This document shows positions 1-64,000 of a stretch of 64,000 nt of DNA, piece after piece. How positions within the stretch are numbered: the first letter of the stretch is position 1; each line of letters starts with the position of its first letter. This DNA is from Flavobacterium sp. (GTDB lineage: Bacteria > Bacteroidota > Bacteroidia > Flavobacteriales > Flavobacteriaceae): the NCBI GenBank assembly GCA_052437795.1, contig JBQVPA010000008.1; one strand, written 5' to 3'. Under the pieces are notes generated by a model. That model did no database searches. It saw only the letters and a list, made by a program, of their open reading frames with translations, and had not been told where the DNA came from. Position numbers and translations under genes: made by a program.

Positions 1-294
1 ATGGAAAGCCTTTTGCAGCAAATAGTAGAAACAGGCAGTACAATTGCAATTCTTGACATTTCGGGAGTGCCTGCTGTTGATACCCTTGTGGCGCAACACC
101 TTATAAAGACCGTTAGCGCGACACGCCTGCTAGGCGCTGAATGTATCATTAGCGGCATACGTCCGGAAATCGCACAGATCGTTGTACACCTGGGCATCGA
201 CCTTTCTAACATCATTACGAAATCGACACTTGCAAGCGCGCTTCAAACCGCATTTGCAATGCTTCAGATACAAGTCAGCAACAAAAGACAATAA
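1..294 (+). CDS. rsbR: RsbR-like STAS-domain stressosome protein, C-terminal part (gene probably starts before the window)
   Basis: STAS signature AILDISGVPAVDTLVAQHLIKTVSATRLLGAECIISGIRPEIAQ; directly upstream of rsbS-rsbT. Confidence 0.85.
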   Translation: MESLLQQIVETGSTIAILDISGVPAVDTLVAQHLIKTVSATRLLGAECIISGIRPEIAQIVVHLGIDLSNIITKSTLASALQTAFAMLQIQVSNKRQ

Positions 295-312
295 TCCACT
301 TACTGATACATT

Positions 313-711
313 ATGGATAGGATACCTATTTTAAAAATGGGCGATTTTCTGCTGGTAACCATACAAGTGGATCTATACGACCAACTGGCTGAAAACCTGG
401 AGACAGACCTGGTCAACTCAGTGAAAAAATTTGATTCGAAAGGCGTACTGATCGATATTTCATCAGTTGCGATAATCGATTCCTTTATGGGAAGGATATT
501 AGGGAATATCGGCGTTATGTCAAAGATAATGGGTGCTGAAGCAGTTATCGTAGGCATGCAGCCAGCAGTGGCGATTACTTTGGTTGAACTGGGACTCACC
601 CTTACCGGCATTACAACAGCATTGAATGTTGAAAAAGGGATGGAACTTTTGCGTTCTAAAATGGGATTAGGTTACGGCCAAAATAATTATCATGACAACA
701 ATACTGAATAG
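313..711 (+). CDS. rsbS: RsbS STAS-domain stressosome antagonist
   Basis: MDRIPILKMGDFLLVTIQVDLYD...GVLIDISSVAIIDSFMGR...VGMQPAVAITLVELG; IIDS carries the conserved phospho-Ser. Confidence 0.9.
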   Translation: MDRIPILKMGDFLLVTIQVDLYDQLAENLETDLVNSVKKFDSKGVLIDISSVAIIDSFMGRILGNIGVMSKIMGAEAVIVGMQPAVAITLVELGLTLTGITTALNVEKGMELLRSKMGLGYGQNNYHDNNTE

Positions 712-1105
712 GGAAGATCTTGTTGTCGCCAGGGAGCAGGATGTTGTGCCTTTGCGCAATAAAGTAAGAGATGCTGCGGTAAAGGTTGGGATGAGCATAT
801 TAAACCAAACCAAACTGATAACTGCGGCAAGCGAATTGGTAAGGAACCTGCTAAAGTATGGAGGGGGTGGCAGTGTTGCCATTGAGACGGTGAACAATGG
901 GCGCGATAACGGTATCCGGTTGGTATTTGCCGACAAGGGCCCGGGCATTGCTGATATAGAGATGGCAATGAAAGACGGTTACAGCACCGGAAAAAGCCTG
1001 GGGCTAGGGCTTCCGGGGACAAAAAGGCTGGTAAATGTTTTTGATATAAGATCGACGGTGGGCGAAGGCACTACCGTTACAATTATAAAATGGAAGAATG
1101 GATAA
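692..1105 (+). CDS. rsbT: RsbT serine/threonine kinase (anti-sigma-factor-type HATPase)
   Basis: QTKLITAASELVRNLLKYGGGG, DKGPGIADIEMAMKDGYSTGKSLGLGLPGTKRLV. Confidence 0.92.
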   Translation: MTTILNREDLVVAREQDVVPLRNKVRDAAVKVGMSILNQTKLITAASELVRNLLKYGGGGSVAIETVNNGRDNGIRLVFADKGPGIADIEMAMKDGYSTGKSLGLGLPGTKRLVNVFDIRSTVGEGTTVTIIKWKNG

Positions 1106-2114
1106 TGCCGCCTTTACAAGCTATAAGATCGAGGACAAAAGTTATGTTTCATTTATAAAGCGGGAGATCCATAACCTTGCGACAGCTAAGGGATATAGTT
1201 CACAAAAAACGGGTGAGATCGATATTATCATATCTGAACTCACCTCGAACCTGACAAAATTCGTTGGGGAGGGGGAACTTTTATACCGCGCTGCAAGCGA
1301 CAGGAATGGTGATTTTTTTGAGATGTACTGCCTTGATGACGGGCAGGGCATTACGAACCTCAACAGGATGCTGCAGGATGGTGAATCCTCAGCAAAAACG
1401 CTGGGGCAGGGACTTGGAGCGGTACATCGGCTAAGTTCGGAATCTTCTGTATATACACTTAAAGGATGGGGGACGGTAGTATATTCAAAAATTTACAAAG
1501 AAGGACCCAAAATCTCAAAAAATAAGTCTCCTGTTGAAGTTACAGGTATAAAGGTCAACATGCCGGGAGAACTGGTTTGTGGGGACGGATTTTTAGTAAA
1601 GGAAATTTACGGGGGCTATATGTTTTTTTTGTGTGACGGATTAGGCCACGGGGAATATGCCAGCGAAGCAGCAAATGAAGCCATTGATGCATTCAGGATA
1701 TGCAGGGAAAAAAGCCCTGCGGAGTTATTGAAGTTCATACACCTACAGGTAAAAAAAACCAGAGGGCTCGTAGGCACGGTCGCGTTTCTTGACCTGAATG
1801 AAAAAAAGTGGAGGATATGCGGGATAGGTAATATCTCGACATCAGTCATTACAGGCCTTGAAGGGAAAAATTACACGCCTTATAACGGTATCATAGGGAT
1901 GAATATCCCACGTACCTTAAATGATTCTGTAGTAGACCTTCAAAAGTACCAAACCCTGATCATGCATAGCGACGGGCTTAAGAACAGGTGGAATATTAAC
2001 AGCCTGCCGGGACTTATGAAGCATCCCCCGGGTATTATCGCTTCATGCCTGTTTAAGGATAACGCCAGGCGCACAGACGATATGTCTGTTCTTGCGGCTA
2101 AAATAAATATATGA
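1098..2114 (+). CDS. HATPase + PP2C/SpoIIE phosphatase fusion (RsbX-like)
   Basis: N-terminal IIISELTSNL...DDGQGI...TLGQGLGAV; C-terminal PP2C motifs CGDG, CDGLGHG, MHSDGL, RTDDMSV. Confidence 0.82.
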   Translation: MDNAAFTSYKIEDKSYVSFIKREIHNLATAKGYSSQKTGEIDIIISELTSNLTKFVGEGELLYRAASDRNGDFFEMYCLDDGQGITNLNRMLQDGESSAKTLGQGLGAVHRLSSESSVYTLKGWGTVVYSKIYKEGPKISKNKSPVEVTGIKVNMPGELVCGDGFLVKEIYGGYMFFLCDGLGHGEYASEAANEAIDAFRICREKSPAELLKFIHLQVKKTRGLVGTVAFLDLNEKKWRICGIGNISTSVITGLEGKNYTPYNGIIGMNIPRTLNDSVVDLQKYQTLIMHSDGLKNRWNINSLPGLMKHPPGIIASCLFKDNARRTDDMSVLAAKINI

Positions 2115-3715
2115 GTATGAAGGAGATCTTACGCATTCGCCTTGACAATGAGATGGACCTCATACTGGCACACAAACGGACAATGAAGTTGGCGGAACTT
2201 TGCGGATTGTTTTCTTCAGCGCAGACGCGATTTGCAACCGCGGTTTCTGAGATCACGCGATGTTCTATTGCTAATGGGCTTGAGTCAAGCCTGACACTGG
2301 GCATACGCACAGTTCCCGGCGGAAAGAAGGAGATCTCTGCAATTATTTATGACAGGATCGATCTGGCAAAGTGCAATCCTGAAGCTATCGCCTACGCCGA
2401 GCGACTTTCAAAAGGCATTTTAATGGACTTTGAGAGTGATGTCTATTCCATCACATTAAACGCAAAAGTACCCTATTCCGGCATCTTATCAGAAGGCAGG
2501 GCAGAATCATTCATCGATTTTTTTAAGAGGGAAGCGCCGCTGTCCCCCTATGATGAGATCCGCAGAAAGAACATACAGCTTATTGAACTTGCAGATAAGT
2601 TAAGTGAGAGTGAAGGCAGCTACAGGCAGCTTACCGATACGCTGCCGCTAATTGTATTCTCTGTCTCTAAATCAGATAAAATTAGTCTGGTCAACAAGAG
2701 CGCAGAAACTATTCTCGGACCAAGTTACAGGGATCTCTCGCCTGCGGTAATTTCACTCATTATATATAAAGATGATATTGAATATGTGGCAAGGGCCTGG
2801 AGTACCGCAAAGAAAAAATATTCGCTGCAATTATTGCAGGCAAGGGTAGTTATGGATGGCAAGGCTATTTGGCATCAAATATCTTTTGTCCCTAATGCGG
2901 ACGACAAAAATGATATAACCGGCTGGATCGTAACGATGGTTAACATTCATGCGCAAAAACTCGTTGAAGAAACCCTTAAAGATAACAAGGAACTCAAAGA
3001 GGCGCAGGATAAGCTAAGATTATACAATGACGAACTTCAAAAAAAGAATAAAGAACTGGAGCAATTCGCTTATGTGGCAAGCCACGATCTGCAGGAACCA
3101 TTAAGAAAGATCAGGAATTTTATTTCACTGGCCCAAAGGAGCAGGTCGGATAACGAGAAGCAAGACCTTTATTACAGCAAGATCAATTCTTCGGCCGAAA
3201 GGATGTCGCATCTTATCACGGATGTATTGGGGTATTCCAAACTTTCTGTCACCTCAGACGAATTTGCTATGGTTGACCTCAATAGTGTGATAGCTGATGT
3301 GATCGGTGATTTTGAGTTTTTGATCAATGAAAAAAATGCAGAGATATCAGTCGGGGAAATGCCTCAATTATCAGGCAGCCCCGTGCAGCTCAGCCAACTA
3401 TTTTACAACCTTTTAGGCAATTCCCTGAAATTTGCAGATGCAGTTCCCAAGATCAGTATATACAATGAAGTCGTTAGTGCTGAAGGCGGCCAATTCAATA
3501 AGATCACGTTATCGGATAACGGTATCGGCATTTCGTCCCAATACATCGAAAAGATCTTTACAATGTTCAAGCGCCTTCATTCCCAAAATGAGTATCCCGG
3601 TACCGGAATAGGTTTGGCCATCTGTAAGAAAATAGCAGAAAACCACTCCGGCAGGATCGAGATGGAAAGTACGCCGGGCGCTGGGACAACAGTTCATGTG
3701 TACCTTCCGGTCTAA
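2111..3715 (+). CDS. Sensor histidine kinase: RsbT-like N-terminal module, PAS, HisKA, HATPase
   Basis: N-terminal QTRFATAVSEITR; H-box YVASHDLQEPLRKI; N-box NLLGNSLKF; DNGIGI; GTGIGLAICKK. Confidence 0.87.
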   Translation: MSMKEILRIRLDNEMDLILAHKRTMKLAELCGLFSSAQTRFATAVSEITRCSIANGLESSLTLGIRTVPGGKKEISAIIYDRIDLAKCNPEAIAYAERLSKGILMDFESDVYSITLNAKVPYSGILSEGRAESFIDFFKREAPLSPYDEIRRKNIQLIELADKLSESEGSYRQLTDTLPLIVFSVSKSDKISLVNKSAETILGPSYRDLSPAVISLIIYKDDIEYVARAWSTAKKKYSLQLLQARVVMDGKAIWHQISFVPNADDKNDITGWIVTMVNIHAQKLVEETLKDNKELKEAQDKLRLYNDELQKKNKELEQFAYVASHDLQEPLRKIRNFISLAQRSRSDNEKQDLYYSKINSSAERMSHLITDVLGYSKLSVTSDEFAMVDLNSVIADVIGDFEFLINEKNAEISVGEMPQLSGSPVQLSQLFYNLLGNSLKFADAVPKISIYNEVVSAEGGQFNKITLSDNGIGISSQYIEKIFTMFKRLHSQNEYPGTGIGLAICKKIAENHSGRIEMESTPGAGTTVHVYLPV

Positions 3716-3720
3716 CAGGT

Positions 3721-6261
3721 TTAAATTTCCCCTTTAAAATGGCGCTTTAAATAAAGTGCTGTCCGGCTTTCCGGACTTTTTGCTATTTGCGCAGGGATTC
3801 CTTGTGCAACGATCTTCCCACCCTTATTGCCAGCGCCGGGCCCAATATCGATAACCCAGTCACTTTGTACGATCACATCCATGTCGTGTTCTACCACGAT
3901 CACAGTATTGCCGGCATCGACCAGTCCCTTTAGCTGTACCATGAGCTTTTCTACGTCAGACGGGTGCAGCCCTGTTGTGGGCTCGTCCATTATGTACAAG
4001 GCATTACCCTGTTGCGCCCGCTGAAGTTCGGTTGCCAGTTTTATGCGCTGCGCTTCGCCACCGGAGAGTTCTGTAGCGGGCTGGCCCAGCCGCAGGTATC
4101 CCAAACCTACCTGCCGAACGACATCGAGGGCATGTGCGACAGGTCTCTCGTTATGAAAGAAGTCATACGCCTCATTTACGGTCATCCCCAATACTTGGGC
4201 TATGTTCCTGCCTTCATATTCCACCTCAAGGGTCTGCGCATTGTATCGTGTACCATGGCAGGTAGGGCAGGGCGAGTAGACACTGGGCAGGAAGAGCAGC
4301 TCGACCATCACGAAGCCTTCTCCCTGGCAATGGGGGCAACGGCCTTTTGCGACATTGAATGAAAATCTCCCGGCATCGTATTTCCTTGATCGTGCCAGTT
4401 TTGTCGCTGCGAATAATTTCCGGATATTGTCAAAAAGGCCAGTATAGGTGGCAAGGTTCGATCTGGGTGTCCTGCCGATCGGTTTTTGGTCGACCACCAC
4501 AAGCCGTTTTATATCTTCAAGGCCTTCTGTAATAGTCCCTCCAAGAGTTTCGATATTTGCCTGCTCTAAAGGGTTTTCATCGGTTTCGGCAGTAGTATCT
4601 ATCGATGCGCCAAGGTGGTTTGCGACCAGTTCGACAAGCACCTGGCTTACCAGTGTGCTTTTCCCGGAACCCGATACCCCTGTAACGCTTGTGAACACGC
4701 CCAAAGGAAGATCTACCGACAAGTCGCTTAGATTATTTTTGGTTACGCCCGTTAATTTAAGCCATCCCTTTGGAACCCTTGTAGCCTTGCCCGCCACTTT
4801 CCTGTCACCGAAAATATAGTGGCGCGTTATCGATCCCTCCACTTTTTTAAGGCCGTCGGGCGGACCGCTATACAGCACCTGCCCTCCCGATTCCCCGGCC
4901 GCAGGGCCAACGTCGACTATCCAGTCGGCATGCCGGATCACATCGATCTCATGCTCAACGACAAACAATGAATTGCCGGATGCCTTAAGCCTGTCCAGCG
5001 ACCGTAATAATGCCTCGGTATCCGCGGGGTGCAGCCCCGCGGATGGCTCGTCCAGGACATACACCACACCGAACAGGTTCGAACGTACCTGGGTAGCAAG
5101 CCGGAGCCGCTGCAATTCGCCCGGCGAAAGGGTAGGGGTGCTGCGTTCGAGGGTAAGATAGCCAAGGCCAAGGTCCAGGATCACGTTCAGCCTGGCCAGC
5201 AGGTCTTCGGCAATGCGATAGGCTACCAGTGTTTTTTCGGGGTGATCCTTATCGGCTTTTGCCAATTGTTCGGACAGGGGTTTTGCGAATGCTGCGAATA
5301 TTCCTGCCATATCCTCTAAAGGCACCCGGCTCATTTCGGCAATATCTAATCCCGCAAAGGTCACCGACAACGATCCTTTACGCAGCCGCTTTCCATTGCA
5401 TAGCGGACATTCGCTGCTTATCATGTATTGGGATACCCGTTTCTTCATAAGCGCGCTCTGCGTATTGGAGAACGTATGCATTACATAGCGCCTTACCCCC
5501 GTGAACGTGCCCATATAATCAGGCGGCATTTTTTTCTTTACTGCCTCCCTTGTCTGTTCCGGGCTGAGTCCCGGGTACACAGGCACTACCGGCTGCTCGT
5601 CGGTAAATAGTATCCAGTCACGGGTCTCTTTGGGCAGATCTTTCCACGGAATATCGACATCGTGGCCCAGGGTTACCAGTATATCCCGCTGGTTTTGCCC
5701 CTGCCAGGCCAGCGGCCATGCAGCAACAGCGCGTTCCCTTATTGTAAGCGAGTCATCGGGTACCATAGATCTCTCGGTCACTTCGTATACTTTGCCCAGG
5801 CCATGGCACTGCGGACAGGCACCTTCGGGCGTGTTGGAAGAGAAGGCTTCAGCATATATTATCGATTGGCCGGGGGGATAATCGCCGGCCCGGGAGTATA
5901 GCATCCTGAGCAGGTTGGACAACGTGGTAACACTGCCTACAGAAGACCGTGTACTCACAGCGCCGCGTTGCTGCTGCAGGGCTACCGCCGGGGGCAGCCC
6001 CTCGATCGAGTCGACCTCAGGTATGGCCATTTGGTTGAACAGCCTCCGGGCGTATGGCGATACCGAATCCAGGTACCTGCGTTGCGCTTCGGCATATAAC
6101 GTACCAAAGGCAAGGGAGGATTTTCCGGAACCGGAAACTCCAGTAAATACCACAAGCGCGTCGCGTGGTATGTCCACATTGATATCCTTGAGGTTATGCT
6201 CGCGTGCGCCATTTACTGTTACAAACCCTGTGAATTCTTTCTTGTTCTTTTCCTTTGTCAT
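3721..6261 (-). CDS. uvrA: UvrA-family ABC ATPase, class II (UvrA2/DrrC-like, appears to lack the UvrB-binding domain)
   Basis: GAREHNLK, two Walker A motifs GVSGSGKS, signatures LSPGELQR and LSGGEAQR, CxxC zinc modules; short segment between SRAG and the first zinc finger; 846 aa. Confidence 0.88.
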
Positions 6262-6420
6262 TGGATAATTTTAGTAATGAGGGGCATTTTTAAACGTACT
6301 GTTCCTCCAATGCTTGCACTGCCACCGGCGGTACTGATATGAATTTGGGCAACCCGGTCACAAAACGATATAAGCGTAGCCGGTAAGCGATCTGGGGCTG
6401 TGGAACCTACTATGCCGGAA

Positions 6421-9400
6421 TCATACTATCGGCAGGAACAGATTAAACGCGGCCCCTTTGCCGGGTACTCCTTCCGCGGTTATAAAGCCATTATGCTTGA
6501 AGGCGATCTTGCTGCAGATAGCCAGTCCGATCCCCGTCCCTTCGAATTTATCCTTACCGTGCAGGCGCTGGAAAGGCTCAAAAATACGTTGTGACTGATC
6601 CTGTGCGAAACCTATACCGTTATCTGTAATACTGATCTTATGATAGCGGGTTTCCGGATCTCCCTCAATATTGCCCTTTTCTGCAATGGCTGCAGTGATC
6701 TTTATAATGGGTGCCTTTTCCGGCGACCGGTATTTTAGTGCATTGCTGACAAGGTTTACAAGCAGCTGTCGCATCAGTAGTGGGTGTGCCGAGATCATGG
6801 GCAGCTTTGCAACTGTAACCGTGGCTTCTGTTGATCGTATCGATTCTGAAAGTTCCTCTGTAACCTCATTAACAAGCGACTCCAGATCAGTATTCTCAAA
6901 ATCTTTTACATCAAGGTTATTCAGGTGCGAATAATTAAGCAGGTCGTCCGTAAGCTGTTGCATCCTGCGTACCGAAACCATGATCCTCTCCAGGTAGGTA
7001 GCAGCTTCTTCAGAGATCGTAGAGCTGCTGTCCTTTAGTATCATCTTCCCGAAGGTATGTATCTTGCGCAGTGGTTCCTGCAGGTCATGGCTGGCGATAT
7101 AATTAAACGTGGTCAATTCCCTGTTGCTCTCGATCAGCTCGCGGTTGTTGTGCTGCAGGGTGATATTTGCAGCCCTTATCTCAGTAATATCCTCTATCGC
7201 CAAAAGCAGCAAAGGTTCGCCAAGTACATCGCTGAGTATCGGCCTTATGTTAAGCAGCATGACCCTTTCCTCTTTGTTGGAAAGGCGCATCTTAAGTTCC
7301 AGCCCCTCTATGGTTACCTTATCCTGCAGTGCCCTCGCAAGCTCTCCTTTTAGATCACCGATATGCCATTGCACATTTTTAAGGTCAAAGATCATCTTGC
7401 CATCGGTGTCCTGCTCATTGGTTTGCAGGTATTTGTAAAAAGCCGCGTTCGCGCTCTTAATGCTGAATTCCTTATTGAGTATCACCAGCGGCTCCCGTAT
7501 GGTCTGTATGATCGCTTCGGCATACAGCCTTGCCGTAGTTAGCTGTTCCTGCCTGTCAATGAGCTCATCATTTATGGTAGTGAGCTCTTCATTGTTGGAG
7601 CGTAATTCTTCTGTTGAAGTCTCAAGTTCCTCATTGAGCGTCTGCAATTCTTCGCTGTTGCTAAGCAGTTCCTCATTGGCGCTTTGCAGTTCTTCGTTGG
7701 CCACTTCCTGCTCCTCGCTCACCTTGCGTATGTCGTGGCGCATCTGCTCGATCTCTGCCTCAAGTTGCTTTATCCTTTCTGACTCCGCGTTTTTGCGTTT
7801 TAAGATAGCCATACCTTCATCTGCTACTAATGGCAGCTTGTGGAATAATATCAGTATATGGCCTTCTTCATTCGCGTTTTCCAACGGAATGACTTCAAGG
7901 CTCACCAGAAAATTCTCTCCTCTTAGAGCCAGTTGCTCCTTCAGTACCGGTTCATTGTCAGTCTTTACCTTTAGCAGGGCAGCACGAAGCTCGAACACGA
8001 GGTCCGGCCGTAGCATTTTGAATATATTAAAATTAGGCTTTCCGGGAGGCTGCGACAGGAACTGGCCCGTCTCTCCATGAAAGTGGATGATCTCTCTTGT
8101 GTTATTTATAATTACGCCTGCGGGAGTATATTTAGTAAATAGCAGCTCATTAGCCTTTCTTTGGAAATCAGGTTCATAAGGTTTCTTCCGGGGCTCGCTT
8201 TGCCTTTCGGTCTGCTCATTTTCAAAACGCTTATAGGGTGCAGGCACAAAGCTTTCCGATGCATTTTTTCGGGCATATATCTTTTGCCCCTTTAATAATG
8301 GCTCGAAAAGGTTAGATGACGTGCCCGCTGTTTCCGACTTTCCTAAGAACAATACGCCATTTGGCCTTAGTGAATAATGGAATGTGCTGAAGGTCTTTTT
8401 TTGCAGGAACGGGTCAAGATAGATCAGCACGTTCCTGCAGCTGATGATATCCATTTTTGCGAATGGAGGGTCTTTGGTAAAGTTATGTACGGCAAAAATG
8501 CACATGTCCCGTATCTCCTTTTTGATATGGTAGGCGCTCTCGATCTTCGTGAAATAGTTAGTAAGCCTTTCTTCTGGGATATTAAGGATCTCCTGCCTGC
8601 TGTAAATGCCTGTCCTTGCTTTAGAAATGACATTTTCAGAAATATCGGTGGCAAATATCTGTACTTTATAATCCTGTATGCGCTCGCCCAGGAATTCATG
8701 AAGGCTTATCGCCATCGAGTAGGCTTCCTCTCCTGTAGAGCATCCTGCGATCCAGACCCTGATGGTCTCGCCGGCCCTCTTATCTTCGATCACCCGGGGA
8801 AAGGCATTTTCGCACAGCATGCTGAATATCTTGCTGTCCCGGAAAAAGTAGCTTACGGGAATAAGGATATCATTAAAAAGCGACAGCTGCTCCTGTTTGT
8901 TCGTGCGCAGGTAGTCGAGGTAGGCTTCGGTATCCTCGCGTTTTGTCATCACCATCCTGCGCGCGATCCTCCGGCGTATCGTGGCCTGCTTATAATGTGT
9001 AAAATCGTTGCCTGTTTTCAGTTTCAGCAGCCTGAGGATGCTTTTGTAAAATTCATCATCTTTAGACGAGAGTATATCATCATCTGCGTAGGCATTACTG
9101 CTTTCATAGGCGGTGTCGAGGTCATGCAGCTTTTGGGGTATCTCTTCAACTTCCAGTATAAAGTCGGCCGCACCTGCCCGTATCGCGCTAAGCGGCATGC
9201 CGTCGTGGGCGGCCGATTCAGGGTTTTGCACAAAAGTAGAGCCCCCCATTTCTTTAATGGTCTTCAGTCCGAGGGTGCCGTCATATCCGGTGCCTGAAAG
9301 TATCACGCCGCGTGCGAATCCCTGGTGTACTTCAGCAAGTGAGTTAAAGAACTGGTCGATCACAAGGTTCAGCTTTTTTCCTGTATCGCGTGGATCAAGC

Positions 9401-9705
9401 TTAAGCTTTCCGTCGTATACGGTAAGCATCTTATTCTCCGGGATAATGTAGATATGGTTGGGCGCGATGTTGATGTCGTCCGTGATCTCATGTACCGGAA
9501 GCTCAGTTTCACCAGCCAGTAATTCTGTCAGGATGCTTTCATGTGCCGGGGCCAGGTGCTGTACCAATACGTAGGCCATGCCGGAATTTGGCGGGATGTT
9601 GCGCAAAAATTTCCGGAAAGCGTCGAGCCCCCCTGCAGATGCACCGATACCCACCACGGGAAAATTTATAGAATGATGTTCGGGTAATGCTTTTGTTGAA
9701 CCCAT
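6421..9705 (-). CDS. CheB methylesterase-CheR methyltransferase-coiled coil-PAS-histidine kinase fusion
   Basis: VGIGASAGGL, VQHL and LSGTGYDG (CheB); FFRD, WIAGCSTGEEAYS and SCRNVLIY (CheR); YIASHDLQEPLRKI and GTGIGLAIC (kinase). Confidence 0.9.
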   Translation of the reverse strand: MGSTKALPEHHSINFPVVGIGASAGGLDAFRKFLRNIPPNSGMAYVLVQHLAPAHESILTELLAGETELPVHEITDDINIAPNHIYIIPENKMLTVYDGKLKLDPRDTGKKLNLVIDQFFNSLAEVHQGFARGVILSGTGYDGTLGLKTIKEMGGSTFVQNPESAAHDGMPLSAIRAGAADFILEVEEIPQKLHDLDTAYESSNAYADDDILSSKDDEFYKSILRLLKLKTGNDFTHYKQATIRRRIARRMVMTKREDTEAYLDYLRTNKQEQLSLFNDILIPVSYFFRDSKIFSMLCENAFPRVIEDKRAGETIRVWIAGCSTGEEAYSMAISLHEFLGERIQDYKVQIFATDISENVISKARTGIYSRQEILNIPEERLTNYFTKIESAYHIKKEIRDMCIFAVHNFTKDPPFAKMDIISCRNVLIYLDPFLQKKTFSTFHYSLRPNGVLFLGKSETAGTSSNLFEPLLKGQKIYARKNASESFVPAPYKRFENEQTERQSEPRKKPYEPDFQRKANELLFTKYTPAGVIINNTREIIHFHGETGQFLSQPPGKPNFNIFKMLRPDLVFELRAALLKVKTDNEPVLKEQLALRGENFLVSLEVIPLENANEEGHILILFHKLPLVADEGMAILKRKNAESERIKQLEAEIEQMRHDIRKVSEEQEVANEELQSANEELLSNSEELQTLNEELETSTEELRSNNEELTTINDELIDRQEQLTTARLYAEAIIQTIREPLVILNKEFSIKSANAAFYKYLQTNEQDTDGKMIFDLKNVQWHIGDLKGELARALQDKVTIEGLELKMRLSNKEERVMLLNIRPILSDVLGEPLLLLAIEDITEIRAANITLQHNNRELIESNRELTTFNYIASHDLQEPLRKIHTFGKMILKDSSSTISEEAATYLERIMVSVRRMQQLTDDLLNYSHLNNLDVKDFENTDLESLVNEVTEELSESIRSTEATVTVAKLPMISAHPLLMRQLLVNLVSNALKYRSPEKAPIIKITAAIAEKGNIEGDPETRYHKISITDNGIGFAQDQSQRIFEPFQRLHGKDKFEGTGIGLAICSKIAFKHNGFITAEGVPGKGAAFNLFLPIV

Positions 9706-9752
9706 AAGGAATTATAGTGATGTGATATTCTGCAGCGTTAGTCAACTGCCTG

Positions 9753-10178
9753 CTACTGCGTATTCGGGTGTTTGGCCATGCTCCAATAGTCAAAAATGAC
9801 CCTGAAGGTATTTTTAACCGTTTCGTAGTCACTGCCTTTCCTGAAAAATCCCTGAACGGTCATTTCGGTAAATGCCTCATTGACATCCTTCTGGTTGGCC
9901 ATGGTGGAGTAAAATACAAAGGGTATGCTTTTTCTACGAAGCTTTGGGTCGCTGTCTATCAGTTTTTTAAATTCCAGCCCGTTGTTACCCGGCAACTTTA
10001 CATCTGAAAATATAATATAAATAGACTTTGCGGTGGTGCTAAGGTATTCAAGGCCCTGTTCGGTCGTTTCAAACCATTGTACCGGATTTTTTATCCCGAG
10101 CTCATCAAAAATGGAAGTGAGCAAATGCCTGTCGTCGGCATCATCCTCAATGATAATTATTTCCCCTGTTTTAGACAT
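9753..10178 (-). CDS. Single-domain response regulator (CheY/Rcp1-like)
   Basis: IIIIEDDADD, FSDVKLPGNNGLE, FYST, FFRKG; start moved to MSKTGE because the longer ORF overlaps a promoter box. Confidence 0.85.
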   Translation of the reverse strand: MSKTGEIIIIEDDADDRHLLTSIFDELGIKNPVQWFETTEQGLEYLSTTAKSIYIIFSDVKLPGNNGLEFKKLIDSDPKLRRKSIPFVFYSTMANQKDVNEAFTEMTVQGFFRKGSDYETVKNTFRVIFDYWSMAKHPNTQ

Positions 10179-10205
10179 AATATAAAGTATAGGATCGATG
10201 AATAA

Positions 10206-10246
10206 CAAATATACCTAATGTATGTCGCATTTCCTTACACAATTTT
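10206..10246 (-). promoter_or_regulatory. Promoter with TGTAA box (AAAATTGTGTAA) and -7 element TATATTTG
   Basis: Box at 10235-10246 (minus), 21 nt gap, then TATATTTG at 10206-10213, which matches the Bacteroidota TAnnTTTG consensus. Confidence 0.6.
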
Positions 10247-10262
10247 GCATAAGTGTACTAAA

Positions 10263-10703
10263 TTAAGGGCTTATCACAAATTCGCTGAGCTGTTTTGGAA
10301 TATGCTGTTCCCAGTCATATGACAATACCTTTGCGATCAGTTTTTCAAGCCCCTCCAGGTCAAAAGGTTTTACCAAGTAGGAACTGGCCCCATATTTAAA
10401 TGCTTTTTTGATATCCGTTGGATCCTGGCTTGTGGAGTAGACAATTACCGGTACGGTATTGAACTTAGGATCTTTTTTAATATTGTCTAATGTTTCCAGC
10501 CCATTCATGACCGGCATGTTAATATCCACAAATATAATATCGGGCTCCGGCTGTCCGTTCTTAAGTTTGGAAACGAGCTCCAGGCCATCATTGGCAACAA
10601 TAAGGTTGCACTTTAATTTGAGCTTGTTCAGCGCGAACTTAAAGAAGTAGACATCGTCCATATCGTCTTCAGCAAGATAGATATTCCGGATAGCAAGTTT
10701 CAT
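10263..10703 (-). CDS. Single-domain response regulator (CheY/Rcp1-like)
   Basis: YLAEDDMDD, IFVDINMPVMNGLE, VYSTS, YLVKP. Confidence 0.9.
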   Translation of the reverse strand: MKLAIRNIYLAEDDMDDVYFFKFALNKLKLKCNLIVANDGLELVSKLKNGQPEPDIIFVDINMPVMNGLETLDNIKKDPKFNTVPVIVYSTSQDPTDIKKAFKYGASSYLVKPFDLEGLEKLIAKVLSYDWEQHIPKQLSEFVISP

Positions 10704-10997
10704 AAGTTAATTATTTAGAAACCTAAAAATAGATCTTAAAAGAATTGACTTACAAATAAGTAGTCCTGATAAAAAATAGATTTGGCATCGGTTGGATCTT
10801 GTAAAGTTAGGTAGATATAAACCCTGCAGCTATTACTTTAACGTAAAATGTTGGTTTACAGTTAAATATTAAAATTTACTTATCGGATGTCGGGCAAAGT
10901 ATAGGCGTTTTGAAAATTCCCATATATTGTTCAAAGCTATATAGTAGACGGTCCTGTTATTTGATATGTTTCGTTCTAAAAAATTAGATCAACGATC

Positions 10998-11037
10998 ATG
11001 CGTGTAAGATTTTTGTATTAAACAATATTTAATTTTT
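10998..11037 (+). promoter_or_regulatory. Candidate TGTAA-box promoter of the araC-response regulator operon
   Basis: CGTGTAA with TGTAA at 11003-11007, 22 nt gap, TAATTTTT at 11030-11037; weaker match than the other copies. Confidence 0.35.
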
Positions 11038-11127
11038 AACACATTGTGTTATTATTATCATAATTGGGAAGCATAGTAGTGAACAACTGTAATGATCTTT
11101 TATATTTACCTGATAAACACACCTATC

Positions 11128-11691
11128 ATGAACCTGCACCTTCGATACAATCTTGACAAGATGTGTCGTGCTGTTTTAACAGAACAGCTTGACAAACTTG
11201 GCTTCCGATACTCGCTTACCGACAGTGCATGCGTATATTTTTACGACCATGTACCTGATGAAGACTATGTCAAACTGCATGAGGCTCTACAGCAATATGG
11301 CATAGAGATACTCGATAACAAAAAGGCTGTAATGGTGCAAAAGGTGAAAGCCATTATTGGAGGAATGCTGGATAATAGCAATGCGCCGCTCATGAAAGTA
11401 TCAGCACACCTGTCAAATGAGCTTGGCGAGAATTACCGTACCATTGCCCAGATATTTAGCGAAACCTGCCACATGACCATTGAGAACTTCATCATCATGT
11501 GCAAGATCGAGCGCGCAAAGCAGCTGCTGATCGCCGAAGCGCTTTCCCTTACCGAGATCTCTTACAAACTCAACTACAGCAGCGTGGCCCATCTTTCCAA
11601 CCAGTTCAAGAAGATCACCGGCCTTACGCCCAGTTCTTTCCAAAAGATAGCCGTAAGCAGGAGGCATTTTAAAACGACCATGTTAAACTAA
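11128..11691 (+). CDS. Short AraC-family transcriptional regulator
   Basis: C-terminal KIERAKQLL...LSLTEISYKLNYSSVAHLSNQFKKITGLTPSSF; start at MNLHLRY preferred. Confidence 0.88.
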   Translation: MNLHLRYNLDKMCRAVLTEQLDKLGFRYSLTDSACVYFYDHVPDEDYVKLHEALQQYGIEILDNKKAVMVQKVKAIIGGMLDNSNAPLMKVSAHLSNELGENYRTIAQIFSETCHMTIENFIIMCKIERAKQLLIAEALSLTEISYKLNYSSVAHLSNQFKKITGLTPSSFQKIAVSRRHFKTTMLN

Positions 11692-11704
11692 ATTACAGGA
11701 ATAT

Positions 11705-12148
11705 ATGTATCTTGATAAACTTCATATTGTACTCGCAGAAGACGATCAGGATGACCGTCTTCTCTTTAATAACGTTTTTAATCATGTAAAGATCAACCAC
11801 ACCCTAAAAATTTGTGAGGATGGTATAGAACTGATGGATCACCTCAGGAATTCCGAAGAGGTTCCTGATATTATTTTCCTGGACCTTACCATGCCGGGCA
11901 AGTCCGGTATCGAATGCCTCAAAGAAATTAAAAAAGATCCAAGGCTTCGCGACATAACCATTGCGATATATTCCACAACTTCTGTAAAGGCAACGATCGA
12001 GCAGGCTTTCATACTCGGGGCCAATGTATTCATCAAAAAGCCTAACGAGTACGATGAGCTTAAAAAAGTATTGACAGAAGTTATCTACATCAACTGGCAG
12101 TACATCACCGAAGGGTTCAATAAAGAACATTTCATGATCAGCTACTAA
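11705..12148 (+). CDS. Single-domain response regulator (CheY/Rcp1-like)
   Basis: VLAEDDQDD, IFLDLTMPGKSGIE, IYSTT, FIKKP; 13 bp after the araC stop. Confidence 0.9.
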   Translation: MYLDKLHIVLAEDDQDDRLLFNNVFNHVKINHTLKICEDGIELMDHLRNSEEVPDIIFLDLTMPGKSGIECLKEIKKDPRLRDITIAIYSTTSVKATIEQAFILGANVFIKKPNEYDELKKVLTEVIYINWQYITEGFNKEHFMISY

Positions 12149-12173
12149 GCAAAATGCAAAATGACCACAACAT

Positions 12174-12206
12174 AAAAGAGAGACCTACATACGGCTCTCT
12201 TTTTTT
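12174..12206 (+). terminator. Intrinsic terminator after the araC-RR operon
   Basis: AAAAGAGAG...CTCTCTTTT stem followed by a T run. Confidence 0.6.
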
Positions 12207-12568
12207 GCTCATACTACTCAGAGGCGGCATTCCCTTGCGACTGCCTTTCCACAGGGTCGTTCGGTATCAGTTTCGCTGTCGGGACCGTATCCAGCCTTCT
12301 CTCTCCATGTCTCCCTGGGCGCCGCCACTGCCCATAGCTATTGTTGAAACAGTCGTCATAGATGGATCATGCAAACAAAAGGTAAAATGATATAAAAGAT
12401 CACGGCTGTGATCTCATAATTTTATAGTAAGTTATCTATGCAAAGGATAGTAGGCTTATATGATTTGTGTTTACTCAGGTTGTTTGGTTATCCCCTGCAC
12501 ACGCGGGGGATATTTTTTTATCCTTCTATGAGATCACGAACTAAAGACCGCCACACTGGCCTAAATGC

Positions 12569-12594
12569 AGAAAGCTTCTGTAAGGAAGCTTTCT
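12569..12594. terminator. Hairpin downstream of the DUF892 gene
   Basis: AGAAAGCTTC-N6-GAAGCTTTCT perfect 10 bp stem. Confidence 0.55.
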
Positions 12595-12620
12595 TTGTTA
12601 TTGGATCTATGTAATTGTAA

Positions 12621-13217
12621 TTATTCCATTTCCTCCTGCATGCCTTCTGCCGTTCCTTCACCTTCGACAGCATCAAGATTGATCGTATTATATGCGGCAT
12701 CGGTAAGTATCACATCCGCTTCTTTTTCCTCGGCCAGGGTTTCCTCCAGCAACGAGGCAACCTCTTCTTCACCAAGGATCTTCGCAAAAGCGACAAGCGT
12801 ACCGTAAGAAGCGATCTCGTAATGCTCGATCTTTTGCGAAGCTGAGATGATGCCTGCATCCCTCACAGGACCCAGCTCGGTATCTTTCATAATGTTTTCG
12901 CCTTCTTTTATCAGGCCTTCCATAGCCTCGCATTTTTTACCGCGGCCGTTTTCGCCAAGCATTTCAAATACCTGCTGCAGGCGCTCCACCTGGCGTTCGG
13001 TCACGGCTAGGTGCTCGTTGATCGCCTCTTTAAGTTTTGGGTCGGAAGCATTGTTCGCCATCTTCGGCAGTGATCTTACCAGTGCCCGCTCAGCATATAC
13101 GATATCTTTAAGCTCATCGATAAAAAGTTCCCTCAGGCCTTCTGCCGCCGAGGATCTTGCAGGAACGGTCCTTTGTCCTTTGCCGTAATTGCTTTTGTTT
13201 TGTGCTGAATTTGCCAT
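12621..13217 (-). CDS. DUF892 / YciE-YciF ferritin-like stress protein (copy 1)
   Basis: LFIDELKDIVYAE, KKCEAMEGLIKEG, RDAGIISASQKIEHYEIASYGTL; start MANSAQ. Confidence 0.9.
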   Translation of the reverse strand: MANSAQNKSNYGKGQRTVPARSSAAEGLRELFIDELKDIVYAERALVRSLPKMANNASDPKLKEAINEHLAVTERQVERLQQVFEMLGENGRGKKCEAMEGLIKEGENIMKDTELGPVRDAGIISASQKIEHYEIASYGTLVAFAKILGEEEVASLLEETLAEEKEADVILTDAAYNTINLDAVEGEGTAEGMQEEME

Positions 13218-13251
13218 AGTTTTTTTATTTTGAATTAGTTGAATACTTGGA

Positions 13252-13731
13252 TCACCTCTTACAATGTTCATACAGAAGGCCCGCTGCCCTGTCTGTTACC
13301 TGAAGGATCATTTCTTCCGGAGCGCCTTTATATACAGTCCTGTCATTTATGGTTCCTGTTGGCGTCACAATAGAAAGGAACATGGTACCCACGGGCTTCT
13401 CGGAAGTTTCACTGCCACCGGCTGTCGTAAGCCCTGTAACGGCAACAGTGACCTTCGAATTAAATAACCGTGCCGCCTGCTTTGCCAACGCTGCCGTTAC
13501 CTCGGCAGACTCGGGTGTATGGTCTTCTATAAGCTTGTGAGGCACATTTAGTATCTGCTCTTTTACAAACACCTCATAGCACGAGATCCCGCCCCGTAAA
13601 ATTTTTCCTGATTCCTCCGTTAGTGCAAATTCCGAACACATCCTGCCGGCCGTAGCGCTCTCAACGAAAGCTATGTTCCAACCCTTTGCCGCGATGGCCG
13701 CGCTGCATCGCTTTATGATCTCTGATGGCAT
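13252..13731 (-). CDS. cinA: CinA C-terminal domain protein (PncC-like NMN deamidase family)
   Basis: IAFVESATAG, ISCYEVFVKEQIL, AVTGLTTAGGSETSEKPVGTMF. Confidence 0.8.
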   Translation of the reverse strand: MPSEIIKRCSAAIAAKGWNIAFVESATAGRMCSEFALTEESGKILRGGISCYEVFVKEQILNVPHKLIEDHTPESAEVTAALAKQAARLFNSKVTVAVTGLTTAGGSETSEKPVGTMFLSIVTPTGTINDRTVYKGAPEEMILQVTDRAAGLLYEHCKR

Positions 13732-13759
13732 ATATACTGCTGTCTTTTTTGGTTCTACT

Positions 13760-13822
13760 CAAAGATACCTGTCCGTTAGGCCGTAGGTTTTACATAACCT
13801 CCCGAACATATTACACGATTTT
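13760..13822 (-). promoter_or_regulatory. cinA-DUF892 promoter with tandem TGTAA boxes
   Basis: TTACA at 13790 and 13811 (21 bp apart; distal box AAAATCGTGTAA on minus), 22 nt gap, TATCTTTG at 13760-13767. Confidence 0.65.
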
Positions 13823-13858
13823 TCTGTGAGGCATCTCTTGAATTGGAACCCCAAAAGG

Positions 13859-14042
13859 GTAGCAGATCTTCTGAAGTATCCAGGACTGTCCGGGATCAGC
13901 ACAAGCGAAAAATATGAAATGGACTACTGGAAAGAGAAGTTCGGCGTTTCGTCCCCACAGCTTTCCGGTCCGGTGCGTGCCGTGGGCAACAATGCAAAAG
14001 ATGTCGAGGTTTTACCTGAAGGAAAAGAAGGGTAAGAAGTGA
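13859..14042 (+). pseudogene. Degenerate DUF3606-family gene
   Basis: EKYEMDYWKEKFGVS..QLSG.VRAVGN motif; no ATG at the expected MAD start (GTA GCA GAT); removing one T in GGTTTTAC restores YLKEKKGKK-stop. Confidence 0.6.
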
Positions 14043-14083
14043 TAATGCAAAAAAGTGCATATGTAACGGGCTTTTTTGCATTA
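14043..14083. terminator. Bidirectional hairpin between the DUF3606 relic and ligD
   Basis: TAATGCAAAAAAG / CTTTTTTGCATTA 13 bp stem. Confidence 0.65.
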
Positions 14084-16111
14084 TTCAGTTAACAGTCCCT
14101 GCGCGAGAGGAAGTGCTTTCTTCATATCAATTCCCTTACCAAGGCTGCCGATAAAAATATCGCCTTCCGACCGGATGCGTGCTACAGCGTTCTGTATCGT
14201 AAAATCCTTCATCTTTAACCCTTTTTTGACTTCTTCCCAATGCAGCGGCATCGATACCGTGGCACCGGGTTTCGGGCGAAGTGAATAGGGGCAGGCGATC
14301 GTTGCACCCGGGCGGTTCTGCAGGAAGTCGAGGTACATTTTTCCTTCCCGGTTCTTTATCTGGCGCTCGGTGCTTGTGAATTCCGGCAATCGTTTATGTA
14401 CGATGGATACAATGAGCTTCCCGAACAATTGCGATTCATCATAAGAGTATTTCGCACCAAGCGGTATGTAGATATGGATGCCTGTCGACCCCGATGTCTT
14501 TACATATCCCGGCACACCAATAGCATCAAGCACCGCCTTAACTTCCTGTGCCGCAATGATGACCTGCTCAAACGTAGTATCCTTGTCAGGATCAAGGTCG
14601 ATAACGCAATAATCAGGGTCATCAGGATGTTTTATGGTGCTAAACCACGGGTTCATCTCTATGCAGCCTAGCGATGCCATGTAAAGCAGTGTTGCCTCAT
14701 CTTTGCCAACGAGGAATTCCTTGTCTTCACCATCGCTCGTAGTATAAGGGTATGTGTTCGCCCACTCCGGTGCTTTGCCTTTTACATCTTTCTGGTAAAA
14801 GCTTTTGCCGTAGATGCCATTGGGGAACCTGTTGAGCGACATGGGCCTGTCCTTAAGGTAAGGCAATATGTAGTCGGCGACCTGGTAGTAATAGTTGAAC
14901 ATATCCCGCTTGGTATATCCTTCTTCCGGCCAGTACACCTTGCTAAGGTTGCTGAATTTCAGGCTGTGCCCATTGATCTTCTTTACCTGCGATGCTTCTG
15001 TGGGGTTCAGCAACGTTTGCCTTCCGGTATCTTTGGGCGCAGTTACCAATGTTGTTTTGTTGCCTTTTTCTTTTCCTTTTGTAAGCTGCTCAGTCGCTGC
15101 CGCGGTTTCCAAAACCACATCGATCGCTTTTTTATCGGCGCGCATCCCTTCAAATGAAGGATGGCGGAAGACCCCGTCTGATGTGATCTCTGTAAAGCTC
15201 ACTTCACATACCAGCTTTGGCTTTAGCCATGTTGCCACGGCTTTTGGTGGGTTAGGACGAAAACGCGAAGGCTTATTGATGTCGGGCTCATATGTAAACG
15301 GCATTGCTGAGGTGATCAGCGGAGCGAACTGCTCCATCATTTCCCTTTGCGCTTTTGCGGTAAAGCCGGTACCTACTTTACCCACATATTCTAATTTTCC
15401 ATTGTTATGGACACCGAGCAGCAAGGAACTGAATAACTTATTTGTACCCTCATTTTTAGTGAATCCCCCAATAACGACTTCCTGCCTTTGGTTCACCTTG
15501 ATCTTCAGCCAATCCCTGGAGCGGCTGTCGGGAGAGTAAACGCTCGTCAGTTTCTTGGCCATGATCCCTTCCAGCCCCATCTTTTGCGCGGCTTCATAAA
15601 AGTCAAGGCCTCCGGCGGTAAATACCTGGCTCATCCGTATGCGGTCATCGGTCGCAGGCAGTATTTCCTTAAGGAGCGCCTGGCGCTCCGACAGTGGCAG
15701 GGCCATAACATCTTTCCCGTCATACCACAACAGGTCGAAGGCGTAGTAAACAAGGTCGCCGTCGGCTTCGCTCCGCCAGTTCTGCAATGCCCCAAAATTG
15801 GCTTTACCATCTTTATTGACTACCAGGATCTCTCCGTCTAGTACAGCGTTGATGCCAAGTTTAGCCATTGCCGAAACTATGGGATAGTATTTTTCGGTAA
15901 AGGGCTTGTTGTTGCGTGATGTAATTTCAACTGCTCCGTCATTGACATACGCCAGCGCCCTGTAACCGTCCCATTTTACTTCATAAGACCAGTTGGAGTC
16001 ATCGAAAGGCTCATTGACCAGCGTAGCAAGCATAGGCTTGACACCGGCAAGCATTTTAGAGGGTTTGTGGGCCGACTTGGGTTTTCCGGGAGATGTTTCT
16101 TTTTTGATCAC
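14081..16111 (-). CDS. ligD: NHEJ DNA ligase D (ligase + polymerase domains, no phosphoesterase domain recognised)
   Basis: YEVKWDGYR adenylation motif, EGIMAK, WLKIK, FRHPSF; polymerase domain with LSKVYWP, IDLDP, KTSGSTGIHI, YLDFLQN, PYSLRP. Confidence 0.92.
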   Translation of the reverse strand: MIKKETSPGKPKSAHKPSKMLAGVKPMLATLVNEPFDDSNWSYEVKWDGYRALAYVNDGAVEITSRNNKPFTEKYYPIVSAMAKLGINAVLDGEILVVNKDGKANFGALQNWRSEADGDLVYYAFDLLWYDGKDVMALPLSERQALLKEILPATDDRIRMSQVFTAGGLDFYEAAQKMGLEGIMAKKLTSVYSPDSRSRDWLKIKVNQRQEVVIGGFTKNEGTNKLFSSLLLGVHNNGKLEYVGKVGTGFTAKAQREMMEQFAPLITSAMPFTYEPDINKPSRFRPNPPKAVATWLKPKLVCEVSFTEITSDGVFRHPSFEGMRADKKAIDVVLETAAATEQLTKGKEKGNKTTLVTAPKDTGRQTLLNPTEASQVKKINGHSLKFSNLSKVYWPEEGYTKRDMFNYYYQVADYILPYLKDRPMSLNRFPNGIYGKSFYQKDVKGKAPEWANTYPYTTSDGEDKEFLVGKDEATLLYMASLGCIEMNPWFSTIKHPDDPDYCVIDLDPDKDTTFEQVIIAAQEVKAVLDAIGVPGYVKTSGSTGIHIYIPLGAKYSYDESQLFGKLIVSIVHKRLPEFTSTERQIKNREGKMYLDFLQNRPGATIACPYSLRPKPGATVSMPLHWEEVKKGLKMKDFTIQNAVARIRSEGDIFIGSLGKGIDMKKALPLAQGLLTE

Positions 16112-16143
16112 GGCTTACTATTTGAATTTGAAATACAGGTACA

Positions 16144-16314
16144 TTATTCTTGTTCATCGAAAAACTCACGGGCACGTTTAAGCCCGGTCGCTATAGCGAT
16201 CCCTTCTTCAACACCTTCTTTCAAAAGGGCATTCGCGATCTCTACTGCCTTTTCCCTTAGGTATTCAGGCTGGTTCTTATAGGCTGGCGGATAGTCGCCG
16301 TTGTACCAGGGCAT
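16144..16314 (-). CDS. 56-aa small protein resembling the N-terminus of Bacillus YdaT general-stress protein (absent from the ORF track)
   Basis: Manual translation MPWYNGDYPPAYKNQPEYLREKAVEIANALLKEGVEEGIAIATGLKRAREFFDEQE; ATG lies 3 nt after the upstream stop. Confidence 0.75.
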   Translation of the reverse strand: MPWYNGDYPPAYKNQPEYLREKAVEIANALLKEGVEEGIAIATGLKRAREFFDEQE

Positions 16315-16317
16315 GGC

Positions 16318-17082
16318 TTAAATATCAGGGTTATTATTGCGTATTTCATCGTGGCTCAGCAGTACGACCTGATAATTGTCCGCCGAACGCAGCAACGTAA
16401 TAGTTGAAGGCTCTTTCAGGTCAGATGCCAGGTTTGCCCAAACAAGTTCCCTATCTTCGTATACACTGCTTCGCTGGGAGCGGAACAATACATAGATGGA
16501 GAACTCATCATCGTTGAAGAACAGGTCCCGGTTTTCGTCCAGTATCAGCCTTGGCCCCTTGTACATGATCTCGGCTTCCTTATCATAAACCAGCTTAGCC
16601 AGCCTGTCATATAGTATGGCATTGCCCTCGGCGCCTGTAGGGTCAAATTCAAGTTCGGCCCTGGTACCGCCTATGCGTACCAAAATATCTTCCCATTCCT
16701 GTTCATTATTGTAAAGCGTATCGGAATTGATAGATGGCAATGAAGACAATTCTATTAATTGGTGATGTCCGTCCGATTCCCTGATCTCAGGAAGATCAAG
16801 CCGTGAAGCCTCTGACTCCAATATCCTCCAAAGTGATCCGTCATCATCTTCATCTGGCGTTATTTCCCTGAACAATACATAGGTTGAAAATCCGTCGTCA
16901 TGCCTTGGCAGCAGGTGGTGATCATAACGGAAATAATCCCCTTTATACACGAGGTCAGCCATACGAAGTGAGATCGCTTCTTTTAGGCTCCTGTAGAAAT
17001 TTGCATAATTCTCAGGTTTTCCGATCTTAAGTTGTGGTATGTCGCGGCTCATTAGCCGCAACACGATATCATTTGTTCTCAT
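16318..17082 (-). CDS. Hypothetical protein made of two tandem ~125-aa repeats
   Basis: 254-aa ORF inside the ankyrin-ligD operon; repeated YKG...DD.FS.YVLFR motif. Confidence 0.75.
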   Translation of the reverse strand: MRTNDIVLRLMSRDIPQLKIGKPENYANFYRSLKEAISLRMADLVYKGDYFRYDHHLLPRHDDGFSTYVLFREITPDEDDDGSLWRILESEASRLDLPEIRESDGHHQLIELSSLPSINSDTLYNNEQEWEDILVRIGGTRAELEFDPTGAEGNAILYDRLAKLVYDKEAEIMYKGPRLILDENRDLFFNDDEFSIYVLFRSQRSSVYEDRELVWANLASDLKEPSTITLLRSADNYQVVLLSHDEIRNNNPDI

Positions 17083-17087
17083 TGTGA

Positions 17088-17591
17088 CTATACATTTTGA
17101 GTTGATATTTTTTCTTCAGTTTCCTGTAGGCGAGCTAAGCCTTCTGTATTACCCTGCTGGGCGGCGAGGTCGGCAGCGGTCATGCCACGTTTGTCCCTGA
17201 TATGCCTGTCGGCGCCCCAGGCAAGCAGGAGCGCCACAATGTCATTACGCCCGAACATTGCCGCGAACATTAGCGCTGTACCGCCATTACCGTTCTGCAG
17301 ATCAATGCCGGCGCCATTTTTCAAAAGCAGTTGTGCCACTTCAGGATAGCCTTTGAACGATGCACCCATGAGCGCAGTATTCCCGCTATTATCGGCAATG
17401 TCAATATTAGCGCCTGCCTCCAAAAGTGCCTCAACGGCCTCGGGATGGTTATTATAGGCAGCAAGGATCAGCGGCGTAAAGCCTTTTTCATCATGTATGT
17501 CTACAGTATCTTTTAGTGCAAAGATCTCCAATAGTACAGGGACATTCCCTTGGCGTGAGGCAGCGAATAACGCCTGTGTGATCTCGTCCAT
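17088..17591 (-). CDS. Ankyrin-repeat protein (AnkB-like)
   Basis: GFTPLILAAYNNH, GNTALMGASFKGY, GGTALMFAAMFGR, GMTAADLAAQQG. Confidence 0.92.
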   Translation of the reverse strand: MDEITQALFAASRQGNVPVLLEIFALKDTVDIHDEKGFTPLILAAYNNHPEAVEALLEAGANIDIADNSGNTALMGASFKGYPEVAQLLLKNGAGIDLQNGNGGTALMFAAMFGRNDIVALLLAWGADRHIRDKRGMTAADLAAQQGNTEGLARLQETEEKISTQNV

Positions 17592-17831
17592 TGTATGTTA
17601 TTTATGTTTATTATTATAAGTGTAACTCATTTCGGTTTAGTGAAATAAAAGCAACATCCAATTTACGATCTCTATTTTTTAAGTATGGTAAATTTTATTT
17701 AAAGTTTTTTACATCCTGCGAACACATTTGATTCTAATAATATAATAAATGTTCGCATATTTTTATGTATACTAATAAAAATCAAATAGTTATGTGTGTT
17801 ATTGACAGGATGTCGAAAATCGTCAGAAGGT

Positions 17832-17843
17832 AAAATCATGTAA
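17832..17843 (+). promoter_or_regulatory. TGTAA box upstream of katE
   Basis: Exact AAAATCATGTAA; no clear TAnnTTTG at the expected spacing. Confidence 0.5.
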
Positions 17844-17924
17844 TTTGTTTTAGCACAAACTTGACAGTACTTAGTGTTGAAAATGAGGAACTTCACATTT
17901 TTAAAACCGTCAAAAAAGCATCCA

Positions 17925-20081
17925 ATGAAACAAAACAACAAATCCTATCGTATCGACCAGGAAGCAAAGCAGCGGGACCTGTCGACCAACAAGTCTGATG
18001 CTACCAACAAGGCCCTTACGACCAACCAGGGCGTAAGGATCAACGACGACAATAATTCACTGAAGGCCGGTGAGCGTGGGCCATCCCTTTTGGAAGATTT
18101 CATATTAAGGGAAAAGATCACCCATTTTGACCATGAGCGCATCCCGGAGCGTATTGTCCATGCAAGGGGTTCCGCGGCACATGGCTATTTTGAAGTGACC
18201 AACCCGATACCGCAATTCACCAAAGCCGGCTTCCTGCAGGAAGTAGGGCAGAGAACTCCTGTGTTCACGCGTTTCTCGACCGTAGCCGGATCGCGCGGCT
18301 CTACCGACCTTGCCCGTGACGTTCGCGGTTTCTCAGTAAAATTCTACACTCAGGAAGGCATATACGACCTTGTAGGCAATAATATACCTGTATTTTTTAT
18401 TCAGGATGCTACCAAGTTCCCTGACCTTGTTCATGCGGTAAAGCCTGAACCGCACAACGAGATACCGCAGGCAGCATCCGCCCACGATACCTTTTGGGAC
18501 TTCATTTCCCTGATGCCGGAGTCTGCCCATATGATCATGTGGCTGATGTCCGACAGGGCCATACCACGCAGCTACCGAATGATGGAAGGCTTTGGGGTAC
18601 ATACATTCCGGCTTATCAACGAACAGGGAGAGTCGCACTTTGTAAAGTTCCACTGGAAGCCAAAGCTCGGCACGCACGCTGTTGTGTGGGACGAGGCACA
18701 GAAAATATCAGGAAAAGACCCTGATTTCCACAGAAGGGACCTTTGGGAAGCCATTGAGACGGGTAATTTTCCCGAATGGGAACTTGGCGTACAGGTAATA
18801 CCGGATGCCGATGAGCACAACTTTGAGTTCGACCTTCTGGACCCTACAAAGATCGTCCCCGAAGAAGTGGTGCCTGTCACCATAATAGGTAAGATGGTGC
18901 TTAACAGGAATCCCGATAACTTTTTTGCTGAGACCGAGCAGGTGGCATTCCATCCGGGGCATGTGGTGCCGGGGATCGATTTTACGAATGACCCGCTGCT
19001 GCAGGGCAGGCTGTTCTCGTATACTGACACGCAGCTGTTGCGGCTTGGCGGGCCCAACTTCCATGAGATACCTATCAACAGGAGCTTAGCGGCAGTGAAC
19101 AACAACCAGCGTGACGGCTTTATGCGCCAGGAGATCAATATTGGCAGGGTGAGCTATTCACCAAATTCACTGGGCGGGGATTGTCCTTACCAGGCCAGGA
19201 TCGACCAGGGAGGTTTTACAAGTTTCAATGAGCGTTTGGAAGCCCATAAGGTACGCCAGAGGAGCGAGAGCTTTTCCGACCATTTCGGGCAGGCAAAGCT
19301 ATTCTTCAATAGCCAGACACAGGTGGAGAAAGACCATATCGTCAGGGCATTCCGTTTTGAGCTTGGCAAGGTAGATACAACGGCTATCCGTGTGCGTATG
19401 GTGGGTATATTGGCCCAGATAGATACTGTACTTGCTGAGAAAGTGGCAGCAGGACTGAGGATCGAAGTTCCTGCTACGCCGGAGCAGCCGATGAACCATG
19501 GCGTGTCTCCCGAACGGAGAGGGCAGGAGCAGGAGCCAAGAACAGTGCCATCTTCAGTATCCGCCTCGCAGGCGTTAAGCATGATCGATGATCCGACCGT
19601 ACAGCCGACGATCGCTTCCCGTAAGGTGGCCATCATTTGCGCCGACGGTGTGGATGAAAAGGCGGTGCTTTCCATGAAGACAGCACTGATAAAACAAAGT
19701 GCCAAAGGCTGTGTCGTAGCGCCCTACCTTGGTAAGGTGCAAACGGGGCAGGGAGGTGAGATCCCCGTGGACTTCAGTTTCCTGACCAGCTCATCGGTAT
19801 TGTTCGATGCGGTGTATATTCCCGGAGGCCTCGACCTGAACGAACTGTCACAGAACCCCGATGTTATGGATTTCCTTAGCGATGCTTACAGGCACTGTAA
19901 GGTCATTGGCGCGCAGGGGGATGGAATAGAATTGCTCTCGGGCACTTCATTTGCCGCGAAGCTCGATAATGCGGATAAGGGCATCATAATGGACGAAGGT
20001 ATGCAGGACAGTGAATTTGCGGCAGCGTTCATTGCCGCCATGGCCAACCACCGCGTTTGGGAACGCGAAGCGCAACTATAA
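17925..20081 (+). CDS. katE: Large-subunit monofunctional catalase (HPII) with C-terminal DJ-1/GATase-like domain
   Basis: FDHERIPERIVHARG, RFSTVAG, VGNNIPVFF, RLFSYTDTQ, SSVLFDAVYIPGG; start MKQNN preferred over 17874. Confidence 0.95.
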   Translation: MKQNNKSYRIDQEAKQRDLSTNKSDATNKALTTNQGVRINDDNNSLKAGERGPSLLEDFILREKITHFDHERIPERIVHARGSAAHGYFEVTNPIPQFTKAGFLQEVGQRTPVFTRFSTVAGSRGSTDLARDVRGFSVKFYTQEGIYDLVGNNIPVFFIQDATKFPDLVHAVKPEPHNEIPQAASAHDTFWDFISLMPESAHMIMWLMSDRAIPRSYRMMEGFGVHTFRLINEQGESHFVKFHWKPKLGTHAVVWDEAQKISGKDPDFHRRDLWEAIETGNFPEWELGVQVIPDADEHNFEFDLLDPTKIVPEEVVPVTIIGKMVLNRNPDNFFAETEQVAFHPGHVVPGIDFTNDPLLQGRLFSYTDTQLLRLGGPNFHEIPINRSLAAVNNNQRDGFMRQEINIGRVSYSPNSLGGDCPYQARIDQGGFTSFNERLEAHKVRQRSESFSDHFGQAKLFFNSQTQVEKDHIVRAFRFELGKVDTTAIRVRMVGILAQIDTVLAEKVAAGLRIEVPATPEQPMNHGVSPERRGQEQEPRTVPSSVSASQALSMIDDPTVQPTIASRKVAIICADGVDEKAVLSMKTALIKQSAKGCVVAPYLGKVQTGQGGEIPVDFSFLTSSSVLFDAVYIPGGLDLNELSQNPDVMDFLSDAYRHCKVIGAQGDGIELLSGTSFAAKLDNADKGIIMDEGMQDSEFAAAFIAAMANHRVWEREAQL

Positions 20082-20099
20082 TATTTAAAAAAATAAAAA

Positions 20100-20684
20100 A
20101 TGAAAGATACAAAACAAAATCCGGGAACATCACCGTCAAAAGCCGGCAATATGGTGGTACAACCTGCAGCCGATGCTGCCAACGATATGAGGGCACTGTT
20201 CATAGACTCCCTTAAGGATATTTACTGGGCAGAGAACGCACTGGTAAGGGCATTGCCAAAGATGATAGCCAACGCTACAGCACCGCTGTTGGCTTCTGCC
20301 ATAACAGAGCACCTTGAGATCACCAAGATCCAGGTGGAACGCCTGGATGCCGTTTTCAGCCTGTTGGGTGAGACTGCTGAAGGCAAAAAGTGCGAGGCTA
20401 TGGCAGGGCTGATCAAAGAAGGTGACAGTATACTGGAGGAGACCATGCCCGGCCCTGTGCGTGACGCGGGCATCATTGCCGCTTCGCAAAAGATAGAGCA
20501 CTATGAGATCGCTACTTACGGAACGCTTTGTGCCTTTGCGAAAGCCCTGGGCGAGAATGATGCGGTACAGCTGCTTACCCAAACCCTGGCTGAAGAAAAA
20601 GAAGCGGATATGATACTCAGCGATGCCGCATGCGGGATGATCAACCTTAAAGCAGCAGACAATACGTTAAGAGAAGCATTATAA
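20100..20684 (+). CDS. DUF892 / YciE-YciF ferritin-like stress protein (copy 2)
   Basis: LFIDSLKDIYWAE, KKCEAMAGLIKEG, RDAGIIAASQKIEHYEIATYGTL. Confidence 0.9.
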   Translation: MKDTKQNPGTSPSKAGNMVVQPAADAANDMRALFIDSLKDIYWAENALVRALPKMIANATAPLLASAITEHLEITKIQVERLDAVFSLLGETAEGKKCEAMAGLIKEGDSILEETMPGPVRDAGIIAASQKIEHYEIATYGTLCAFAKALGENDAVQLLTQTLAEEKEADMILSDAACGMINLKAADNTLREAL

Positions 20685-20697
20685 TAAAAAGAATGCT

Positions 20698-20910
20698 ATG
20701 AAAAAGATACAAAGCCTTGTTTTACGATATTCCTGTTGTGTGCTGCTGCTCGCAACAGTATCGTGCCGTGAGCCCTCAGGGCAAAAGAGCGGCAGTGATG
20801 ACGGAAGGGAAGCCAACGGCGACACCAGGGGAAGCAGTTCACCCGCAGACAATGAGGGCTCGGGCAGCGGACCGGGCGCAACACCATCAAAAGAGAACAA
20901 TGAGCGGTAA
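20698..20910 (+). CDS. Small putative lipoprotein with hydrophilic Gly/Ser-rich tail
   Basis: Signal-like MKKIQSLVLRYSCCVLLLATVS-C then low-complexity tail; 13 bp after the DUF892 stop. Confidence 0.55.
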   Translation: MKKIQSLVLRYSCCVLLLATVSCREPSGQKSGSDDGREANGDTRGSSSPADNEGSGSGPGATPSKENNER

Positions 20911-21331
20911 TATTGCGAAGCACCAGGGGACGATGTCCCTGCTTCAGGAAGAAAAGGTATTTGGTTTAAAACCTTCATACGATACGGATATGGAACCTTT
21001 CAGTACGTGTGTGATCAGGATAGATAGCAAAGGAACTTATGCAGGGAAAGTCAATTATTGTGAGGTACTGTCAGAATTGGACAGGGCTATTGACACGCGA
21101 AGCTATGAGATATTATGCCTTGGCGAAGACAGCTCCTTTATGATAGCGGATCCGGATAATGGTTTTTTCACCTATATCCAGTTCAATTTCCCTTCACCTA
21201 TTTCTGCATTTGAGGATATCGGGGATATGATAAGGTTACTGGCCGGAGGAAATTGCTGCATGGATACCTTGCGTCAAACCGAACACTACAGGCTGCTTTT
21301 GGTCGATGAGTGCCAGATCAGCTTTAAATAG
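20900..21331 (+). CDS. Hypothetical protein (143 aa)
   Basis: ATG at 20900 overlaps the previous stop; ORF ends before a terminator. Confidence 0.55.
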   Translation: MSGNIAKHQGTMSLLQEEKVFGLKPSYDTDMEPFSTCVIRIDSKGTYAGKVNYCEVLSELDRAIDTRSYEILCLGEDSSFMIADPDNGFFTYIQFNFPSPISAFEDIGDMIRLLAGGNCCMDTLRQTEHYRLLLVDECQISFK

Positions 21332-21368
21332 ATCCTGTTCCTGTTTACTTTATTTCGTACTTATATGC

Positions 21369-21398
21369 TAAAAGGCTGCCGATCAAGGCAGCCTTTTA
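21369..21398. terminator. Bidirectional intrinsic terminator
   Basis: TAAAAGGCTGCC-N6-GGCAGCCTTTTA between convergent genes. Confidence 0.75.
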
Positions 21399-21450
21399 GC
21401 TTTTTGCCTTGTGTGGCAAGTAGAATAAGTGCTTTCATAGTATCGGTATT

Positions 21451-21921
21451 TTAACGCTCTAAAGTAGGATCCGCTTTATCTGCCATCTTATAGACAAGAA
21501 TGGCGGTGATCGTAAAAATGATATGTGCTGTAAAAAGCTGCCTGTAGTAGCCATGGCGATAATTATGGGGAGGATTATCGTGTGCTGCAAAAAATATTTT
21601 CCATGCGGCTATTCCAGCCATGCCGCTAAGCGCGCCGATAACGAGCAACCTTGCCACACCCGGATCTTTGAGCGCTTTACGCCACAGCAGCCAGTATGCC
21701 GCAACAAATGCTATCCCCGTGAGGTAATGGAGGCCCCATCCGGCAGGATGCAGCTCTTTGTTACGTATTTCGGGCAGGCTGTCGGAATTGTTGATGAGCT
21801 TATTTATCATTATGGGCTCAACATACTCTTCGCCTTCCTTTTTTGACTTCCAATAGCTGTACAGGGTCATCAGCGTAGTGCCTGCGATGCCTGCTATGAT
21901 GATCTTTTCCAGTGGTTTCAT
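21451..21921 (-). CDS. Hypothetical membrane protein (about 4 TM)
   Basis: IIIAGIAGTTLMTLYSY, GWGLHYLTGIAF, QLFTAHIIF hydrophobic segments. Confidence 0.75.
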   Translation of the reverse strand: MKPLEKIIIAGIAGTTLMTLYSYWKSKKEGEEYVEPIMINKLINNSDSLPEIRNKELHPAGWGLHYLTGIAFVAAYWLLWRKALKDPGVARLLVIGALSGMAGIAAWKIFFAAHDNPPHNYRHGYYRQLFTAHIIFTITAILVYKMADKADPTLER

Positions 21922-21954
21922 ACAATGTATATTTATAGTTACAGTTAACAGGAA

Positions 21955-22015
21955 TTAAATTACGTAAAGTACAGCTCCCATCTTTACACCATTTATCATA
22001 TCCCTTGCAAGATTG
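21955..22015 (-). promoter_or_regulatory. Tandem TGTAA-like boxes upstream of the membrane protein gene
   Basis: On minus AATCTTGCAA and AATGGTGTAA (forward TTGCA 22005, TTACA 21984; 21 bp apart); weak -7 TAATTTAA 21 nt downstream. Confidence 0.45.
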
Positions 22016-22035
22016 TCCCTGTCCGTTGGCGATAC

Positions 22036-22096
22036 AATTATGTAAGGCACACAAAAAATCATGTAACGTTAGCCCTTTATGAGATACATAACTTTA
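22036..22096 (+). promoter_or_regulatory. DUF6766 promoter with tandem TGTAA boxes
   Basis: AATTATGTAA (TGTAA 22041) and AAAATCATGTAA (TGTAA 22062), 21 bp apart; 22 nt gap; TAACTTTA at 22089-22096. Confidence 0.65.
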
Positions 22097-22143
22097 TCCT
22101 GCTTGATAAGTTAGCCGGTCATAAGGCATTAAAGTCAAATAAT

Positions 22144-22797
22144 ATGAAGTTTTTCAGAAACAATTCCTTGTCCATATCCTTCTTTTTGCTTTTCCTCCTA
22201 TCCCTTGGTGGGCAGGTGTTTTTCGGGTTGAAAGAATATAACAAAGAGCTTGTGCAAGAGGGAGGAGAACATGTAGGTCTCACCGGTTATCTAACCTCCG
22301 GCCATTTCCTGCAGTCAACATTTGAGAACTGGGAAAGTGAATTTTTGCAGATGGCGCTTTTGGTGGTATTCACCATTTTCCTGATGCAGAAAGGCTCATC
22401 GGAAAGCAAAGACCCCGACTCGGAGGAAGAAGTGGACCGTGAACCCGATCCTCGCCGAAAGAATGCGCCGTGGCCGGTACGTACCGGCGGATGGGTTTTG
22501 GCAATATACAAGCATTCGCTTACCCTTGTGCTGCTGGTATTATTCGCTATCAGCTTTATACTCCACTTTCATGGCAGCCTAAAAGACGAGAATGTACACC
22601 TGGCCCTGCAAGGACATCCACCCGAAACAGCGTCTGAGTACTTCTTCGATTCGCGGTTCTGGTTCGAATCCCTGCAAAATTGGCAGAGCGAATTCCTCTC
22701 GGTCTTCGCGATAGTCGTCCTGTCTGTTTACCTGAGACAAAAGGGTTCCCCACAATCCAAACCGGTAGATGCCCCTAATGCCGAAACGGGGGAATAA
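22144..22797 (+). CDS. DUF6766-family membrane protein
   Basis: NNSLSI, TFENWESEFLQ, QKGSSESK, FESLQNWQSEFLS, RQKGSPQSKPV internal repeat. Confidence 0.8.
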   Translation: MKFFRNNSLSISFFLLFLLSLGGQVFFGLKEYNKELVQEGGEHVGLTGYLTSGHFLQSTFENWESEFLQMALLVVFTIFLMQKGSSESKDPDSEEEVDREPDPRRKNAPWPVRTGGWVLAIYKHSLTLVLLVLFAISFILHFHGSLKDENVHLALQGHPPETASEYFFDSRFWFESLQNWQSEFLSVFAIVVLSVYLRQKGSPQSKPVDAPNAETGE

Positions 22798-23005
22798 TAC
22801 AGATTTGGAAATTGTGATCATCCGGTATTTTTAAGGGGTTGTGTCAAAATACTTCAGAGTGGGTCATTCAGAGGGAGTTATAATATTGACGAGAACATCG
22901 GTATGCTGATCGATACCGATAAATACATTATCGTATGCTTGAAGGAAAGTGAGAATTGCTCCTTTAAACAATAGTTCCCATACACTAACTGTACAACTTT
23001 TACAC

Positions 23006-23047
23006 AAAATCATGTAAGTAACACCAGCCATTGTATTCGCACATTTG
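23006..23047 (+). promoter_or_regulatory. GT-glf-GH operon promoter with TGTAA box
   Basis: Exact AAAATCATGTAA at 23006-23017, 22 nt gap, CACATTTG at 23040-23047. Confidence 0.6.
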
Positions 23048-23092
23048 TTATTGTCCATAACGGGCATATGATAACGATTAACTAATTAATTT

Positions 23093-24214
23093 ATGCAAAG
23101 CACTTCAACAGAAAAAGAGAAGGTTTACGGTCGGTCGGTGGTGGAACGGAATTCGTACGATATGGTCGTATTTTGTCATTTGAGATGGGATTTTGTATAC
23201 CAACGTCCGCAACATGTCATTAAAAGGATGGCCCAACAATACAGGGTACTATTTGTTGAAGAGCCCTGGTTCCGCCCGGAGGAACAGGGAAGCAGGCTTA
23301 CAGAGGTCTCGGCGACGCTTCACGTACTTCAGCCCAATACGCAGGATATATCCGATATAGGTGCTATACTTAATGACTATATAGATAGCGACGCAGCGTT
23401 GATCGGATGGTTTTATTCACCATCGTTCGTACCATTGATGGAGCAATTTAATTTCCAGACCGTCATTTATGACTGTATGGACGAGCTATCCCTGTTTAAA
23501 GGGGCGCCCGCTAAATTGATAGATCAGGAACGCCAACTTATCGCCAATGCCGACATTGTATTCACAGGCGGTAAATCGCTCTATGAATCCAAAGCCCTGC
23601 TGCATGATAATGTTCATTGCTTTCCCAGCTCGGTCGACCGTGCCCATTTTGCAAAAGCGCTTAATGGTATCGCCATACCGCCGGATATTGCCGCGATACA
23701 GTCTCCGATAGCAGGCTATTTTGGAGTTATTGATGAACGCATAGACCTAACCCTGCTGGATGAGACAGCCGCCCAAATGCCGGATATCTCCTTTGTAATG
23801 ATAGGTCCATTGGCTAAGATAGGGCAGGAGGATCTGCCAAAAAGAGAGAACATCCACTATCTGGGCATGAAAGAATATTCTGAACTTCCGGGTTACATAA
23901 AGGCTTTCGACATTGCAATGATGCCTTTTGCGCTCAACGATGCTACCCGCTACATAAGCCCAACTAAAACACTGGAATACATGGCGGCACAAAAGCCTAT
24001 TGCCTCTACGGCCATTACCGATGTTGTTCGCGACTATGCACATTGTGTAAGTATAATAGAAAATGCCGGAGACCTGAGGGAGGCCATCGTTAAAACGCTT
24101 AACGAAGCCCCAGATCCCCGTTTAACCGTGGACTACGATGCTATTCTGGAAACAACTTCCTGGGATAATACGGTTTCAGCCATGAAGTCCCACATTAAAG
24201 CCATAGCAGAATGA
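23093..24214 (+). CDS. GT-B fold glycosyltransferase (GT4-like)
   Basis: CHLRWDFVYQRPQH, YDCMDEL, YFGVIDERID, PFALNDATRYISPTKTLEYMAA. Confidence 0.88.
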   Translation: MQSTSTEKEKVYGRSVVERNSYDMVVFCHLRWDFVYQRPQHVIKRMAQQYRVLFVEEPWFRPEEQGSRLTEVSATLHVLQPNTQDISDIGAILNDYIDSDAALIGWFYSPSFVPLMEQFNFQTVIYDCMDELSLFKGAPAKLIDQERQLIANADIVFTGGKSLYESKALLHDNVHCFPSSVDRAHFAKALNGIAIPPDIAAIQSPIAGYFGVIDERIDLTLLDETAAQMPDISFVMIGPLAKIGQEDLPKRENIHYLGMKEYSELPGYIKAFDIAMMPFALNDATRYISPTKTLEYMAAQKPIASTAITDVVRDYAHCVSIIENAGDLREAIVKTLNEAPDPRLTVDYDAILETTSWDNTVSAMKSHIKAIAE

Positions 24215-25359
24215 GAAATGCTGACATTGTGATCATCGGGGCCGGAATTTCCGGCGCAGTGCTTGCAGAGCGCTATGCCAATGCAGGAAAGAAAGTGCTC
24301 GTTATCGAAAAACGCAGCCATATAGCAGGCAATTGCTATGACCACATTGACGATAACGGGATATTGGTATCAAAATACGGTGCGCACCTGTTCCATACCA
24401 ACTACGAAGATGTATGGGAATATGTGAACCGGTTTTCGGACTGGTATCCCTGGGAGCATAAGGTGCTTGCAAAAGTAGACGGACAGCTGGTGCCTATACC
24501 TGTAAATATCACAACGGTAAATACCCTTTTCGGTAGCGATATAAATACAGAAGACGAGATGGACGAATGGCTGGCAGAAAATACCCTCCCTATCGAAAAC
24601 CCTTCAAATGGCGAAGAAGCTGCCCTGTCAAAAGTTGGCCCGGTTTTGTATGAGAAGATGTTTAAACACTATACAAAAAAGCAATGGGACAAATACCCGG
24701 AAGAACTGGATGCCTCGGTACTGAACCGGATCCCCGTCCGGACTAACCACGATGACAGGTATTTTTCAGATATTCATCAGGCGTTGCCAAAGAAGGGGTA
24801 TACCGAACTCTTCAGGAATATACTTGATCACCCTAATATCGAGATCGTGCTCAATATCGATTACTTTGATATTTGCGACCAGATAGAAGGTTACGAAAAA
24901 TTATTCTACACCGGCCCGGTCGACAGGTTCTTTGATTTTAAGCACAGCCTTAAGGACAAGCTGGAATACCGATCGATAAATTTTGTCTCCGAGACGATAG
25001 AGCAGCCCTTTTTTCAGGAAAATTCGGTCGTGAATTATCCGGGAGAGGATGTCGCGTTCACCCGCATCATCGAATACAAGCATTTCGGTAACCAGCAGTC
25101 AGAAAATACCACTGTAGTGCGGGAGTATACCACTGATGAGGGGGAGCCTTATTATCCGGTGCCCAATCCAAAGAACCAGCAGATCTACGAACGGTACAAA
25201 ACGGAGGCCGACAAGCTTGTGGATGTCCATTTTGTAGGTCGCCTGGCTAATTATAAATATTTTAATATGGATCAGGCGTTTAAGAACGCCCTGGACCTTT
25301 TTGCTACCCTTGAAGGCCAACAGGCCTCCGTAGATACCGCCGCCTATGAAAATATTTAA
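24211..25359 (+). CDS. glf: UDP-galactopyranose mutase
   Basis: IIGAGISG, GNCYD, YGAHLFHT, YTKKQW, LEYRS, FTRIIEYKHF, GRLANYKYFNMDQ. Confidence 0.95.
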   Translation: MRNADIVIIGAGISGAVLAERYANAGKKVLVIEKRSHIAGNCYDHIDDNGILVSKYGAHLFHTNYEDVWEYVNRFSDWYPWEHKVLAKVDGQLVPIPVNITTVNTLFGSDINTEDEMDEWLAENTLPIENPSNGEEAALSKVGPVLYEKMFKHYTKKQWDKYPEELDASVLNRIPVRTNHDDRYFSDIHQALPKKGYTELFRNILDHPNIEIVLNIDYFDICDQIEGYEKLFYTGPVDRFFDFKHSLKDKLEYRSINFVSETIEQPFFQENSVVNYPGEDVAFTRIIEYKHFGNQQSENTTVVREYTTDEGEPYYPVPNPKNQQIYERYKTEADKLVDVHFVGRLANYKYFNMDQAFKNALDLFATLEGQQASVDTAAYENI

Positions 25360-26545
25360 TTCATTTTTTATGGGTGGTTTTGAATGTGCGGACCACATAA
25401 ACAGGTCAGGGACACGCGTGAACCTGCTCCGTGTGACCGAGCATGATATTCGTGCGCTGGAGGATTACCGCGACCTTGCCAAATTAGGCATTTATACCGT
25501 AAGGGAGGGTATCTGCTGGAGCGCGGTAGAAAAGGCTCCTTATGTTTTTGATTTCTCTGAGGTAGAAAACCGGATCAGGGCGGCGGAGAGAACAGGTATA
25601 CAGGTCCTTTGGGACCTGTGCCATTTTGGTTATCCGGACGGCATTTATCCGACCCATCCCCATTTTTGTGATCGTTTTGAAGCGCTTTGTACCGCCTTTG
25701 CCAAATTTTATAAAAACGTTTCGAAACAGCCTCTTCTAGTGGTGCCAATAAATGAGATCAGCTTTCTGTCCTGGCACTCCGGTGATGTTCGCGGAACAGT
25801 ACCGTTCGCGGTCAACTGCGGTTTTGATATAAAATACCACTTGTGCAAGGCCGCGATCTTAGGTATAAGGCGGCTCCGTGAAGTCGACCCCGGCTGCAGG
25901 ATCATCCTTGTGGAACCCTTGATCAGTATCCATGGTAATGAAGAGTCGGACTGGAACCATATCAACACAATAAACGACCACCAGTTCCAGGCTATGGACA
26001 TCATAGCAGGAAGGATGTGCCCGGAACTTGGGGGTAGTGAGAACAACCTTGACATCCTGGGATTTAATTATTATTGGAACAGCCAGTGGGAGGACGGCGC
26101 GGGGCCTTTGCCATGGCCTGAGACCATACCGAGGCGTACGCGGGTATCTGCCATGCTAAGGGATGCCTACCGGCGTTACGGGCGGCCATTATTCCTCTCA
26201 GAAACAGGCCATTTCGGAGAAGGCCGTGCGGCATGGATAGCAGAGATAGCACTGGAATCCTGTGCCGCGATCGAAGCGGGGGTACCTTTAGAGGGTGTCT
26301 GTATCTATCCCGTTACGGACCGGCCCGACTGGGACGACCTATGGTCCTATAGCGACTGCGGGATCTTCGACCTGGACGAGCATAATGACAGGCTGCCGCA
26401 TTATGAGAGCATTAATGCGATCAGGGCGGCTCAAATGGTTATCAGCCAGAGCATTTCAGAGGCGCTGGCCCGCTTTACAACGGTGATGCCATCGCCGGAA
26501 GCCCACCCATCCGCCCCGCCGGTCAATAACATAGGATCCTTATGA
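25346..26545 (+). CDS. Clan GH-A (GH1-like) glycoside hydrolase of unknown specificity
   Basis: FMGGFECA, WDLCHFGYP, PINEIS (acid/base), FLSETG (nucleophile). Confidence 0.75.
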   Translation: MKIFNSFFMGGFECADHINRSGTRVNLLRVTEHDIRALEDYRDLAKLGIYTVREGICWSAVEKAPYVFDFSEVENRIRAAERTGIQVLWDLCHFGYPDGIYPTHPHFCDRFEALCTAFAKFYKNVSKQPLLVVPINEISFLSWHSGDVRGTVPFAVNCGFDIKYHLCKAAILGIRRLREVDPGCRIILVEPLISIHGNEESDWNHINTINDHQFQAMDIIAGRMCPELGGSENNLDILGFNYYWNSQWEDGAGPLPWPETIPRRTRVSAMLRDAYRRYGRPLFLSETGHFGEGRAAWIAEIALESCAAIEAGVPLEGVCIYPVTDRPDWDDLWSYSDCGIFDLDEHNDRLPHYESINAIRAAQMVISQSISEALARFTTVMPSPEAHPSAPPVNNIGSL

Positions 26546-26590
26546 ACCGGTATACCGCCTAAGTGGAAAACTGGTACCGGCTTACAAAAA

Positions 26591-26619
26591 AAGCAGTGCC
26601 TGACATGCAGGCACTGCTT
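26591..26619. terminator. Hairpin between convergent operons
   Basis: AAGCAGTGCCTG-N5-CAGGCACTGCTT 12 bp stem with upstream A run. Confidence 0.7.
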
Positions 26620-26654
26620 AACAACCAAATAGAATAACCTAACTATTATCTATT

Positions 26655-29600
26655 TCAGTGACCGGGCTTTTTCCTGTAGCTGTAGTAAAATACCTGCGGA
26701 AGTACAGTAAGCGACAGTATCATACAGAATAGCAGTCCGCCAACGATCATGATAGCCAATGGCTTTTGTATCTCTGACCCCATTCCTGTAGATATGGCAG
26801 CCGGCAAAAGTCCTAATGATCCCATGAGCGCTATCATGACGATCGGCCTTATGCGGGTATACACACCCTCGGACACAGCGTCGTTTATGTGCATCTTACT
26901 CTGCAGATTTTCTTTCATCACGGCAATTAATATGATACTATTGATGGTATTGACACCGAACAGGATGATGAAGCCTATCCCTGCTGATATGCCGAACACC
27001 GTACCCGTGAGCCAAAGTGAAAGGAACCCGCCTACAAAGGCATAAGGTATAGTACTTACCGCGATCAGCGTATCTTTCATATTCCCGAAATTAAAGTACA
27101 GCAGGAATAAGATGAAAACCAGTACTACAGGTACTATTATCGCTAATTGCTTCGATGCCCTTTCCTTACTTTCGAACTCACCTGCCCACTTCATGGTATT
27201 TTCCTTTGGCAGCTTTATTTCCGCGGCAACTTTTTTCTGTGCTTCGGCAATGGTGCTGCCAAGGTCCCTGCCTTCAATGCTAAAGCCCACGGCTATGTAC
27301 CTGCTGTTGCCTTCACGGTATATAAATGTGGGGCCTGTCTGGTAGGTTACGGTCGCGATCTCTTTTAGCGGCACTTTCTTTCCGTCCATCGTTGGTATCA
27401 GGATATCTTCGATCTTTTCTTTACTGTCACGGTACTGCTTATCAAAACGTATGCGGATGTCGAACATGCGCTCATCTTCATAAAAGGTCGATGCAGCCTG
27501 CCCGCCAATGGCCATTGCTATTACTGCCTGGGCATCGACGGTGGTAACGGCATAGCGCGCCATTTTAGCATCATGCAGCTGTATGCGCAGTTCGGGCAGC
27601 CCTATGTTCTTATAGATGTTGATGTCTTCAATGCCTTCGACATCTTTGATAGAGCCCGCGACCTGTGCCGCCATGTCTTCGAGCTGGAAAAGGTCATTAC
27701 CGAAGATCTTTATGACCAACGGGCTTTTTACCCCAGCCACATATTCTTCAACATTATCCTGTATGGGCTGGCTAAATCCGAACCCTATACCGGGATATAT
27801 CTCAAGTTCTTTTTTAATGTCGGCTATAAGCCCGTCCTTTCCAATATCGCGCTTCCATTCCGATCCCGGCTTTAGCTCGATATGGAACTCAATGTTGAAG
27901 AAACCTGTGGGATCGGTACCGTCATTTGGCCTGCCGGTCTGGGAAAGCACGAATTTCACTTCGTCAAATTTGCGTATACGGGCTTTCATTTCCTGGGTAA
28001 GCCTTACAGATTCGTCCAGGTTCACACTGTTCGGCAATGTAGCCCTGATGTATATGGCACCCTCATTCAGCTTAGGTATGAACTCAGAGCCGTAGAACAT
28101 AAACCTTACAAAGCATATTGCCATGAGCGCAACAAAACCATATATGGTGATCTTTTTATACTTGCTGCTCCATTTGTAAAGCTTATACAGGTTCTCCCTG
28201 AAAAACCGGGAGATCATGTTCTCTTTTTCAACAATGTCTTTTTTAAGGAGGACCTTACACATTGCGGGTACATAGGTAAGGCTTAATATGAGTGAACCTA
28301 CAAGCGCGTAACCCAGCGTAAAGGCCAGCGGCGAGAACATTTTGCCTTCAACCTTTTGGAAGGAGAATATCGGCAGCAATGCCACAATGAGTATGATCAG
28401 CGCAAAGAATATGTAAGTAGCCACGCTGCCAACGCTCTTTTTGATAATACCCATTTTAGACATGTTGTTGAAGCGTTCCATGCCCACTTTATGCGCCTTT
28501 TTTTCGAGGGAGACGAACACCTGCTCCACAATGACGAGCGTTCCCTCAAGGAGCAGCCCAAAATCCAGCGCTCCCATAGATATAAGGTTCGCGGGCACCC
28601 CCTGTATGCGCAACATTATTATGGCAAATAGGAAGGATAGCGGTATTACTGAGGCAACAATAAACGTTGTACGCCAGTTGTACATAAAAATGAAAACTAT
28701 GAGCGATACCAGGACTACGCCCTCAAGTAGGTTTTTCGTAACCGTCTTTACCGTATTGTCAACAAGTTCGGTGCGGTCTATGAAAGGTACGATCTTTACG
28801 TTCGGGGGCAGTATCCTTTCATTAAGCTCCTCGATGCGTTCGCGCAGGCGGTCGATCACATCGCTTGGGTTCTCACCACGCAGCATGATCACGATACCTT
28901 CAACAAGATCATCATCGCCGTCCAGGCCTACCTGTCCCAACCTTGGCTTGGCCGATATCGATATTTCGGCAACGTGTTTTACCAATATAGGAGTTGAGCC
29001 TTTTGTCTCTATAAGTATGTTGCCAATATCCTCCACTTTATCTATGAGGCCCACACCACGCACAACATACGCCTGGTCGCCACGCTGTATGACGTCGCCG
29101 CCCACATTAATGTTGCTTTTTGATACTGCCTCATACACATCAAGAGGGGAGAGGCCATAGTTTAAAAGCTGTGTAGGGTTTATCTTTATTTCAAATATCT
29201 TTTCCTCCCCGCCAAAGCTGGCTACGTTCGCCACGCCGGGAACCGATACCAGCTCCCGCTCAATGACCCAGTCGTGCAGGGCCGTGATCTCTTTTATAGG
29301 CAGGTCGCTTTTTATCACATACCTGAAAATCTCGCCCGTGGCGCCATAGGGCGGGTCAATGGTCACATCGCTGCCCTCGGGCAGTTCAAGGCCGTTCAGG
29401 CGGTTCGAAGCATACTGCTGCGCGTAAAAGTCATCCACATCCTCGTTGAAAAGCACAGTAACTACCGAGAGCCCGAAGAGCGATATTGAGCGCACTTCGG
29501 ATTTTTTCGGTATGGTGTTCATCTGCTTTGATATGGGCAGGGTTATGAATTTTTCAACTTCTTCGGCACTCCTTCCCGGCCATTGGGTTATTATCCTTGC

Positions 29601-29747
29601 CCGTGTGTTGGTAACGTCAGGAAAAGCTTCAATGGGCGTGTGTATGTAGGCTATTATCCCCCCAATAAGCAGCAGGATGGTCATGAAAAAGACGATCAGC
29701 GAGTTTTTTAGGGAAAAGGCGACAATGTTCTTTACTAATTTTTGCAT
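26655..29747 (-). CDS. CusA/CzcA-family heavy-metal RND efflux permease
   Basis: PIEAFPDVT, MGALDFGLL, KVEGKMFSPLA, RIRPIVMIALMGSLGLLPAAISTGMGSEIQKPLA. Confidence 0.92.
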   Translation of the reverse strand: MQKLVKNIVAFSLKNSLIVFFMTILLLIGGIIAYIHTPIEAFPDVTNTRARIITQWPGRSAEEVEKFITLPISKQMNTIPKKSEVRSISLFGLSVVTVLFNEDVDDFYAQQYASNRLNGLELPEGSDVTIDPPYGATGEIFRYVIKSDLPIKEITALHDWVIERELVSVPGVANVASFGGEEKIFEIKINPTQLLNYGLSPLDVYEAVSKSNINVGGDVIQRGDQAYVVRGVGLIDKVEDIGNILIETKGSTPILVKHVAEISISAKPRLGQVGLDGDDDLVEGIVIMLRGENPSDVIDRLRERIEELNERILPPNVKIVPFIDRTELVDNTVKTVTKNLLEGVVLVSLIVFIFMYNWRTTFIVASVIPLSFLFAIIMLRIQGVPANLISMGALDFGLLLEGTLVIVEQVFVSLEKKAHKVGMERFNNMSKMGIIKKSVGSVATYIFFALIILIVALLPIFSFQKVEGKMFSPLAFTLGYALVGSLILSLTYVPAMCKVLLKKDIVEKENMISRFFRENLYKLYKWSSKYKKITIYGFVALMAICFVRFMFYGSEFIPKLNEGAIYIRATLPNSVNLDESVRLTQEMKARIRKFDEVKFVLSQTGRPNDGTDPTGFFNIEFHIELKPGSEWKRDIGKDGLIADIKKELEIYPGIGFGFSQPIQDNVEEYVAGVKSPLVIKIFGNDLFQLEDMAAQVAGSIKDVEGIEDINIYKNIGLPELRIQLHDAKMARYAVTTVDAQAVIAMAIGGQAASTFYEDERMFDIRIRFDKQYRDSKEKIEDILIPTMDGKKVPLKEIATVTYQTGPTFIYREGNSRYIAVGFSIEGRDLGSTIAEAQKKVAAEIKLPKENTMKWAGEFESKERASKQLAIIVPVVLVFILFLLYFNFGNMKDTLIAVSTIPYAFVGGFLSLWLTGTVFGISAGIGFIILFGVNTINSIILIAVMKENLQSKMHINDAVSEGVYTRIRPIVMIALMGSLGLLPAAISTGMGSEIQKPLAIMIVGGLLFCMILSLTVLPQVFYYSYRKKPGH

Positions 29748-29769
29748 AATGGCAGATTCAAATTTATTC

Positions 29770-30855
29770 TTAGCCTTTCAGCTTTTCAAGTATAAGCAGC
29801 TGGTTTTTGGTGATTATTTTTTCACCTTCTTTCACTTCATTTTCAAAATACGCCCAACGGCTGTTTTTTATGGAGGGATCTATTTCACGCACTTCAATAT
29901 CACAATTGTCCTTATAAACAAGGATGTAATTCTTGTTATCGTCAAATAGTACCGCAGATGCCGGTACAGCAGGCAGTTCCCTGTCGTTCTCGCCTTTGTT
30001 TATAATGATATCCGCAGGCATTCCGGGCTTTAGCTTCAGGTCTTTATTTTCCATTACCACCCTGGCCTTAAGCACGTGCTCATCGGCATCGAACACCTGC
30101 GATAATGTAGTTATCCTGCCCTTAAAAACTTCGTCAGGGTAGGCAGGGAGCACAATGTCGGCAGGCATACCTTCTTTGATATGCGTCATGTTGGTCGTGT
30201 AAATATTCGCCAGGACCCATACCTCTTTAAGGTTGGATATGGTGAAGAGCGGCTCGCTGTTTTGCGATATCTGTGTGCCGGGGCTTATGTTCTTGTCAAC
30301 TACATATCCTTCTGTAGGCGCCTTGATCAGGAAGACTGATCTGTCATTGCTGGCACTGAATAATGAAAGGTTCGCGCTCACATTGGCGATCGAAGCTTTT
30401 AGAACATCTACTTCGCTCTGCGCCTGCAAAAGGTCTTTTTGCGAGGCAATGCCATCGTCAGACAATCCTTTTACCGACTGTAGCTGTCGTTGTGCGACCT
30501 GTAATTGCGACTGTAGTGTTTTGGCCTGCGCTTCAAGGTTGTTCAGCTCGGTACTTCGTATTTCTGCAAGTACCTGCCCTTTTGTTACATGGTCACCCAG
30601 CGAAAAAAAGGTTTTGGTCACAATACCTTCTACCAGGCTGCTGAATTTCACCACATTATCAGCATTGTAGGTAATGTTACCGGTAAGGCTGATATTCTCC
30701 TGTACGCCTTGTTTCTTTACATCTTCGATCTGCATTTTTTGTTTCAGTTTTTCGCTAAGGCAGAAACCTTCCTTTTCCGCAGGGGCAGCCTGCTCTTTTT
30801 TATCACAGCTAATGATCAGTGAGCCTATAATGGCCATACAAATGGTTCTTTTCAT
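29770..30855 (-). CDS. RND periplasmic adaptor (membrane fusion) lipoprotein
   Basis: IIS-C lipobox; GDHVTKGQVLA, IKAPTEGYV, LKPGM. Confidence 0.9.
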   Translation of the reverse strand: MKRTICMAIIGSLIISCDKKEQAAPAEKEGFCLSEKLKQKMQIEDVKKQGVQENISLTGNITYNADNVVKFSSLVEGIVTKTFFSLGDHVTKGQVLAEIRSTELNNLEAQAKTLQSQLQVAQRQLQSVKGLSDDGIASQKDLLQAQSEVDVLKASIANVSANLSLFSASNDRSVFLIKAPTEGYVVDKNISPGTQISQNSEPLFTISNLKEVWVLANIYTTNMTHIKEGMPADIVLPAYPDEVFKGRITTLSQVFDADEHVLKARVVMENKDLKLKPGMPADIIINKGENDRELPAVPASAVLFDDNKNYILVYKDNCDIEVREIDPSIKNSRWAYFENEVKEGEKIITKNQLLILEKLKG

Positions 30856-30883
30856 CTTAATATATTTTACAGATATCTGCAGG

Positions 30884-32203
30884 CTATAGTTCCTGCCCGG
30901 TTATGTATTTCAGCTCTTCATACTGAGCGCTGATGTTTTTTCTTGTATTTAGTATAATGGCCTTGTTCTCAATGTATGCGTTCACATAATCGAGATACAG
31001 TATCAGGCTGGTATCTCTTTGACGGAAGCTTCTGAAATAGCTGTCAAGCAGCTTATCCAGTTCGCCTTCAAGGCCGTTCGAAAATTCACTGTAGAGTTGC
31101 AGTGAAGCCTGCAGGTTGCTGTAAGCCTCGATGACCTCGGCCTGGACCGTTATGGTCTTTTGCTCGACCAGCAGCTCACTTTGTTTTATTGAGGCCCTGG
31201 CTGCTTTGATGTTACCCTGGTTGCGATTAAAGAAGGGCAGATCGATCGCAAAACCAAAGCCCACAAAGTTGTTCATGATATTACCGCCCCGGTCATAGCT
31301 TGCCTGCAGTGTAATATCGGGGGTACGCAAAGCCCTTTCATACTTGTATTTTTCATTGCTGTAAAGGCTGGCAAGCTTTGCGCTTTTCACATCCGGCCTG
31401 TTCTCAAGGGCCTGTTCTATTAGCAGACTAAGCTGTAGGCGCGCGATATCCGCCAGATCAGGTGCAAAGCCGTCATCTGAAAGTTTTATATAGGATGACG
31501 ACGGGAGGCTCATGAGGACCTTAAGCTCTTTTTGCAGCCTGTTGTTCTCTCTGTCAAGCTCACTTAAGTCCCTCAGGAATTGTATCTCTGCCGCTTTTAG
31601 GCGGGTATATTCGGCGCTGGCGGTATTGCCCTGCTGCACCTGTTTCGCATAAGCGGCCGTGAGCACCTGTATTGAAGATACCTGTTTTTTGTAAATTTTT
31701 TGCTGAAGTTGCGTGAGCTGCAGGTCTGTCATTGTATTCCTGAACTCCAGTTTCAGGTTGCGCAGCATTTCAGAAAAATATTCTTTGGCCATATCTGCCG
31801 ATACCTTTTCCATGGAGATCATCTTGCGGCGCTTACCCGCAGTAATAATGATTTGTTCAAGGCTTACTGCTACTTCAGACGTTGTGCCAAAATTGCGCCA
31901 CAGCGGAGGAAGCTTTTCAGCTGTAGCATTAGACCACAGGTTTATTTCACTAACGGTAAGGGTTGGGTTGGGCCACAACTTTGCCTGTACTACCTGTGCC
32001 TCGGCAATGTCCATATCCAGCCGGCCTGCAAGCAGGGCTATATTTTTTTCCAGGAAAAGCGCTTCGGCCTGCTGCCGGTCCAGGGTTATGGTGTCTTTGG
32101 CAACGGTGACCTGTGCTGCACAGGTCCCTGCAGTAAAAAAGAGGATAAAAAGTATATGTTTCAAAGTGACAATATTTAGTGTATGCAAAGCTATTGTGCA
32201 CAC
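30884..32203 (-). CDS. TolC-family outer-membrane efflux protein (exact start uncertain)
   Basis: QAKLWPNP, TAGKRRK, ALENRPDVK, DLPFFNRNQGNIKAA. Confidence 0.88.
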   Translation of the reverse strand: MCTIALHTLNIVTLKHILFILFFTAGTCAAQVTVAKDTITLDRQQAEALFLEKNIALLAGRLDMDIAEAQVVQAKLWPNPTLTVSEINLWSNATAEKLPPLWRNFGTTSEVAVSLEQIIITAGKRRKMISMEKVSADMAKEYFSEMLRNLKLEFRNTMTDLQLTQLQQKIYKKQVSSIQVLTAAYAKQVQQGNTASAEYTRLKAAEIQFLRDLSELDRENNRLQKELKVLMSLPSSSYIKLSDDGFAPDLADIARLQLSLLIEQALENRPDVKSAKLASLYSNEKYKYERALRTPDITLQASYDRGGNIMNNFVGFGFAIDLPFFNRNQGNIKAARASIKQSELLVEQKTITVQAEVIEAYSNLQASLQLYSEFSNGLEGELDKLLDSYFRSFRQRDTSLILYLDYVNAYIENKAIILNTRKNISAQYEELKYITGQEL

Positions 32204-32225
32204 ATTAACTGCCTCTTTAAGCCAT

Positions 32226-32263
32226 GTTAGATAACGCTTAAGGTAAGATTAGAAAACGGTTAG
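32226..32263 (-). promoter_or_regulatory. Four 11-bp-period direct repeats, candidate OmpR-family operator for the RND operon
   Basis: Forward TTAG/TTAA at 32227, 32238, 32249, 32260 (minus CTAACC, CTAATC, TTAAGC, CTAACA). Confidence 0.55.
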
Positions 32264-32266
32264 AGC

Positions 32267-33613
32267 CTAAAATGTAAGCGTAACGGTAGTTCCGACATCC
32301 TGCTTTGATGCGATATCGAACCCAATGTTATTTTGCCGGAAGATGATGATCGCCAATGATAACCCAATACCGCTCCCTTTTACATCGCTTACGTTACTGC
32401 CACGATAAAAGGTTTGTTTAATGAATTTAATATCATCTTCATGAATGCCCCGGCCATTATCTTGTATAGTGATAACCGGCCTGCCTTCCTGCTCTGAAAT
32501 GCGGATATCAACAGGATCGTTGTTTGAATACTTTACCGCATTTTCAATGATGTTGTAAAGAGCTATCTTGATCTCGGCATTATTTCCCTTAAGGATAAAT
32601 ATGCTCTCGTCTTCAACAGTGATGGTAATTTTTATTTTTGGGAGGTCGCCAGTGTGGGTTTCCGCGATCTGGTCGTTAATATCCCATATCAGCTCATCGA
32701 CCCTGTAGTTCTGGAAAGTGTCAGCACTTGTCCTCAGGCCTGAGAGCATCATGAGAGTATTCATTATACCTTCTATCTCGTACACATTTTCCAGCACCTT
32801 TTCGGACATTACTTTGTATTCAGCAGCAGAGCGTTCTCTTTGCGCGAATACTTCAAGATTGCCTGAAATGGCAGCCAATGGTGTTTTGAATTCGTGCGAT
32901 ACGTAGTTTATAAAGTTCTTCTGGATGATAAACGTGTCTGATAGGCGCTTGAGCAGGTTGTTGAAGGTCTCAATCAGTTCGTACAGCTCATCTTTTGCCG
33001 GGGGCAGCGATACAGGTGTGTCAAGCGAATGTGCTTCGATATGACTCACCTGCCTTATAACTTCATTCACCGGCCTGTACGCGAAGTTTGAAAGCAAACG
33101 GCTAAGAATGTAAATTAAGACCAGCCCCGCCAGAAGTACCATTGCCATAATAAGCAATAGCTGGTGTGTCTGCTCTTTAAAATCACGATCGTTAGTTTTT
33201 ACAAAAACTACAAAATCGCCTTGGTTATCGTGGTAAAACAACCCAAAATAAAAATGGTTCTCCGACTTAAAGCTCAATGTGTTTTTCTTCCGGATAATGT
33301 CGAGGCGCTTCGGGTTAATGTTCCTGTCCGCGTCCTTATCACCGAACGCTACAGCATTGTCAGCATCATAGATCCGTATAACTGCTTCCTGGAATTCAGC
33401 AAACTGCTGCTTTACTTCAAAATGCTGCTTTTGGGGCAGTTCATCTTTTTCGAGATAATATATTCCGGCAAGCAGGCAGGTTTTATGCAGCTCCCTGAAT
33501 ATCATCCGTTGTGAATAATTGTAGAATGACAGGTAAATGATAACCGAGGCAATGATGAATACAATGCCGAAAGTAAGGGATGATATTGCGGTAAACCTGT
33601 TGCGTAATTTCAT
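32267..33613 (-). CDS. Membrane sensor histidine kinase (HAMP-HisKA-HATPase)
   Basis: Two TM segments, YVSHEFKTPLAAI, NIIENAVKY, DNGRGI, GSGIGL. Confidence 0.92.
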   Translation of the reverse strand: MKLRNRFTAISSLTFGIVFIIASVIIYLSFYNYSQRMIFRELHKTCLLAGIYYLEKDELPQKQHFEVKQQFAEFQEAVIRIYDADNAVAFGDKDADRNINPKRLDIIRKKNTLSFKSENHFYFGLFYHDNQGDFVVFVKTNDRDFKEQTHQLLLIMAMVLLAGLVLIYILSRLLSNFAYRPVNEVIRQVSHIEAHSLDTPVSLPPAKDELYELIETFNNLLKRLSDTFIIQKNFINYVSHEFKTPLAAISGNLEVFAQRERSAAEYKVMSEKVLENVYEIEGIMNTLMMLSGLRTSADTFQNYRVDELIWDINDQIAETHTGDLPKIKITITVEDESIFILKGNNAEIKIALYNIIENAVKYSNNDPVDIRISEQEGRPVITIQDNGRGIHEDDIKFIKQTFYRGSNVSDVKGSGIGLSLAIIIFRQNNIGFDIASKQDVGTTVTLTF

Positions 33614-33616
33614 GGT

Positions 33617-34291
33617 TTATTCCTTTAGCATGTAACCGGTGCCTTTGACCGTATGGATGTATTTATTAGTATCCGTTTCGAGCTTGTTGCGCAGGTAGGA
33701 GATGTATACATCGACCACATTTGTATTATTATCATAGTTAATGCCCCATACCGCGGCCAGTATCTGCGTCCGGGTAAGGACCGTCCCCTTATTCTCCATT
33801 AAGTACAGAAATAGCTTGTATTCACGGGGAGAGAGGTCTGCAGCTTCGCCGGAACGTGTTACTCTGTGTTCAGCGATATTGATCGCAAGGCTGCCACATG
33901 TATATATTGCCTCTGTTCCAGAAAAATTGAATTTGGTACGCCGCGTAAGGGCATTTATGCGTGATATGAGCTCTTTAAAATGAAATGGCTTCACAAGGTA
34001 ATCATCAGCACCGGAATCGAGCGCGTTTATCTTGTCTTCGGGGTCGCTCAGGGCGCTAAGCATCAGTATGGGCGTATGGTTTTTTTTGTAGCGTATCATT
34101 TGGGTAAGCTGGATGCCATCCAGGCCCGGCAGCATTACATCTATGAGGATCACGTCCCAAGAGTGATCTTTTACAAGCTCCCGGGCGATCTCGCCGGTCT
34201 GGGCAAGGTGTACTGTAAAGTTATTTTCTTCCAGTCCTTTGATCACGAAATCACTTATGCGCTTGTCATCTTCTATAAGGAGAACATTCAT
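33617..34291 (-). CDS. OmpR-family response regulator (CusR-like)
   Basis: LLIEDD, DVMLPGLDG, GADDYLVKPF, LSPREYKL, NVVDVYISYLRNKL. Confidence 0.93.
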   Translation of the reverse strand: MNVLLIEDDKRISDFVIKGLEENNFTVHLAQTGEIARELVKDHSWDVILIDVMLPGLDGIQLTQMIRYKKNHTPILMLSALSDPEDKINALDSGADDYLVKPFHFKELISRINALTRRTKFNFSGTEAIYTCGSLAINIAEHRVTRSGEAADLSPREYKLFLYLMENKGTVLTRTQILAAVWGINYDNNTNVVDVYISYLRNKLETDTNKYIHTVKGTGYMLKE

Positions 34292-34450
34292 AGTAGGTAG
34301 TTGAGATACAAAAATAAGTTTTTCACTCTAACTTGGTCCATGTATTTTTAAAGGACTGATCGTTATTAGAAAAATGCACGTGCAAGTAGCGTTACATTAG
34401 CGCGCATGTCGGCAGCTGCGCGTTCAAATTGCATAGGAAGTACGATTAAT

Positions 34451-34480
34451 AAAAAAACCGGAATCATGAGACTCCGGTTT
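34451..34480 (-). terminator. Intrinsic terminator after the T9SS fragment
   Basis: AAACCGGA...TCCGGTTT stem, followed by T7 on minus. Confidence 0.6.
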
Positions 34481-34507
34481 CTTTCCCGTAATACTAAAAT
34501 GTAAAAA

Positions 34508-35190
34508 CTAAAAAACTATCTTCCTGCTTGCCTTTACTCCACCAACAGTTGTAACCTGCACGATGAGCATCTGCTCCTGTGTATGCAAGGTAGTGACAGA
34601 TGTTTGAGCAGCATTGATGTTGTCTGAAATATACAGCAACCTGCCCCTTGTATCATAAATAGCCACCGACTTCATATCTGTATTTCCGGTGCTGATGTTG
34701 ATGGCAGTATCCTGCTTGTACACAATGATACTGTTGGCATCAAACACCGGGTCATCTGTGCTTAATGGCTCAGCATAGATCACATCGAACCTTCCGGAAA
34801 TGGTGCCTGCATCTGTAATAAATCCATAAGGGCTTTCAAGGTTGTGTACCACATTCAATAGATTATCCCTCAGATAGATCTGCTGGCCCTGTAGGAACAC
34901 ACCATCAAAATGGTCAAGAGAGATGCTGTAGCTGCCTGCTATACTTACCTTGTATTCCATCGGCACCTCATCGACCGGGTCAAATGCCGGCCTGGCCTGG
35001 ATACCGAGCTTCGATCCTCCCCCAAGTGAGTAGATCGCCACGTTGCCATCGGTCAGCGCCTGTCCATCCCACCCGTAATCAAGTCCAAGGTTGGTAGTTG
35101 GGGTATAGGCTATCATCATTTGCCCGAAAGCGCCATCGGCATTGGTAAGGTTCAGCCATAGCCTCGATCTGTCCGGTGTATCCTGTGCCT
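34508..35190 (-). pseudogene. Orphan C-terminal fragment of a T9SS-secreted protein
   Basis: Frame reads DRSRLWLNLTNADGAFGQMMIAY...IYLRDNLL...IYDTRGRLLY...MLIVQVTTVGGVKASRKIVF (T9SS type A CTD-like); no signal peptide or own N-terminus. Confidence 0.7.
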
Positions 35191-36559
35191 GGCATTCCTG
35201 TAAAAGTAAGATAGCGCAAGCAATAAAAGAACGCTACACGGAAGGATAACATACATCCTGTTTGACCTCACCGCAACGTCTGCGTTTTTTTGTAACGCTG
35301 CGTTTACCTTTTTTAGCGAATTACCCTTTTTATCCTGGTACTTTTTTTGGAATCCTCCCTGCATTTCTATGACAGCGGCTTTATCGTCTGCCTTTTCGAG
35401 TGTGTCCATCAATTTTATGGCGGCTTCCATACTCTTGATGGCCAGGGCGCTCTTTCCGGTCATTTTGTAAATAGCTGCTTTGTTCTTTTCATATCGCGTA
35501 AGGTCAATCAGGTTCGCGCTTTTCATAGCAGGATGTTTATCCATCATGGCAATAACTGCCAAAGCTTCGCCTCTTTTTTCAGGACCTTCCAATTCAGATA
35601 TATACCATGCCACTATGGGAAGCAGCCTCGGTGAGTTTATGGAGTAGGCCATTTCAAAAGCCTTTTTATAATATGCTATAGCCTGCGCATCATTAGAAAT
35701 TCCTGATTCGAGCTTGGCTAAGGAAGCATAAGCATTGGCAATTAGTTCAGTATCGTTAGTTGGCTGTAGTCCCGCTATGGCATCAAGAAATGCCTTCCTT
35801 GCCTCTTTATACTTTTTCAGGTTGATGAGGCATTCGCCATAATTAATAAGGGTGAGGTAGTAATTACGCATCCTGCCTATATCTTTAAATCCCTGTAGTA
35901 CCTCTACGTAGAGATCGACAGCAAACGGGTAATTCCCAATATTCATATATGTATTGGCAAGGCTTTGCTTAATGGAGACCAGCGCGCAGGGTTCTTTTGC
36001 TTTTCAAGTATAGCTATCGCTTTTATCAGGTAAGGTATTGCCTCACTGCCTTTCAGCATCATATTGTAATTAGACGCCATCTCACCATATACCGTAGCAA
36101 GCCCTATATTATCGTTGATCGCTATATATTTTTCTTCTGCAACTGAAAGTATGCGCAATGATTCTTCATAATATGCTTTTTTGCGATACGGGGTAGCCAT
36201 ATTACGTAATGCACGTGCCTCATGCGACGGCCAGCCGTTAGCGTATCTGAGAGCCTTTTTATAATAGTAAACGAAGAATCAAGATCGTTTTGTAAGAGGT
36301 GGCAATAGCCATAAAATGTATGTGCCATGGCATATACTGTATCATGGTGGGTGCTCTTGCTGTTTATGATCTGGCGTATAAGTACTTTAGCGCTGTCGGG
36401 CTGTTTGTACAGTACCTTGTCTATAGCCATAATTCGGTCGCGCATATTAGATGGCGGAGTCTGGGCATGCAGCTGCTGAATGAACAGGCATATCAGTATT
36501 GCCCATGCTGCTCTTGATAGGAAAGTTTTTTGGCAAGAGTTGCTCCTAAACATTTTCAA
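35152..36559 (-). pseudogene. Frameshifted, 3'-truncated TPR-repeat membrane sensor
   Basis: Three ORF pieces join into one signal peptide + TPR + TM protein with single-base shifts near 36270 (SF/YYYKKALRY) and near 35985 (GCGCGC run); no output domain after the TM. Confidence 0.75.
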
Positions 36560-36852
36560 TGATTTTGTAGCTTTCTTAATTAAATGTTAAAGATAATAAA
36601 TACCATATATGAATATGTAAAAAATAGAATTCTGATCATTTTATCTGGTTAAGATAAAAAATGCCGCTGGTAAAAACATTTAGTAGATATTTGAATTCTA
36701 TAAAAACAACTAAAATTCTTTTGCTTTCCGACTTCGCACGGGTTTGTTTTTTGCTAATGAGCAATGTTAACAGTGACCGAACACCTGTATTATCAGTATT
36801 GCATCTTTAGTGAACTATAAAATTTAGAATTTTGTATTGTTGGTCATGTAGC

Positions 36853-36887
36853 AAAAAAAAATGCCTTTTGCAACCTGCAAAAGGCAT
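36853..36887 (-). terminator. ssrA intrinsic terminator
   Basis: ATGCCTTTTGCA-N3-TGCAAAAGGCAT 12 bp stem followed by a T run on minus, 3 nt after the tmRNA end. Confidence 0.85.
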
Positions 36888-36890
36888 TCG

Positions 36891-37283
36891 TGGAATCGCC
36901 GGGAATCGAACCCGGGTCCAAACAGGGAAGCAAAGAGCTTTCTACACGCTTAGTTTCCGCTTGGGTTTTCGTTAGTGTGCAAGGCCGGAAACTGCCACAC
37001 GCTACTTAGCTTCTTTAGTCTCGATGTCCACACGAAGCGGAAAGGCATCCAGGTATACATTTACGGTCCTCCTAATCGAAACGCCGCATACCGGGGCTTT
37101 TCAGGAGAATCCCGCCTCCCTGCCTTGCAGGGATGTGGCTTTATCTTACTTTATTCAGATTAAGCAGCAAGAGCGTAGTTATTTTCGCCGTTTAAATGTT
37201 TAAGGCAATGATATACGGGAACAGCCTCATTTCCCGACGTGCTTACTGTCTGTTTCGGCCTGCTGTCAAAACCAGTCGACCCC
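36891..37283 (-). ncRNA. ssrA: tmRNA
   Basis: 5' GGGGTCGACTGGTTTTGACAG, 3' T-arm GGGTTCGATTCCCGG and CGATTCC-A acceptor with G3-U pair, internal tag ORF. Confidence 0.95.
37160..37189 (-). other. tmRNA proteolysis tag reading frame (A)GENNYALAA-stop
   Basis: GGC GAA AAT AAC TAC GCT CTT GCT GCT TAA. Confidence 0.92.
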
Positions 37284-37479
37284 AGTAATCTATAGACTTG
37301 GTATACAAAAGCCGCACCAAGTAATCTAGGGCAAAGATAGGGATTTATTTTTTAATTATTAGTTGCCCACAAGTTCAATTTCTGTTATATTTGGACAAAA
37401 TTTTACCATGTAAGTTATATTTTTATGCTATGCAGGCATAAAATTTGATAACCTAACATAAAATTGCTTAAAATACATA

Positions 37480-38700
37480 ATGATGAAATTCGGAATAATA
37501 AAGGAAGGGAAAGTGCCGCCGGATAAGCGGGCTGTGTTTTCGCCGAAAATGCTGAGGGCCTTCGCGGACATGTATCCGCAGGCAGAAATTAAAGTTCAAC
37601 CTTCAGATATCCGCATCTTTAAAGATGAAGAATACAGGGAAATGGGGTTTGAATTAAGCAATGATATGAGCGATCGCGATGTGCTCATCGGGGTAAAAGA
37701 GGTGCCGATCGATGCATTGATACCTGAAAAAAAATATTTCTTTTTTTCGCATACCATCAAGCAGCAGCCACATAATAAAAAACTCCTTCAGGCTATCATT
37801 GACCTCGATATAGAATTGTACGACCATGAAACTATCGTAGATGAGAACAATAAAAGGCTTATCGGCTTTGGTAGGTATGCCGGGAATGTTGGTGCTTACA
37901 ACGGATTTAGGGCATTTGGCGATAAATTTGAACTTTTCACCCTGCCAAAGGCTGAATCGCTGGCAGATAAAGATGCTCTGGTGGCCAGGCTTAAAAGGCT
38001 TACCCTGCCACCTGTAAAGATAGTGCTTACCGGAAAGGGTAAGGTAGGAATGGGGGCAAAGGAGATACTTGATGATATAAAGATCAAGCAGGTAGGTGTA
38101 GACGATTTCCTTACTAAGACTTATGATGTGCCGGTGTATGTACAAATAGATGTATTGGACTACAACAAGCGCAAGGACGGTAAAAAGCTGGATAACAGCG
38201 ATTTTTACAGTAACCCGGCGGAGTATGTGTCAGATTTTGAAAGGTTTGCAAATGTTTCCGATATTTTCATGGCCGGGCATTTTTACGGTAATAACGCTCC
38301 TGTGATACTTACACAGGAAATGCTGAGATCCAAAAATAATAAGATAAAAGTTGTTGCCGATATATCCTGCGATGTTGACGGACCTATAGCCTGCACAGTG
38401 AGGTCTTCTACTATAGCGGAGCCTTTTTACGGCTATAATCCTGCAGAAGGAAAAGAGGTTGACATGCACCACCCTGCCGCCATTGTAATAATGGCTGTAG
38501 ATAACCTGCCGTGTGAACTGCCTAAAGATGCTACCGAAGGATTTGGCGAAATGTTCCTGAAGCACGTGATACCGGCTTTCTATAACAATGATAAAGATGG
38601 TATACTGAAGAGGGCAAAGATAACCGAAAAGGGCCATCTTGCCGACAGGTTCAGCTATCTCGAAGGATATATAGAACAAAAAGAATCAGTGCCCCATTAA
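37480..38700 (+). CDS. AlaDh/PNT-family NAD(P)-dependent oxidoreductase (saccharopine dehydrogenase-like)
   Basis: GIIKEGKVPPDKR, GVKEVP, FFSHTIKQQPHN, IGFGRYAG, VADISCD, MAVDNLPCELP. Confidence 0.8.
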   Translation: MMKFGIIKEGKVPPDKRAVFSPKMLRAFADMYPQAEIKVQPSDIRIFKDEEYREMGFELSNDMSDRDVLIGVKEVPIDALIPEKKYFFFSHTIKQQPHNKKLLQAIIDLDIELYDHETIVDENNKRLIGFGRYAGNVGAYNGFRAFGDKFELFTLPKAESLADKDALVARLKRLTLPPVKIVLTGKGKVGMGAKEILDDIKIKQVGVDDFLTKTYDVPVYVQIDVLDYNKRKDGKKLDNSDFYSNPAEYVSDFERFANVSDIFMAGHFYGNNAPVILTQEMLRSKNNKIKVVADISCDVDGPIACTVRSSTIAEPFYGYNPAEGKEVDMHHPAAIVIMAVDNLPCELPKDATEGFGEMFLKHVIPAFYNNDKDGILKRAKITEKGHLADRFSYLEGYIEQKESVPH

Positions 38701-38713
38701 TGGGGCATTTTTT
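38690..38713 (+). terminator. Intrinsic terminator
   Basis: TGCCCCAT-TA-ATGGGGCA followed by a T run. Confidence 0.6.
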
Positions 38714-38766
38714 ATTTTAGGCATTTGTAGAATTGTTTGCTACTTTTGAGAAGTAAATATTATGGA

Positions 38767-41511
38767 ATGCCTCATAAAAAGCTGTTTTATCTCATTCTGC
38801 TATTGTTTCCGGCACTGCTTAGTGCTCAGGGACTGCTGCCTTTTGTAGAAAATTTCACAAAATCGGAATACGCCGGCGACAATCAGGTCTGGAACGTAGC
38901 ACAGGGTAATGACAATGCCATGTATTTTGCCAATAACCACTTCTTTCTTCGGTACAATGGCGTAAAATGGGAAAAGTATTCATTGCCTAACAAGACCATT
39001 ATCCGCTCGGTATTTGTGGACGGCGACAGGATATACTGTGGCTCCTACAAAGAATTTGGTTATTGGGAACGCGTAAAGGGTAAAATGGTATATGTATCGC
39101 TATCTAAAGAAAAAGACCTCTTTTTGGGCAATGCAGACAATGAAGAGATCTGGAAGGTATTTAAGCACAATGGCAAAATATATTTCCAGTCGTTCAATGA
39201 GATCTACATCCATGATGGAAGATCTGTCGACAAGGTAAAATTCCCCTACCAGATATCATATTGTTATATTATCGACGACACCATTTACGTAGCCTCTGTA
39301 CGCAATGGTATGTATATCATGGAAGGAAAAAAGTTCCGCACCGTTGATGAGTGGCAGCAACTTAGGGGCAATGTTATTCATGGCATGGAAAAAAACCGTG
39401 GCGATATCTATATCTTCTCAAAAAGCAATGGGGTTTACATTGCATCAAGGGACAAGCTGATCCCCTGGAAAAGCAATGTCAATGATGTGCTTAAGGGCGA
39501 TGTAATACTTTCTGCTAAATTTATTGACGAGAATACCCTCGCTATAGGTACCGGGCTTAGGGGATTGTACATTATTAATATGAATACCGGCGAATACCGG
39601 AACATCAACAGGAAGAATGCCCTGAAGAACAATGCCGTGCTATCGATAGCCCTGGACAGGGAAAAGGATATATGGCTCGGACTCGACAATGGCATATCCC
39701 ATGTTGAGGTAAACTCGCCTGTATCGGTATTTTCAGACGGGGCAGGGATATTAGGGTCGGTTTATTCACTTGCCACCACAGATAAAGGTTACCTTTTTGT
39801 GACCAATCACGGGATTTTTACTTATGATAACGTCAATCTTGATGCAGTGCCAAATTCACAAGGGCAGGTGTGGGATATTTATAAAAATGGCAGTGAATTC
39901 GTGATCGGGCATAATGACGGGACTTTTGTGTATAATGGCTCCGCACTTAAATGGGCGAATCCGGTAAATGGTGGGTGGAAATTCTTAAAAAGCGATTATG
40001 ATAATGTCTGGTTCCAGGCGAATTACTCAGGAATAGCTATTTACGATGATATTAATGACCTGACCAAATGGAAGATACTCGACAGTATCACCAAACCCAT
40101 CAGGAACATTGCGCAAAACAAACCCGGTGAGTTGTGGGCTGCAGATAATTACCGTAGTCTTTACCGCATAACATACGGTCCCGACTTCAAGGTAAAGAAG
40201 GTGGAAAATATATCTGCGAAAAATAATATCAAGAGTGATTTTGGTGTAAGGATATTTAATTTCAGGAATGAAATATTGTTCCTGATCAACAATACCTGGT
40301 ATACCTATAATGCCATTGATGCAAAACTGGTAAAGCATGATGCCTTCAACAGGACTTTCAGGAATATAACAGATATTATCCCTATCGACGACGATAATTT
40401 TATGGTTATAAAGGATGGACGGCTTTACACGATATCCAGTTCCGGTAATGAATTTGTGTGGAAGCTTTTACCCGAAAAATATTATGAGGGACGGCTTATC
40501 CTGGAAAATACTTTAGCGAACAGGGACGGCAACAGATTACTGGTCAACCTTGATGATGGTTTTTTATCGTTTGAACCCAATAGGGAGAAGCCCAAGAAGC
40601 ACAATATTACAATTGAAGCTTTTTATCACGGTTTGCCTATAGATGAGGATACAAGGATAAAGTACAACCAACCCGTACAGGTAAATGTTATTTCGGGTTA
40701 TTTTGGCTTTAATCATCCTGATCTTTTTTACAGACTGAACGGTGAGGACTTCATTCCTGTAGAGAACGGCAATATCACACTAAATAACCTTAGCAGTGGG
40801 ATCCAGGAATTGGAGGTGTTTTATAACAATGGCGTAAATTATGTAAAGCTGGCCGATTATGACTTCAGGGTAAACCGGCCATGGTATTTTTCAATTTTCA
40901 TGATCTTAGTGTATGTACTGGCGATATCGTGTATATTCTTCCTTTACTACAGGTGGAACAAGGTAAGATATAATCAAAAGATAAGGCTTAATGAAGAAGA
41001 GCTCAAGCACAGCCGTGAAATACTTGAGCTGGAAATGCAGGCAGAGAATAATTTAAGGATTCAGGAATATGAAAAGCACATCCTGGAAATGGAGGTTCAA
41101 ACCAAAGCATCTGAAGTGGCAGGGAAATCATTATCTATAGCCAAGCATAGCGAAATGATAGACAGCATCCAGGAGGTGTTAGATTCAGAATCTGACGGTG
41201 CCCAGATTAAGTCAAAGGTCAAAAAGATCCTAAAGACAAATGCCATCAATAAAAATGAATGGCTCAATTTTGAAAAGAACCTGCTTAAAAGTAATGAGGA
41301 ATTCGTAGAAAAGCTATCGAGAAAATATCCTGATCTGACGCCTAAAGATATTAAGCTGTCGATATACCTTAAGATGAATTTATCATCAAAAGAGATAGCC
41401 CCACTTATGAATATTTCATTCCGTGGAGTGGAACTACACCGATACCGACTCCGAAAAAAGCTGGGCATTAGTACAGAAGAGAGTCTTTACAAGTTTATGA
41501 TTACAATATAA
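38767..41511 (+). CDS. PUL regulator: beta-propeller sensor, Y_Y_Y-like domain, TM, C-terminal LuxR-like HTH
   Basis: Repeated propeller motifs (DNQVW, LGLDNGIS), RPWYFS TM, LTPKDIKLSIYLKMNLSSKEIAPLMNISFRGVELHRYRLRKKL. Confidence 0.85.
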   Translation: MPHKKLFYLILLLFPALLSAQGLLPFVENFTKSEYAGDNQVWNVAQGNDNAMYFANNHFFLRYNGVKWEKYSLPNKTIIRSVFVDGDRIYCGSYKEFGYWERVKGKMVYVSLSKEKDLFLGNADNEEIWKVFKHNGKIYFQSFNEIYIHDGRSVDKVKFPYQISYCYIIDDTIYVASVRNGMYIMEGKKFRTVDEWQQLRGNVIHGMEKNRGDIYIFSKSNGVYIASRDKLIPWKSNVNDVLKGDVILSAKFIDENTLAIGTGLRGLYIINMNTGEYRNINRKNALKNNAVLSIALDREKDIWLGLDNGISHVEVNSPVSVFSDGAGILGSVYSLATTDKGYLFVTNHGIFTYDNVNLDAVPNSQGQVWDIYKNGSEFVIGHNDGTFVYNGSALKWANPVNGGWKFLKSDYDNVWFQANYSGIAIYDDINDLTKWKILDSITKPIRNIAQNKPGELWAADNYRSLYRITYGPDFKVKKVENISAKNNIKSDFGVRIFNFRNEILFLINNTWYTYNAIDAKLVKHDAFNRTFRNITDIIPIDDDNFMVIKDGRLYTISSSGNEFVWKLLPEKYYEGRLILENTLANRDGNRLLVNLDDGFLSFEPNREKPKKHNITIEAFYHGLPIDEDTRIKYNQPVQVNVISGYFGFNHPDLFYRLNGEDFIPVENGNITLNNLSSGIQELEVFYNNGVNYVKLADYDFRVNRPWYFSIFMILVYVLAISCIFFLYYRWNKVRYNQKIRLNEEELKHSREILELEMQAENNLRIQEYEKHILEMEVQTKASEVAGKSLSIAKHSEMIDSIQEVLDSESDGAQIKSKVKKILKTNAINKNEWLNFEKNLLKSNEEFVEKLSRKYPDLTPKDIKLSIYLKMNLSSKEIAPLMNISFRGVELHRYRLRKKLGISTEESLYKFMITI

Positions 41512-41570
41512 AAACGTATACATAATTACCATTTTATCATCATTTTAAGTATATGATCGCATCTCATTAG

Positions 41571-41681
41571 TACATCATCACTACATCATATGTGTTAATT
41601 TTGATGTGTGTTTTTTTAACATAATATATTTAAAATCATTGGTTTGCATTTTAATATTTGTTATTTGATGTAGTATATTTG
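41571..41681 (+). promoter_or_regulatory. susC promoter with TACATCA/TGATGT repeats and -7 element TATATTTG
   Basis: TACATCA at 41571 and 41582, TGATGTG at 41602, TGATGTAG at 41666 abutting TATATTTG at 41674-41681. Confidence 0.55.
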
Positions 41682-41749
41682 AAATACAAAATGTACAGCT
41701 ATAACGTTTTAGTGCTAAATTTGGGTTAAATAAAAATTTTTAATTACCC

Positions 41750-44566
41750 ATGAGGAAAGCATTACTCAATATTAGTTTATTATTGACGGGTGTTGCAGCA
41801 TTTTCGCAAGTACCTCCTACTACTGTGAACGATTCCGTATTCAATGATTCCATCTTTTTTGATGACCAGATGGAAGAAGTTGTACTTATCGGTTATGGTA
41901 CAAGAAAGGCGGGCGCGATCACTGGGTCTGTTACTCAGATCAAGGCCGCGGATATAGTGCGGACACCTGCACAATCGGCCATACAATCTATCCAGGGAAA
42001 GGCGGCAGGTGTGAACATTGTGACAAATGATGAACCAGGAGGCACACCATCGATAAGGATCAGGGGACTTGGTACTGTTACAGGTGCCCGCGACCCATTA
42101 TATGTTATTGATGGTATCGAGACATCTAACCTAAATGGGATTAACCCGAATGATATTGCTACTATTGACATACTTAAAGATGCATCTTCACTTGCAATAT
42201 ACGGACAGAAAGGTTCGAACGGTGTGATCCTTATCACGACTAAAAAAGGTAAAGTGGGTGACATTAAGGTTTCTTATGATGCCTATTATGGGCAAAAATT
42301 CATACAGCGTGAGGTTGACATGGCCAACTCGTACCGTTTTGCCTACTTTAATAACGCTGCATTGGGCGATCCTGCATACTTTAATTCGGCTCAGCCTTAC
42401 AATACCAACTGGCTTGATGAGATAACAGATACAGGCCAGGTAATGAGCAATTCGATATCCCTCTCCGGTGCGTCTGAGCAGGCTACTTACTATTTTGGTG
42501 CTTCAAACTATAAAGAGGAAGGTATACTTAGCGGCACAAAATTCGAAAGGACAAATGTTATCAGCAACAACACTTACAAATTATTTGATGACAAACTAAA
42601 GGTTACATCATTCATCAACCTCTCTACAAATAAGGGAACGCCAAAACCTGTCAGCGCATTTACCAATGCTTATAGGCAATCGCCTGCTGTTCCTGTGCGT
42701 TTTGAGAACGGCCGTTGGGGGGTACCATTGAGGGATCCGGCGACAGGACTTGTGAGCATTAATGGTAGCGACAGGTTCAATAACGTGGCCAATCCGGTAG
42801 CACAGCTTGCGAATTTTCATGAAGAGAACAGGAATACCACCCTTATAGGGTCTGTAAATGCAGAGCTGAAATTGTTGGAATATGTGAAATTTAATTCAAA
42901 TTTTGGTGCAACTGCCAACTGGAGCAAAGGATACACGTATACTCCTACAAGGGAAATTTTCCTTACAGGCAATCCCACCCTCACGGTTGACGATTACATA
43001 GCCCAAAATCCAAACAATCCTATTATCAATACCCTGCAGCAGCGCAGGAGCACAAGCTATAGGTGGAACTGGGATAACTACGCTACCTTCAGCAAGACAT
43101 TTAACGATGACCACAACGTTACGGTTGTAGCAGGCTTGTCGAGGACTACGACAAATATATCTGAATTCCTTAATGCTACGAGGCAGGATGTTCCTACGCA
43201 GTCAAACTATTGGAACCTTGATCTTGCATCTTACAATGGCGAAGTTGCCCCAGGCTCTGTGGCACAAAATAACAGTACTACACCGATCGTTTCTGTTGCT
43301 TACTTTGGCAGGGCAGAGTATGATTATAAGGGCAAATACCTGTTTTCTGCATCTGTAAGAAGAGAGGGTATCAGTGCTTTTACTGAGGATAAGCGTTTTG
43401 AGATATTCCCATCGGTATCTGCCGGATGGGTGCTTACCAGCGAAGATTTCATCAAGGATGTGAAATTCCTTGACAGCTTTAAGATACGCGGCGGCTATGG
43501 CGAGGTAGGCAATGCCAATGCCAGTACCATAAACACGATCCTTTTCAACACCGGTGCTAACTATGCTTTTGGCCCGGGCCAGGAGATCCAGCCGGGTAAT
43601 AATGTTCCGTTCCAGGTAGACCCGAACCTTACTTGGGAAACCATGAAGGAGATCGACTTAGGTTTTGATTTTTCGGCACTTGATTCAAGGTTGACCGGTA
43701 CTTTTGATTACTATGACCGCAAGACAGATAATGTAATACTTCCGGTAGCGGTACCTACGGTGCTTTCGCCTGAGCCGGTATTGCTTAACAGCGGACTTGT
43801 GAGCAATAAGGGTGTAGAGCTATCTTTAAAATGGCAGGATAATATTGGCGACAACTTCAACTATTGGGTAGGAGGTAACGTTTCGCACAATAAAAATAAG
43901 CTCGAAGAAGTATACAGCCCATTCTTTGGTGACTACATTGGCGGAAGCCTTGGCAATGGCCAGTACACTAAGCAGGTACTTGAGGGACAGCCACTGGGTA
44001 CATTCTATGTATATGAAACCACAGGATATGATTCAGATGGTGCCTTTACCTACAGCGATCAGAGGGTTGCGGCAGGATCATACATCCCTACAGTTACATA
44101 TGGCTTCAATTTCGGAGCCAGCTACAAAGGTGTAGACCTTTCGGTAGATGCGTACGGTGTGGGCGGCAACAAGCTTTACAACGGTAAGAAAGCACAGCGC
44201 TTTGGCGGGGAAAATGTTGAGAATGCCGTGCTTGAGAACTTCTGGCTGCCGGGTAACCCGAACGCTGCCAATCCGCGCCCGTCGAACAACGTTCCGCGTG
44301 CTTCTACCTACTACATAGAGAATGGCGATTTCTTAAGGATAAATAACATAACCCTTGGCTATACGCTGCCGCAGTTGTATGAAGGCATTGATAAAGTAAG
44401 ATTGTACGTAACGGCATTAAACCCTTTTCTGTTTACAAATTACAGCGGATTCTCTCCTGAGATCGTAGGTAATGAAAATGCCAGCCCTTTGGGCAACGCA
44501 GGCATTGAGCTCGATGCCTACCCAACGAACAAGACATTCTTATTCGGCATCAACGTTAATTTCTAA
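41750..44566 (+). CDS. susC: SusC/RagA TonB-dependent transporter
   Basis: EEVVLIGYG, PLYVIDG, LKDASSLAIYG, NGVILITTK, NLTWET, terminal Phe. Confidence 0.93.
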   Translation: MRKALLNISLLLTGVAAFSQVPPTTVNDSVFNDSIFFDDQMEEVVLIGYGTRKAGAITGSVTQIKAADIVRTPAQSAIQSIQGKAAGVNIVTNDEPGGTPSIRIRGLGTVTGARDPLYVIDGIETSNLNGINPNDIATIDILKDASSLAIYGQKGSNGVILITTKKGKVGDIKVSYDAYYGQKFIQREVDMANSYRFAYFNNAALGDPAYFNSAQPYNTNWLDEITDTGQVMSNSISLSGASEQATYYFGASNYKEEGILSGTKFERTNVISNNTYKLFDDKLKVTSFINLSTNKGTPKPVSAFTNAYRQSPAVPVRFENGRWGVPLRDPATGLVSINGSDRFNNVANPVAQLANFHEENRNTTLIGSVNAELKLLEYVKFNSNFGATANWSKGYTYTPTREIFLTGNPTLTVDDYIAQNPNNPIINTLQQRRSTSYRWNWDNYATFSKTFNDDHNVTVVAGLSRTTTNISEFLNATRQDVPTQSNYWNLDLASYNGEVAPGSVAQNNSTTPIVSVAYFGRAEYDYKGKYLFSASVRREGISAFTEDKRFEIFPSVSAGWVLTSEDFIKDVKFLDSFKIRGGYGEVGNANASTINTILFNTGANYAFGPGQEIQPGNNVPFQVDPNLTWETMKEIDLGFDFSALDSRLTGTFDYYDRKTDNVILPVAVPTVLSPEPVLLNSGLVSNKGVELSLKWQDNIGDNFNYWVGGNVSHNKNKLEEVYSPFFGDYIGGSLGNGQYTKQVLEGQPLGTFYVYETTGYDSDGAFTYSDQRVAAGSYIPTVTYGFNFGASYKGVDLSVDAYGVGGNKLYNGKKAQRFGGENVENAVLENFWLPGNPNAANPRPSNNVPRASTYYIENGDFLRINNITLGYTLPQLYEGIDKVRLYVTALNPFLFTNYSGFSPEIVGNENASPLGNAGIELDAYPTNKTFLFGINVNF

Positions 44567-44596
44567 ACAGCATCAACAAATATAAACAGAATTGAA

Positions 44597-46054
44597 ATGA
44601 ACAAGAATTTTCCATATAGGGCCATAGCCGGGATAATGATCGTTACAGCAGCGTTCACTTCCTGTGACGACGACCTAAACGTAGACCCACAGAATGCCCT
44701 TACAGAACAGGATTTTCTAAATAATCCTGATAATGCTGTACAGTTGGTGAATGGCGTATATAATAAGATGCTGGACTTTAACATGTATTCCTTTCCATGG
44801 ATAGGCATGACCAGCATTACATCAGACGATGCCGATAAAGGATCCACACCAAGCGATACAGGCTCCGATAAGCATAAACTCGACGCGTTGACCTTTGACC
44901 CTTCAGATATTTCGTTCAACGATGTATGGCAGGGCAGGTATGCAGGGATCTACAGGGCCAATAACGCTCTATTTTATCTTGAACAGCTAACGATCAACCA
45001 GTCCTTAAAAGACAGGCTGATAGGCGAAGTAAAATTCCTGAGGGCATTTTGGTATTTTGACCTGGTGCGCTGCTACGGCGATGTCCCGCTTGTTGTACAG
45101 AAGATCGACCTGAACGATACCGAAACGATAAACCAAACCGTATTCGTAAGAAGGCCAAAAGCAGATGTTTATGCCCAGATCGAAGCCGACCTTACTGATG
45201 CGATAGGTAAACTGCCGCTGAAAAGCCAATATCCTTCTGCCGACCTGGGCAGAGCTACCAAGGGCGCTGCACAGGCTTTGCTTGCAAAAGCCCACCTGTA
45301 CCAGCAGGAATGGGAAGCTGCATTTACCATGGCAGGAGAGGTGATCGGTTCGGGACAATATGATCTGATGGATGACTATGCACAGGTATGGCGTGAAACA
45401 GGTGAGAATGGTAGCGAATCGATATTCGAAGTGCAGGCAACGCTTACCAAAGGCATGATACAATATACCGATGTTCAGGGCCCTCGCGGAACACCGGATC
45501 TTGGCTGGGGCTTTAATACGCCTTCGGTGAACCTTTCTAACTCTTATGCGGCTAACGATCCACGCAGGCAGGCTACCATTATGTATGTTCCCGGCACATT
45601 GTGGGATGGTTTCATTGCTCCAACGACCTGGAACAACCCAAGGTATAATTATAAGTCGTACCAAAGCAGCATAGCCGAGTCGTGGAACGGCAACAAAGGT
45701 GAAACAGCAAAGAACCTCAGGCTGCTTAAATATAGCGATATCCTGCTGATAAGGGCGGAAGCAGCTTTCCATATGGGCAATACTACCGAGGCGAGCGACA
45801 GGGTAAATGAAATACGCGGCAGGGTAGGGCTTGGCGAACTTTCAGGCATCACACTACAGCAGATATACAACGAAAGGCGCTGGGAAATGGCCATGGAACA
45901 CGACAGGTGGTTCGACCTGGTGCGCACCGGACAGGCGCAGGCAGCCATGGCGGCTGATGGCAAAACCTTTATTGTGGGCAAGCACGAGGTATTCCCTATA
46001 CCTGAAGCTCAGATCGCAGTGAGTGGCGGACTTTTGACACAGAACAATTATTAA
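44597..46054 (+). CDS. susD: SusD/RagB glycan-binding lipoprotein
   Basis: FTS-C lipobox, GEVKFLRAFWYF, GRATKGAA, YSDILLIRAEA, ERRWEMAME. Confidence 0.93.
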   Translation: MNKNFPYRAIAGIMIVTAAFTSCDDDLNVDPQNALTEQDFLNNPDNAVQLVNGVYNKMLDFNMYSFPWIGMTSITSDDADKGSTPSDTGSDKHKLDALTFDPSDISFNDVWQGRYAGIYRANNALFYLEQLTINQSLKDRLIGEVKFLRAFWYFDLVRCYGDVPLVVQKIDLNDTETINQTVFVRRPKADVYAQIEADLTDAIGKLPLKSQYPSADLGRATKGAAQALLAKAHLYQQEWEAAFTMAGEVIGSGQYDLMDDYAQVWRETGENGSESIFEVQATLTKGMIQYTDVQGPRGTPDLGWGFNTPSVNLSNSYAANDPRRQATIMYVPGTLWDGFIAPTTWNNPRYNYKSYQSSIAESWNGNKGETAKNLRLLKYSDILLIRAEAAFHMGNTTEASDRVNEIRGRVGLGELSGITLQQIYNERRWEMAMEHDRWFDLVRTGQAQAAMAADGKTFIVGKHEVFPIPEAQIAVSGGLLTQNNY

Positions 46055-46093
46055 CAATGCTAATACTAACTTAATTTTTTTAATTTTTTTACT

Positions 46094-47026
46094 ATGAAAA
46101 CAATCAAAATTTTTGCTTACGCCCTGGCAATTACTTCAGGGTTCGTATTTACATCTTGCGGCAGCGATGATTCGGATAACAGCCTTCCTCCGATCGGTGG
46201 GTACGATAGCGCGGATGAGGTTGCTATGGCAGACCTTTTGGCTTACTGGCCGCTTGATGGTGACGGAAAAGAAGAGAAATCAGGATCTACTCCTACAAAT
46301 ACTGTGGGCGCTTCATGGGTTGCCGGAAAAAAGGGGCAGGCAGTTAGCCTTTCTTCAGGTTTCCTAAAGTATGGTTCGATACCAGCACTTAACATACAAA
46401 ATGGAAGTATTACTGTGAGCTGTTGGGCAAAGATCTCTAACACAAAAACTGCACCAAATGCTGAAAGTCACATTTCACCGCTAATTTCTTTCGCGGGTGG
46501 GCCTAATGCAAACGTTGGTAACCTTGCTATCTTCGGAAATACTCACGGACTTGTGACTAGCGACTCTATCCAGATGAAGGCAGAATTCCACTTCTCTAAG
46601 CCTGATGGTACTGAGTTTGGCGGCGATGCGATAAATCTTACAAAAATGGAGCAATGGATGATAGATGGCAATGCAGCCGGACAAAATCCTGCACATGCTG
46701 CTTTTGCTAATAAAATTGGCGGACAGTGGGCACATGTATTGTTTACTTATGACAGCGCTACAGCAATGGTAGGCCTTTATGTGAATGGTGTCAAGATATC
46801 TAACCCGGCTTGGGAAAGCAGGAACAATGGCAACCCAATGCCAATGTCATTCTTTACTCCAAACCACCCGATCATCGGTGCTCTTAATAGCGTAGCTGAA
46901 GGCACGAATGTTGATGCATGGAATAAAGCACTTACAGGCCAGGTGGATGAGATCCGCGTATACAAAAAAGCGCTTATCCAGGCTGATATTACAGCTCTTT
47001 ACCAGCTTGAGGCTGCAGGAAGGTAG
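46094..47026 (+). CDS. LamG/concanavalin-like surface lipoprotein (likely glycan-binding)
   Basis: FTS-C lipobox, AYWPLDG, ITVSCW, WAHV, LYVNG, GQVDEIRVYKKAL. Confidence 0.82.
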   Translation: MKTIKIFAYALAITSGFVFTSCGSDDSDNSLPPIGGYDSADEVAMADLLAYWPLDGDGKEEKSGSTPTNTVGASWVAGKKGQAVSLSSGFLKYGSIPALNIQNGSITVSCWAKISNTKTAPNAESHISPLISFAGGPNANVGNLAIFGNTHGLVTSDSIQMKAEFHFSKPDGTEFGGDAINLTKMEQWMIDGNAAGQNPAHAAFANKIGGQWAHVLFTYDSATAMVGLYVNGVKISNPAWESRNNGNPMPMSFFTPNHPIIGALNSVAEGTNVDAWNKALTGQVDEIRVYKKALIQADITALYQLEAAGR

Positions 47027-47050
47027 TTCTTAATTCCTATTATAAGTTAG

Positions 47051-47082
47051 CCCGGCGGGTGCGCCTGCCGGGTATTTTTTTT
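47051..47082 (+). terminator. Intra-PUL hairpin terminator
   Basis: CCCGGC...GCCGGG stem followed by T8. Confidence 0.65.
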
Positions 47083-47163
47083 CCGCTTTATGCGAGAACA
47101 GTATTGCCCCCAATAATACTGTAATTCCAAAAATATTTCCAAAATCATCATCAAAATTCAACA

Positions 47164-48543
47164 ATGAAAATTATCCAGTTATTCATCATCCTTACTTTAT
47201 GCATCTCCTGCTCATCCTGCGATTCCAAAAATGATGAGAATGATGAAGACAACCCTCCGGTAACGGAGCCAATGACTGACGAGCAGATACTTGATCTTGC
47301 TCAAAAAGATGCCCTAAAATACTTTTGGGAATACGCACACCCCAATTCAAAACTGGCACGTGAGCGATACCATACCGATGATCCCGGGAATGATGCCAAT
47401 ATAGTTACCACAGGTGGGTCGGGCTTTGGGCTCATGACCATAATAGTGGGTATTGAGCGCGGCTTCATTCCGCGCGAAGAAGCAGTTACGAGATTGCAGA
47501 CGGCACTTAACTTTTTAGAGAATGCCGACAGGTTCCATGGTGCATGGCCGCATTGGATGAATGGTACCAATGGCGATGTGATCCCGTTTGGCACAGTAGA
47601 CAATGGCGGTGACCTGGTGGAAACCTCATTTTTATGCCAGGGGCTGATATGCCTTCGCGAATATTTTAAAGATGGTAACGATGCCGAGCAGGCGATCGCC
47701 CAGCAAGCCGACGAACTTTGGAAAGGCGTGGACTGGAACTGGTACACAAGGGGCGGCCAGAACGCGCTATACTGGCACTGGTCTCCGGAATATGAATGGC
47801 AGCTCAACTTTAAGCTGGAAGGCTATAACGAATGCCTTATAACATACATCATGGCAGCAGCATCGCCTACACACCCCGTAGGAGCAGCGGCTTATCACGA
47901 AGCATGGGCCAGGAACGGGAACATCGTTCACGGCGGGCAGCGTTACAATATACCTGTGGTCTTTAACTACAATGGGGCCACGGGCAATGTAGGGCCTTTG
48001 TTCTGGGCGCATTACTCTTACTTGGGAATGGATCCCCGCGGCCTTACCGACCAGTATGCAAATTACTGGACACTGGTGCAAAACCATGCAAAGATACATC
48101 ATGCTTACAGTGTGGCTAACCCTTACGGTTTCCAGGGTTACAGCGATAAGGTTTGGGGATTGACAGCAAGCTATACGCGCAACCAGGATGGCTCAACAGG
48201 CTACAGCGCACACTCACCTGTAAATGACAGGGGCGTGATATCACCAACTGCCGCCTTATCATCATTCCCCTATACTCCGGCAGAATCGATGAAGCTGCTA
48301 AGGTTCGTATATGAAGATGCCGACTGGAAAGGCAGGCTTGTAGGGGTTGCAGGGCCGTATGATGCCTTTAGCATACACCATAACTGGGTTACGCCAAGAT
48401 ACCTGGCGATCGATCAGGGCACGATTGCCCCGATGATCGAGAACCATCGTACCGGTTTATTGTGGAACCTTTTCATGCAGGCGCCTGAGGTACAGCAGGG
48501 GATGACTACCCTTGGCTTCCACTCTACGCAGCATGGATTTTAA
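47164..48543 (+). CDS. GH144-like (glucoamylase-fold) lipoprotein, probable endo-beta-1,2-glucanase
   Basis: TGGSGFG, RFHGAWPHW, GGDLVET, WHWSP, YNECLITY, GPLFWAHYSY, WGLTAS, YLAIDQG..MIENHR. Confidence 0.8.
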   Translation: MKIIQLFIILTLCISCSSCDSKNDENDEDNPPVTEPMTDEQILDLAQKDALKYFWEYAHPNSKLARERYHTDDPGNDANIVTTGGSGFGLMTIIVGIERGFIPREEAVTRLQTALNFLENADRFHGAWPHWMNGTNGDVIPFGTVDNGGDLVETSFLCQGLICLREYFKDGNDAEQAIAQQADELWKGVDWNWYTRGGQNALYWHWSPEYEWQLNFKLEGYNECLITYIMAAASPTHPVGAAAYHEAWARNGNIVHGGQRYNIPVVFNYNGATGNVGPLFWAHYSYLGMDPRGLTDQYANYWTLVQNHAKIHHAYSVANPYGFQGYSDKVWGLTASYTRNQDGSTGYSAHSPVNDRGVISPTAALSSFPYTPAESMKLLRFVYEDADWKGRLVGVAGPYDAFSIHHNWVTPRYLAIDQGTIAPMIENHRTGLLWNLFMQAPEVQQGMTTLGFHSTQHGF

Positions 48544-48648
48544 AGAATAGAATGATCAGGATTTTTTCATAGCAATTCTTTTTCAGTACCGTCTTTTGCT
48601 TTGGCGGAAGACGGTATTTTTTACAATTCAAATTCGAAATATATAATA

Positions 48649-50892
48649 ATGAGATATACCATTACCTTACTCCTTCTTGTGGCTTGTTCTTTATCACTGC
48701 ATGCGCAGAAAAAGAAAGCTGATAAAAAAATAAAGCCCCGCGATGAGTTTATTGCCGACCTGATGGCGCAAATGACCATTGACGAAAAAATTGCGCAAAC
48801 CGTGCAATTTACTGCCGATGGTACCATAACCGGGCCCAAGGGAGGAGATAACTTTATTGAAGAGATCAAGAAAGGTAATGTAGGTTCGATACTGAATGCG
48901 ACGGGCGTAAAATATACCCGCGAACTGCAGGAGCTCAACCTCAGGCATTCAAGGCTTAAGATCCCATTGCTTTTTGGCTACGACGTTATCCATGGTTACA
49001 GGACGATATTCCCAATAACACTGGGCGAAACCGCAAGTTGGGACCTTGAGGCTGCTGAGCTTTCATCGAAAATAGCTGCTGACGAAGCCACGGCATCGGG
49101 CGTGCACTGGACTTTTGCCCCGATGGTCGACATTGCCCGCGATCCGCGTTGGGGCCGTGTATCCGAGGGTTCGGGAGAAGATACATACCTTGGTTCTAAG
49201 ATGGCCTATGCCCGTGTGAAGGGGTTTCAGGGTAATGACCTTAAAGCATTGAATACCATATTGGCCTGTGCCAAGCACTTTGCTGCTTATGGCGCTGCCG
49301 AGGCGGGGCGTGACTATAATACGGTTGACATGAGCGAGCGTACACTGCGCGAAATTTACCTTCCGCCATTTAAGGCTACGGTAGATGCGGGTGTGGGGAC
49401 GTTCATGGCTTCATTCAACGAAATATCGGGTGTACCTGCTACAGGCAGCAAATTTTTGATGAGGGACATCCTGAAAGGCGAATGGAACTTTAAAGGCTTT
49501 GTAGTGACCGACTATACAGGCATGAACGAGATGATACCCCACGGTTATGCTAAAGATTCACTACAGGCAGGCGAACTTTCTATGAACGCCGGCATTGACA
49601 TGGACATGGTGGGCGGCATTTATATGAAAAACCTGAAGAAGCTGCTTAGTGAAAGGCGTGTGACCGAAGCGCAAATAAACGATGCGTGTAAAAGGATATT
49701 AGAAGCCAAGTATGACCTTGGCCTTTTCGAAGATCCTTACCGTTACAACAATGCAAAAAGGGAAGCCGCAACGCTTACCAAAAAGGAATACCTTGATGCC
49801 GCAACACGCATTGCTAATAAATCAATGGTATTGCTGAAGAACAACAATAATGTATTGCCGCTACGCAAGGAGCAAAAAGTAGCATTTGTTGGCCCTTTGG
49901 TTAGCGACTACTGGAACATCATAGGGTCATGGGCCGCTACAGGTGACCGCCAGGGTTTTGCAGTAAGCGTGCAGGAGGGTGTCAATAAAATAATTACCGA
50001 TAAGAGTAAGATAACATTCGACAAAGGTGTTGAGATCGTAGACCAGCGTCGCGACATGATACAGAAAGCCCTTGATAATGCGCGTAAAGCGGATGTGATC
50101 GTGGCTGTGATGGGTGAGTTTGAGAACATGACCGGAGAGGCAGCTTCACGCACCAACATCGACCTGCCCGGCATTCAGAAAGAATTCCTTTCCGAGGTCA
50201 AAAAACTGGGTAAGCCGGTTGTTTTAGTACTTATGAACGGAAGGCCGCTAACCCTTAGCTGGGAAAATGACAACATGGATGCCATTCTTGAAGCCTGGTA
50301 TCCGGGAACTATGGGTGGTGATGCCATTGCGCAGACACTTTACGGTCAAAACAACCCAGGCGGCAAGCTGCCGATAACATTCCCAAGAACACTGGGGCAG
50401 GTGCCGATCTATTACAACCACAAAAATACCGGAAGGCCATATCTTGGTGTTTCAGATAAAGAACAGAAATACAAGTCCCGTTATATCGATTCGGATAACA
50501 GTCCCCTTTATCCGTTTGGTTACGGGCTTAGTTATACTAAGTTTGAGTATTCCAACCTGAAGCTGTCTTCAAAAAGCATCAGCATGGGCGGAAAGGTTAA
50601 AGTTAGCATAGATGTTGCCAACACAGGTAATTATGACGGGGAAGAAGTGGTGCAGCTGTACGTGAAAGATGAGTTCGGGTCGGTAACACGCCCTGTAAAA
50701 GAGCTGAAAGGCTTCAGGAAATTGCTTTTGAAGAAAGGCGAAAGGAAAACGGTGGAGTTCGAGATCTCTACGGATGATCTGAGATTTTACAACATAGATA
50801 TGAAATTCGTTGCAGAGCCGGGCGATTTTGAGGTGTCGGTAGGCGGCAGCTCTGATGCGGACCTTAAAGATAAGTTTGTGTTAGTTAAGTGA
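48649..50892 (+). CDS. bglX: GH3 periplasmic beta-glucosidase
   Basis: SRLKIP, DVIHG, RDPRWGR, KHFAAYG, VVTDY nucleophile region, WYPG, PFGYGLSYT, Fn3-like tail. Confidence 0.93.
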   Translation: MRYTITLLLLVACSLSLHAQKKKADKKIKPRDEFIADLMAQMTIDEKIAQTVQFTADGTITGPKGGDNFIEEIKKGNVGSILNATGVKYTRELQELNLRHSRLKIPLLFGYDVIHGYRTIFPITLGETASWDLEAAELSSKIAADEATASGVHWTFAPMVDIARDPRWGRVSEGSGEDTYLGSKMAYARVKGFQGNDLKALNTILACAKHFAAYGAAEAGRDYNTVDMSERTLREIYLPPFKATVDAGVGTFMASFNEISGVPATGSKFLMRDILKGEWNFKGFVVTDYTGMNEMIPHGYAKDSLQAGELSMNAGIDMDMVGGIYMKNLKKLLSERRVTEAQINDACKRILEAKYDLGLFEDPYRYNNAKREAATLTKKEYLDAATRIANKSMVLLKNNNNVLPLRKEQKVAFVGPLVSDYWNIIGSWAATGDRQGFAVSVQEGVNKIITDKSKITFDKGVEIVDQRRDMIQKALDNARKADVIVAVMGEFENMTGEAASRTNIDLPGIQKEFLSEVKKLGKPVVLVLMNGRPLTLSWENDNMDAILEAWYPGTMGGDAIAQTLYGQNNPGGKLPITFPRTLGQVPIYYNHKNTGRPYLGVSDKEQKYKSRYIDSDNSPLYPFGYGLSYTKFEYSNLKLSSKSISMGGKVKVSIDVANTGNYDGEEVVQLYVKDEFGSVTRPVKELKGFRKLLLKKGERKTVEFEISTDDLRFYNIDMKFVAEPGDFEVSVGGSSDADLKDKFVLVK

Positions 50893-50918
50893 GTTTAATT
50901 TTGTTGATCTTTGTGTGT

Positions 50919-50949
50919 AAAGGCTGTCTGAAGGGGACAGCCTTTTTTT
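50919..50949. terminator. Bidirectional terminator
   Basis: AAAGGCTGTC-N7-GACAGCCTTT with T run. Confidence 0.75.
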
Positions 50950-51568
50950 ATCTCCAGTCCGCATCGGATTTGTTGTGCCCAAAATAATAGGTAAGGCCTA
51001 CAGATGCATTAAACATTTTTCCTGTAAAAGATTTAAGCGGGCCATCGCCTTTTGGAGGATGGATCCCATCAAACCTGAAGTGTTGGGTCATATTCAGGAT
51101 AAACGATGTATCCAGAGTGAGTGCCAGCGATCTGTTGAGGTAAAGTTGCGGTGTAAGTCCAATGATGACATTCCCTATTTTATCGGTACCGGATTCAGTT
51201 TGGGAAGTTAACGAAGAATAGCCTAATCCGCCATGAGCCAAAAGATTAATATTTTTTCCACCACCATTCGTAAGGCTGATGGAGCGCCCAAGATTGTATA
51301 CAGCCTGTACCGAGTAACGTTTGTAGTTGGATCCGAGCTCCGGGTTATCTCCTGTTCGGAACTTGTCTGATCCGTGATCGAATTTGATGCCCCAATATTC
51401 ATCGACCATATACCTGAAGCCAATTTCGTAATGTGAAAAACCGGTAATGCCTGGGTCTCCGGAAATACCCATTCCGTAAGCAGCCTCAATGGAATATTGG
51501 TCATTTGGCTTTTGACACCAACATAGCACGGGTATAAGTAACATAAATAAATAGAACGATCTTCTCAT
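50948..51568 (-). CDS. Small outer-membrane beta-barrel protein
   Basis: Signal peptide, amphipathic strands, FNASVGLTYYFG terminus. Confidence 0.7.
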   Translation of the reverse strand: MRRSFYLFMLLIPVLCWCQKPNDQYSIEAAYGMGISGDPGITGFSHYEIGFRYMVDEYWGIKFDHGSDKFRTGDNPELGSNYKRYSVQAVYNLGRSISLTNGGGKNINLLAHGGLGYSSLTSQTESGTDKIGNVIIGLTPQLYLNRSLALTLDTSFILNMTQHFRFDGIHPPKGDGPLKSFTGKMFNASVGLTYYFGHNKSDADWR

Positions 51569-51820
51569 AGTGTCGGCATTGCATTATTGTTTTGCAAATA
51601 TAGGCTTAAACATTTGTAAACAATAAAAACCTACCTGAAGGGATCTGCGTATATATGCATGATGATCGATGGCGTAGGAATGGTTGCTATGAAAACTCCA
51701 TGACAGTGTTGTTTATTTTTATTGGTTAGAATGGTAAGGGCGCCAATATGTGCGCCCTTATTTTTCTAAATATCTGCATTTAAAATAAACCAGATCTACA
51801 TCCATTACTCTTTTGAATTC

Positions 51821-52675
51821 CTATTTTTTAGAGAGGCATTTTAAATATTCCTTTACCATTTTTGATGATTCTGTTTCAATTGGATCCGTATAAATGTAGA
51901 GTTTAATATCTGTAATGGTCTTTTTAGTGAACATAAGTATTTCTGCCTGAGTAAGCCATATGAATGCACTATATCTATAGCCCGATGAATTCGCATCAAC
52001 ATCAATTTTTGCTTCGGGTTTTGAAAACTTAGTCCCGTCACTGAATAATATATAAAGCCCCTTTTTATTTACGTTAAGCGTGCTTCCCGGTACACTTACA
52101 CTTAAATATGTCGAAGACTTGCCTCCTTTTTTTACTTTCATGAAGCTTATCCCTTCTTCTGTTGGCGTATAATACGTCTCTGATTTTTCAAATTTATCAA
52201 CTTCTGTTGTTATTTCATGGCAGAAAAAACCTTCAGGATAGTTGATACCTCCCACAACTTCAAGTTCATAGCTGCTTTCATATTCTGAATTGTAGGAATA
52301 ATAAATAGTGCCGAATTCATCACTTTGTAATTCAATGGCGTATTGCTTTTTTTGCCAATCGTATTTGGGTACCATTTCATAAATAGCTAATACTTTAAAT
52401 TCTTTTCCTACAAGCTTTTGATAATCAGAACGTGGAGCGTATGATGGGCCAGTAGGCAAGGGTTTATTATCTTTCTCCGGCTTTGTAAATTGTTTCTTTT
52501 CTTTATCGAATTCAATAAAAAAGTCCTCATAAGCATACTGTTGGAACATCTCTTGAATTTGTTTCGGTTTAACAATTTTATTCAAAAGCAATTCCGGACT
52601 AGTTCCCGGAAAATTTTGCGCAAATAATGTCAGGTTACACAATATCGTTATAAAAGTTAAAAGTGTTTTTTTCAT
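51821..52675 (-). CDS. Hypothetical secreted protein, visibly AT-rich
   Basis: MKKTLLTFITILCNLTLFA signal peptide; 284-aa ORF. Confidence 0.75.
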   Translation of the reverse strand: MKKTLLTFITILCNLTLFAQNFPGTSPELLLNKIVKPKQIQEMFQQYAYEDFFIEFDKEKKQFTKPEKDNKPLPTGPSYAPRSDYQKLVGKEFKVLAIYEMVPKYDWQKKQYAIELQSDEFGTIYYSYNSEYESSYELEVVGGINYPEGFFCHEITTEVDKFEKSETYYTPTEEGISFMKVKKGGKSSTYLSVSVPGSTLNVNKKGLYILFSDGTKFSKPEAKIDVDANSSGYRYSAFIWLTQAEILMFTKKTITDIKLYIYTDPIETESSKMVKEYLKCLSKK

Positions 52676-52883
52676 TTGGTTATATTGTTTAAGTGCACAA
52701 ATAAAATCATTTTTTATGATAAAATGCTATTATTATCTTTCGCCATTTTCACATTATTGCCCGTGAAATACCTTCAGCTTTTTGATTTTATATTATATCA
52801 TGTAACACCTTATTTTTTGTTAACCTTTCCTACTAATGCTTTGAATTGAATACTTTTGCAAAAACAAATACGTTTCGCGCAAA

Positions 52884-53843
52884 ATGCTCGCAGTTAAGAA
52901 TATTTCATTCGGGTATACCGATACTACCATACTACATAACATTAGTTTTAATGCAAAGACCGGGCAGAACATTGCCGTCATTGGCGAAAGTGGCTGCGGA
53001 AAGAGTACGCTCCTCAAAACAATCTATGGGCTATATGACCTGAATGAAGGTGAGATAACCTATAAGGGCGAACCGGTTACCGGCCCTAAGCATAACCTGA
53101 TCCCCGGGATGCCTTACATGAAATACCTCGCACAGGACTTTGACCTGATGCCTTTTGTGACTGCTGCCGAGAATGTGGGCAGTTTCCTTTCCAATTTTTA
53201 TCCTGAAGAAAAGCAGCAGCGCATACGCGAACTGCTAGATATTGTAGAAATGGGCGCTTTTGCCGATGTAAAGGCTAAATTTCTTAGTGGTGGCCAGCAG
53301 CAACGCATAGCCCTGGCAAAAGTCCTCGCACTGGAACCCGAGATCCTTTTGCTAGATGAACCTTTTAGCCACATTGATAATTTCCGGAAGAATGCCTTGC
53401 GCCGCAACCTGTTCGCTTACCTTAAGCAAAAAGGCATTACCGTTATCGTCGCCACGCATGACAGCACCGATGCGCTTTCGTTTGCCGATGAGACCATAGT
53501 GCTAAAAAGCGGGAGGATACTTGACAAGGCACCATCAAAAGAAATCTACTACCATCCAAAAGATAAATATACCGCCTCACTTTTTGGGGAAGTGAACGAG
53601 ATAAAGCTGGAGTTGCTTACCCTAACGCAAAATCCTGAAGAGACAGTGCTAATTTACCCGCACCAGTTAAAGATAACCGAAGGCGGCCCACTGCATGTAG
53701 TGGTTAAGCAATGCTACTTTAAAGGCAATCGCTATCTTATAAAGGCTGCGCTCAACAGGCAGGTGATCTTCTTTGAGCACTACAAGGAACTGGAAGTAAA
53801 TTCAGAGGTGACACTGGCGGTGGACAGGAATGCTTTTGGGTAA
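52884..53843 (+). CDS. ABC transporter ATP-binding protein (PotA/FbpC-like, no adjacent permease)
   Basis: GESGCGKST, LSGGQQQR, LLLDEPF; TACTTTTG promoter at 52850. Confidence 0.88.
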   Translation: MLAVKNISFGYTDTTILHNISFNAKTGQNIAVIGESGCGKSTLLKTIYGLYDLNEGEITYKGEPVTGPKHNLIPGMPYMKYLAQDFDLMPFVTAAENVGSFLSNFYPEEKQQRIRELLDIVEMGAFADVKAKFLSGGQQQRIALAKVLALEPEILLLDEPFSHIDNFRKNALRRNLFAYLKQKGITVIVATHDSTDALSFADETIVLKSGRILDKAPSKEIYYHPKDKYTASLFGEVNEIKLELLTLTQNPEETVLIYPHQLKITEGGPLHVVVKQCYFKGNRYLIKAALNRQVIFFEHYKELEVNSEVTLAVDRNAFG

Positions 53844-53909
53844 AAAACAAAACCCGCACTATGTACGGGCCTGTCTATTATCTCTCATCTGGTATCTTTT
53901 CGTCAAAGA

Positions 53910-56333
53910 CTACTTCCCTTTATTCTTTACATATTTCTCCAGCCACTGGTCTTGTTCCCAGAGTAGGTGCAGTATGCTTTCGATGGCGGAGTAGCCATGG
54001 CTTTCTTTCGGGAGCAATACAAGTCGTGCCGGCGCGCCAAAACCTTTCAGTGCATTAAAGTAGCGCTCGCTCTGCATCGGGAAGGTACCGCTGTTGTTAT
54101 CAGCTTCACCATGTATCAGTAGCAAAGGTGTCTTCATTTTGTCGGCATGCGAAAAAGGCGACATGGCGTTATAAACCTCGGGCGCTTCCCAGTAATTACG
54201 CTCTTCGCTTTGAAAGCCAAATGGGGTAAGCGTCCTATTATATGCCCCGCTGCGGGCAATACCCGCCGCGAAAAGGTCGGAATGCGTGAGCAGGTTGGCC
54301 GTCATGAACGCGCCGTATGAGTGTCCGCCCACAGCTACACGCGTGCGGTCGATATAGCCTAATGCATCAACCGCGTCAATAGCAGCTTTGGCATCGGCAA
54401 CCAGCTGTGTAATGAAGGTATCATTCGGTTCTTCCTTGCCTTCGCCAATTATAGGGAATGACGCATCATCGAGTACCGCATAGCCGCGTGTTACCCAATA
54501 TACAGGCGAACCATAGTTGGGATAGGTGAAGTCATTAGCGTTTGAAGTGGTTTGCGAGGCGCTGTTCTTATCCTTGAATTCTGCCGGGTAAGCCCAAATG
54601 ATGAGCGGCAGCTTCTCCTTTTTCTTTTTGTCGTAACCCGCCGGTAAGTATAGTGTTCCCGAAAGGTCCAGGCCATCAGCCCGTTTGTACTTAATCACTT
54701 CCTTGCTGACATTTTCGATCTTTTTAAACGGATTTTGGAAGAAGCTCACTGCAACCGGTGCGCTTTTCTTTTTAATGTTGATAAGGTAATAGTTCGGGTA
54801 TTGGTTTTTCGATTCCAATTGCACCAGTACTTCCCCTTTTTTAGCATCTATCAACGATACTAATGATTCCTTCTTATCTGTGTATTTTGATTGGTACAGC
54901 CTTGTTTTCTTTTTAGAAACTAAATTAAACCGGTCAATGAACGGGAACTGTCCTTTCTCGGTAAAGCCATCGCCGATCAGGTAGGCGTTGCCGTCCTCAA
55001 GGTTCAGCACATAGCGACCCCACTCGTTGCGGCGGGTATCGAACGATCCCGGGTCGCTGTAGGTATCCTGGTAGTTCCTGTCGAATATCACTTCCGGGTT
55101 CTGCGCTGCATCTGAAGGGTTGAAGATATATGTCTTCGTATTGCGGGTATTCCACCAGCGGTCATTGATCAATGCAAGGTTGTCTGTACCCCATGTAATG
55201 CCTGCATAGCGGTTGGCCGTTTTTACAACACTTCTCGGTTTTTGCGTAAATGGCGCGGGTAATTCGAATACTTCATCACGGAAGGGAACTTCCACGACCG
55301 GGTCACCACCGTCGAGCGCTTCGACCCAAACTAATGTGGCGGGTTTATCGGCTCTCCAGCTGATGCCGCGTTTTCCTTTTTCTGTAGCCATAAAGCCTTT
55401 CGGCATGTCCTCTATCAGTGGCTTTTCGTTAAAGGTCTGTACCATTTTACCGTTCGCATCATACAAAATGCTCTTAGTAGGGAAACGGTCGAGCGTAACA
55501 ATATACGAGAATGGCTTATGAAGCGTAGTTACCATTACATAATTGCCATCGGGCGAAAAACTGATGCCGCTGTACATGGCAGCCTCTTTCCATTTGGTGC
55601 TTTTTCCGTCGAGAGTAACTTTATAAAGTTCTGATGTGGTAAGGTTTTCAAAGTTGGTTTCATCGTTCTTGTTCTTCAGGAGGTCCTGATAAGTACGGTT
55701 CTGTGCTTTTGTACCATCGCTCACGGTTACTGTTGGCCCTGATGGGATCGCGCTTGCGGTATTGACGAGCGCAGCCTTATTTGCAGGCAGTATTTTAACG
55801 AGCAGGGCGTTACTATCGCGGAACCAGCTTACAGGGTTGCCCATGTTGGCATTGGCAGCAGCTTCAGTCAGTTTTTTTGCTTCAAGTGTTTTGATGTCTA
55901 AAAGCCAAACCTCTACACCTGTAGCGGTAGTATTGGTAAACGCCATTTTAGACTCGTCCGGCGACCAGGCGAAGTTGGCCATCTTTGGGTTTTGAGGCAG
56001 CCCTTTTACCTGAACGGGTTCTTTATCCTTCAATTTTTTGAACTTCAGGTTGTTTACATAAGTAACAGTACTGGAAATGTTGGTCTTTGGGTTGATGCGC
56101 AGCCCGCCCAGCTTCAATTCGTCTTCCGAAAGGTCTTCGAGGGTTTTATAAGCATTGCGGTACATCAGCAGCATGAACGTATTTTTGCTGTCCATCGAAA
56201 CCGAAGGAGCACGTTCTACATCCACCAATTCAAGTATCTCTTTTGGCGGTTTTTGGTAGGTCAGGTTCTCCTGAGCCATTGCGGTGATCCCCGTAAGGAT
56301 GAATGCCGCAATTGTAAAAATTGATCTTATCAT
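53910..56333 (-). CDS. S9-family (prolyl oligopeptidase/glutamyl endopeptidase-like) peptidase
   Basis: GGHSYGA nucleophile, LLIHGEADNNSG, LPKESHGY. Confidence 0.9.
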   Translation of the reverse strand: MIRSIFTIAAFILTGITAMAQENLTYQKPPKEILELVDVERAPSVSMDSKNTFMLLMYRNAYKTLEDLSEDELKLGGLRINPKTNISSTVTYVNNLKFKKLKDKEPVQVKGLPQNPKMANFAWSPDESKMAFTNTTATGVEVWLLDIKTLEAKKLTEAAANANMGNPVSWFRDSNALLVKILPANKAALVNTASAIPSGPTVTVSDGTKAQNRTYQDLLKNKNDETNFENLTTSELYKVTLDGKSTKWKEAAMYSGISFSPDGNYVMVTTLHKPFSYIVTLDRFPTKSILYDANGKMVQTFNEKPLIEDMPKGFMATEKGKRGISWRADKPATLVWVEALDGGDPVVEVPFRDEVFELPAPFTQKPRSVVKTANRYAGITWGTDNLALINDRWWNTRNTKTYIFNPSDAAQNPEVIFDRNYQDTYSDPGSFDTRRNEWGRYVLNLEDGNAYLIGDGFTEKGQFPFIDRFNLVSKKKTRLYQSKYTDKKESLVSLIDAKKGEVLVQLESKNQYPNYYLINIKKKSAPVAVSFFQNPFKKIENVSKEVIKYKRADGLDLSGTLYLPAGYDKKKKEKLPLIIWAYPAEFKDKNSASQTTSNANDFTYPNYGSPVYWVTRGYAVLDDASFPIIGEGKEEPNDTFITQLVADAKAAIDAVDALGYIDRTRVAVGGHSYGAFMTANLLTHSDLFAAGIARSGAYNRTLTPFGFQSEERNYWEAPEVYNAMSPFSHADKMKTPLLLIHGEADNNSGTFPMQSERYFNALKGFGAPARLVLLPKESHGYSAIESILHLLWEQDQWLEKYVKNKGK

Positions 56334-56499
56334 TGGGTTCGTTTTTCAAAATATGTCGAAGGTAGGGATATGTTGTTACAGTTGCGAATGCTTTTAGCGA
56401 TAAAATGCCGATAACTTAAATATTCCCAAACTATAGGTTTTCTTTTTTACGGAATGTTTATTTTTACAGCTTCGTTCCTACTAAATAATTAATATCCAA

Positions 56500-57513
56500 A
56501 TGTATCACTCAAAAATAACCGGCCTCGGGCATTACGTTCCTGATAATGTTGTAACCAATGAAGACCTCTCCAAAATAATGGAGACCAATGACGAATGGAT
56601 ACAGGAACGTACCGGGATCAAAGAAAGGCGCCATGTGGTTCCCGGCGGAGAGGACACCACCACTACGATGGGCGTTAAGGCTGCCAAAATTGCCATTGAG
56701 CGCGCCGGCATCGACAAGGAAGATATCGATTTCATTGTGTTTGCAACCCTTAGCCCGGATTATTACTTTCCTGGCCCCGGCGTATTGGTGCAAAGGGATC
56801 TGGGCATGAAACGCACTGTGGGCGCGCTTGATGTGCGCAACCAATGCTCCGGCTTTATTTATGCGCTTTCAGTAGCCGACCAGTTCATTAAGACGGGAAT
56901 GTATAAAAATATCCTCATCATCGGTTCTGAGCTTCATTCTAAAGGCTTGGACATGACTACACGTGGCCGCGGAGTATCGGTAATATTTGGCGATGGGGCG
57001 GGGGCAGCGGTCCTGTCACGTGAAGAGGATGCTACTAAAGGCATACTTTCGACACACCTGCATTCCGAAGGTCAGCACGCAGAAGAGCTTTCACTTATCG
57101 CGCCGGGCATGGGCAAGCGCTGGGTAAGCGATATCATTGCCGACAATGACCCTAATGATGAAAGTTACTACCCGTACATGAACGGCCAGTTCGTGTTCAA
57201 GAATGCGGTGGTTCGCTTCAGCGAAGTGATCATGGAGGGGCTTAAAGCCAATGATCTACAGGTAAGCGACATTGACATGCTTATACCGCACCAGGCCAAC
57301 CTGAGGATATCGCAATTCATACAGCAAAAGTTCGGCCTGCGCGACGAGCAGGTGTATAATAACATCATGAAATATGGCAACACCACAGCGGCATCGGTGC
57401 CTATCGCACTGACCGAAGCGTGGGAGCAGGGTAAAATAAAAGAAGGCGATACGGTGGTACTGGCTGCTTTCGGTAGCGGGTTCACATGGGGAAGCGCGAT
57501 CATTAAGTGGTAG
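56500..57513 (+). CDS. fabH: 3-oxoacyl-ACP synthase III
   Basis: ERTGI, NQCSGF, FGDGAGA, PHQANLRI, GNTTAAS, FGSGFTWG. Confidence 0.93.
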   Translation: MYHSKITGLGHYVPDNVVTNEDLSKIMETNDEWIQERTGIKERRHVVPGGEDTTTTMGVKAAKIAIERAGIDKEDIDFIVFATLSPDYYFPGPGVLVQRDLGMKRTVGALDVRNQCSGFIYALSVADQFIKTGMYKNILIIGSELHSKGLDMTTRGRGVSVIFGDGAGAAVLSREEDATKGILSTHLHSEGQHAEELSLIAPGMGKRWVSDIIADNDPNDESYYPYMNGQFVFKNAVVRFSEVIMEGLKANDLQVSDIDMLIPHQANLRISQFIQQKFGLRDEQVYNNIMKYGNTTAASVPIALTEAWEQGKIKEGDTVVLAAFGSGFTWGSAIIKW

Positions 57514-57518
57514 ACCTA

Positions 57519-57542
57519 TTTCAGATTGTAGATTTTAGATTG
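57519..57542. repeat. Short heptamer tandem repeat
   Basis: TTTCAGA TTGTAGA TTTTAGA TTG. Confidence 0.5.
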
Positions 57543-57623
57543 AGCTTCACTCGGTTGTATCAATCTTTACCAAATTCATTCTGATACGCTTTGTTATTTA
57601 TCTTCGCTGAACCACTACGTTAG

Positions 57624-57671
57624 GTTTCGACCGTAGCGCAGCGGAGTGGAGAGATCTCAAAATACTCCACT
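57624..57671. repeat. REP-like intergenic element
   Basis: GTTTCGACCGTAGCGCAGCGGAGTGGAGAGATCT with inverted AGTGGAG/CTCCACT; resembles Bacteroidota REP-like repeats. Confidence 0.55.
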
Positions 57672-57741
57672 ATATTAATGCCTCCGCAAACAAAAGTTTT
57701 GGGGGCTTTTTTTATTTACTTTTGGGAAAAACTATTGCAGT

Positions 57742-58533
57742 ATGGCATTCAGGCATTCCTTCTTTATATTTTTATGTTTATCAATATTTAATTCCTGTCG
57801 GAAAGAACCTGAAAGTATTCCTGAACCTGTCGAAGAGCAAGCGATCGAAACTTCCGTGCCAAGCCTGTCGAAATACAGCGGGTTTTGGCTTTCGGAAAGT
57901 TATGTCAATGCGATTAAGAACCTAAAATCCGTTGACAGCGCGACTTTTGTGCAAAAGAGCATGGCGATCGGGTTTAGGATTATCCCTGATACCATTTCGA
58001 ACAAGTCGGCCCTTCTTAACGTGCTGTGGCATTCAGAAGGCAGCACTGAAAGAGTTTATGCCGATGATAACCAAATGTTGTACTTTAATCCTCCCCGCCC
58101 TGACTATCCGCTGAAACATTTTATCATTGGTTTAAAAAATAATAAAATGGAGCTGGAATTTCCAGATACGGGTAAAAAAGAATATTACCTGCGTTACGAA
58201 AATCAGTATCAGGCCCTAAACCAATTGCTTTTTGCCGGAAAGTACAGGGATGCAATTACAAATGTTGCAATAGAACTTACAGAAGGCGGTAAAGTAAGCG
58301 GAATTCCCGATGTGATAACCTATAATCCTGTTTTCCAATTTGACGAATCCAATATTGAAGGCGTCGATGTTCTTTTCTTTTATAATGGGGAAAAGCGCAG
58401 TGAGAAAATGGGTTATGATTATCAATTAGCCTACCAGTACAAATTTGAAGGTGATACCCTTAAATTGTATGAAGTTCCAGAAGATTACGGCATAGAACCG
58501 GGTCCCTTAAAGTATAAGCTGGTAAAGCGCTAA
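57742..58533 (+). CDS. Hypothetical lipoprotein
   Basis: FNS-C lipobox; YSGFWLSESY; 263 aa. Confidence 0.7.
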   Translation: MAFRHSFFIFLCLSIFNSCRKEPESIPEPVEEQAIETSVPSLSKYSGFWLSESYVNAIKNLKSVDSATFVQKSMAIGFRIIPDTISNKSALLNVLWHSEGSTERVYADDNQMLYFNPPRPDYPLKHFIIGLKNNKMELEFPDTGKKEYYLRYENQYQALNQLLFAGKYRDAITNVAIELTEGGKVSGIPDVITYNPVFQFDESNIEGVDVLFFYNGEKRSEKMGYDYQLAYQYKFEGDTLKLYEVPEDYGIEPGPLKYKLVKR

Positions 58534-59039
58534 TGATGATCTGGATTTTCTTTGCCTTATTTACAGGTATGGCTACTTACTACATCCTCCCCGGAAAAAA
58601 ACTTCCGCCCTGGAAAATAATCAACCGCCTTGTAGTCTACAAATCCAAACGCAAAATGGAAGCATGGTGCGGTGACGAACTACTGAAAACCTACACCATT
58701 TCGTTAGGAAAAGATCCCATTGGCCATAAGCAATTCAAAGGCGACTGCAAAACTCCGGAAGGTATTTACTATATTGACGGACGTAACCCGAATAGCGCCT
58801 TTTACAAAAACCTGGGCGTTTCGTACCCTAATGCTGCCGATAGTGCTCATGCCGAAAAGCTGGGCAAATCACCCGGCGGCGACATCAAGATACACGGGCT
58901 GCGTAACGGCAGGGGATACAGGGGTAAACTCCACCGCTTTAAAGACTGGACCGCAGGTTGCATTGCTGTTACCAATTCTGAAATGGAGGAATTGTACGGG
59001 GCGGTTGAGGATGGGGCGGTGATTGAGATTTTTGGGTAG
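58533..59039 (+). CDS. L,D-transpeptidase (YkuD) family protein
   Basis: GDCKTPEG, SYPN, IKIHG, WTAGCIAVTN. Confidence 0.88.
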   Translation: MMIWIFFALFTGMATYYILPGKKLPPWKIINRLVVYKSKRKMEAWCGDELLKTYTISLGKDPIGHKQFKGDCKTPEGIYYIDGRNPNSAFYKNLGVSYPNAADSAHAEKLGKSPGGDIKIHGLRNGRGYRGKLHRFKDWTAGCIAVTNSEMEELYGAVEDGAVIEIFG

Positions 59040-59083
59040 TTTGTAGTGGCAGTTTGATTTTATAATTTACTATCTAACAAGTA

Positions 59084-59171
59084 GTCGTTGCGAAGAACGA
59101 AGCGATCTTCTATATAAAACCTGAAATACCATGGAAAGATCGCCGCGCTCCGTTCCTCCGCTCGCGATGAC
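59084..59171. repeat. Long imperfect REP-like hairpin
   Basis: GTCGTTGCGAAGAACGAAGCGATCT ... AGATCGCCGCGCTCCGTTCCTCCGCTCGCGATGAC. Confidence 0.6.
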
Positions 59172-59246
59172 GTCCCTACGAACCTCAAACTTTAAATTTG
59201 AAACAAAAAAACTCAAAAATTCATTGCCATTCCAAATTTTATAATT

Positions 59247-59265
59247 TACTTTGCAATTCAAAGTA
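59247..59265. promoter_or_regulatory. Palindromic operator copy 1
   Basis: TACTTTG-CAATT-CAAAGTA, 7 nt before ATG 59273. Confidence 0.75.
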
Positions 59266-59272
59266 CTTTTAT

Positions 59273-59878
59273 ATGGAAAACTACTTACAGGATATACAAG
59301 ACATTCGGAAGATGATGGACCGCTCCACACAGTTCCTCTCCCTTAGCGGGCTTGCGGGTATCCTTGCAGGCGTCTATGCACTGCTGGGCGCGTATGCCGC
59401 AAAGCAGGTGTACGACATGAACTACGGAAATTACATTACACTTGAGAGCAACTCATTCAAAGCCATTGTGGGGATCGCGCTTGCGGTACTGTTAATGTCG
59501 GTAGTGACGGCTTTCCTGCTTACCGCACGCAAAGCTAAAAGGAGTGGCGAATCTATGTGGAACTCGACTTCAAAGAGGCTGGCCGTTAACTTTTTGATAC
59601 CTTTGGCTACAGGAGGTATATTTTGCCTGCTCCTGCTGCGTAATGGTTACTATGGCCTTATTGCGCCGGTAACGCTCATTTTCTACGGGCTTGCCTGTGT
59701 GAATGCCAGTAAGTACACCATGCGCGATGTACGCTACCTTGGCCTTACTGTTATCCTCATTGGATTGGTTGCCGCCGAATTCACAGGCTATGGGCTGGAG
59801 TTCTGGGCGCTGGGATTTGGCGTATGCCATATACTGTACGGATCTGTAATGTACTATAAATACGACCGCAAGCAATAG
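59273..59878 (+). CDS. Conserved membrane protein (about 6 TM)
   Basis: DIQDIRKMMDRSTQFLSLSGLAG, LIFYGLACVNASKYT, GFGVCHILYG. Confidence 0.8.
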   Translation: MENYLQDIQDIRKMMDRSTQFLSLSGLAGILAGVYALLGAYAAKQVYDMNYGNYITLESNSFKAIVGIALAVLLMSVVTAFLLTARKAKRSGESMWNSTSKRLAVNFLIPLATGGIFCLLLLRNGYYGLIAPVTLIFYGLACVNASKYTMRDVRYLGLTVILIGLVAAEFTGYGLEFWALGFGVCHILYGSVMYYKYDRKQ

Positions 59879-59879
59879 T

Positions 59880-60176
59880 TTGAAAAATATACTGCAACAT
59901 ATCAATAAGGCCTTTGACCATCGCATACGCCTCGGGATCATGAGCATCCTGATGGTTAATGAGCATGCCGACTTCAATACCCTCAAGGAATTGCTGGGGG
60001 TGACCGACGGTAACCTCGCCAGCCATGCCAAAGCCCTGGAAGCAGAGAAATATATCATGATCGAAAAGCAGTTCATTGGCAAGAAGCCGAATACCCGGTA
60101 CGTTGCCACAAAAGAGGGAGGAAAGGCATTCCGCGACCACCTTGATGCCCTTGAAAAACTGATCCAGAAGCGTTAA
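59880..60176 (+). CDS. Winged-helix (ArsR/MarR-like) transcriptional regulator
   Basis: FDHRIRLGIMSIL, TDGNLASH...LE, KQFIGKKPNT; TTG start. Confidence 0.88.
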   Translation: MKNILQHINKAFDHRIRLGIMSILMVNEHADFNTLKELLGVTDGNLASHAKALEAEKYIMIEKQFIGKKPNTRYVATKEGGKAFRDHLDALEKLIQKR

Positions 60177-60196
60177 AGCTATTTTTTTATCCATAA

Positions 60197-60213
60197 ACTT
60201 TGAAATGCAAAGT
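60197..60213. promoter_or_regulatory. Palindromic operator copy 2
   Basis: ACTTTG-AAATG-CAAAGT upstream of DUF1361. Confidence 0.75.
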
Positions 60214-60232
60214 ACTTTTAAAATAAATAATT

Positions 60233-60904
60233 ATGAAAACTATCCGATCACCGCTCACAAGATCCTTCAGGCAGTGCGTTATGCTGCTGTTTATCACAAC
60301 TTTTTGCTTCGGGATGCTCATGATCAGGGCTACGATTACCCATAGCCTTTTTTACTTTTTCCTTGTATGGAACCTGTTCCTTGCCGCGGTGCCATTTGTA
60401 ATTACCACATTTATGCTCAACAGGGCAGGGGTTCAGCAAAGCAGGCCTTTATTTTACATAGCATTTATCAGCTGGCTGCTTTTCCTGCCCAATGCACCGT
60501 ACCTCATTCCTGACTTTGTCCACCTGGGTAAAGCTCCGGGAGTGCCGTTATGGTTCGATGTACTGCTGCTGATCTCTTTTGCGATAACGGGACTGCTGCT
60601 GGCTGTCGCCTCAATGCGGCCTATGCACACGATGCTCATTGCCCGGTTCAGTTCTGGTTTTGCTGCAAAGGCAATGGTCGCGGCCTGTTTCCTTAGCGGC
60701 TTTGGGGTATACCTGGGCAGGGTATTGCGCTACAACAGTTGGGATGTACTGCACAGGCCGTTCGAGCTTACAGGCGATATTCTTATAAGCCTTATCGCTG
60801 CCGAAAGCTACCGCATCGCCTGGGGGATAACACTAGGTTTTGGCACGTTGATGTACCTGCTTTACCTGGTAAGCCGTACTATTTCTTTTCAAAAAAATTT
60901 ATAG
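60233..60904 (+). CDS. DUF1361-family membrane protein
   Basis: WNLFLA, WLLFLPNAPYL, GVYLGR.LRYNSWD. Confidence 0.85.
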   Translation: MKTIRSPLTRSFRQCVMLLFITTFCFGMLMIRATITHSLFYFFLVWNLFLAAVPFVITTFMLNRAGVQQSRPLFYIAFISWLLFLPNAPYLIPDFVHLGKAPGVPLWFDVLLLISFAITGLLLAVASMRPMHTMLIARFSSGFAAKAMVAACFLSGFGVYLGRVLRYNSWDVLHRPFELTGDILISLIAAESYRIAWGITLGFGTLMYLLYLVSRTISFQKNL

Positions 60905-60908
60905 ATAT

Positions 60909-60925
60909 ACTTTGAATTTCAAAGT
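60909..60925. promoter_or_regulatory. Palindromic operator copy 3
   Basis: ACTTTG-AATTT-CAAAGT upstream of ATG 60948. Confidence 0.75.
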
Positions 60926-60947
60926 AAAACAACCAAAAAATAAAAAT

Positions 60948-61349
60948 ATGAAACGACTTTTTAAAGCCGGCACAGCCCCGGTAACACCAACTGAACTTAT
61001 CCATTATCCTGAGGGCAGCCTTGGCCTGCACCTTGGGACGTTCCTGCGCAGTAATTACAAAACAGGACCGGCACCGGATGCAGAGGATGTTTTTCGATTA
61101 CTGCTTACAAGCAATGCCTCTAATAAGGAAGAGATAGGAATGCACTATTACCTGTCAGGTAACGGCGACAACGGCCTGCGCAGGCTGATGATCATGGGGG
61201 TAGGGGCGGTATGCTTTCCGCATATGATCATCTATTTCTGTAGAAGGTACCGTGACGGGAGGAAGGCCCTGCGCTTTTTCGACCTTGACCATTACAGGAT
61301 GCTGCACCTGCCGATCGATAGGATAAAAGATGCTTTTTTAATACGATAA
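60948..61349 (+). CDS. Hypothetical protein (possibly degenerate Coq4-like)
   Basis: YPEGSLG..LG.FL, EDVFRLLL, NKEEIGMHYYLSGNG. Confidence 0.65.
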   Translation: MKRLFKAGTAPVTPTELIHYPEGSLGLHLGTFLRSNYKTGPAPDAEDVFRLLLTSNASNKEEIGMHYYLSGNGDNGLRRLMIMGVGAVCFPHMIIYFCRRYRDGRKALRFFDLDHYRMLHLPIDRIKDAFLIR

Positions 61350-61359
61350 AAGTGAGATT

Positions 61360-61689
61360 ATGGAAGATATTAAACCTTACGACATCCCGCTCGACGTACT
61401 GCGGACACTGCGCATACCCGGGATAGTTTTCTTAACATCATTGATCATAGGTACCCTTCTCCTGCTTGCTTTCCTTTTTACAGGCGAAACGGGATGGGTG
61501 GGCATCGGGTATTTTTATGTAATGTTCGCTGTTGCTGCCAATCTGCTGGTTTTGATCAGCATGATAATTTATGCTTTCAGGAAGCGTGACTACAGGTCTC
61601 TTATCCTTCGAAATGCGGCCATCCTGCTGGTAAACATCCCGATCGCTCTTGCCTACTTTTGGATCGCTATGGGCTATTTAAGAGGATGA
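61360..61689 (+). CDS. Small 3-TM membrane protein (paralog 1)
   Basis: IGTLLLLAFLFTG ... NLLVLI ... LLVNIPIALAYF. Confidence 0.75.
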   Translation: MEDIKPYDIPLDVLRTLRIPGIVFLTSLIIGTLLLLAFLFTGETGWVGIGYFYVMFAVAANLLVLISMIIYAFRKRDYRSLILRNAAILLVNIPIALAYFWIAMGYLRG

Positions 61690-62003
61690 GCGTGAAAACA
61701 TCTACCGAAATAACTGCCCTCGACAATATCTATATGGCACAAAGGGCATTTTGGTGGTCGCTGGGAATAGGTACCATATTTGAACTTGCATTTATCGTTA
61801 CCGGATGGCCGGGAATAGCATTGGCTGCACTTTTCTACATAATTGCTGCGGTGCTGTTTAACCTCGTCGTGTTCCTGAACAATGTCATCTTCCTATTCCT
61901 TAACAAGGAATACCGCCTGCCGCTGCTGGCGTATACACTGCTGATGTTACTTAACATCCCAATAGCTTTTACCTACTTTCTTATTCTAACCTGGAAAATA
62001 TGA
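61686..62003 (+). CDS. Small 3-TM membrane protein (paralog 2)
   Basis: IGTIFELAFIVTG ... NLVVFL ... MLLNIPIAFTYF; ATGA overlap with paralog 1. Confidence 0.75.
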   Translation: MSVKTSTEITALDNIYMAQRAFWWSLGIGTIFELAFIVTGWPGIALAALFYIIAAVLFNLVVFLNNVIFLFLNKEYRLPLLAYTLLMLLNIPIAFTYFLILTWKI

Positions 62004-62005
62004 CT

Positions 62006-62292
62006 ATGAAAACAGGAGTGCACAACACTACATAAACATTGCCAGGATCACATTTTCGATTGGCTTATGCATCGAAATTGCCTTCCGGATTGCCTATGTC
62101 CTGACTAAAAAGGAAATATGGATACTTTATCTAATGATGTTTACCGTTTTTTTCGCCTTCTTCAACTTTGTTTTGCTTGTCTGGATGAATTTGGCCAATA
62201 CTGATAAAGAAAAGGATAAAGCAGTGTTCCTCAATTCCTTGCTGCTTATGCTTTCCCCTCTATTACCATTCCTGTTTACACTAATATTCTAA
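62006..62292 (+). pseudogene. Third small 3-TM paralog with a one-base frameshift just after the ATG (absent from the ORF track)
   Basis: The ATG 62006 frame stops after 9 codons; frame 62008-62292 reads ENRSAQHYINIARITFSIGLCIEIAF...FNFVLLV...LLLMLSPLLPFLFTLIF-stop. Confidence 0.55.
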
Positions 62293-62311
62293 TAATCAAA
62301 AATCAATAACT

Positions 62312-63625
62312 ATGGAGATCTCCAACCACGATCACAACGAAAAACCCAACACGGAACCAAACATTAATTTCATGCGATCTACCACCGCAAAGATCATCAT
62401 GGTAGGCGTGCTAACCCTTGTGCTGCTTATTCCGCTGCAGTATGTGAAAAATCTTATCGAGGAACGTTCTCAAAGCCAAAAGAAGACAGAAGAGGGCATT
62501 ACCCGCCAGTGGGGCGATAACGTATTCATTTACGGACCTGTAATCAAAGTACCTTACCAAACATCATCCTCAATAGAATATGCGTACCTGTTCCCTGAAA
62601 AGCTGGCTGCTGATGCCGATGTACAGTCGGAATCCCGCAGGCAAAGCATGTATGAGGCCTCTATATTCAATGCCAAAGTAAAGTTCGCAGGTAATTTTGG
62701 TACCCCCGACCTGAGTAAGGCTGCGATACTCCCTGAGAATTTGCAGTGGGAGAGGGCCACGATACTTATGAATACTAATGGGCTCAAGAGCATCAGGGGG
62801 GCTGTAGCCGTCAATTTTAACGGTACTAAGTATACTATGGAGCCCGTTGCAAATGAGTATACGGCTGATTCACTGATATCCCTTGAAACAAAGCCGATCA
62901 ACCTGAGCGCTGCCCGAAGCGGCAAAATGCCTTTTAGCATGGATGTTACATATAGCGGCACCAAACGGTTGGGTATAGCCCCGATCGGTAAGATAACCGA
63001 AACGAAAATGACCTCCAACTGGCATTCGCCAAAATTCAGCGGCTACATACTACCAGAAAAGCAGTCAGTTTCCGATAATGGATTTAGCGCGACCTGGAAA
63101 ATATCGCAACTCAACAGGCCGTTTGCTCAGCAGCATTTAGGGAAATTACCTAACTTAAAAGGCTATAGCTTTTATGTGGACCTCCTCATCCCTGTGGACG
63201 AATACCAGCAAAATATGCGGGCCTCAAAATATGGATTCCTTGTGATAGGACTTACCTTCCTCATATTTTTCCTGATCCAAAGCATCAGCAAGATCAGTAT
63301 ACACATCTTCCAGTATACCATGATCGGGCTTGCATTGGTGATGTTCTACACTCTGCTCATTTCAATAACCGAGCACAGCAGCTTCATGGCAGCTTATCTT
63401 ATTGCGGGAATATCAGTCGTAGCCATGATAACGCTCTATTCCATTTCGATATTGAAAGATCGCAAATTCCCTATGTTCATCGGGGCATCGCTCAGTGCGC
63501 TGTATACATTTATTTACGTGATCATCCAGCTTGAAAATTATGCACTATTGGCAGGCAGCATTGGGCTGTTCCTTATACTGGGTGCAGTAATGTACTTTTC
63601 ACGCAAGATCGACTGGAGTAAATAA
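62312..63625 (+). CDS. creD: Inner-membrane envelope integrity protein CreD
   Basis: LVLLIPL, LIEER, SNWHSPKFSG, RASKYG, HIFQYTMIGLA, LLISITEH, MYFSRKIDW. Confidence 0.92.
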   Translation: MEISNHDHNEKPNTEPNINFMRSTTAKIIMVGVLTLVLLIPLQYVKNLIEERSQSQKKTEEGITRQWGDNVFIYGPVIKVPYQTSSSIEYAYLFPEKLAADADVQSESRRQSMYEASIFNAKVKFAGNFGTPDLSKAAILPENLQWERATILMNTNGLKSIRGAVAVNFNGTKYTMEPVANEYTADSLISLETKPINLSAARSGKMPFSMDVTYSGTKRLGIAPIGKITETKMTSNWHSPKFSGYILPEKQSVSDNGFSATWKISQLNRPFAQQHLGKLPNLKGYSFYVDLLIPVDEYQQNMRASKYGFLVIGLTFLIFFLIQSISKISIHIFQYTMIGLALVMFYTLLISITEHSSFMAAYLIAGISVVAMITLYSISILKDRKFPMFIGASLSALYTFIYVIIQLENYALLAGSIGLFLILGAVMYFSRKIDWSK

Positions 63626-63663
63626 TAAGAATGAATTAAGATCCCATTTTTAGTTTTTTGGTT

Positions 63664-63698
63664 ACCCGCGGTATGTTTCAGTACACCCGCGGGTTTTT
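63664..63698. terminator. Terminator after creD
   Basis: ACCCGCGG...CCGCGGGT stem with T run. Confidence 0.55.
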
Positions 63699-63778
63699 AT
63701 TTTCTATATAGGATAAGATCTCTATATTGCCGAAATGTAACGAAGTGGTTGAGTGAAGCTAAATGACGACCAAATATT

Positions 63779-64000
63779 TTATAACAATTCCTCTACCTTT
63801 ATCATCGTATCTTCCTCTATTTTAAACGTTTTCCCTTTTACCTTGATGACATCCCCTACATTAAACTTTTTATACTGCTTGGGATCTTTCAGGTTCGGGA
63901 TGCTTATGGTTGCAAAATACACTTCACCACTGGCCATATAAATTTTCGCGGTATAGCCATCTTTACCATTATTGATCTCGGTTATTTTTCCTTCAACAGT
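63779..64000 (-). CDS. 3' end of a hypothetical protein continuing beyond the window
   Basis: Open frame TVEGKITEINNGKDGYTAKIYMASGEVYFATISIPNLKDPKQYKKFNVGDVIKVKGKTFKIEEDTMIKVEELL-stop. Confidence 0.65.
   Translation of the reverse strand, partial: TVEGKITEINNGKDGYTAKIYMASGEVYFATISIPNLKDPKQYKKFNVGDVIKVKGKTFKIEEDTMIKVEELL

Follow-up and report, generated by a model that had tools for sequence, protein, structure and literature searches.

Gene content and predicted promoters of the cluster

The window (the whole 64-kb stretch of Flavobacterium DNA analyzed) contains a cluster of genes that would form a regulon, namely katE, two DUF892 genes, cinA, a DUF6766 gene, a glycosyltransferase-Glf operon, and a membrane protein gene, with an RR1-kinase-UvrA-like operon and a candidate small RNA as further members. 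The gene names given in an initial annotation of this DNA are correct by Pfam, including that of the UvrA-like gene (3721-6261, -). The predicted promoters and the regulator genes are given below, with E-values from a composite-promoter profile that consists mostly of sites from other genomes.

10206-10246 (-): promoter of the RR1/CheB-CheR-PAS histidine kinase/UvrA-like operon; box AAAATTGTGTAA at 10235-10246, 21-nt spacer, -7 box TATATTTG at 10206-10213; profile match 10205-10252(-), E=0.003; predicted transcription start at about 10201
11003-11007 (+): TGTAA before araC; no profile match; not kept in L111
11128-11691 (+): gene for a 187-aa AraC-family protein, candidate activator; Pfam HTH_18 and HTH_AraC
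11705-12148 (+): gene for RR3, a single-domain receiver (Pfam Response_reg); start 14 nt after araC
12384-12424 (+): single-box promoter; AAAATGATATAA at 12384-12395, 21-nt spacer, TAATTTTA at 12417-12424; profile match 12371-12425(+), E=0.033
13760-13822 (-): cinA-DUF892 promoter; distal unit AAAATCGTGTAA at 13811-13822, proximal unit GGTTATGTAA with TGTAA at 13790-13794, 22-nt spacer, TATCTTTG at 13760-13767; profile match 13759-13821(-), E=0.004
17832-17872 (+): katE-DUF892 promoter; box AAAATCATGTAA at 17832-17843, then after 21 nt a degenerate -7 box CAGTACTT (17865-17872); profile detects the box alone
21955-22009 (-): weak promoter of the 156-aa membrane protein gene (21451-21921); proximal TGTAA as the reverse complement of 21984-21988, distal TGCAA at 22005-22009, -7 box TAATTTAA at 21955-21962; profile match 21957-22014(-), E=0.053
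22034-22096 (+): DUF6766 promoter; distal unit ACAATTATGTAA at 22034-22045, proximal unit AAAATCATGTAA at 22055-22066, 22-nt spacer, TAACTTTA at 22089-22096; top site of the window, profile E=4.6e-05
23006-23047 (+): promoter of the glycosyltransferase/UDP-galactopyranose mutase/399-aa protein operon; box AAAATCATGTAA at 23006-23017, 22-nt spacer, CACATTTG at 23040-23047; profile match 22995-23048(+), E=0.0018

We found four exact copies of AAAATCRTGTAA in the window (13811-13822(-), 17832-17843(+), 22055-22066(+), and 23006-23017(+)) versus 0.05 expected, and none of 100 shuffles reached four. The whole 4.06-Mb genome has only five copies, four of which lie inside this 10-kb cluster; the fifth (C1:577662, -) is intergenic and located 54 nt upstream of a gene. 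The six top profile matches of the window all fall at 10.2-23.1 kb, and the sites all face genes at a constant distance to the -7 boxes. The base that follows TGTAA is not fixed in the window (T, C, G, G, and A).

The boxes that the initial annotation had placed before katE, DUF6766, and the glycosyltransferase operon were recovered at the same positions (17832, 22055, and 23006), as was its variant at 10235-10246(-). Its second units at a distance of 21 bp are present at 13790/13811 and 22041/22062; the pair at 21984/22005 is weaker because the distal unit is TGCAA. The proposed constant spacing between TGTAA and the -7 box applies to the RR1 operon (21 nt) and to cinA, DUF6766, and the glycosyltransferase operon (22 nt each); katE has only a degenerate box at the expected distance. 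The weak copy proposed before araC (11003) has no profile match and is not kept in the closest relative; it is probably not a functional site, and this comparison does not support autoregulation of the araC gene at 11128-11691. Two sites were absent from that annotation: the single box at 12384-12395(+) with TAATTTTA at 12417-12424, and a site at C8:304-359, outside the window.

Downstream of the 12384 promoter, a transcript of about 90 nt (about 12429-12520) that ends in a terminator hairpin would be a candidate small RNA. The fold z-score is -3.2, and L111 keeps both the box and the terminator, with paired changes in the hairpin. A search of Rfam gave no credible match for this candidate; the sole result was a sub-threshold match to MicX on the opposite strand (12032-12212).

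Conservation of the composite promoter in Bacteroidota

The comparison set included 80 related loci from Flavobacterium, Chryseobacterium, and Chitinophagaceae. In an unbiased k-mer test, TGTAA ranked first among 5-mers for enrichment upstream of the orthologous stress genes in these loci (53/96 vs. 207/789, p=1.7e-8). The spacing from one TRTAA to the next has a single sharp peak at exactly 21 bp (27+55 cases, with at most 10 for any other spacing), and the spacer between TGTAA and the -7 box has a single sharp peak at 21-22 nt. A reversed-pattern control was near zero where the forward pattern counts 7-38. Each promoter has one unit of 10-12 bp, or two such units that point the same way and repeat after 21 bp, and 21-22 nt separate the end of the proximal unit from TAnnTTTG. 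The composite promoter can be written as AATYnTRTAA, N11, AATYnTRTAA, N21-22, TAnnTTTG, with direct repeats exactly 21 bp apart; the consensus of 70 sites is AATTnTRTAA-N11-AATTnTRTAA-N21-TAAATTTG.

L111 and L113-L115 keep the boxes and the distances between elements, while their spacer sequences have diverged. At the RR1 operon, L111 and L114 keep the box, the -7 box, and the distance between them, and the spacer differs in L114. For cinA-DUF892, L111 has two identical boxes and an identical -7 box around a diverged 22-nt spacer. The katE box is also kept in front of katE in L113 and L115, where the 21-nt position is occupied by CAGCTTTT and GAGCTTTC. The two-box design is also found upstream of DUF6766 orthologs in Flavobacterium loci and L114, and upstream of the glycosyltransferase ortholog in L027. 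The k-mer enrichment, the 21-bp peaks, and the conservation at orthologous promoters show that AT-rich noise does not account for the boxes, which are a conserved cis-element. These sequence comparisons indicate that the AAAATCRTGTAA boxes are genuine elements of the promoters of stress-protection genes, a set found in many Bacteroidota, and that AAAATCRTGTAA is merely the local form of a class-wide AATYnTRTAA box.

In Flavobacterium, the sigma-A -7 box TAnnTTTG is located at -12 to -5 (PMC9723704). The downstream element fits this box, in agreement with the claim of the initial annotation that the housekeeping sigma factor is used.

The AraC-type protein and its probable receiver partner

According to the AF2 model (pLDDT 86), the 187-aa protein consists of an alpha/beta domain (roughly 60-80 aa) at the N-terminus and a two-HTH DNA-binding domain at the C-terminus; the top Foldseek matches are AraC-type DNA-binding domains. 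The HTH2 helix YSSVAHLSNQFK is near-invariant among 46 AraC homologs, and such near-invariant recognition helices fit an invariant box.

RR3 has motifs (AEDDQDD, IFLDLTMP, YSTT, and FIKKP) that are typical of the acid pocket and phospho-acceptor site of receivers, as read by eye from the translation and not from an alignment. An RR3 ortholog follows the best AraC homolog in 20 of 24 genomes, and likewise in L111, L113, and L114; in Flavobacteriales, a single-domain receiver gene is nearly always found behind the AraC gene. RR3 is likely the signal input to AraC. The genome encodes a further AraC-receiver pair at C1:727979-728999 (49% and 55% identity), which could also act on the cluster sites.

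Association between the AraC homologs and the promoters

In a class-wide survey of 151 genomes (AraC homologs at E<=1e-28; profile matches in very AT-rich genomes include false positives), AraC was present in 17 of the 20 genomes with at least two promoter matches versus 35 of the 131 others (p=9e-7), and was absent at this cut-off in three of the former. A top promoter match lies within 400 bp of an AraC homolog in 9 of the 25 genomes having both (0.06 expected, p=3e-17), and 14 of 30 AraC loci have a two-box promoter within 1.5 kb, versus about 0.6 expected by a rough estimate. Composite promoters directly adjoin AraC homologs in at least nine families, and the AraC gene is located inside the island in all four closer relatives examined. 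This gives strong comparative support to AraC as the regulator, as the initial annotation had proposed. The boxes are most likely activated by the small AraC-type regulator of the cluster, and we consider it probable that they are binding sites for this activator at activator-dependent sigma-A promoters.

Several observations speak against this assignment. In many Flavobacterium genomes, hundreds of kb separate the AraC gene from the main island. The promoter of araC itself has no conserved box, and the conserved core is a contiguous 10-mer, whereas the textbook site of the AraC family is made up of two subsites spaced by about one helical turn. Moreover, the adjacency to the AraC gene could also arise if AraC were a mere regulon member of another factor. 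Such a factor, e.g., of LytTR type or OmpR type, might bind the boxes with the AraC-receiver genes as members or neighbors of its regulon, which we regard as unlikely. For response regulators of both types, too, the sites are direct repeats immediately before the promoter with a period of about 21 bp, and LytTR sites (9-bp repeats with a 12-bp spacer) have a layout similar to the 10-bp direct repeats and 11-bp spacer seen here; the single contiguous core, the distant AraC genes, and the many kinases and receivers in the islands would also suit this explanation. However, no DNA-binding protein other than AraC was identified among the annotated cluster genes, and AraC alone among DNA-binding genes accompanies the motif in at least nine families. 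LytTR and other DNA-binding families are absent from the top 25 Pfam families of eight motif-rich Flavobacterium islands (139 island proteins), where only kinases and receivers appear, and the island receivers examined are output-less.

It is very improbable that the promoters are instead read by an alternative sigma factor without an activator, in which case TGTAA would be the -35 element and the TAnnTTTG-like box would be the -10 element. Some ECF sigma factors have -35 elements similar to TGTAAC (such as the TGTAAC of the Bacillus subtilis SigX type), the constant spacing to the downstream box is sigma-like, and Bacteroidota have many ECF sigma factors. Yet the downstream box is the sigma-A consensus rather than a CGT-type ECF -10 element, the base after TGTAA varies, and a second whole 10-mer exactly 21 bp upstream is unexpected for a sigma factor. 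Furthermore, Pfam identified no sigma factor gene among the annotated cluster genes, and none is in the top-25 tally of the eight islands. Finally, short AT-rich words occur frequently between genes in Bacteroidota, and some single profile matches in tiny AT-rich genomes are clearly noise, but the reading of the boxes as AT-rich chance matches, or as relics of mobile or repeated DNA, without a regulatory role is effectively refuted by the shuffles, the k-mer enrichment, the spacing peaks, the orientation toward genes at a fixed -7 distance, the conservation between species of the boxes alone and not their flanks, and the reversed-pattern control.

Proposed mechanism and comparison with known systems

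We propose that the AraC-family activator would bind the direct repeats as a tandem pair in a class II layout of the AraC/XylS type. Because the -7 box lies at -12 to -5, the proximal unit would be located at about -45 to -34 and the distal unit at about -66 to -55, with the proximal unit at the usual position of the -33 element. The regulator would most likely be the AraC protein at 11128-11691, or this protein jointly with its C1 paralog. Its activity would probably be set by the receiver encoded just behind araC, which may be fed by neighboring histidine kinases (the CheB-CheR-PAS kinase and a kinase beside the RsbS/RsbT/PP2C genes). We found no published description of this AraC-stress promoter circuit in the literature.

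Class II activation at tandem direct repeats is known for AraC at araI1-I2, XylS at Pm, RhaS/RhaR, and MelR. The system here shares with the AraC/XylS type a two-HTH AraC-type DNA-binding domain, a pair of directly repeated sites at a 21-bp period, and a proximal site that overlaps the -35/-33 region of a housekeeping-sigma promoter without an upstream element. It differs in that the modeled N-terminus is a small alpha/beta domain instead of a cupin-type ligand/dimerization domain, the input is probably a separate receiver with kinases instead of a small-molecule effector, each site is one contiguous 10-mer core in a Bacteroidota -7/-33 promoter context, and the targets are stress genes instead of a catabolic operon. 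The closest solved folds to the DNA-binding domain are the C-terminal domains of the receiver-AraC regulators AraT (6swi) and YesN (3lsg), as found by Foldseek. As in the YesN/AraT type and the Bacteroides hybrid two-component systems, receiver and AraC domains would act in one pathway beside histidine kinases, but here they are separate genes of one operon. The gene layout in other families is AraC-kinase-receiver.

MarA, SoxS, and Rob, which are also among the fold matches (Foldseek), are likewise small AraC-family activators of dispersed stress genes at housekeeping-sigma promoters. Each of these proteins binds as a monomer to one asymmetric box of 20 bp, and its activity is governed by how much of it is made or by a ligand domain, whereas the sites here are in tandem at a 21-bp period, and the protein has an additional N-terminal domain and a receiver as its partner.

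In gene content, the set resembles the regulons of SigB with the RsbRST stressosome, RpoS, and EcfG-NepR-PhyR (KatE, Dps, CsbD, YciE/F-like DUF892, Ku/LigD, and short-chain dehydrogenases). RsbS/RsbT/PP2C-type genes adjoin the cluster here and in L113, and the CheR-type methyltransferase with a stress kinase recalls RsbK-RsbM of Bacillus cereus (PMC4574943). Unlike these systems, no alternative sigma factor would be used; the sigma-A -7 box is kept, and an activator site replaces the -33 element. The promoters in relatives serve dps, csbD, Ku/LigD, Mn-catalase, short-chain dehydrogenase, and MscS genes, and the claim of a stress regulon agrees with this general-stress-like content (katE, Mn-catalase, dps, csbD, DUF892, and Ku/LigD). 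Given these genes, the circuit would be a general-stress/survival response that operates through the housekeeping sigma factor.

Box Copies in the Window and the Genome

The 12-mer AAAATCRTGTAA has four exact copies in the window, compared with about 0.05 expected; 100 dinucleotide-preserving shuffles never gave as many as four. The whole 4.06-Mb genome (45% G+C), in which the window lies at C8:8422-72421 (C1, C2, C3, C5, and C8 are contigs), contains five copies, and four of these fall within a 10-kb stretch. The window scan gave the following features:

13811 (-), exact copy of AAAATCRTGTAA
17832 (+), exact copy of AAAATCRTGTAA
22055 (+), exact copy of AAAATCRTGTAA
23006 (+), exact copy of AAAATCRTGTAA
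10235 (-), variant box AAAATTGTGTAA
13790/13811 and 22041/22062, second units 21 bp apart
RR1 promoter, TAnnTTTG-like box TATATTTG
cinA promoter, TAnnTTTG-like box TATCTTTG
DUF6766 promoter, TAnnTTTG-like box TAACTTTA
Glycosyltransferase operon promoter, TAnnTTTG-like box CACATTTG

At these last four promoters, the distance from the end of the proximal TGTAA to the TAnnTTTG-like box is 21 or 22 nt. The copy number, variant, second units, and spacing bear out what the initial annotation had reported of the boxes, and its gene names agree with Pfam, including that of the UvrA-like protein at 3721-6261 (-). At the katE promoter, the box is present, and the -7 box at the right distance is poor in this genome.

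The six best window matches to a profile of the composite promoter (two boxes as direct repeats upstream of a -7 box) all lie within 10.2-23.1 kb. Genome-wide, the best matches are this C8 island and three further sites:

C8:304, preceding a small membrane protein and a short-chain dehydrogenase
C5:47830, adjoining a second DUF892 gene and LigD
C1:73483, upstream of two tandem AraC paralogues

Strict IUPAC patterns work in AT-rich Flavobacterium and undercount here, since they give only 0-2 matches in this 45%-GC genome; a sequence-only covariance model replaced them for site counting. A first PWM, built from the window's own sites, was set aside as mostly coding-region noise below ~18 bits. 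Two PWM matches, one preceding a LacI-type gene (C3:538093) and the other a large surface-protein gene (C2:766180), are likely false positives.

Conservation of the Composite Promoter

We retrieved 80 loci that encode DUF6766 relatives, drawn from Flavobacterium, Chryseobacterium, Chitinophagaceae, and others. The neighborhood recurring in them includes genes for KatE, DUF892, CinA, LigD, glycosyltransferase-Glf, CheB-CheR kinases, and receivers. In an unbiased word count, the most enriched 5-mer upstream of orthologous genes was TGTAA (53 of 96 regions vs. 207 of 789; p = 1.7e-8). Distances between T[GA]TAA words peak at exactly 21 bp, with 27 pairs before labelled genes and 55 before other genes of the same islands (82 in all), compared with 0-10 cases for every other distance. 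The spacer between TGTAA and T[AT]nnTTT[GA] likewise peaks at 21-22 nt. The consensus of 70 aligned sites is AATTnTRTAA-N11-AATTnTRTAA-N21-TAAATTTG, which identifies AAAATCRTGTAA as a local, less AT-rich flavor of the class box.

Conservation at orthologous promoters, a check that the initial annotation had named, was found in four closer relatives obtained through AraC homologues (loci L111, L113, L114, and L115). At the RR1, cinA, katE, DUF6766, and DUF3606 promoters, these relatives retain the boxes and the -7 boxes at a spacing of 21-22 nt, while the intervening sequence has diverged. In a genome-scan control, the reversed pattern gave near-zero counts vs. 7-38 per genome for the forward pattern. 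The boxes are a conserved promoter design and no local oddity, the spacing histograms being decisive.

Promoter Geometry and Sigma Factor

In Flavobacterium, the sigma-A -7 box TAnnTTTG is positioned at -12 to -5 (PMC9723704). By this ruler, the proximal 10-12-mer would lie at about -45 to -34, with its distal counterpart at about -66 to -55, so that the proximal unit would occupy the place of the -33 element; TTTG is absent at the -33 position from the 70-site consensus. We infer from this layout a class II promoter that depends on an activator. The direct repeats have the 21-bp spacing, about two helical turns, of class II tandem repeats, and the 21-22 nt between TGTAA and TAnnTTTG are compatible with the predicted overlap of the -33 region.

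Among other readings of the site, an ECF-type promoter would take TGTAAC as the -35 and CGT as the -10 element. This was rejected, as the downstream box agrees with the sigma-A consensus and, within the window, TGTAA is followed by different bases. A palindromic Crp/Fnr-type site does not fit a non-palindromic box that is always oriented toward the gene. Mobile or repeated DNA is excluded by flanks that are unconserved around conserved boxes.

The AraC Protein

The only DNA-binding protein identified among the annotated cluster genes is AraC (187 aa; 11128-11691). It matches Pfam HTH_18 (3.1e-17) and HTH_AraC (6.2e-09), both beyond the curated cut-offs. A confident AF2 model shows seven helices and a canonical two-HTH domain after a small alpha/beta domain of ~60-80 aa, and the protein thus has the ~100-aa C-terminal domain with two helix-turn-helix motifs of the AraC/XylS family. 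Foldseek matched it to the DNA-binding domains of AraC, MarA, SoxS, Rob, AdpA, and YesN; the closest solved folds are those of the receiver-AraC regulators AraT and YesN. The N-terminal part, modeled as two helices and two short strands, has no Pfam match and resembles a ferredoxin-like metal-binding domain only faintly (3fry, E = 0.45). The HTH2 helix YSSVAHLSNQFK is near-invariant among 46 AraC homologues (42-86% identity), which would fit an invariant box.

The copy of the box that the initial annotation had placed at 11003 before araC gave no profile match and is not kept in L111, and autoregulation of the window araC through it was dismissed on these grounds. Another element upstream of araC, GTGTTATTATTATCATAATT at 11046-11065 (+), is retained upstream of araC in L111 and L114, unlike that TGTAA copy. 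Its role may be that of a promoter for araC itself or of an operator at which another regulator acts.

Linkage of AraC to the Promoter

Full-length AraC homologues were present in all 24 genomes tested, and in 20 of these an orthologue of the receiver at 11705-12148 lies ~30 nt after the best homologue. A two-box promoter was found in 14 of 30 AraC loci of 3.5 kb vs. ~0.6 expected, the latter being a rough estimate. We also scanned 151 genomes from ~100 genera across the class. A profile match at E ≤ 0.01 occurs in 47 of these, with the profile yielding some false matches in tiny AT-rich genomes. AraC at E ≤ 1e-28 is present in 17 of the 20 genomes with at least two profile matches vs. 35 of the 131 others (Fisher p = 9e-7). 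Furthermore, in 9 of the 25 genomes holding both, a match lies within 400 bp of the AraC gene (0.06 expected; p = 3e-17).

In fetched sequences of several families, TGAATnATGTAAC-N10-nAATTnTGTAAC-N21-22-CAnCTTTG stands directly upstream of the AraC gene, with a kinase gene and a receiver gene often coming next. Composite promoters placed beside AraC in this way are what is classically seen for an autoregulated factor and its predicted site, and other families show the predicted autoregulation of AraC clearly. The AraC gene is distant from the main island in many Flavobacterium genomes. The interpretation of the initial annotation, that AraC would activate stress genes at sigma-A promoters, is supported by these sequence-based results.

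The genome has a second AraC-receiver operon at C1:727979-728999 (-), with 49% and 55% identity to the window pair, and the two paralogues may share or split sites. The common Flavobacterium type, located behind dps and csbD, is more similar to the C1 pair than to the window pair (50% vs. 40% identity). Two more tandem AraC paralogues, one with an in-frame TAA, are found at C1:72296-73405, and a profile match lies just upstream (C1:73483-73543).

Receivers, Kinases, and Proposed Signal Input

The receiver gene starts 14 nt after araC, and AraC itself lacks a Response_reg domain. Three output-less receivers and a CheB-CheR-PAS histidine kinase are encoded near AraC. That the AraC and receiver genes stay paired suggests control of AraC by the phosphorylated receiver, which would then set AraC activity. 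Since the operon of RR1, the kinase, and the UvrA-like protein carries a box too, there is probably feedback from the pathway to its own components. In the AraC N-terminal domain, the homologue comparison shows a near-invariant cysteine (C13), which leaves room for a possible redox input.

Near the AraC cluster, the window also encodes an RsbS-like STAS protein, an RsbT-like kinase, a HATPase_c_2-PP2C protein, and a histidine kinase (313-3715, +). An RsbR-S-T-PP2C-kinase block is likewise located beside AraC in L113:1046-5328. This arrangement suggests that a stressosome may feed a two-component pathway instead of a sigma factor.

Predicted Regulon Content

In the related loci, genes encoded directly behind two-box promoters include those for Ku, Mn-catalase, DUF892, short-chain dehydrogenases, MscS, an FAD oxidoreductase with a Rieske domain, FMN reductase, SpoIIAA-like proteins, and DUF2383. 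Whole islands additionally hold KatE, LigD, and DEAD-box helicases, and the only regulators among their most frequent Pfam families are histidine kinases and receivers. In typical Flavobacterium, a Dps-like ferritin gene and csbD, each with a box pair, are found just upstream of the AraC-receiver operon. The order in loci L092-L101 (~380-1350) is a two-box promoter, the ferritin gene, a two-box promoter with the distal unit TGCAR, csbD, a terminator, AraC, and the receiver. The content of the predicted regulon (KatE, Mn-catalase, Dps, CsbD, DUF892, Ku/LigD, MscS, and short-chain dehydrogenases) would fit a broadly protective set responding to many stresses; such genes are typical for survival of oxidative stress, desiccation, and starvation.

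Beyond the window, the same promoter design was observed in other small stress islands at C5:46000-51500 and C8:304-1616. The former contains DUF892 and LigD paralogues, with profile matches at C5:46051 and C5:47830; in the latter, the membrane protein behind the match has 106 aa.

Additional conserved elements were observed in the window. The first (12384-12520, +) has a single-box promoter, AAAATGATATAA-N21-TAATTTTA, and a predicted transcript of ~90 nt that ends in a strong terminator hairpin, CCCCTGCACACGCGGGG, with a T run. L111:14220-14362 keeps the box and the hairpin with paired changes in the stem, and the fold z-score is -3.2. Rfam gave no credible known RNA in the cluster, the single match being MicX with 24.8 bits against a gathering score of 75. 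The element, which is convergent with cinA-DUF892, is a candidate gene for a small RNA or tiny peptide that stress would induce.

The block GAAAATGAGGAACTTCAC (17879-17896, +), just before katE, is conserved ahead of the katE genes of L113 and L115. The block may code for a short leader peptide, MRNFTF; a stop follows this sequence in L115, and its reading frame is that of katE here but not in L113. Alternatively, it could be an ECF-like GGAAC-N16-CGTC promoter, the -10 part of which is not conserved. Another element, TGTAAAAAACTTTAAAT (17700-17720, -), lies upstream of the ankyrin-hyp254-LigD operon; it is shared with the corresponding L113 promoter and lies off the standard 21-nt geometry.

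Comparison With Known Systems

LytTR sites are 9-10-bp direct repeats with a ~12-bp spacer upstream of the promoter, and a LytTR regulator is encoded nearby. The repeat geometry found here is compatible with such sites. No LytTR regulator was found among the annotated cluster genes, and in a tally confined to families with at least three members, neither LytTR nor any other DNA-binding family ranked within the first 25 Pfam families of the 139 island proteins.

AraC, XylS, and RhaS possess an N-terminal cupin-type effector-binding and dimerization domain. The working design inferred here is like AraC/XylS class II activation at tandem repeats, whereas the cupin domain is absent from the protein at 11128-11691. 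YesN and AraT have the receiver fused to the AraC domain in one polypeptide; here, the receiver is a separate protein. The gene set matches those controlled by sigma-B, RpoS, and EcfG but shows no sign of an alternative sigma factor: the annotated cluster genes include none identified as coding for one, and the -7 box equals the sigma-A consensus rather than a dedicated one. No published description of the motif or the regulator was found in the literature, including the Flavobacterium promoter atlas. The proposed promoter-AraC circuit is a new form of a known type of control.

Biological Implications

Bacteroidota are central to soil, freshwater, marine, and host-associated communities, and we know of no general stress regulator in this phylum comparable to SigB, RpoS, or EcfG. 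We tentatively propose, with rather less than even confidence, that AraC, its receiver, and the adjoining kinases and stressosome-type genes may be such a counterpart, namely, a master switch for general stress and survival in Bacteroidota. It would work as a split receiver-plus-AraC system on sigma-A promoters, with the phosphorylated receiver as co-activator and at least one small RNA in the regulon. The rigid promoter signature predicts regulon members in many families from sequence, and the analysis names AraC as the candidate regulator, whose receiver partner is conserved. Should the receiver act on AraC, the pair would represent an unusual split form of the receiver-AraC regulators.
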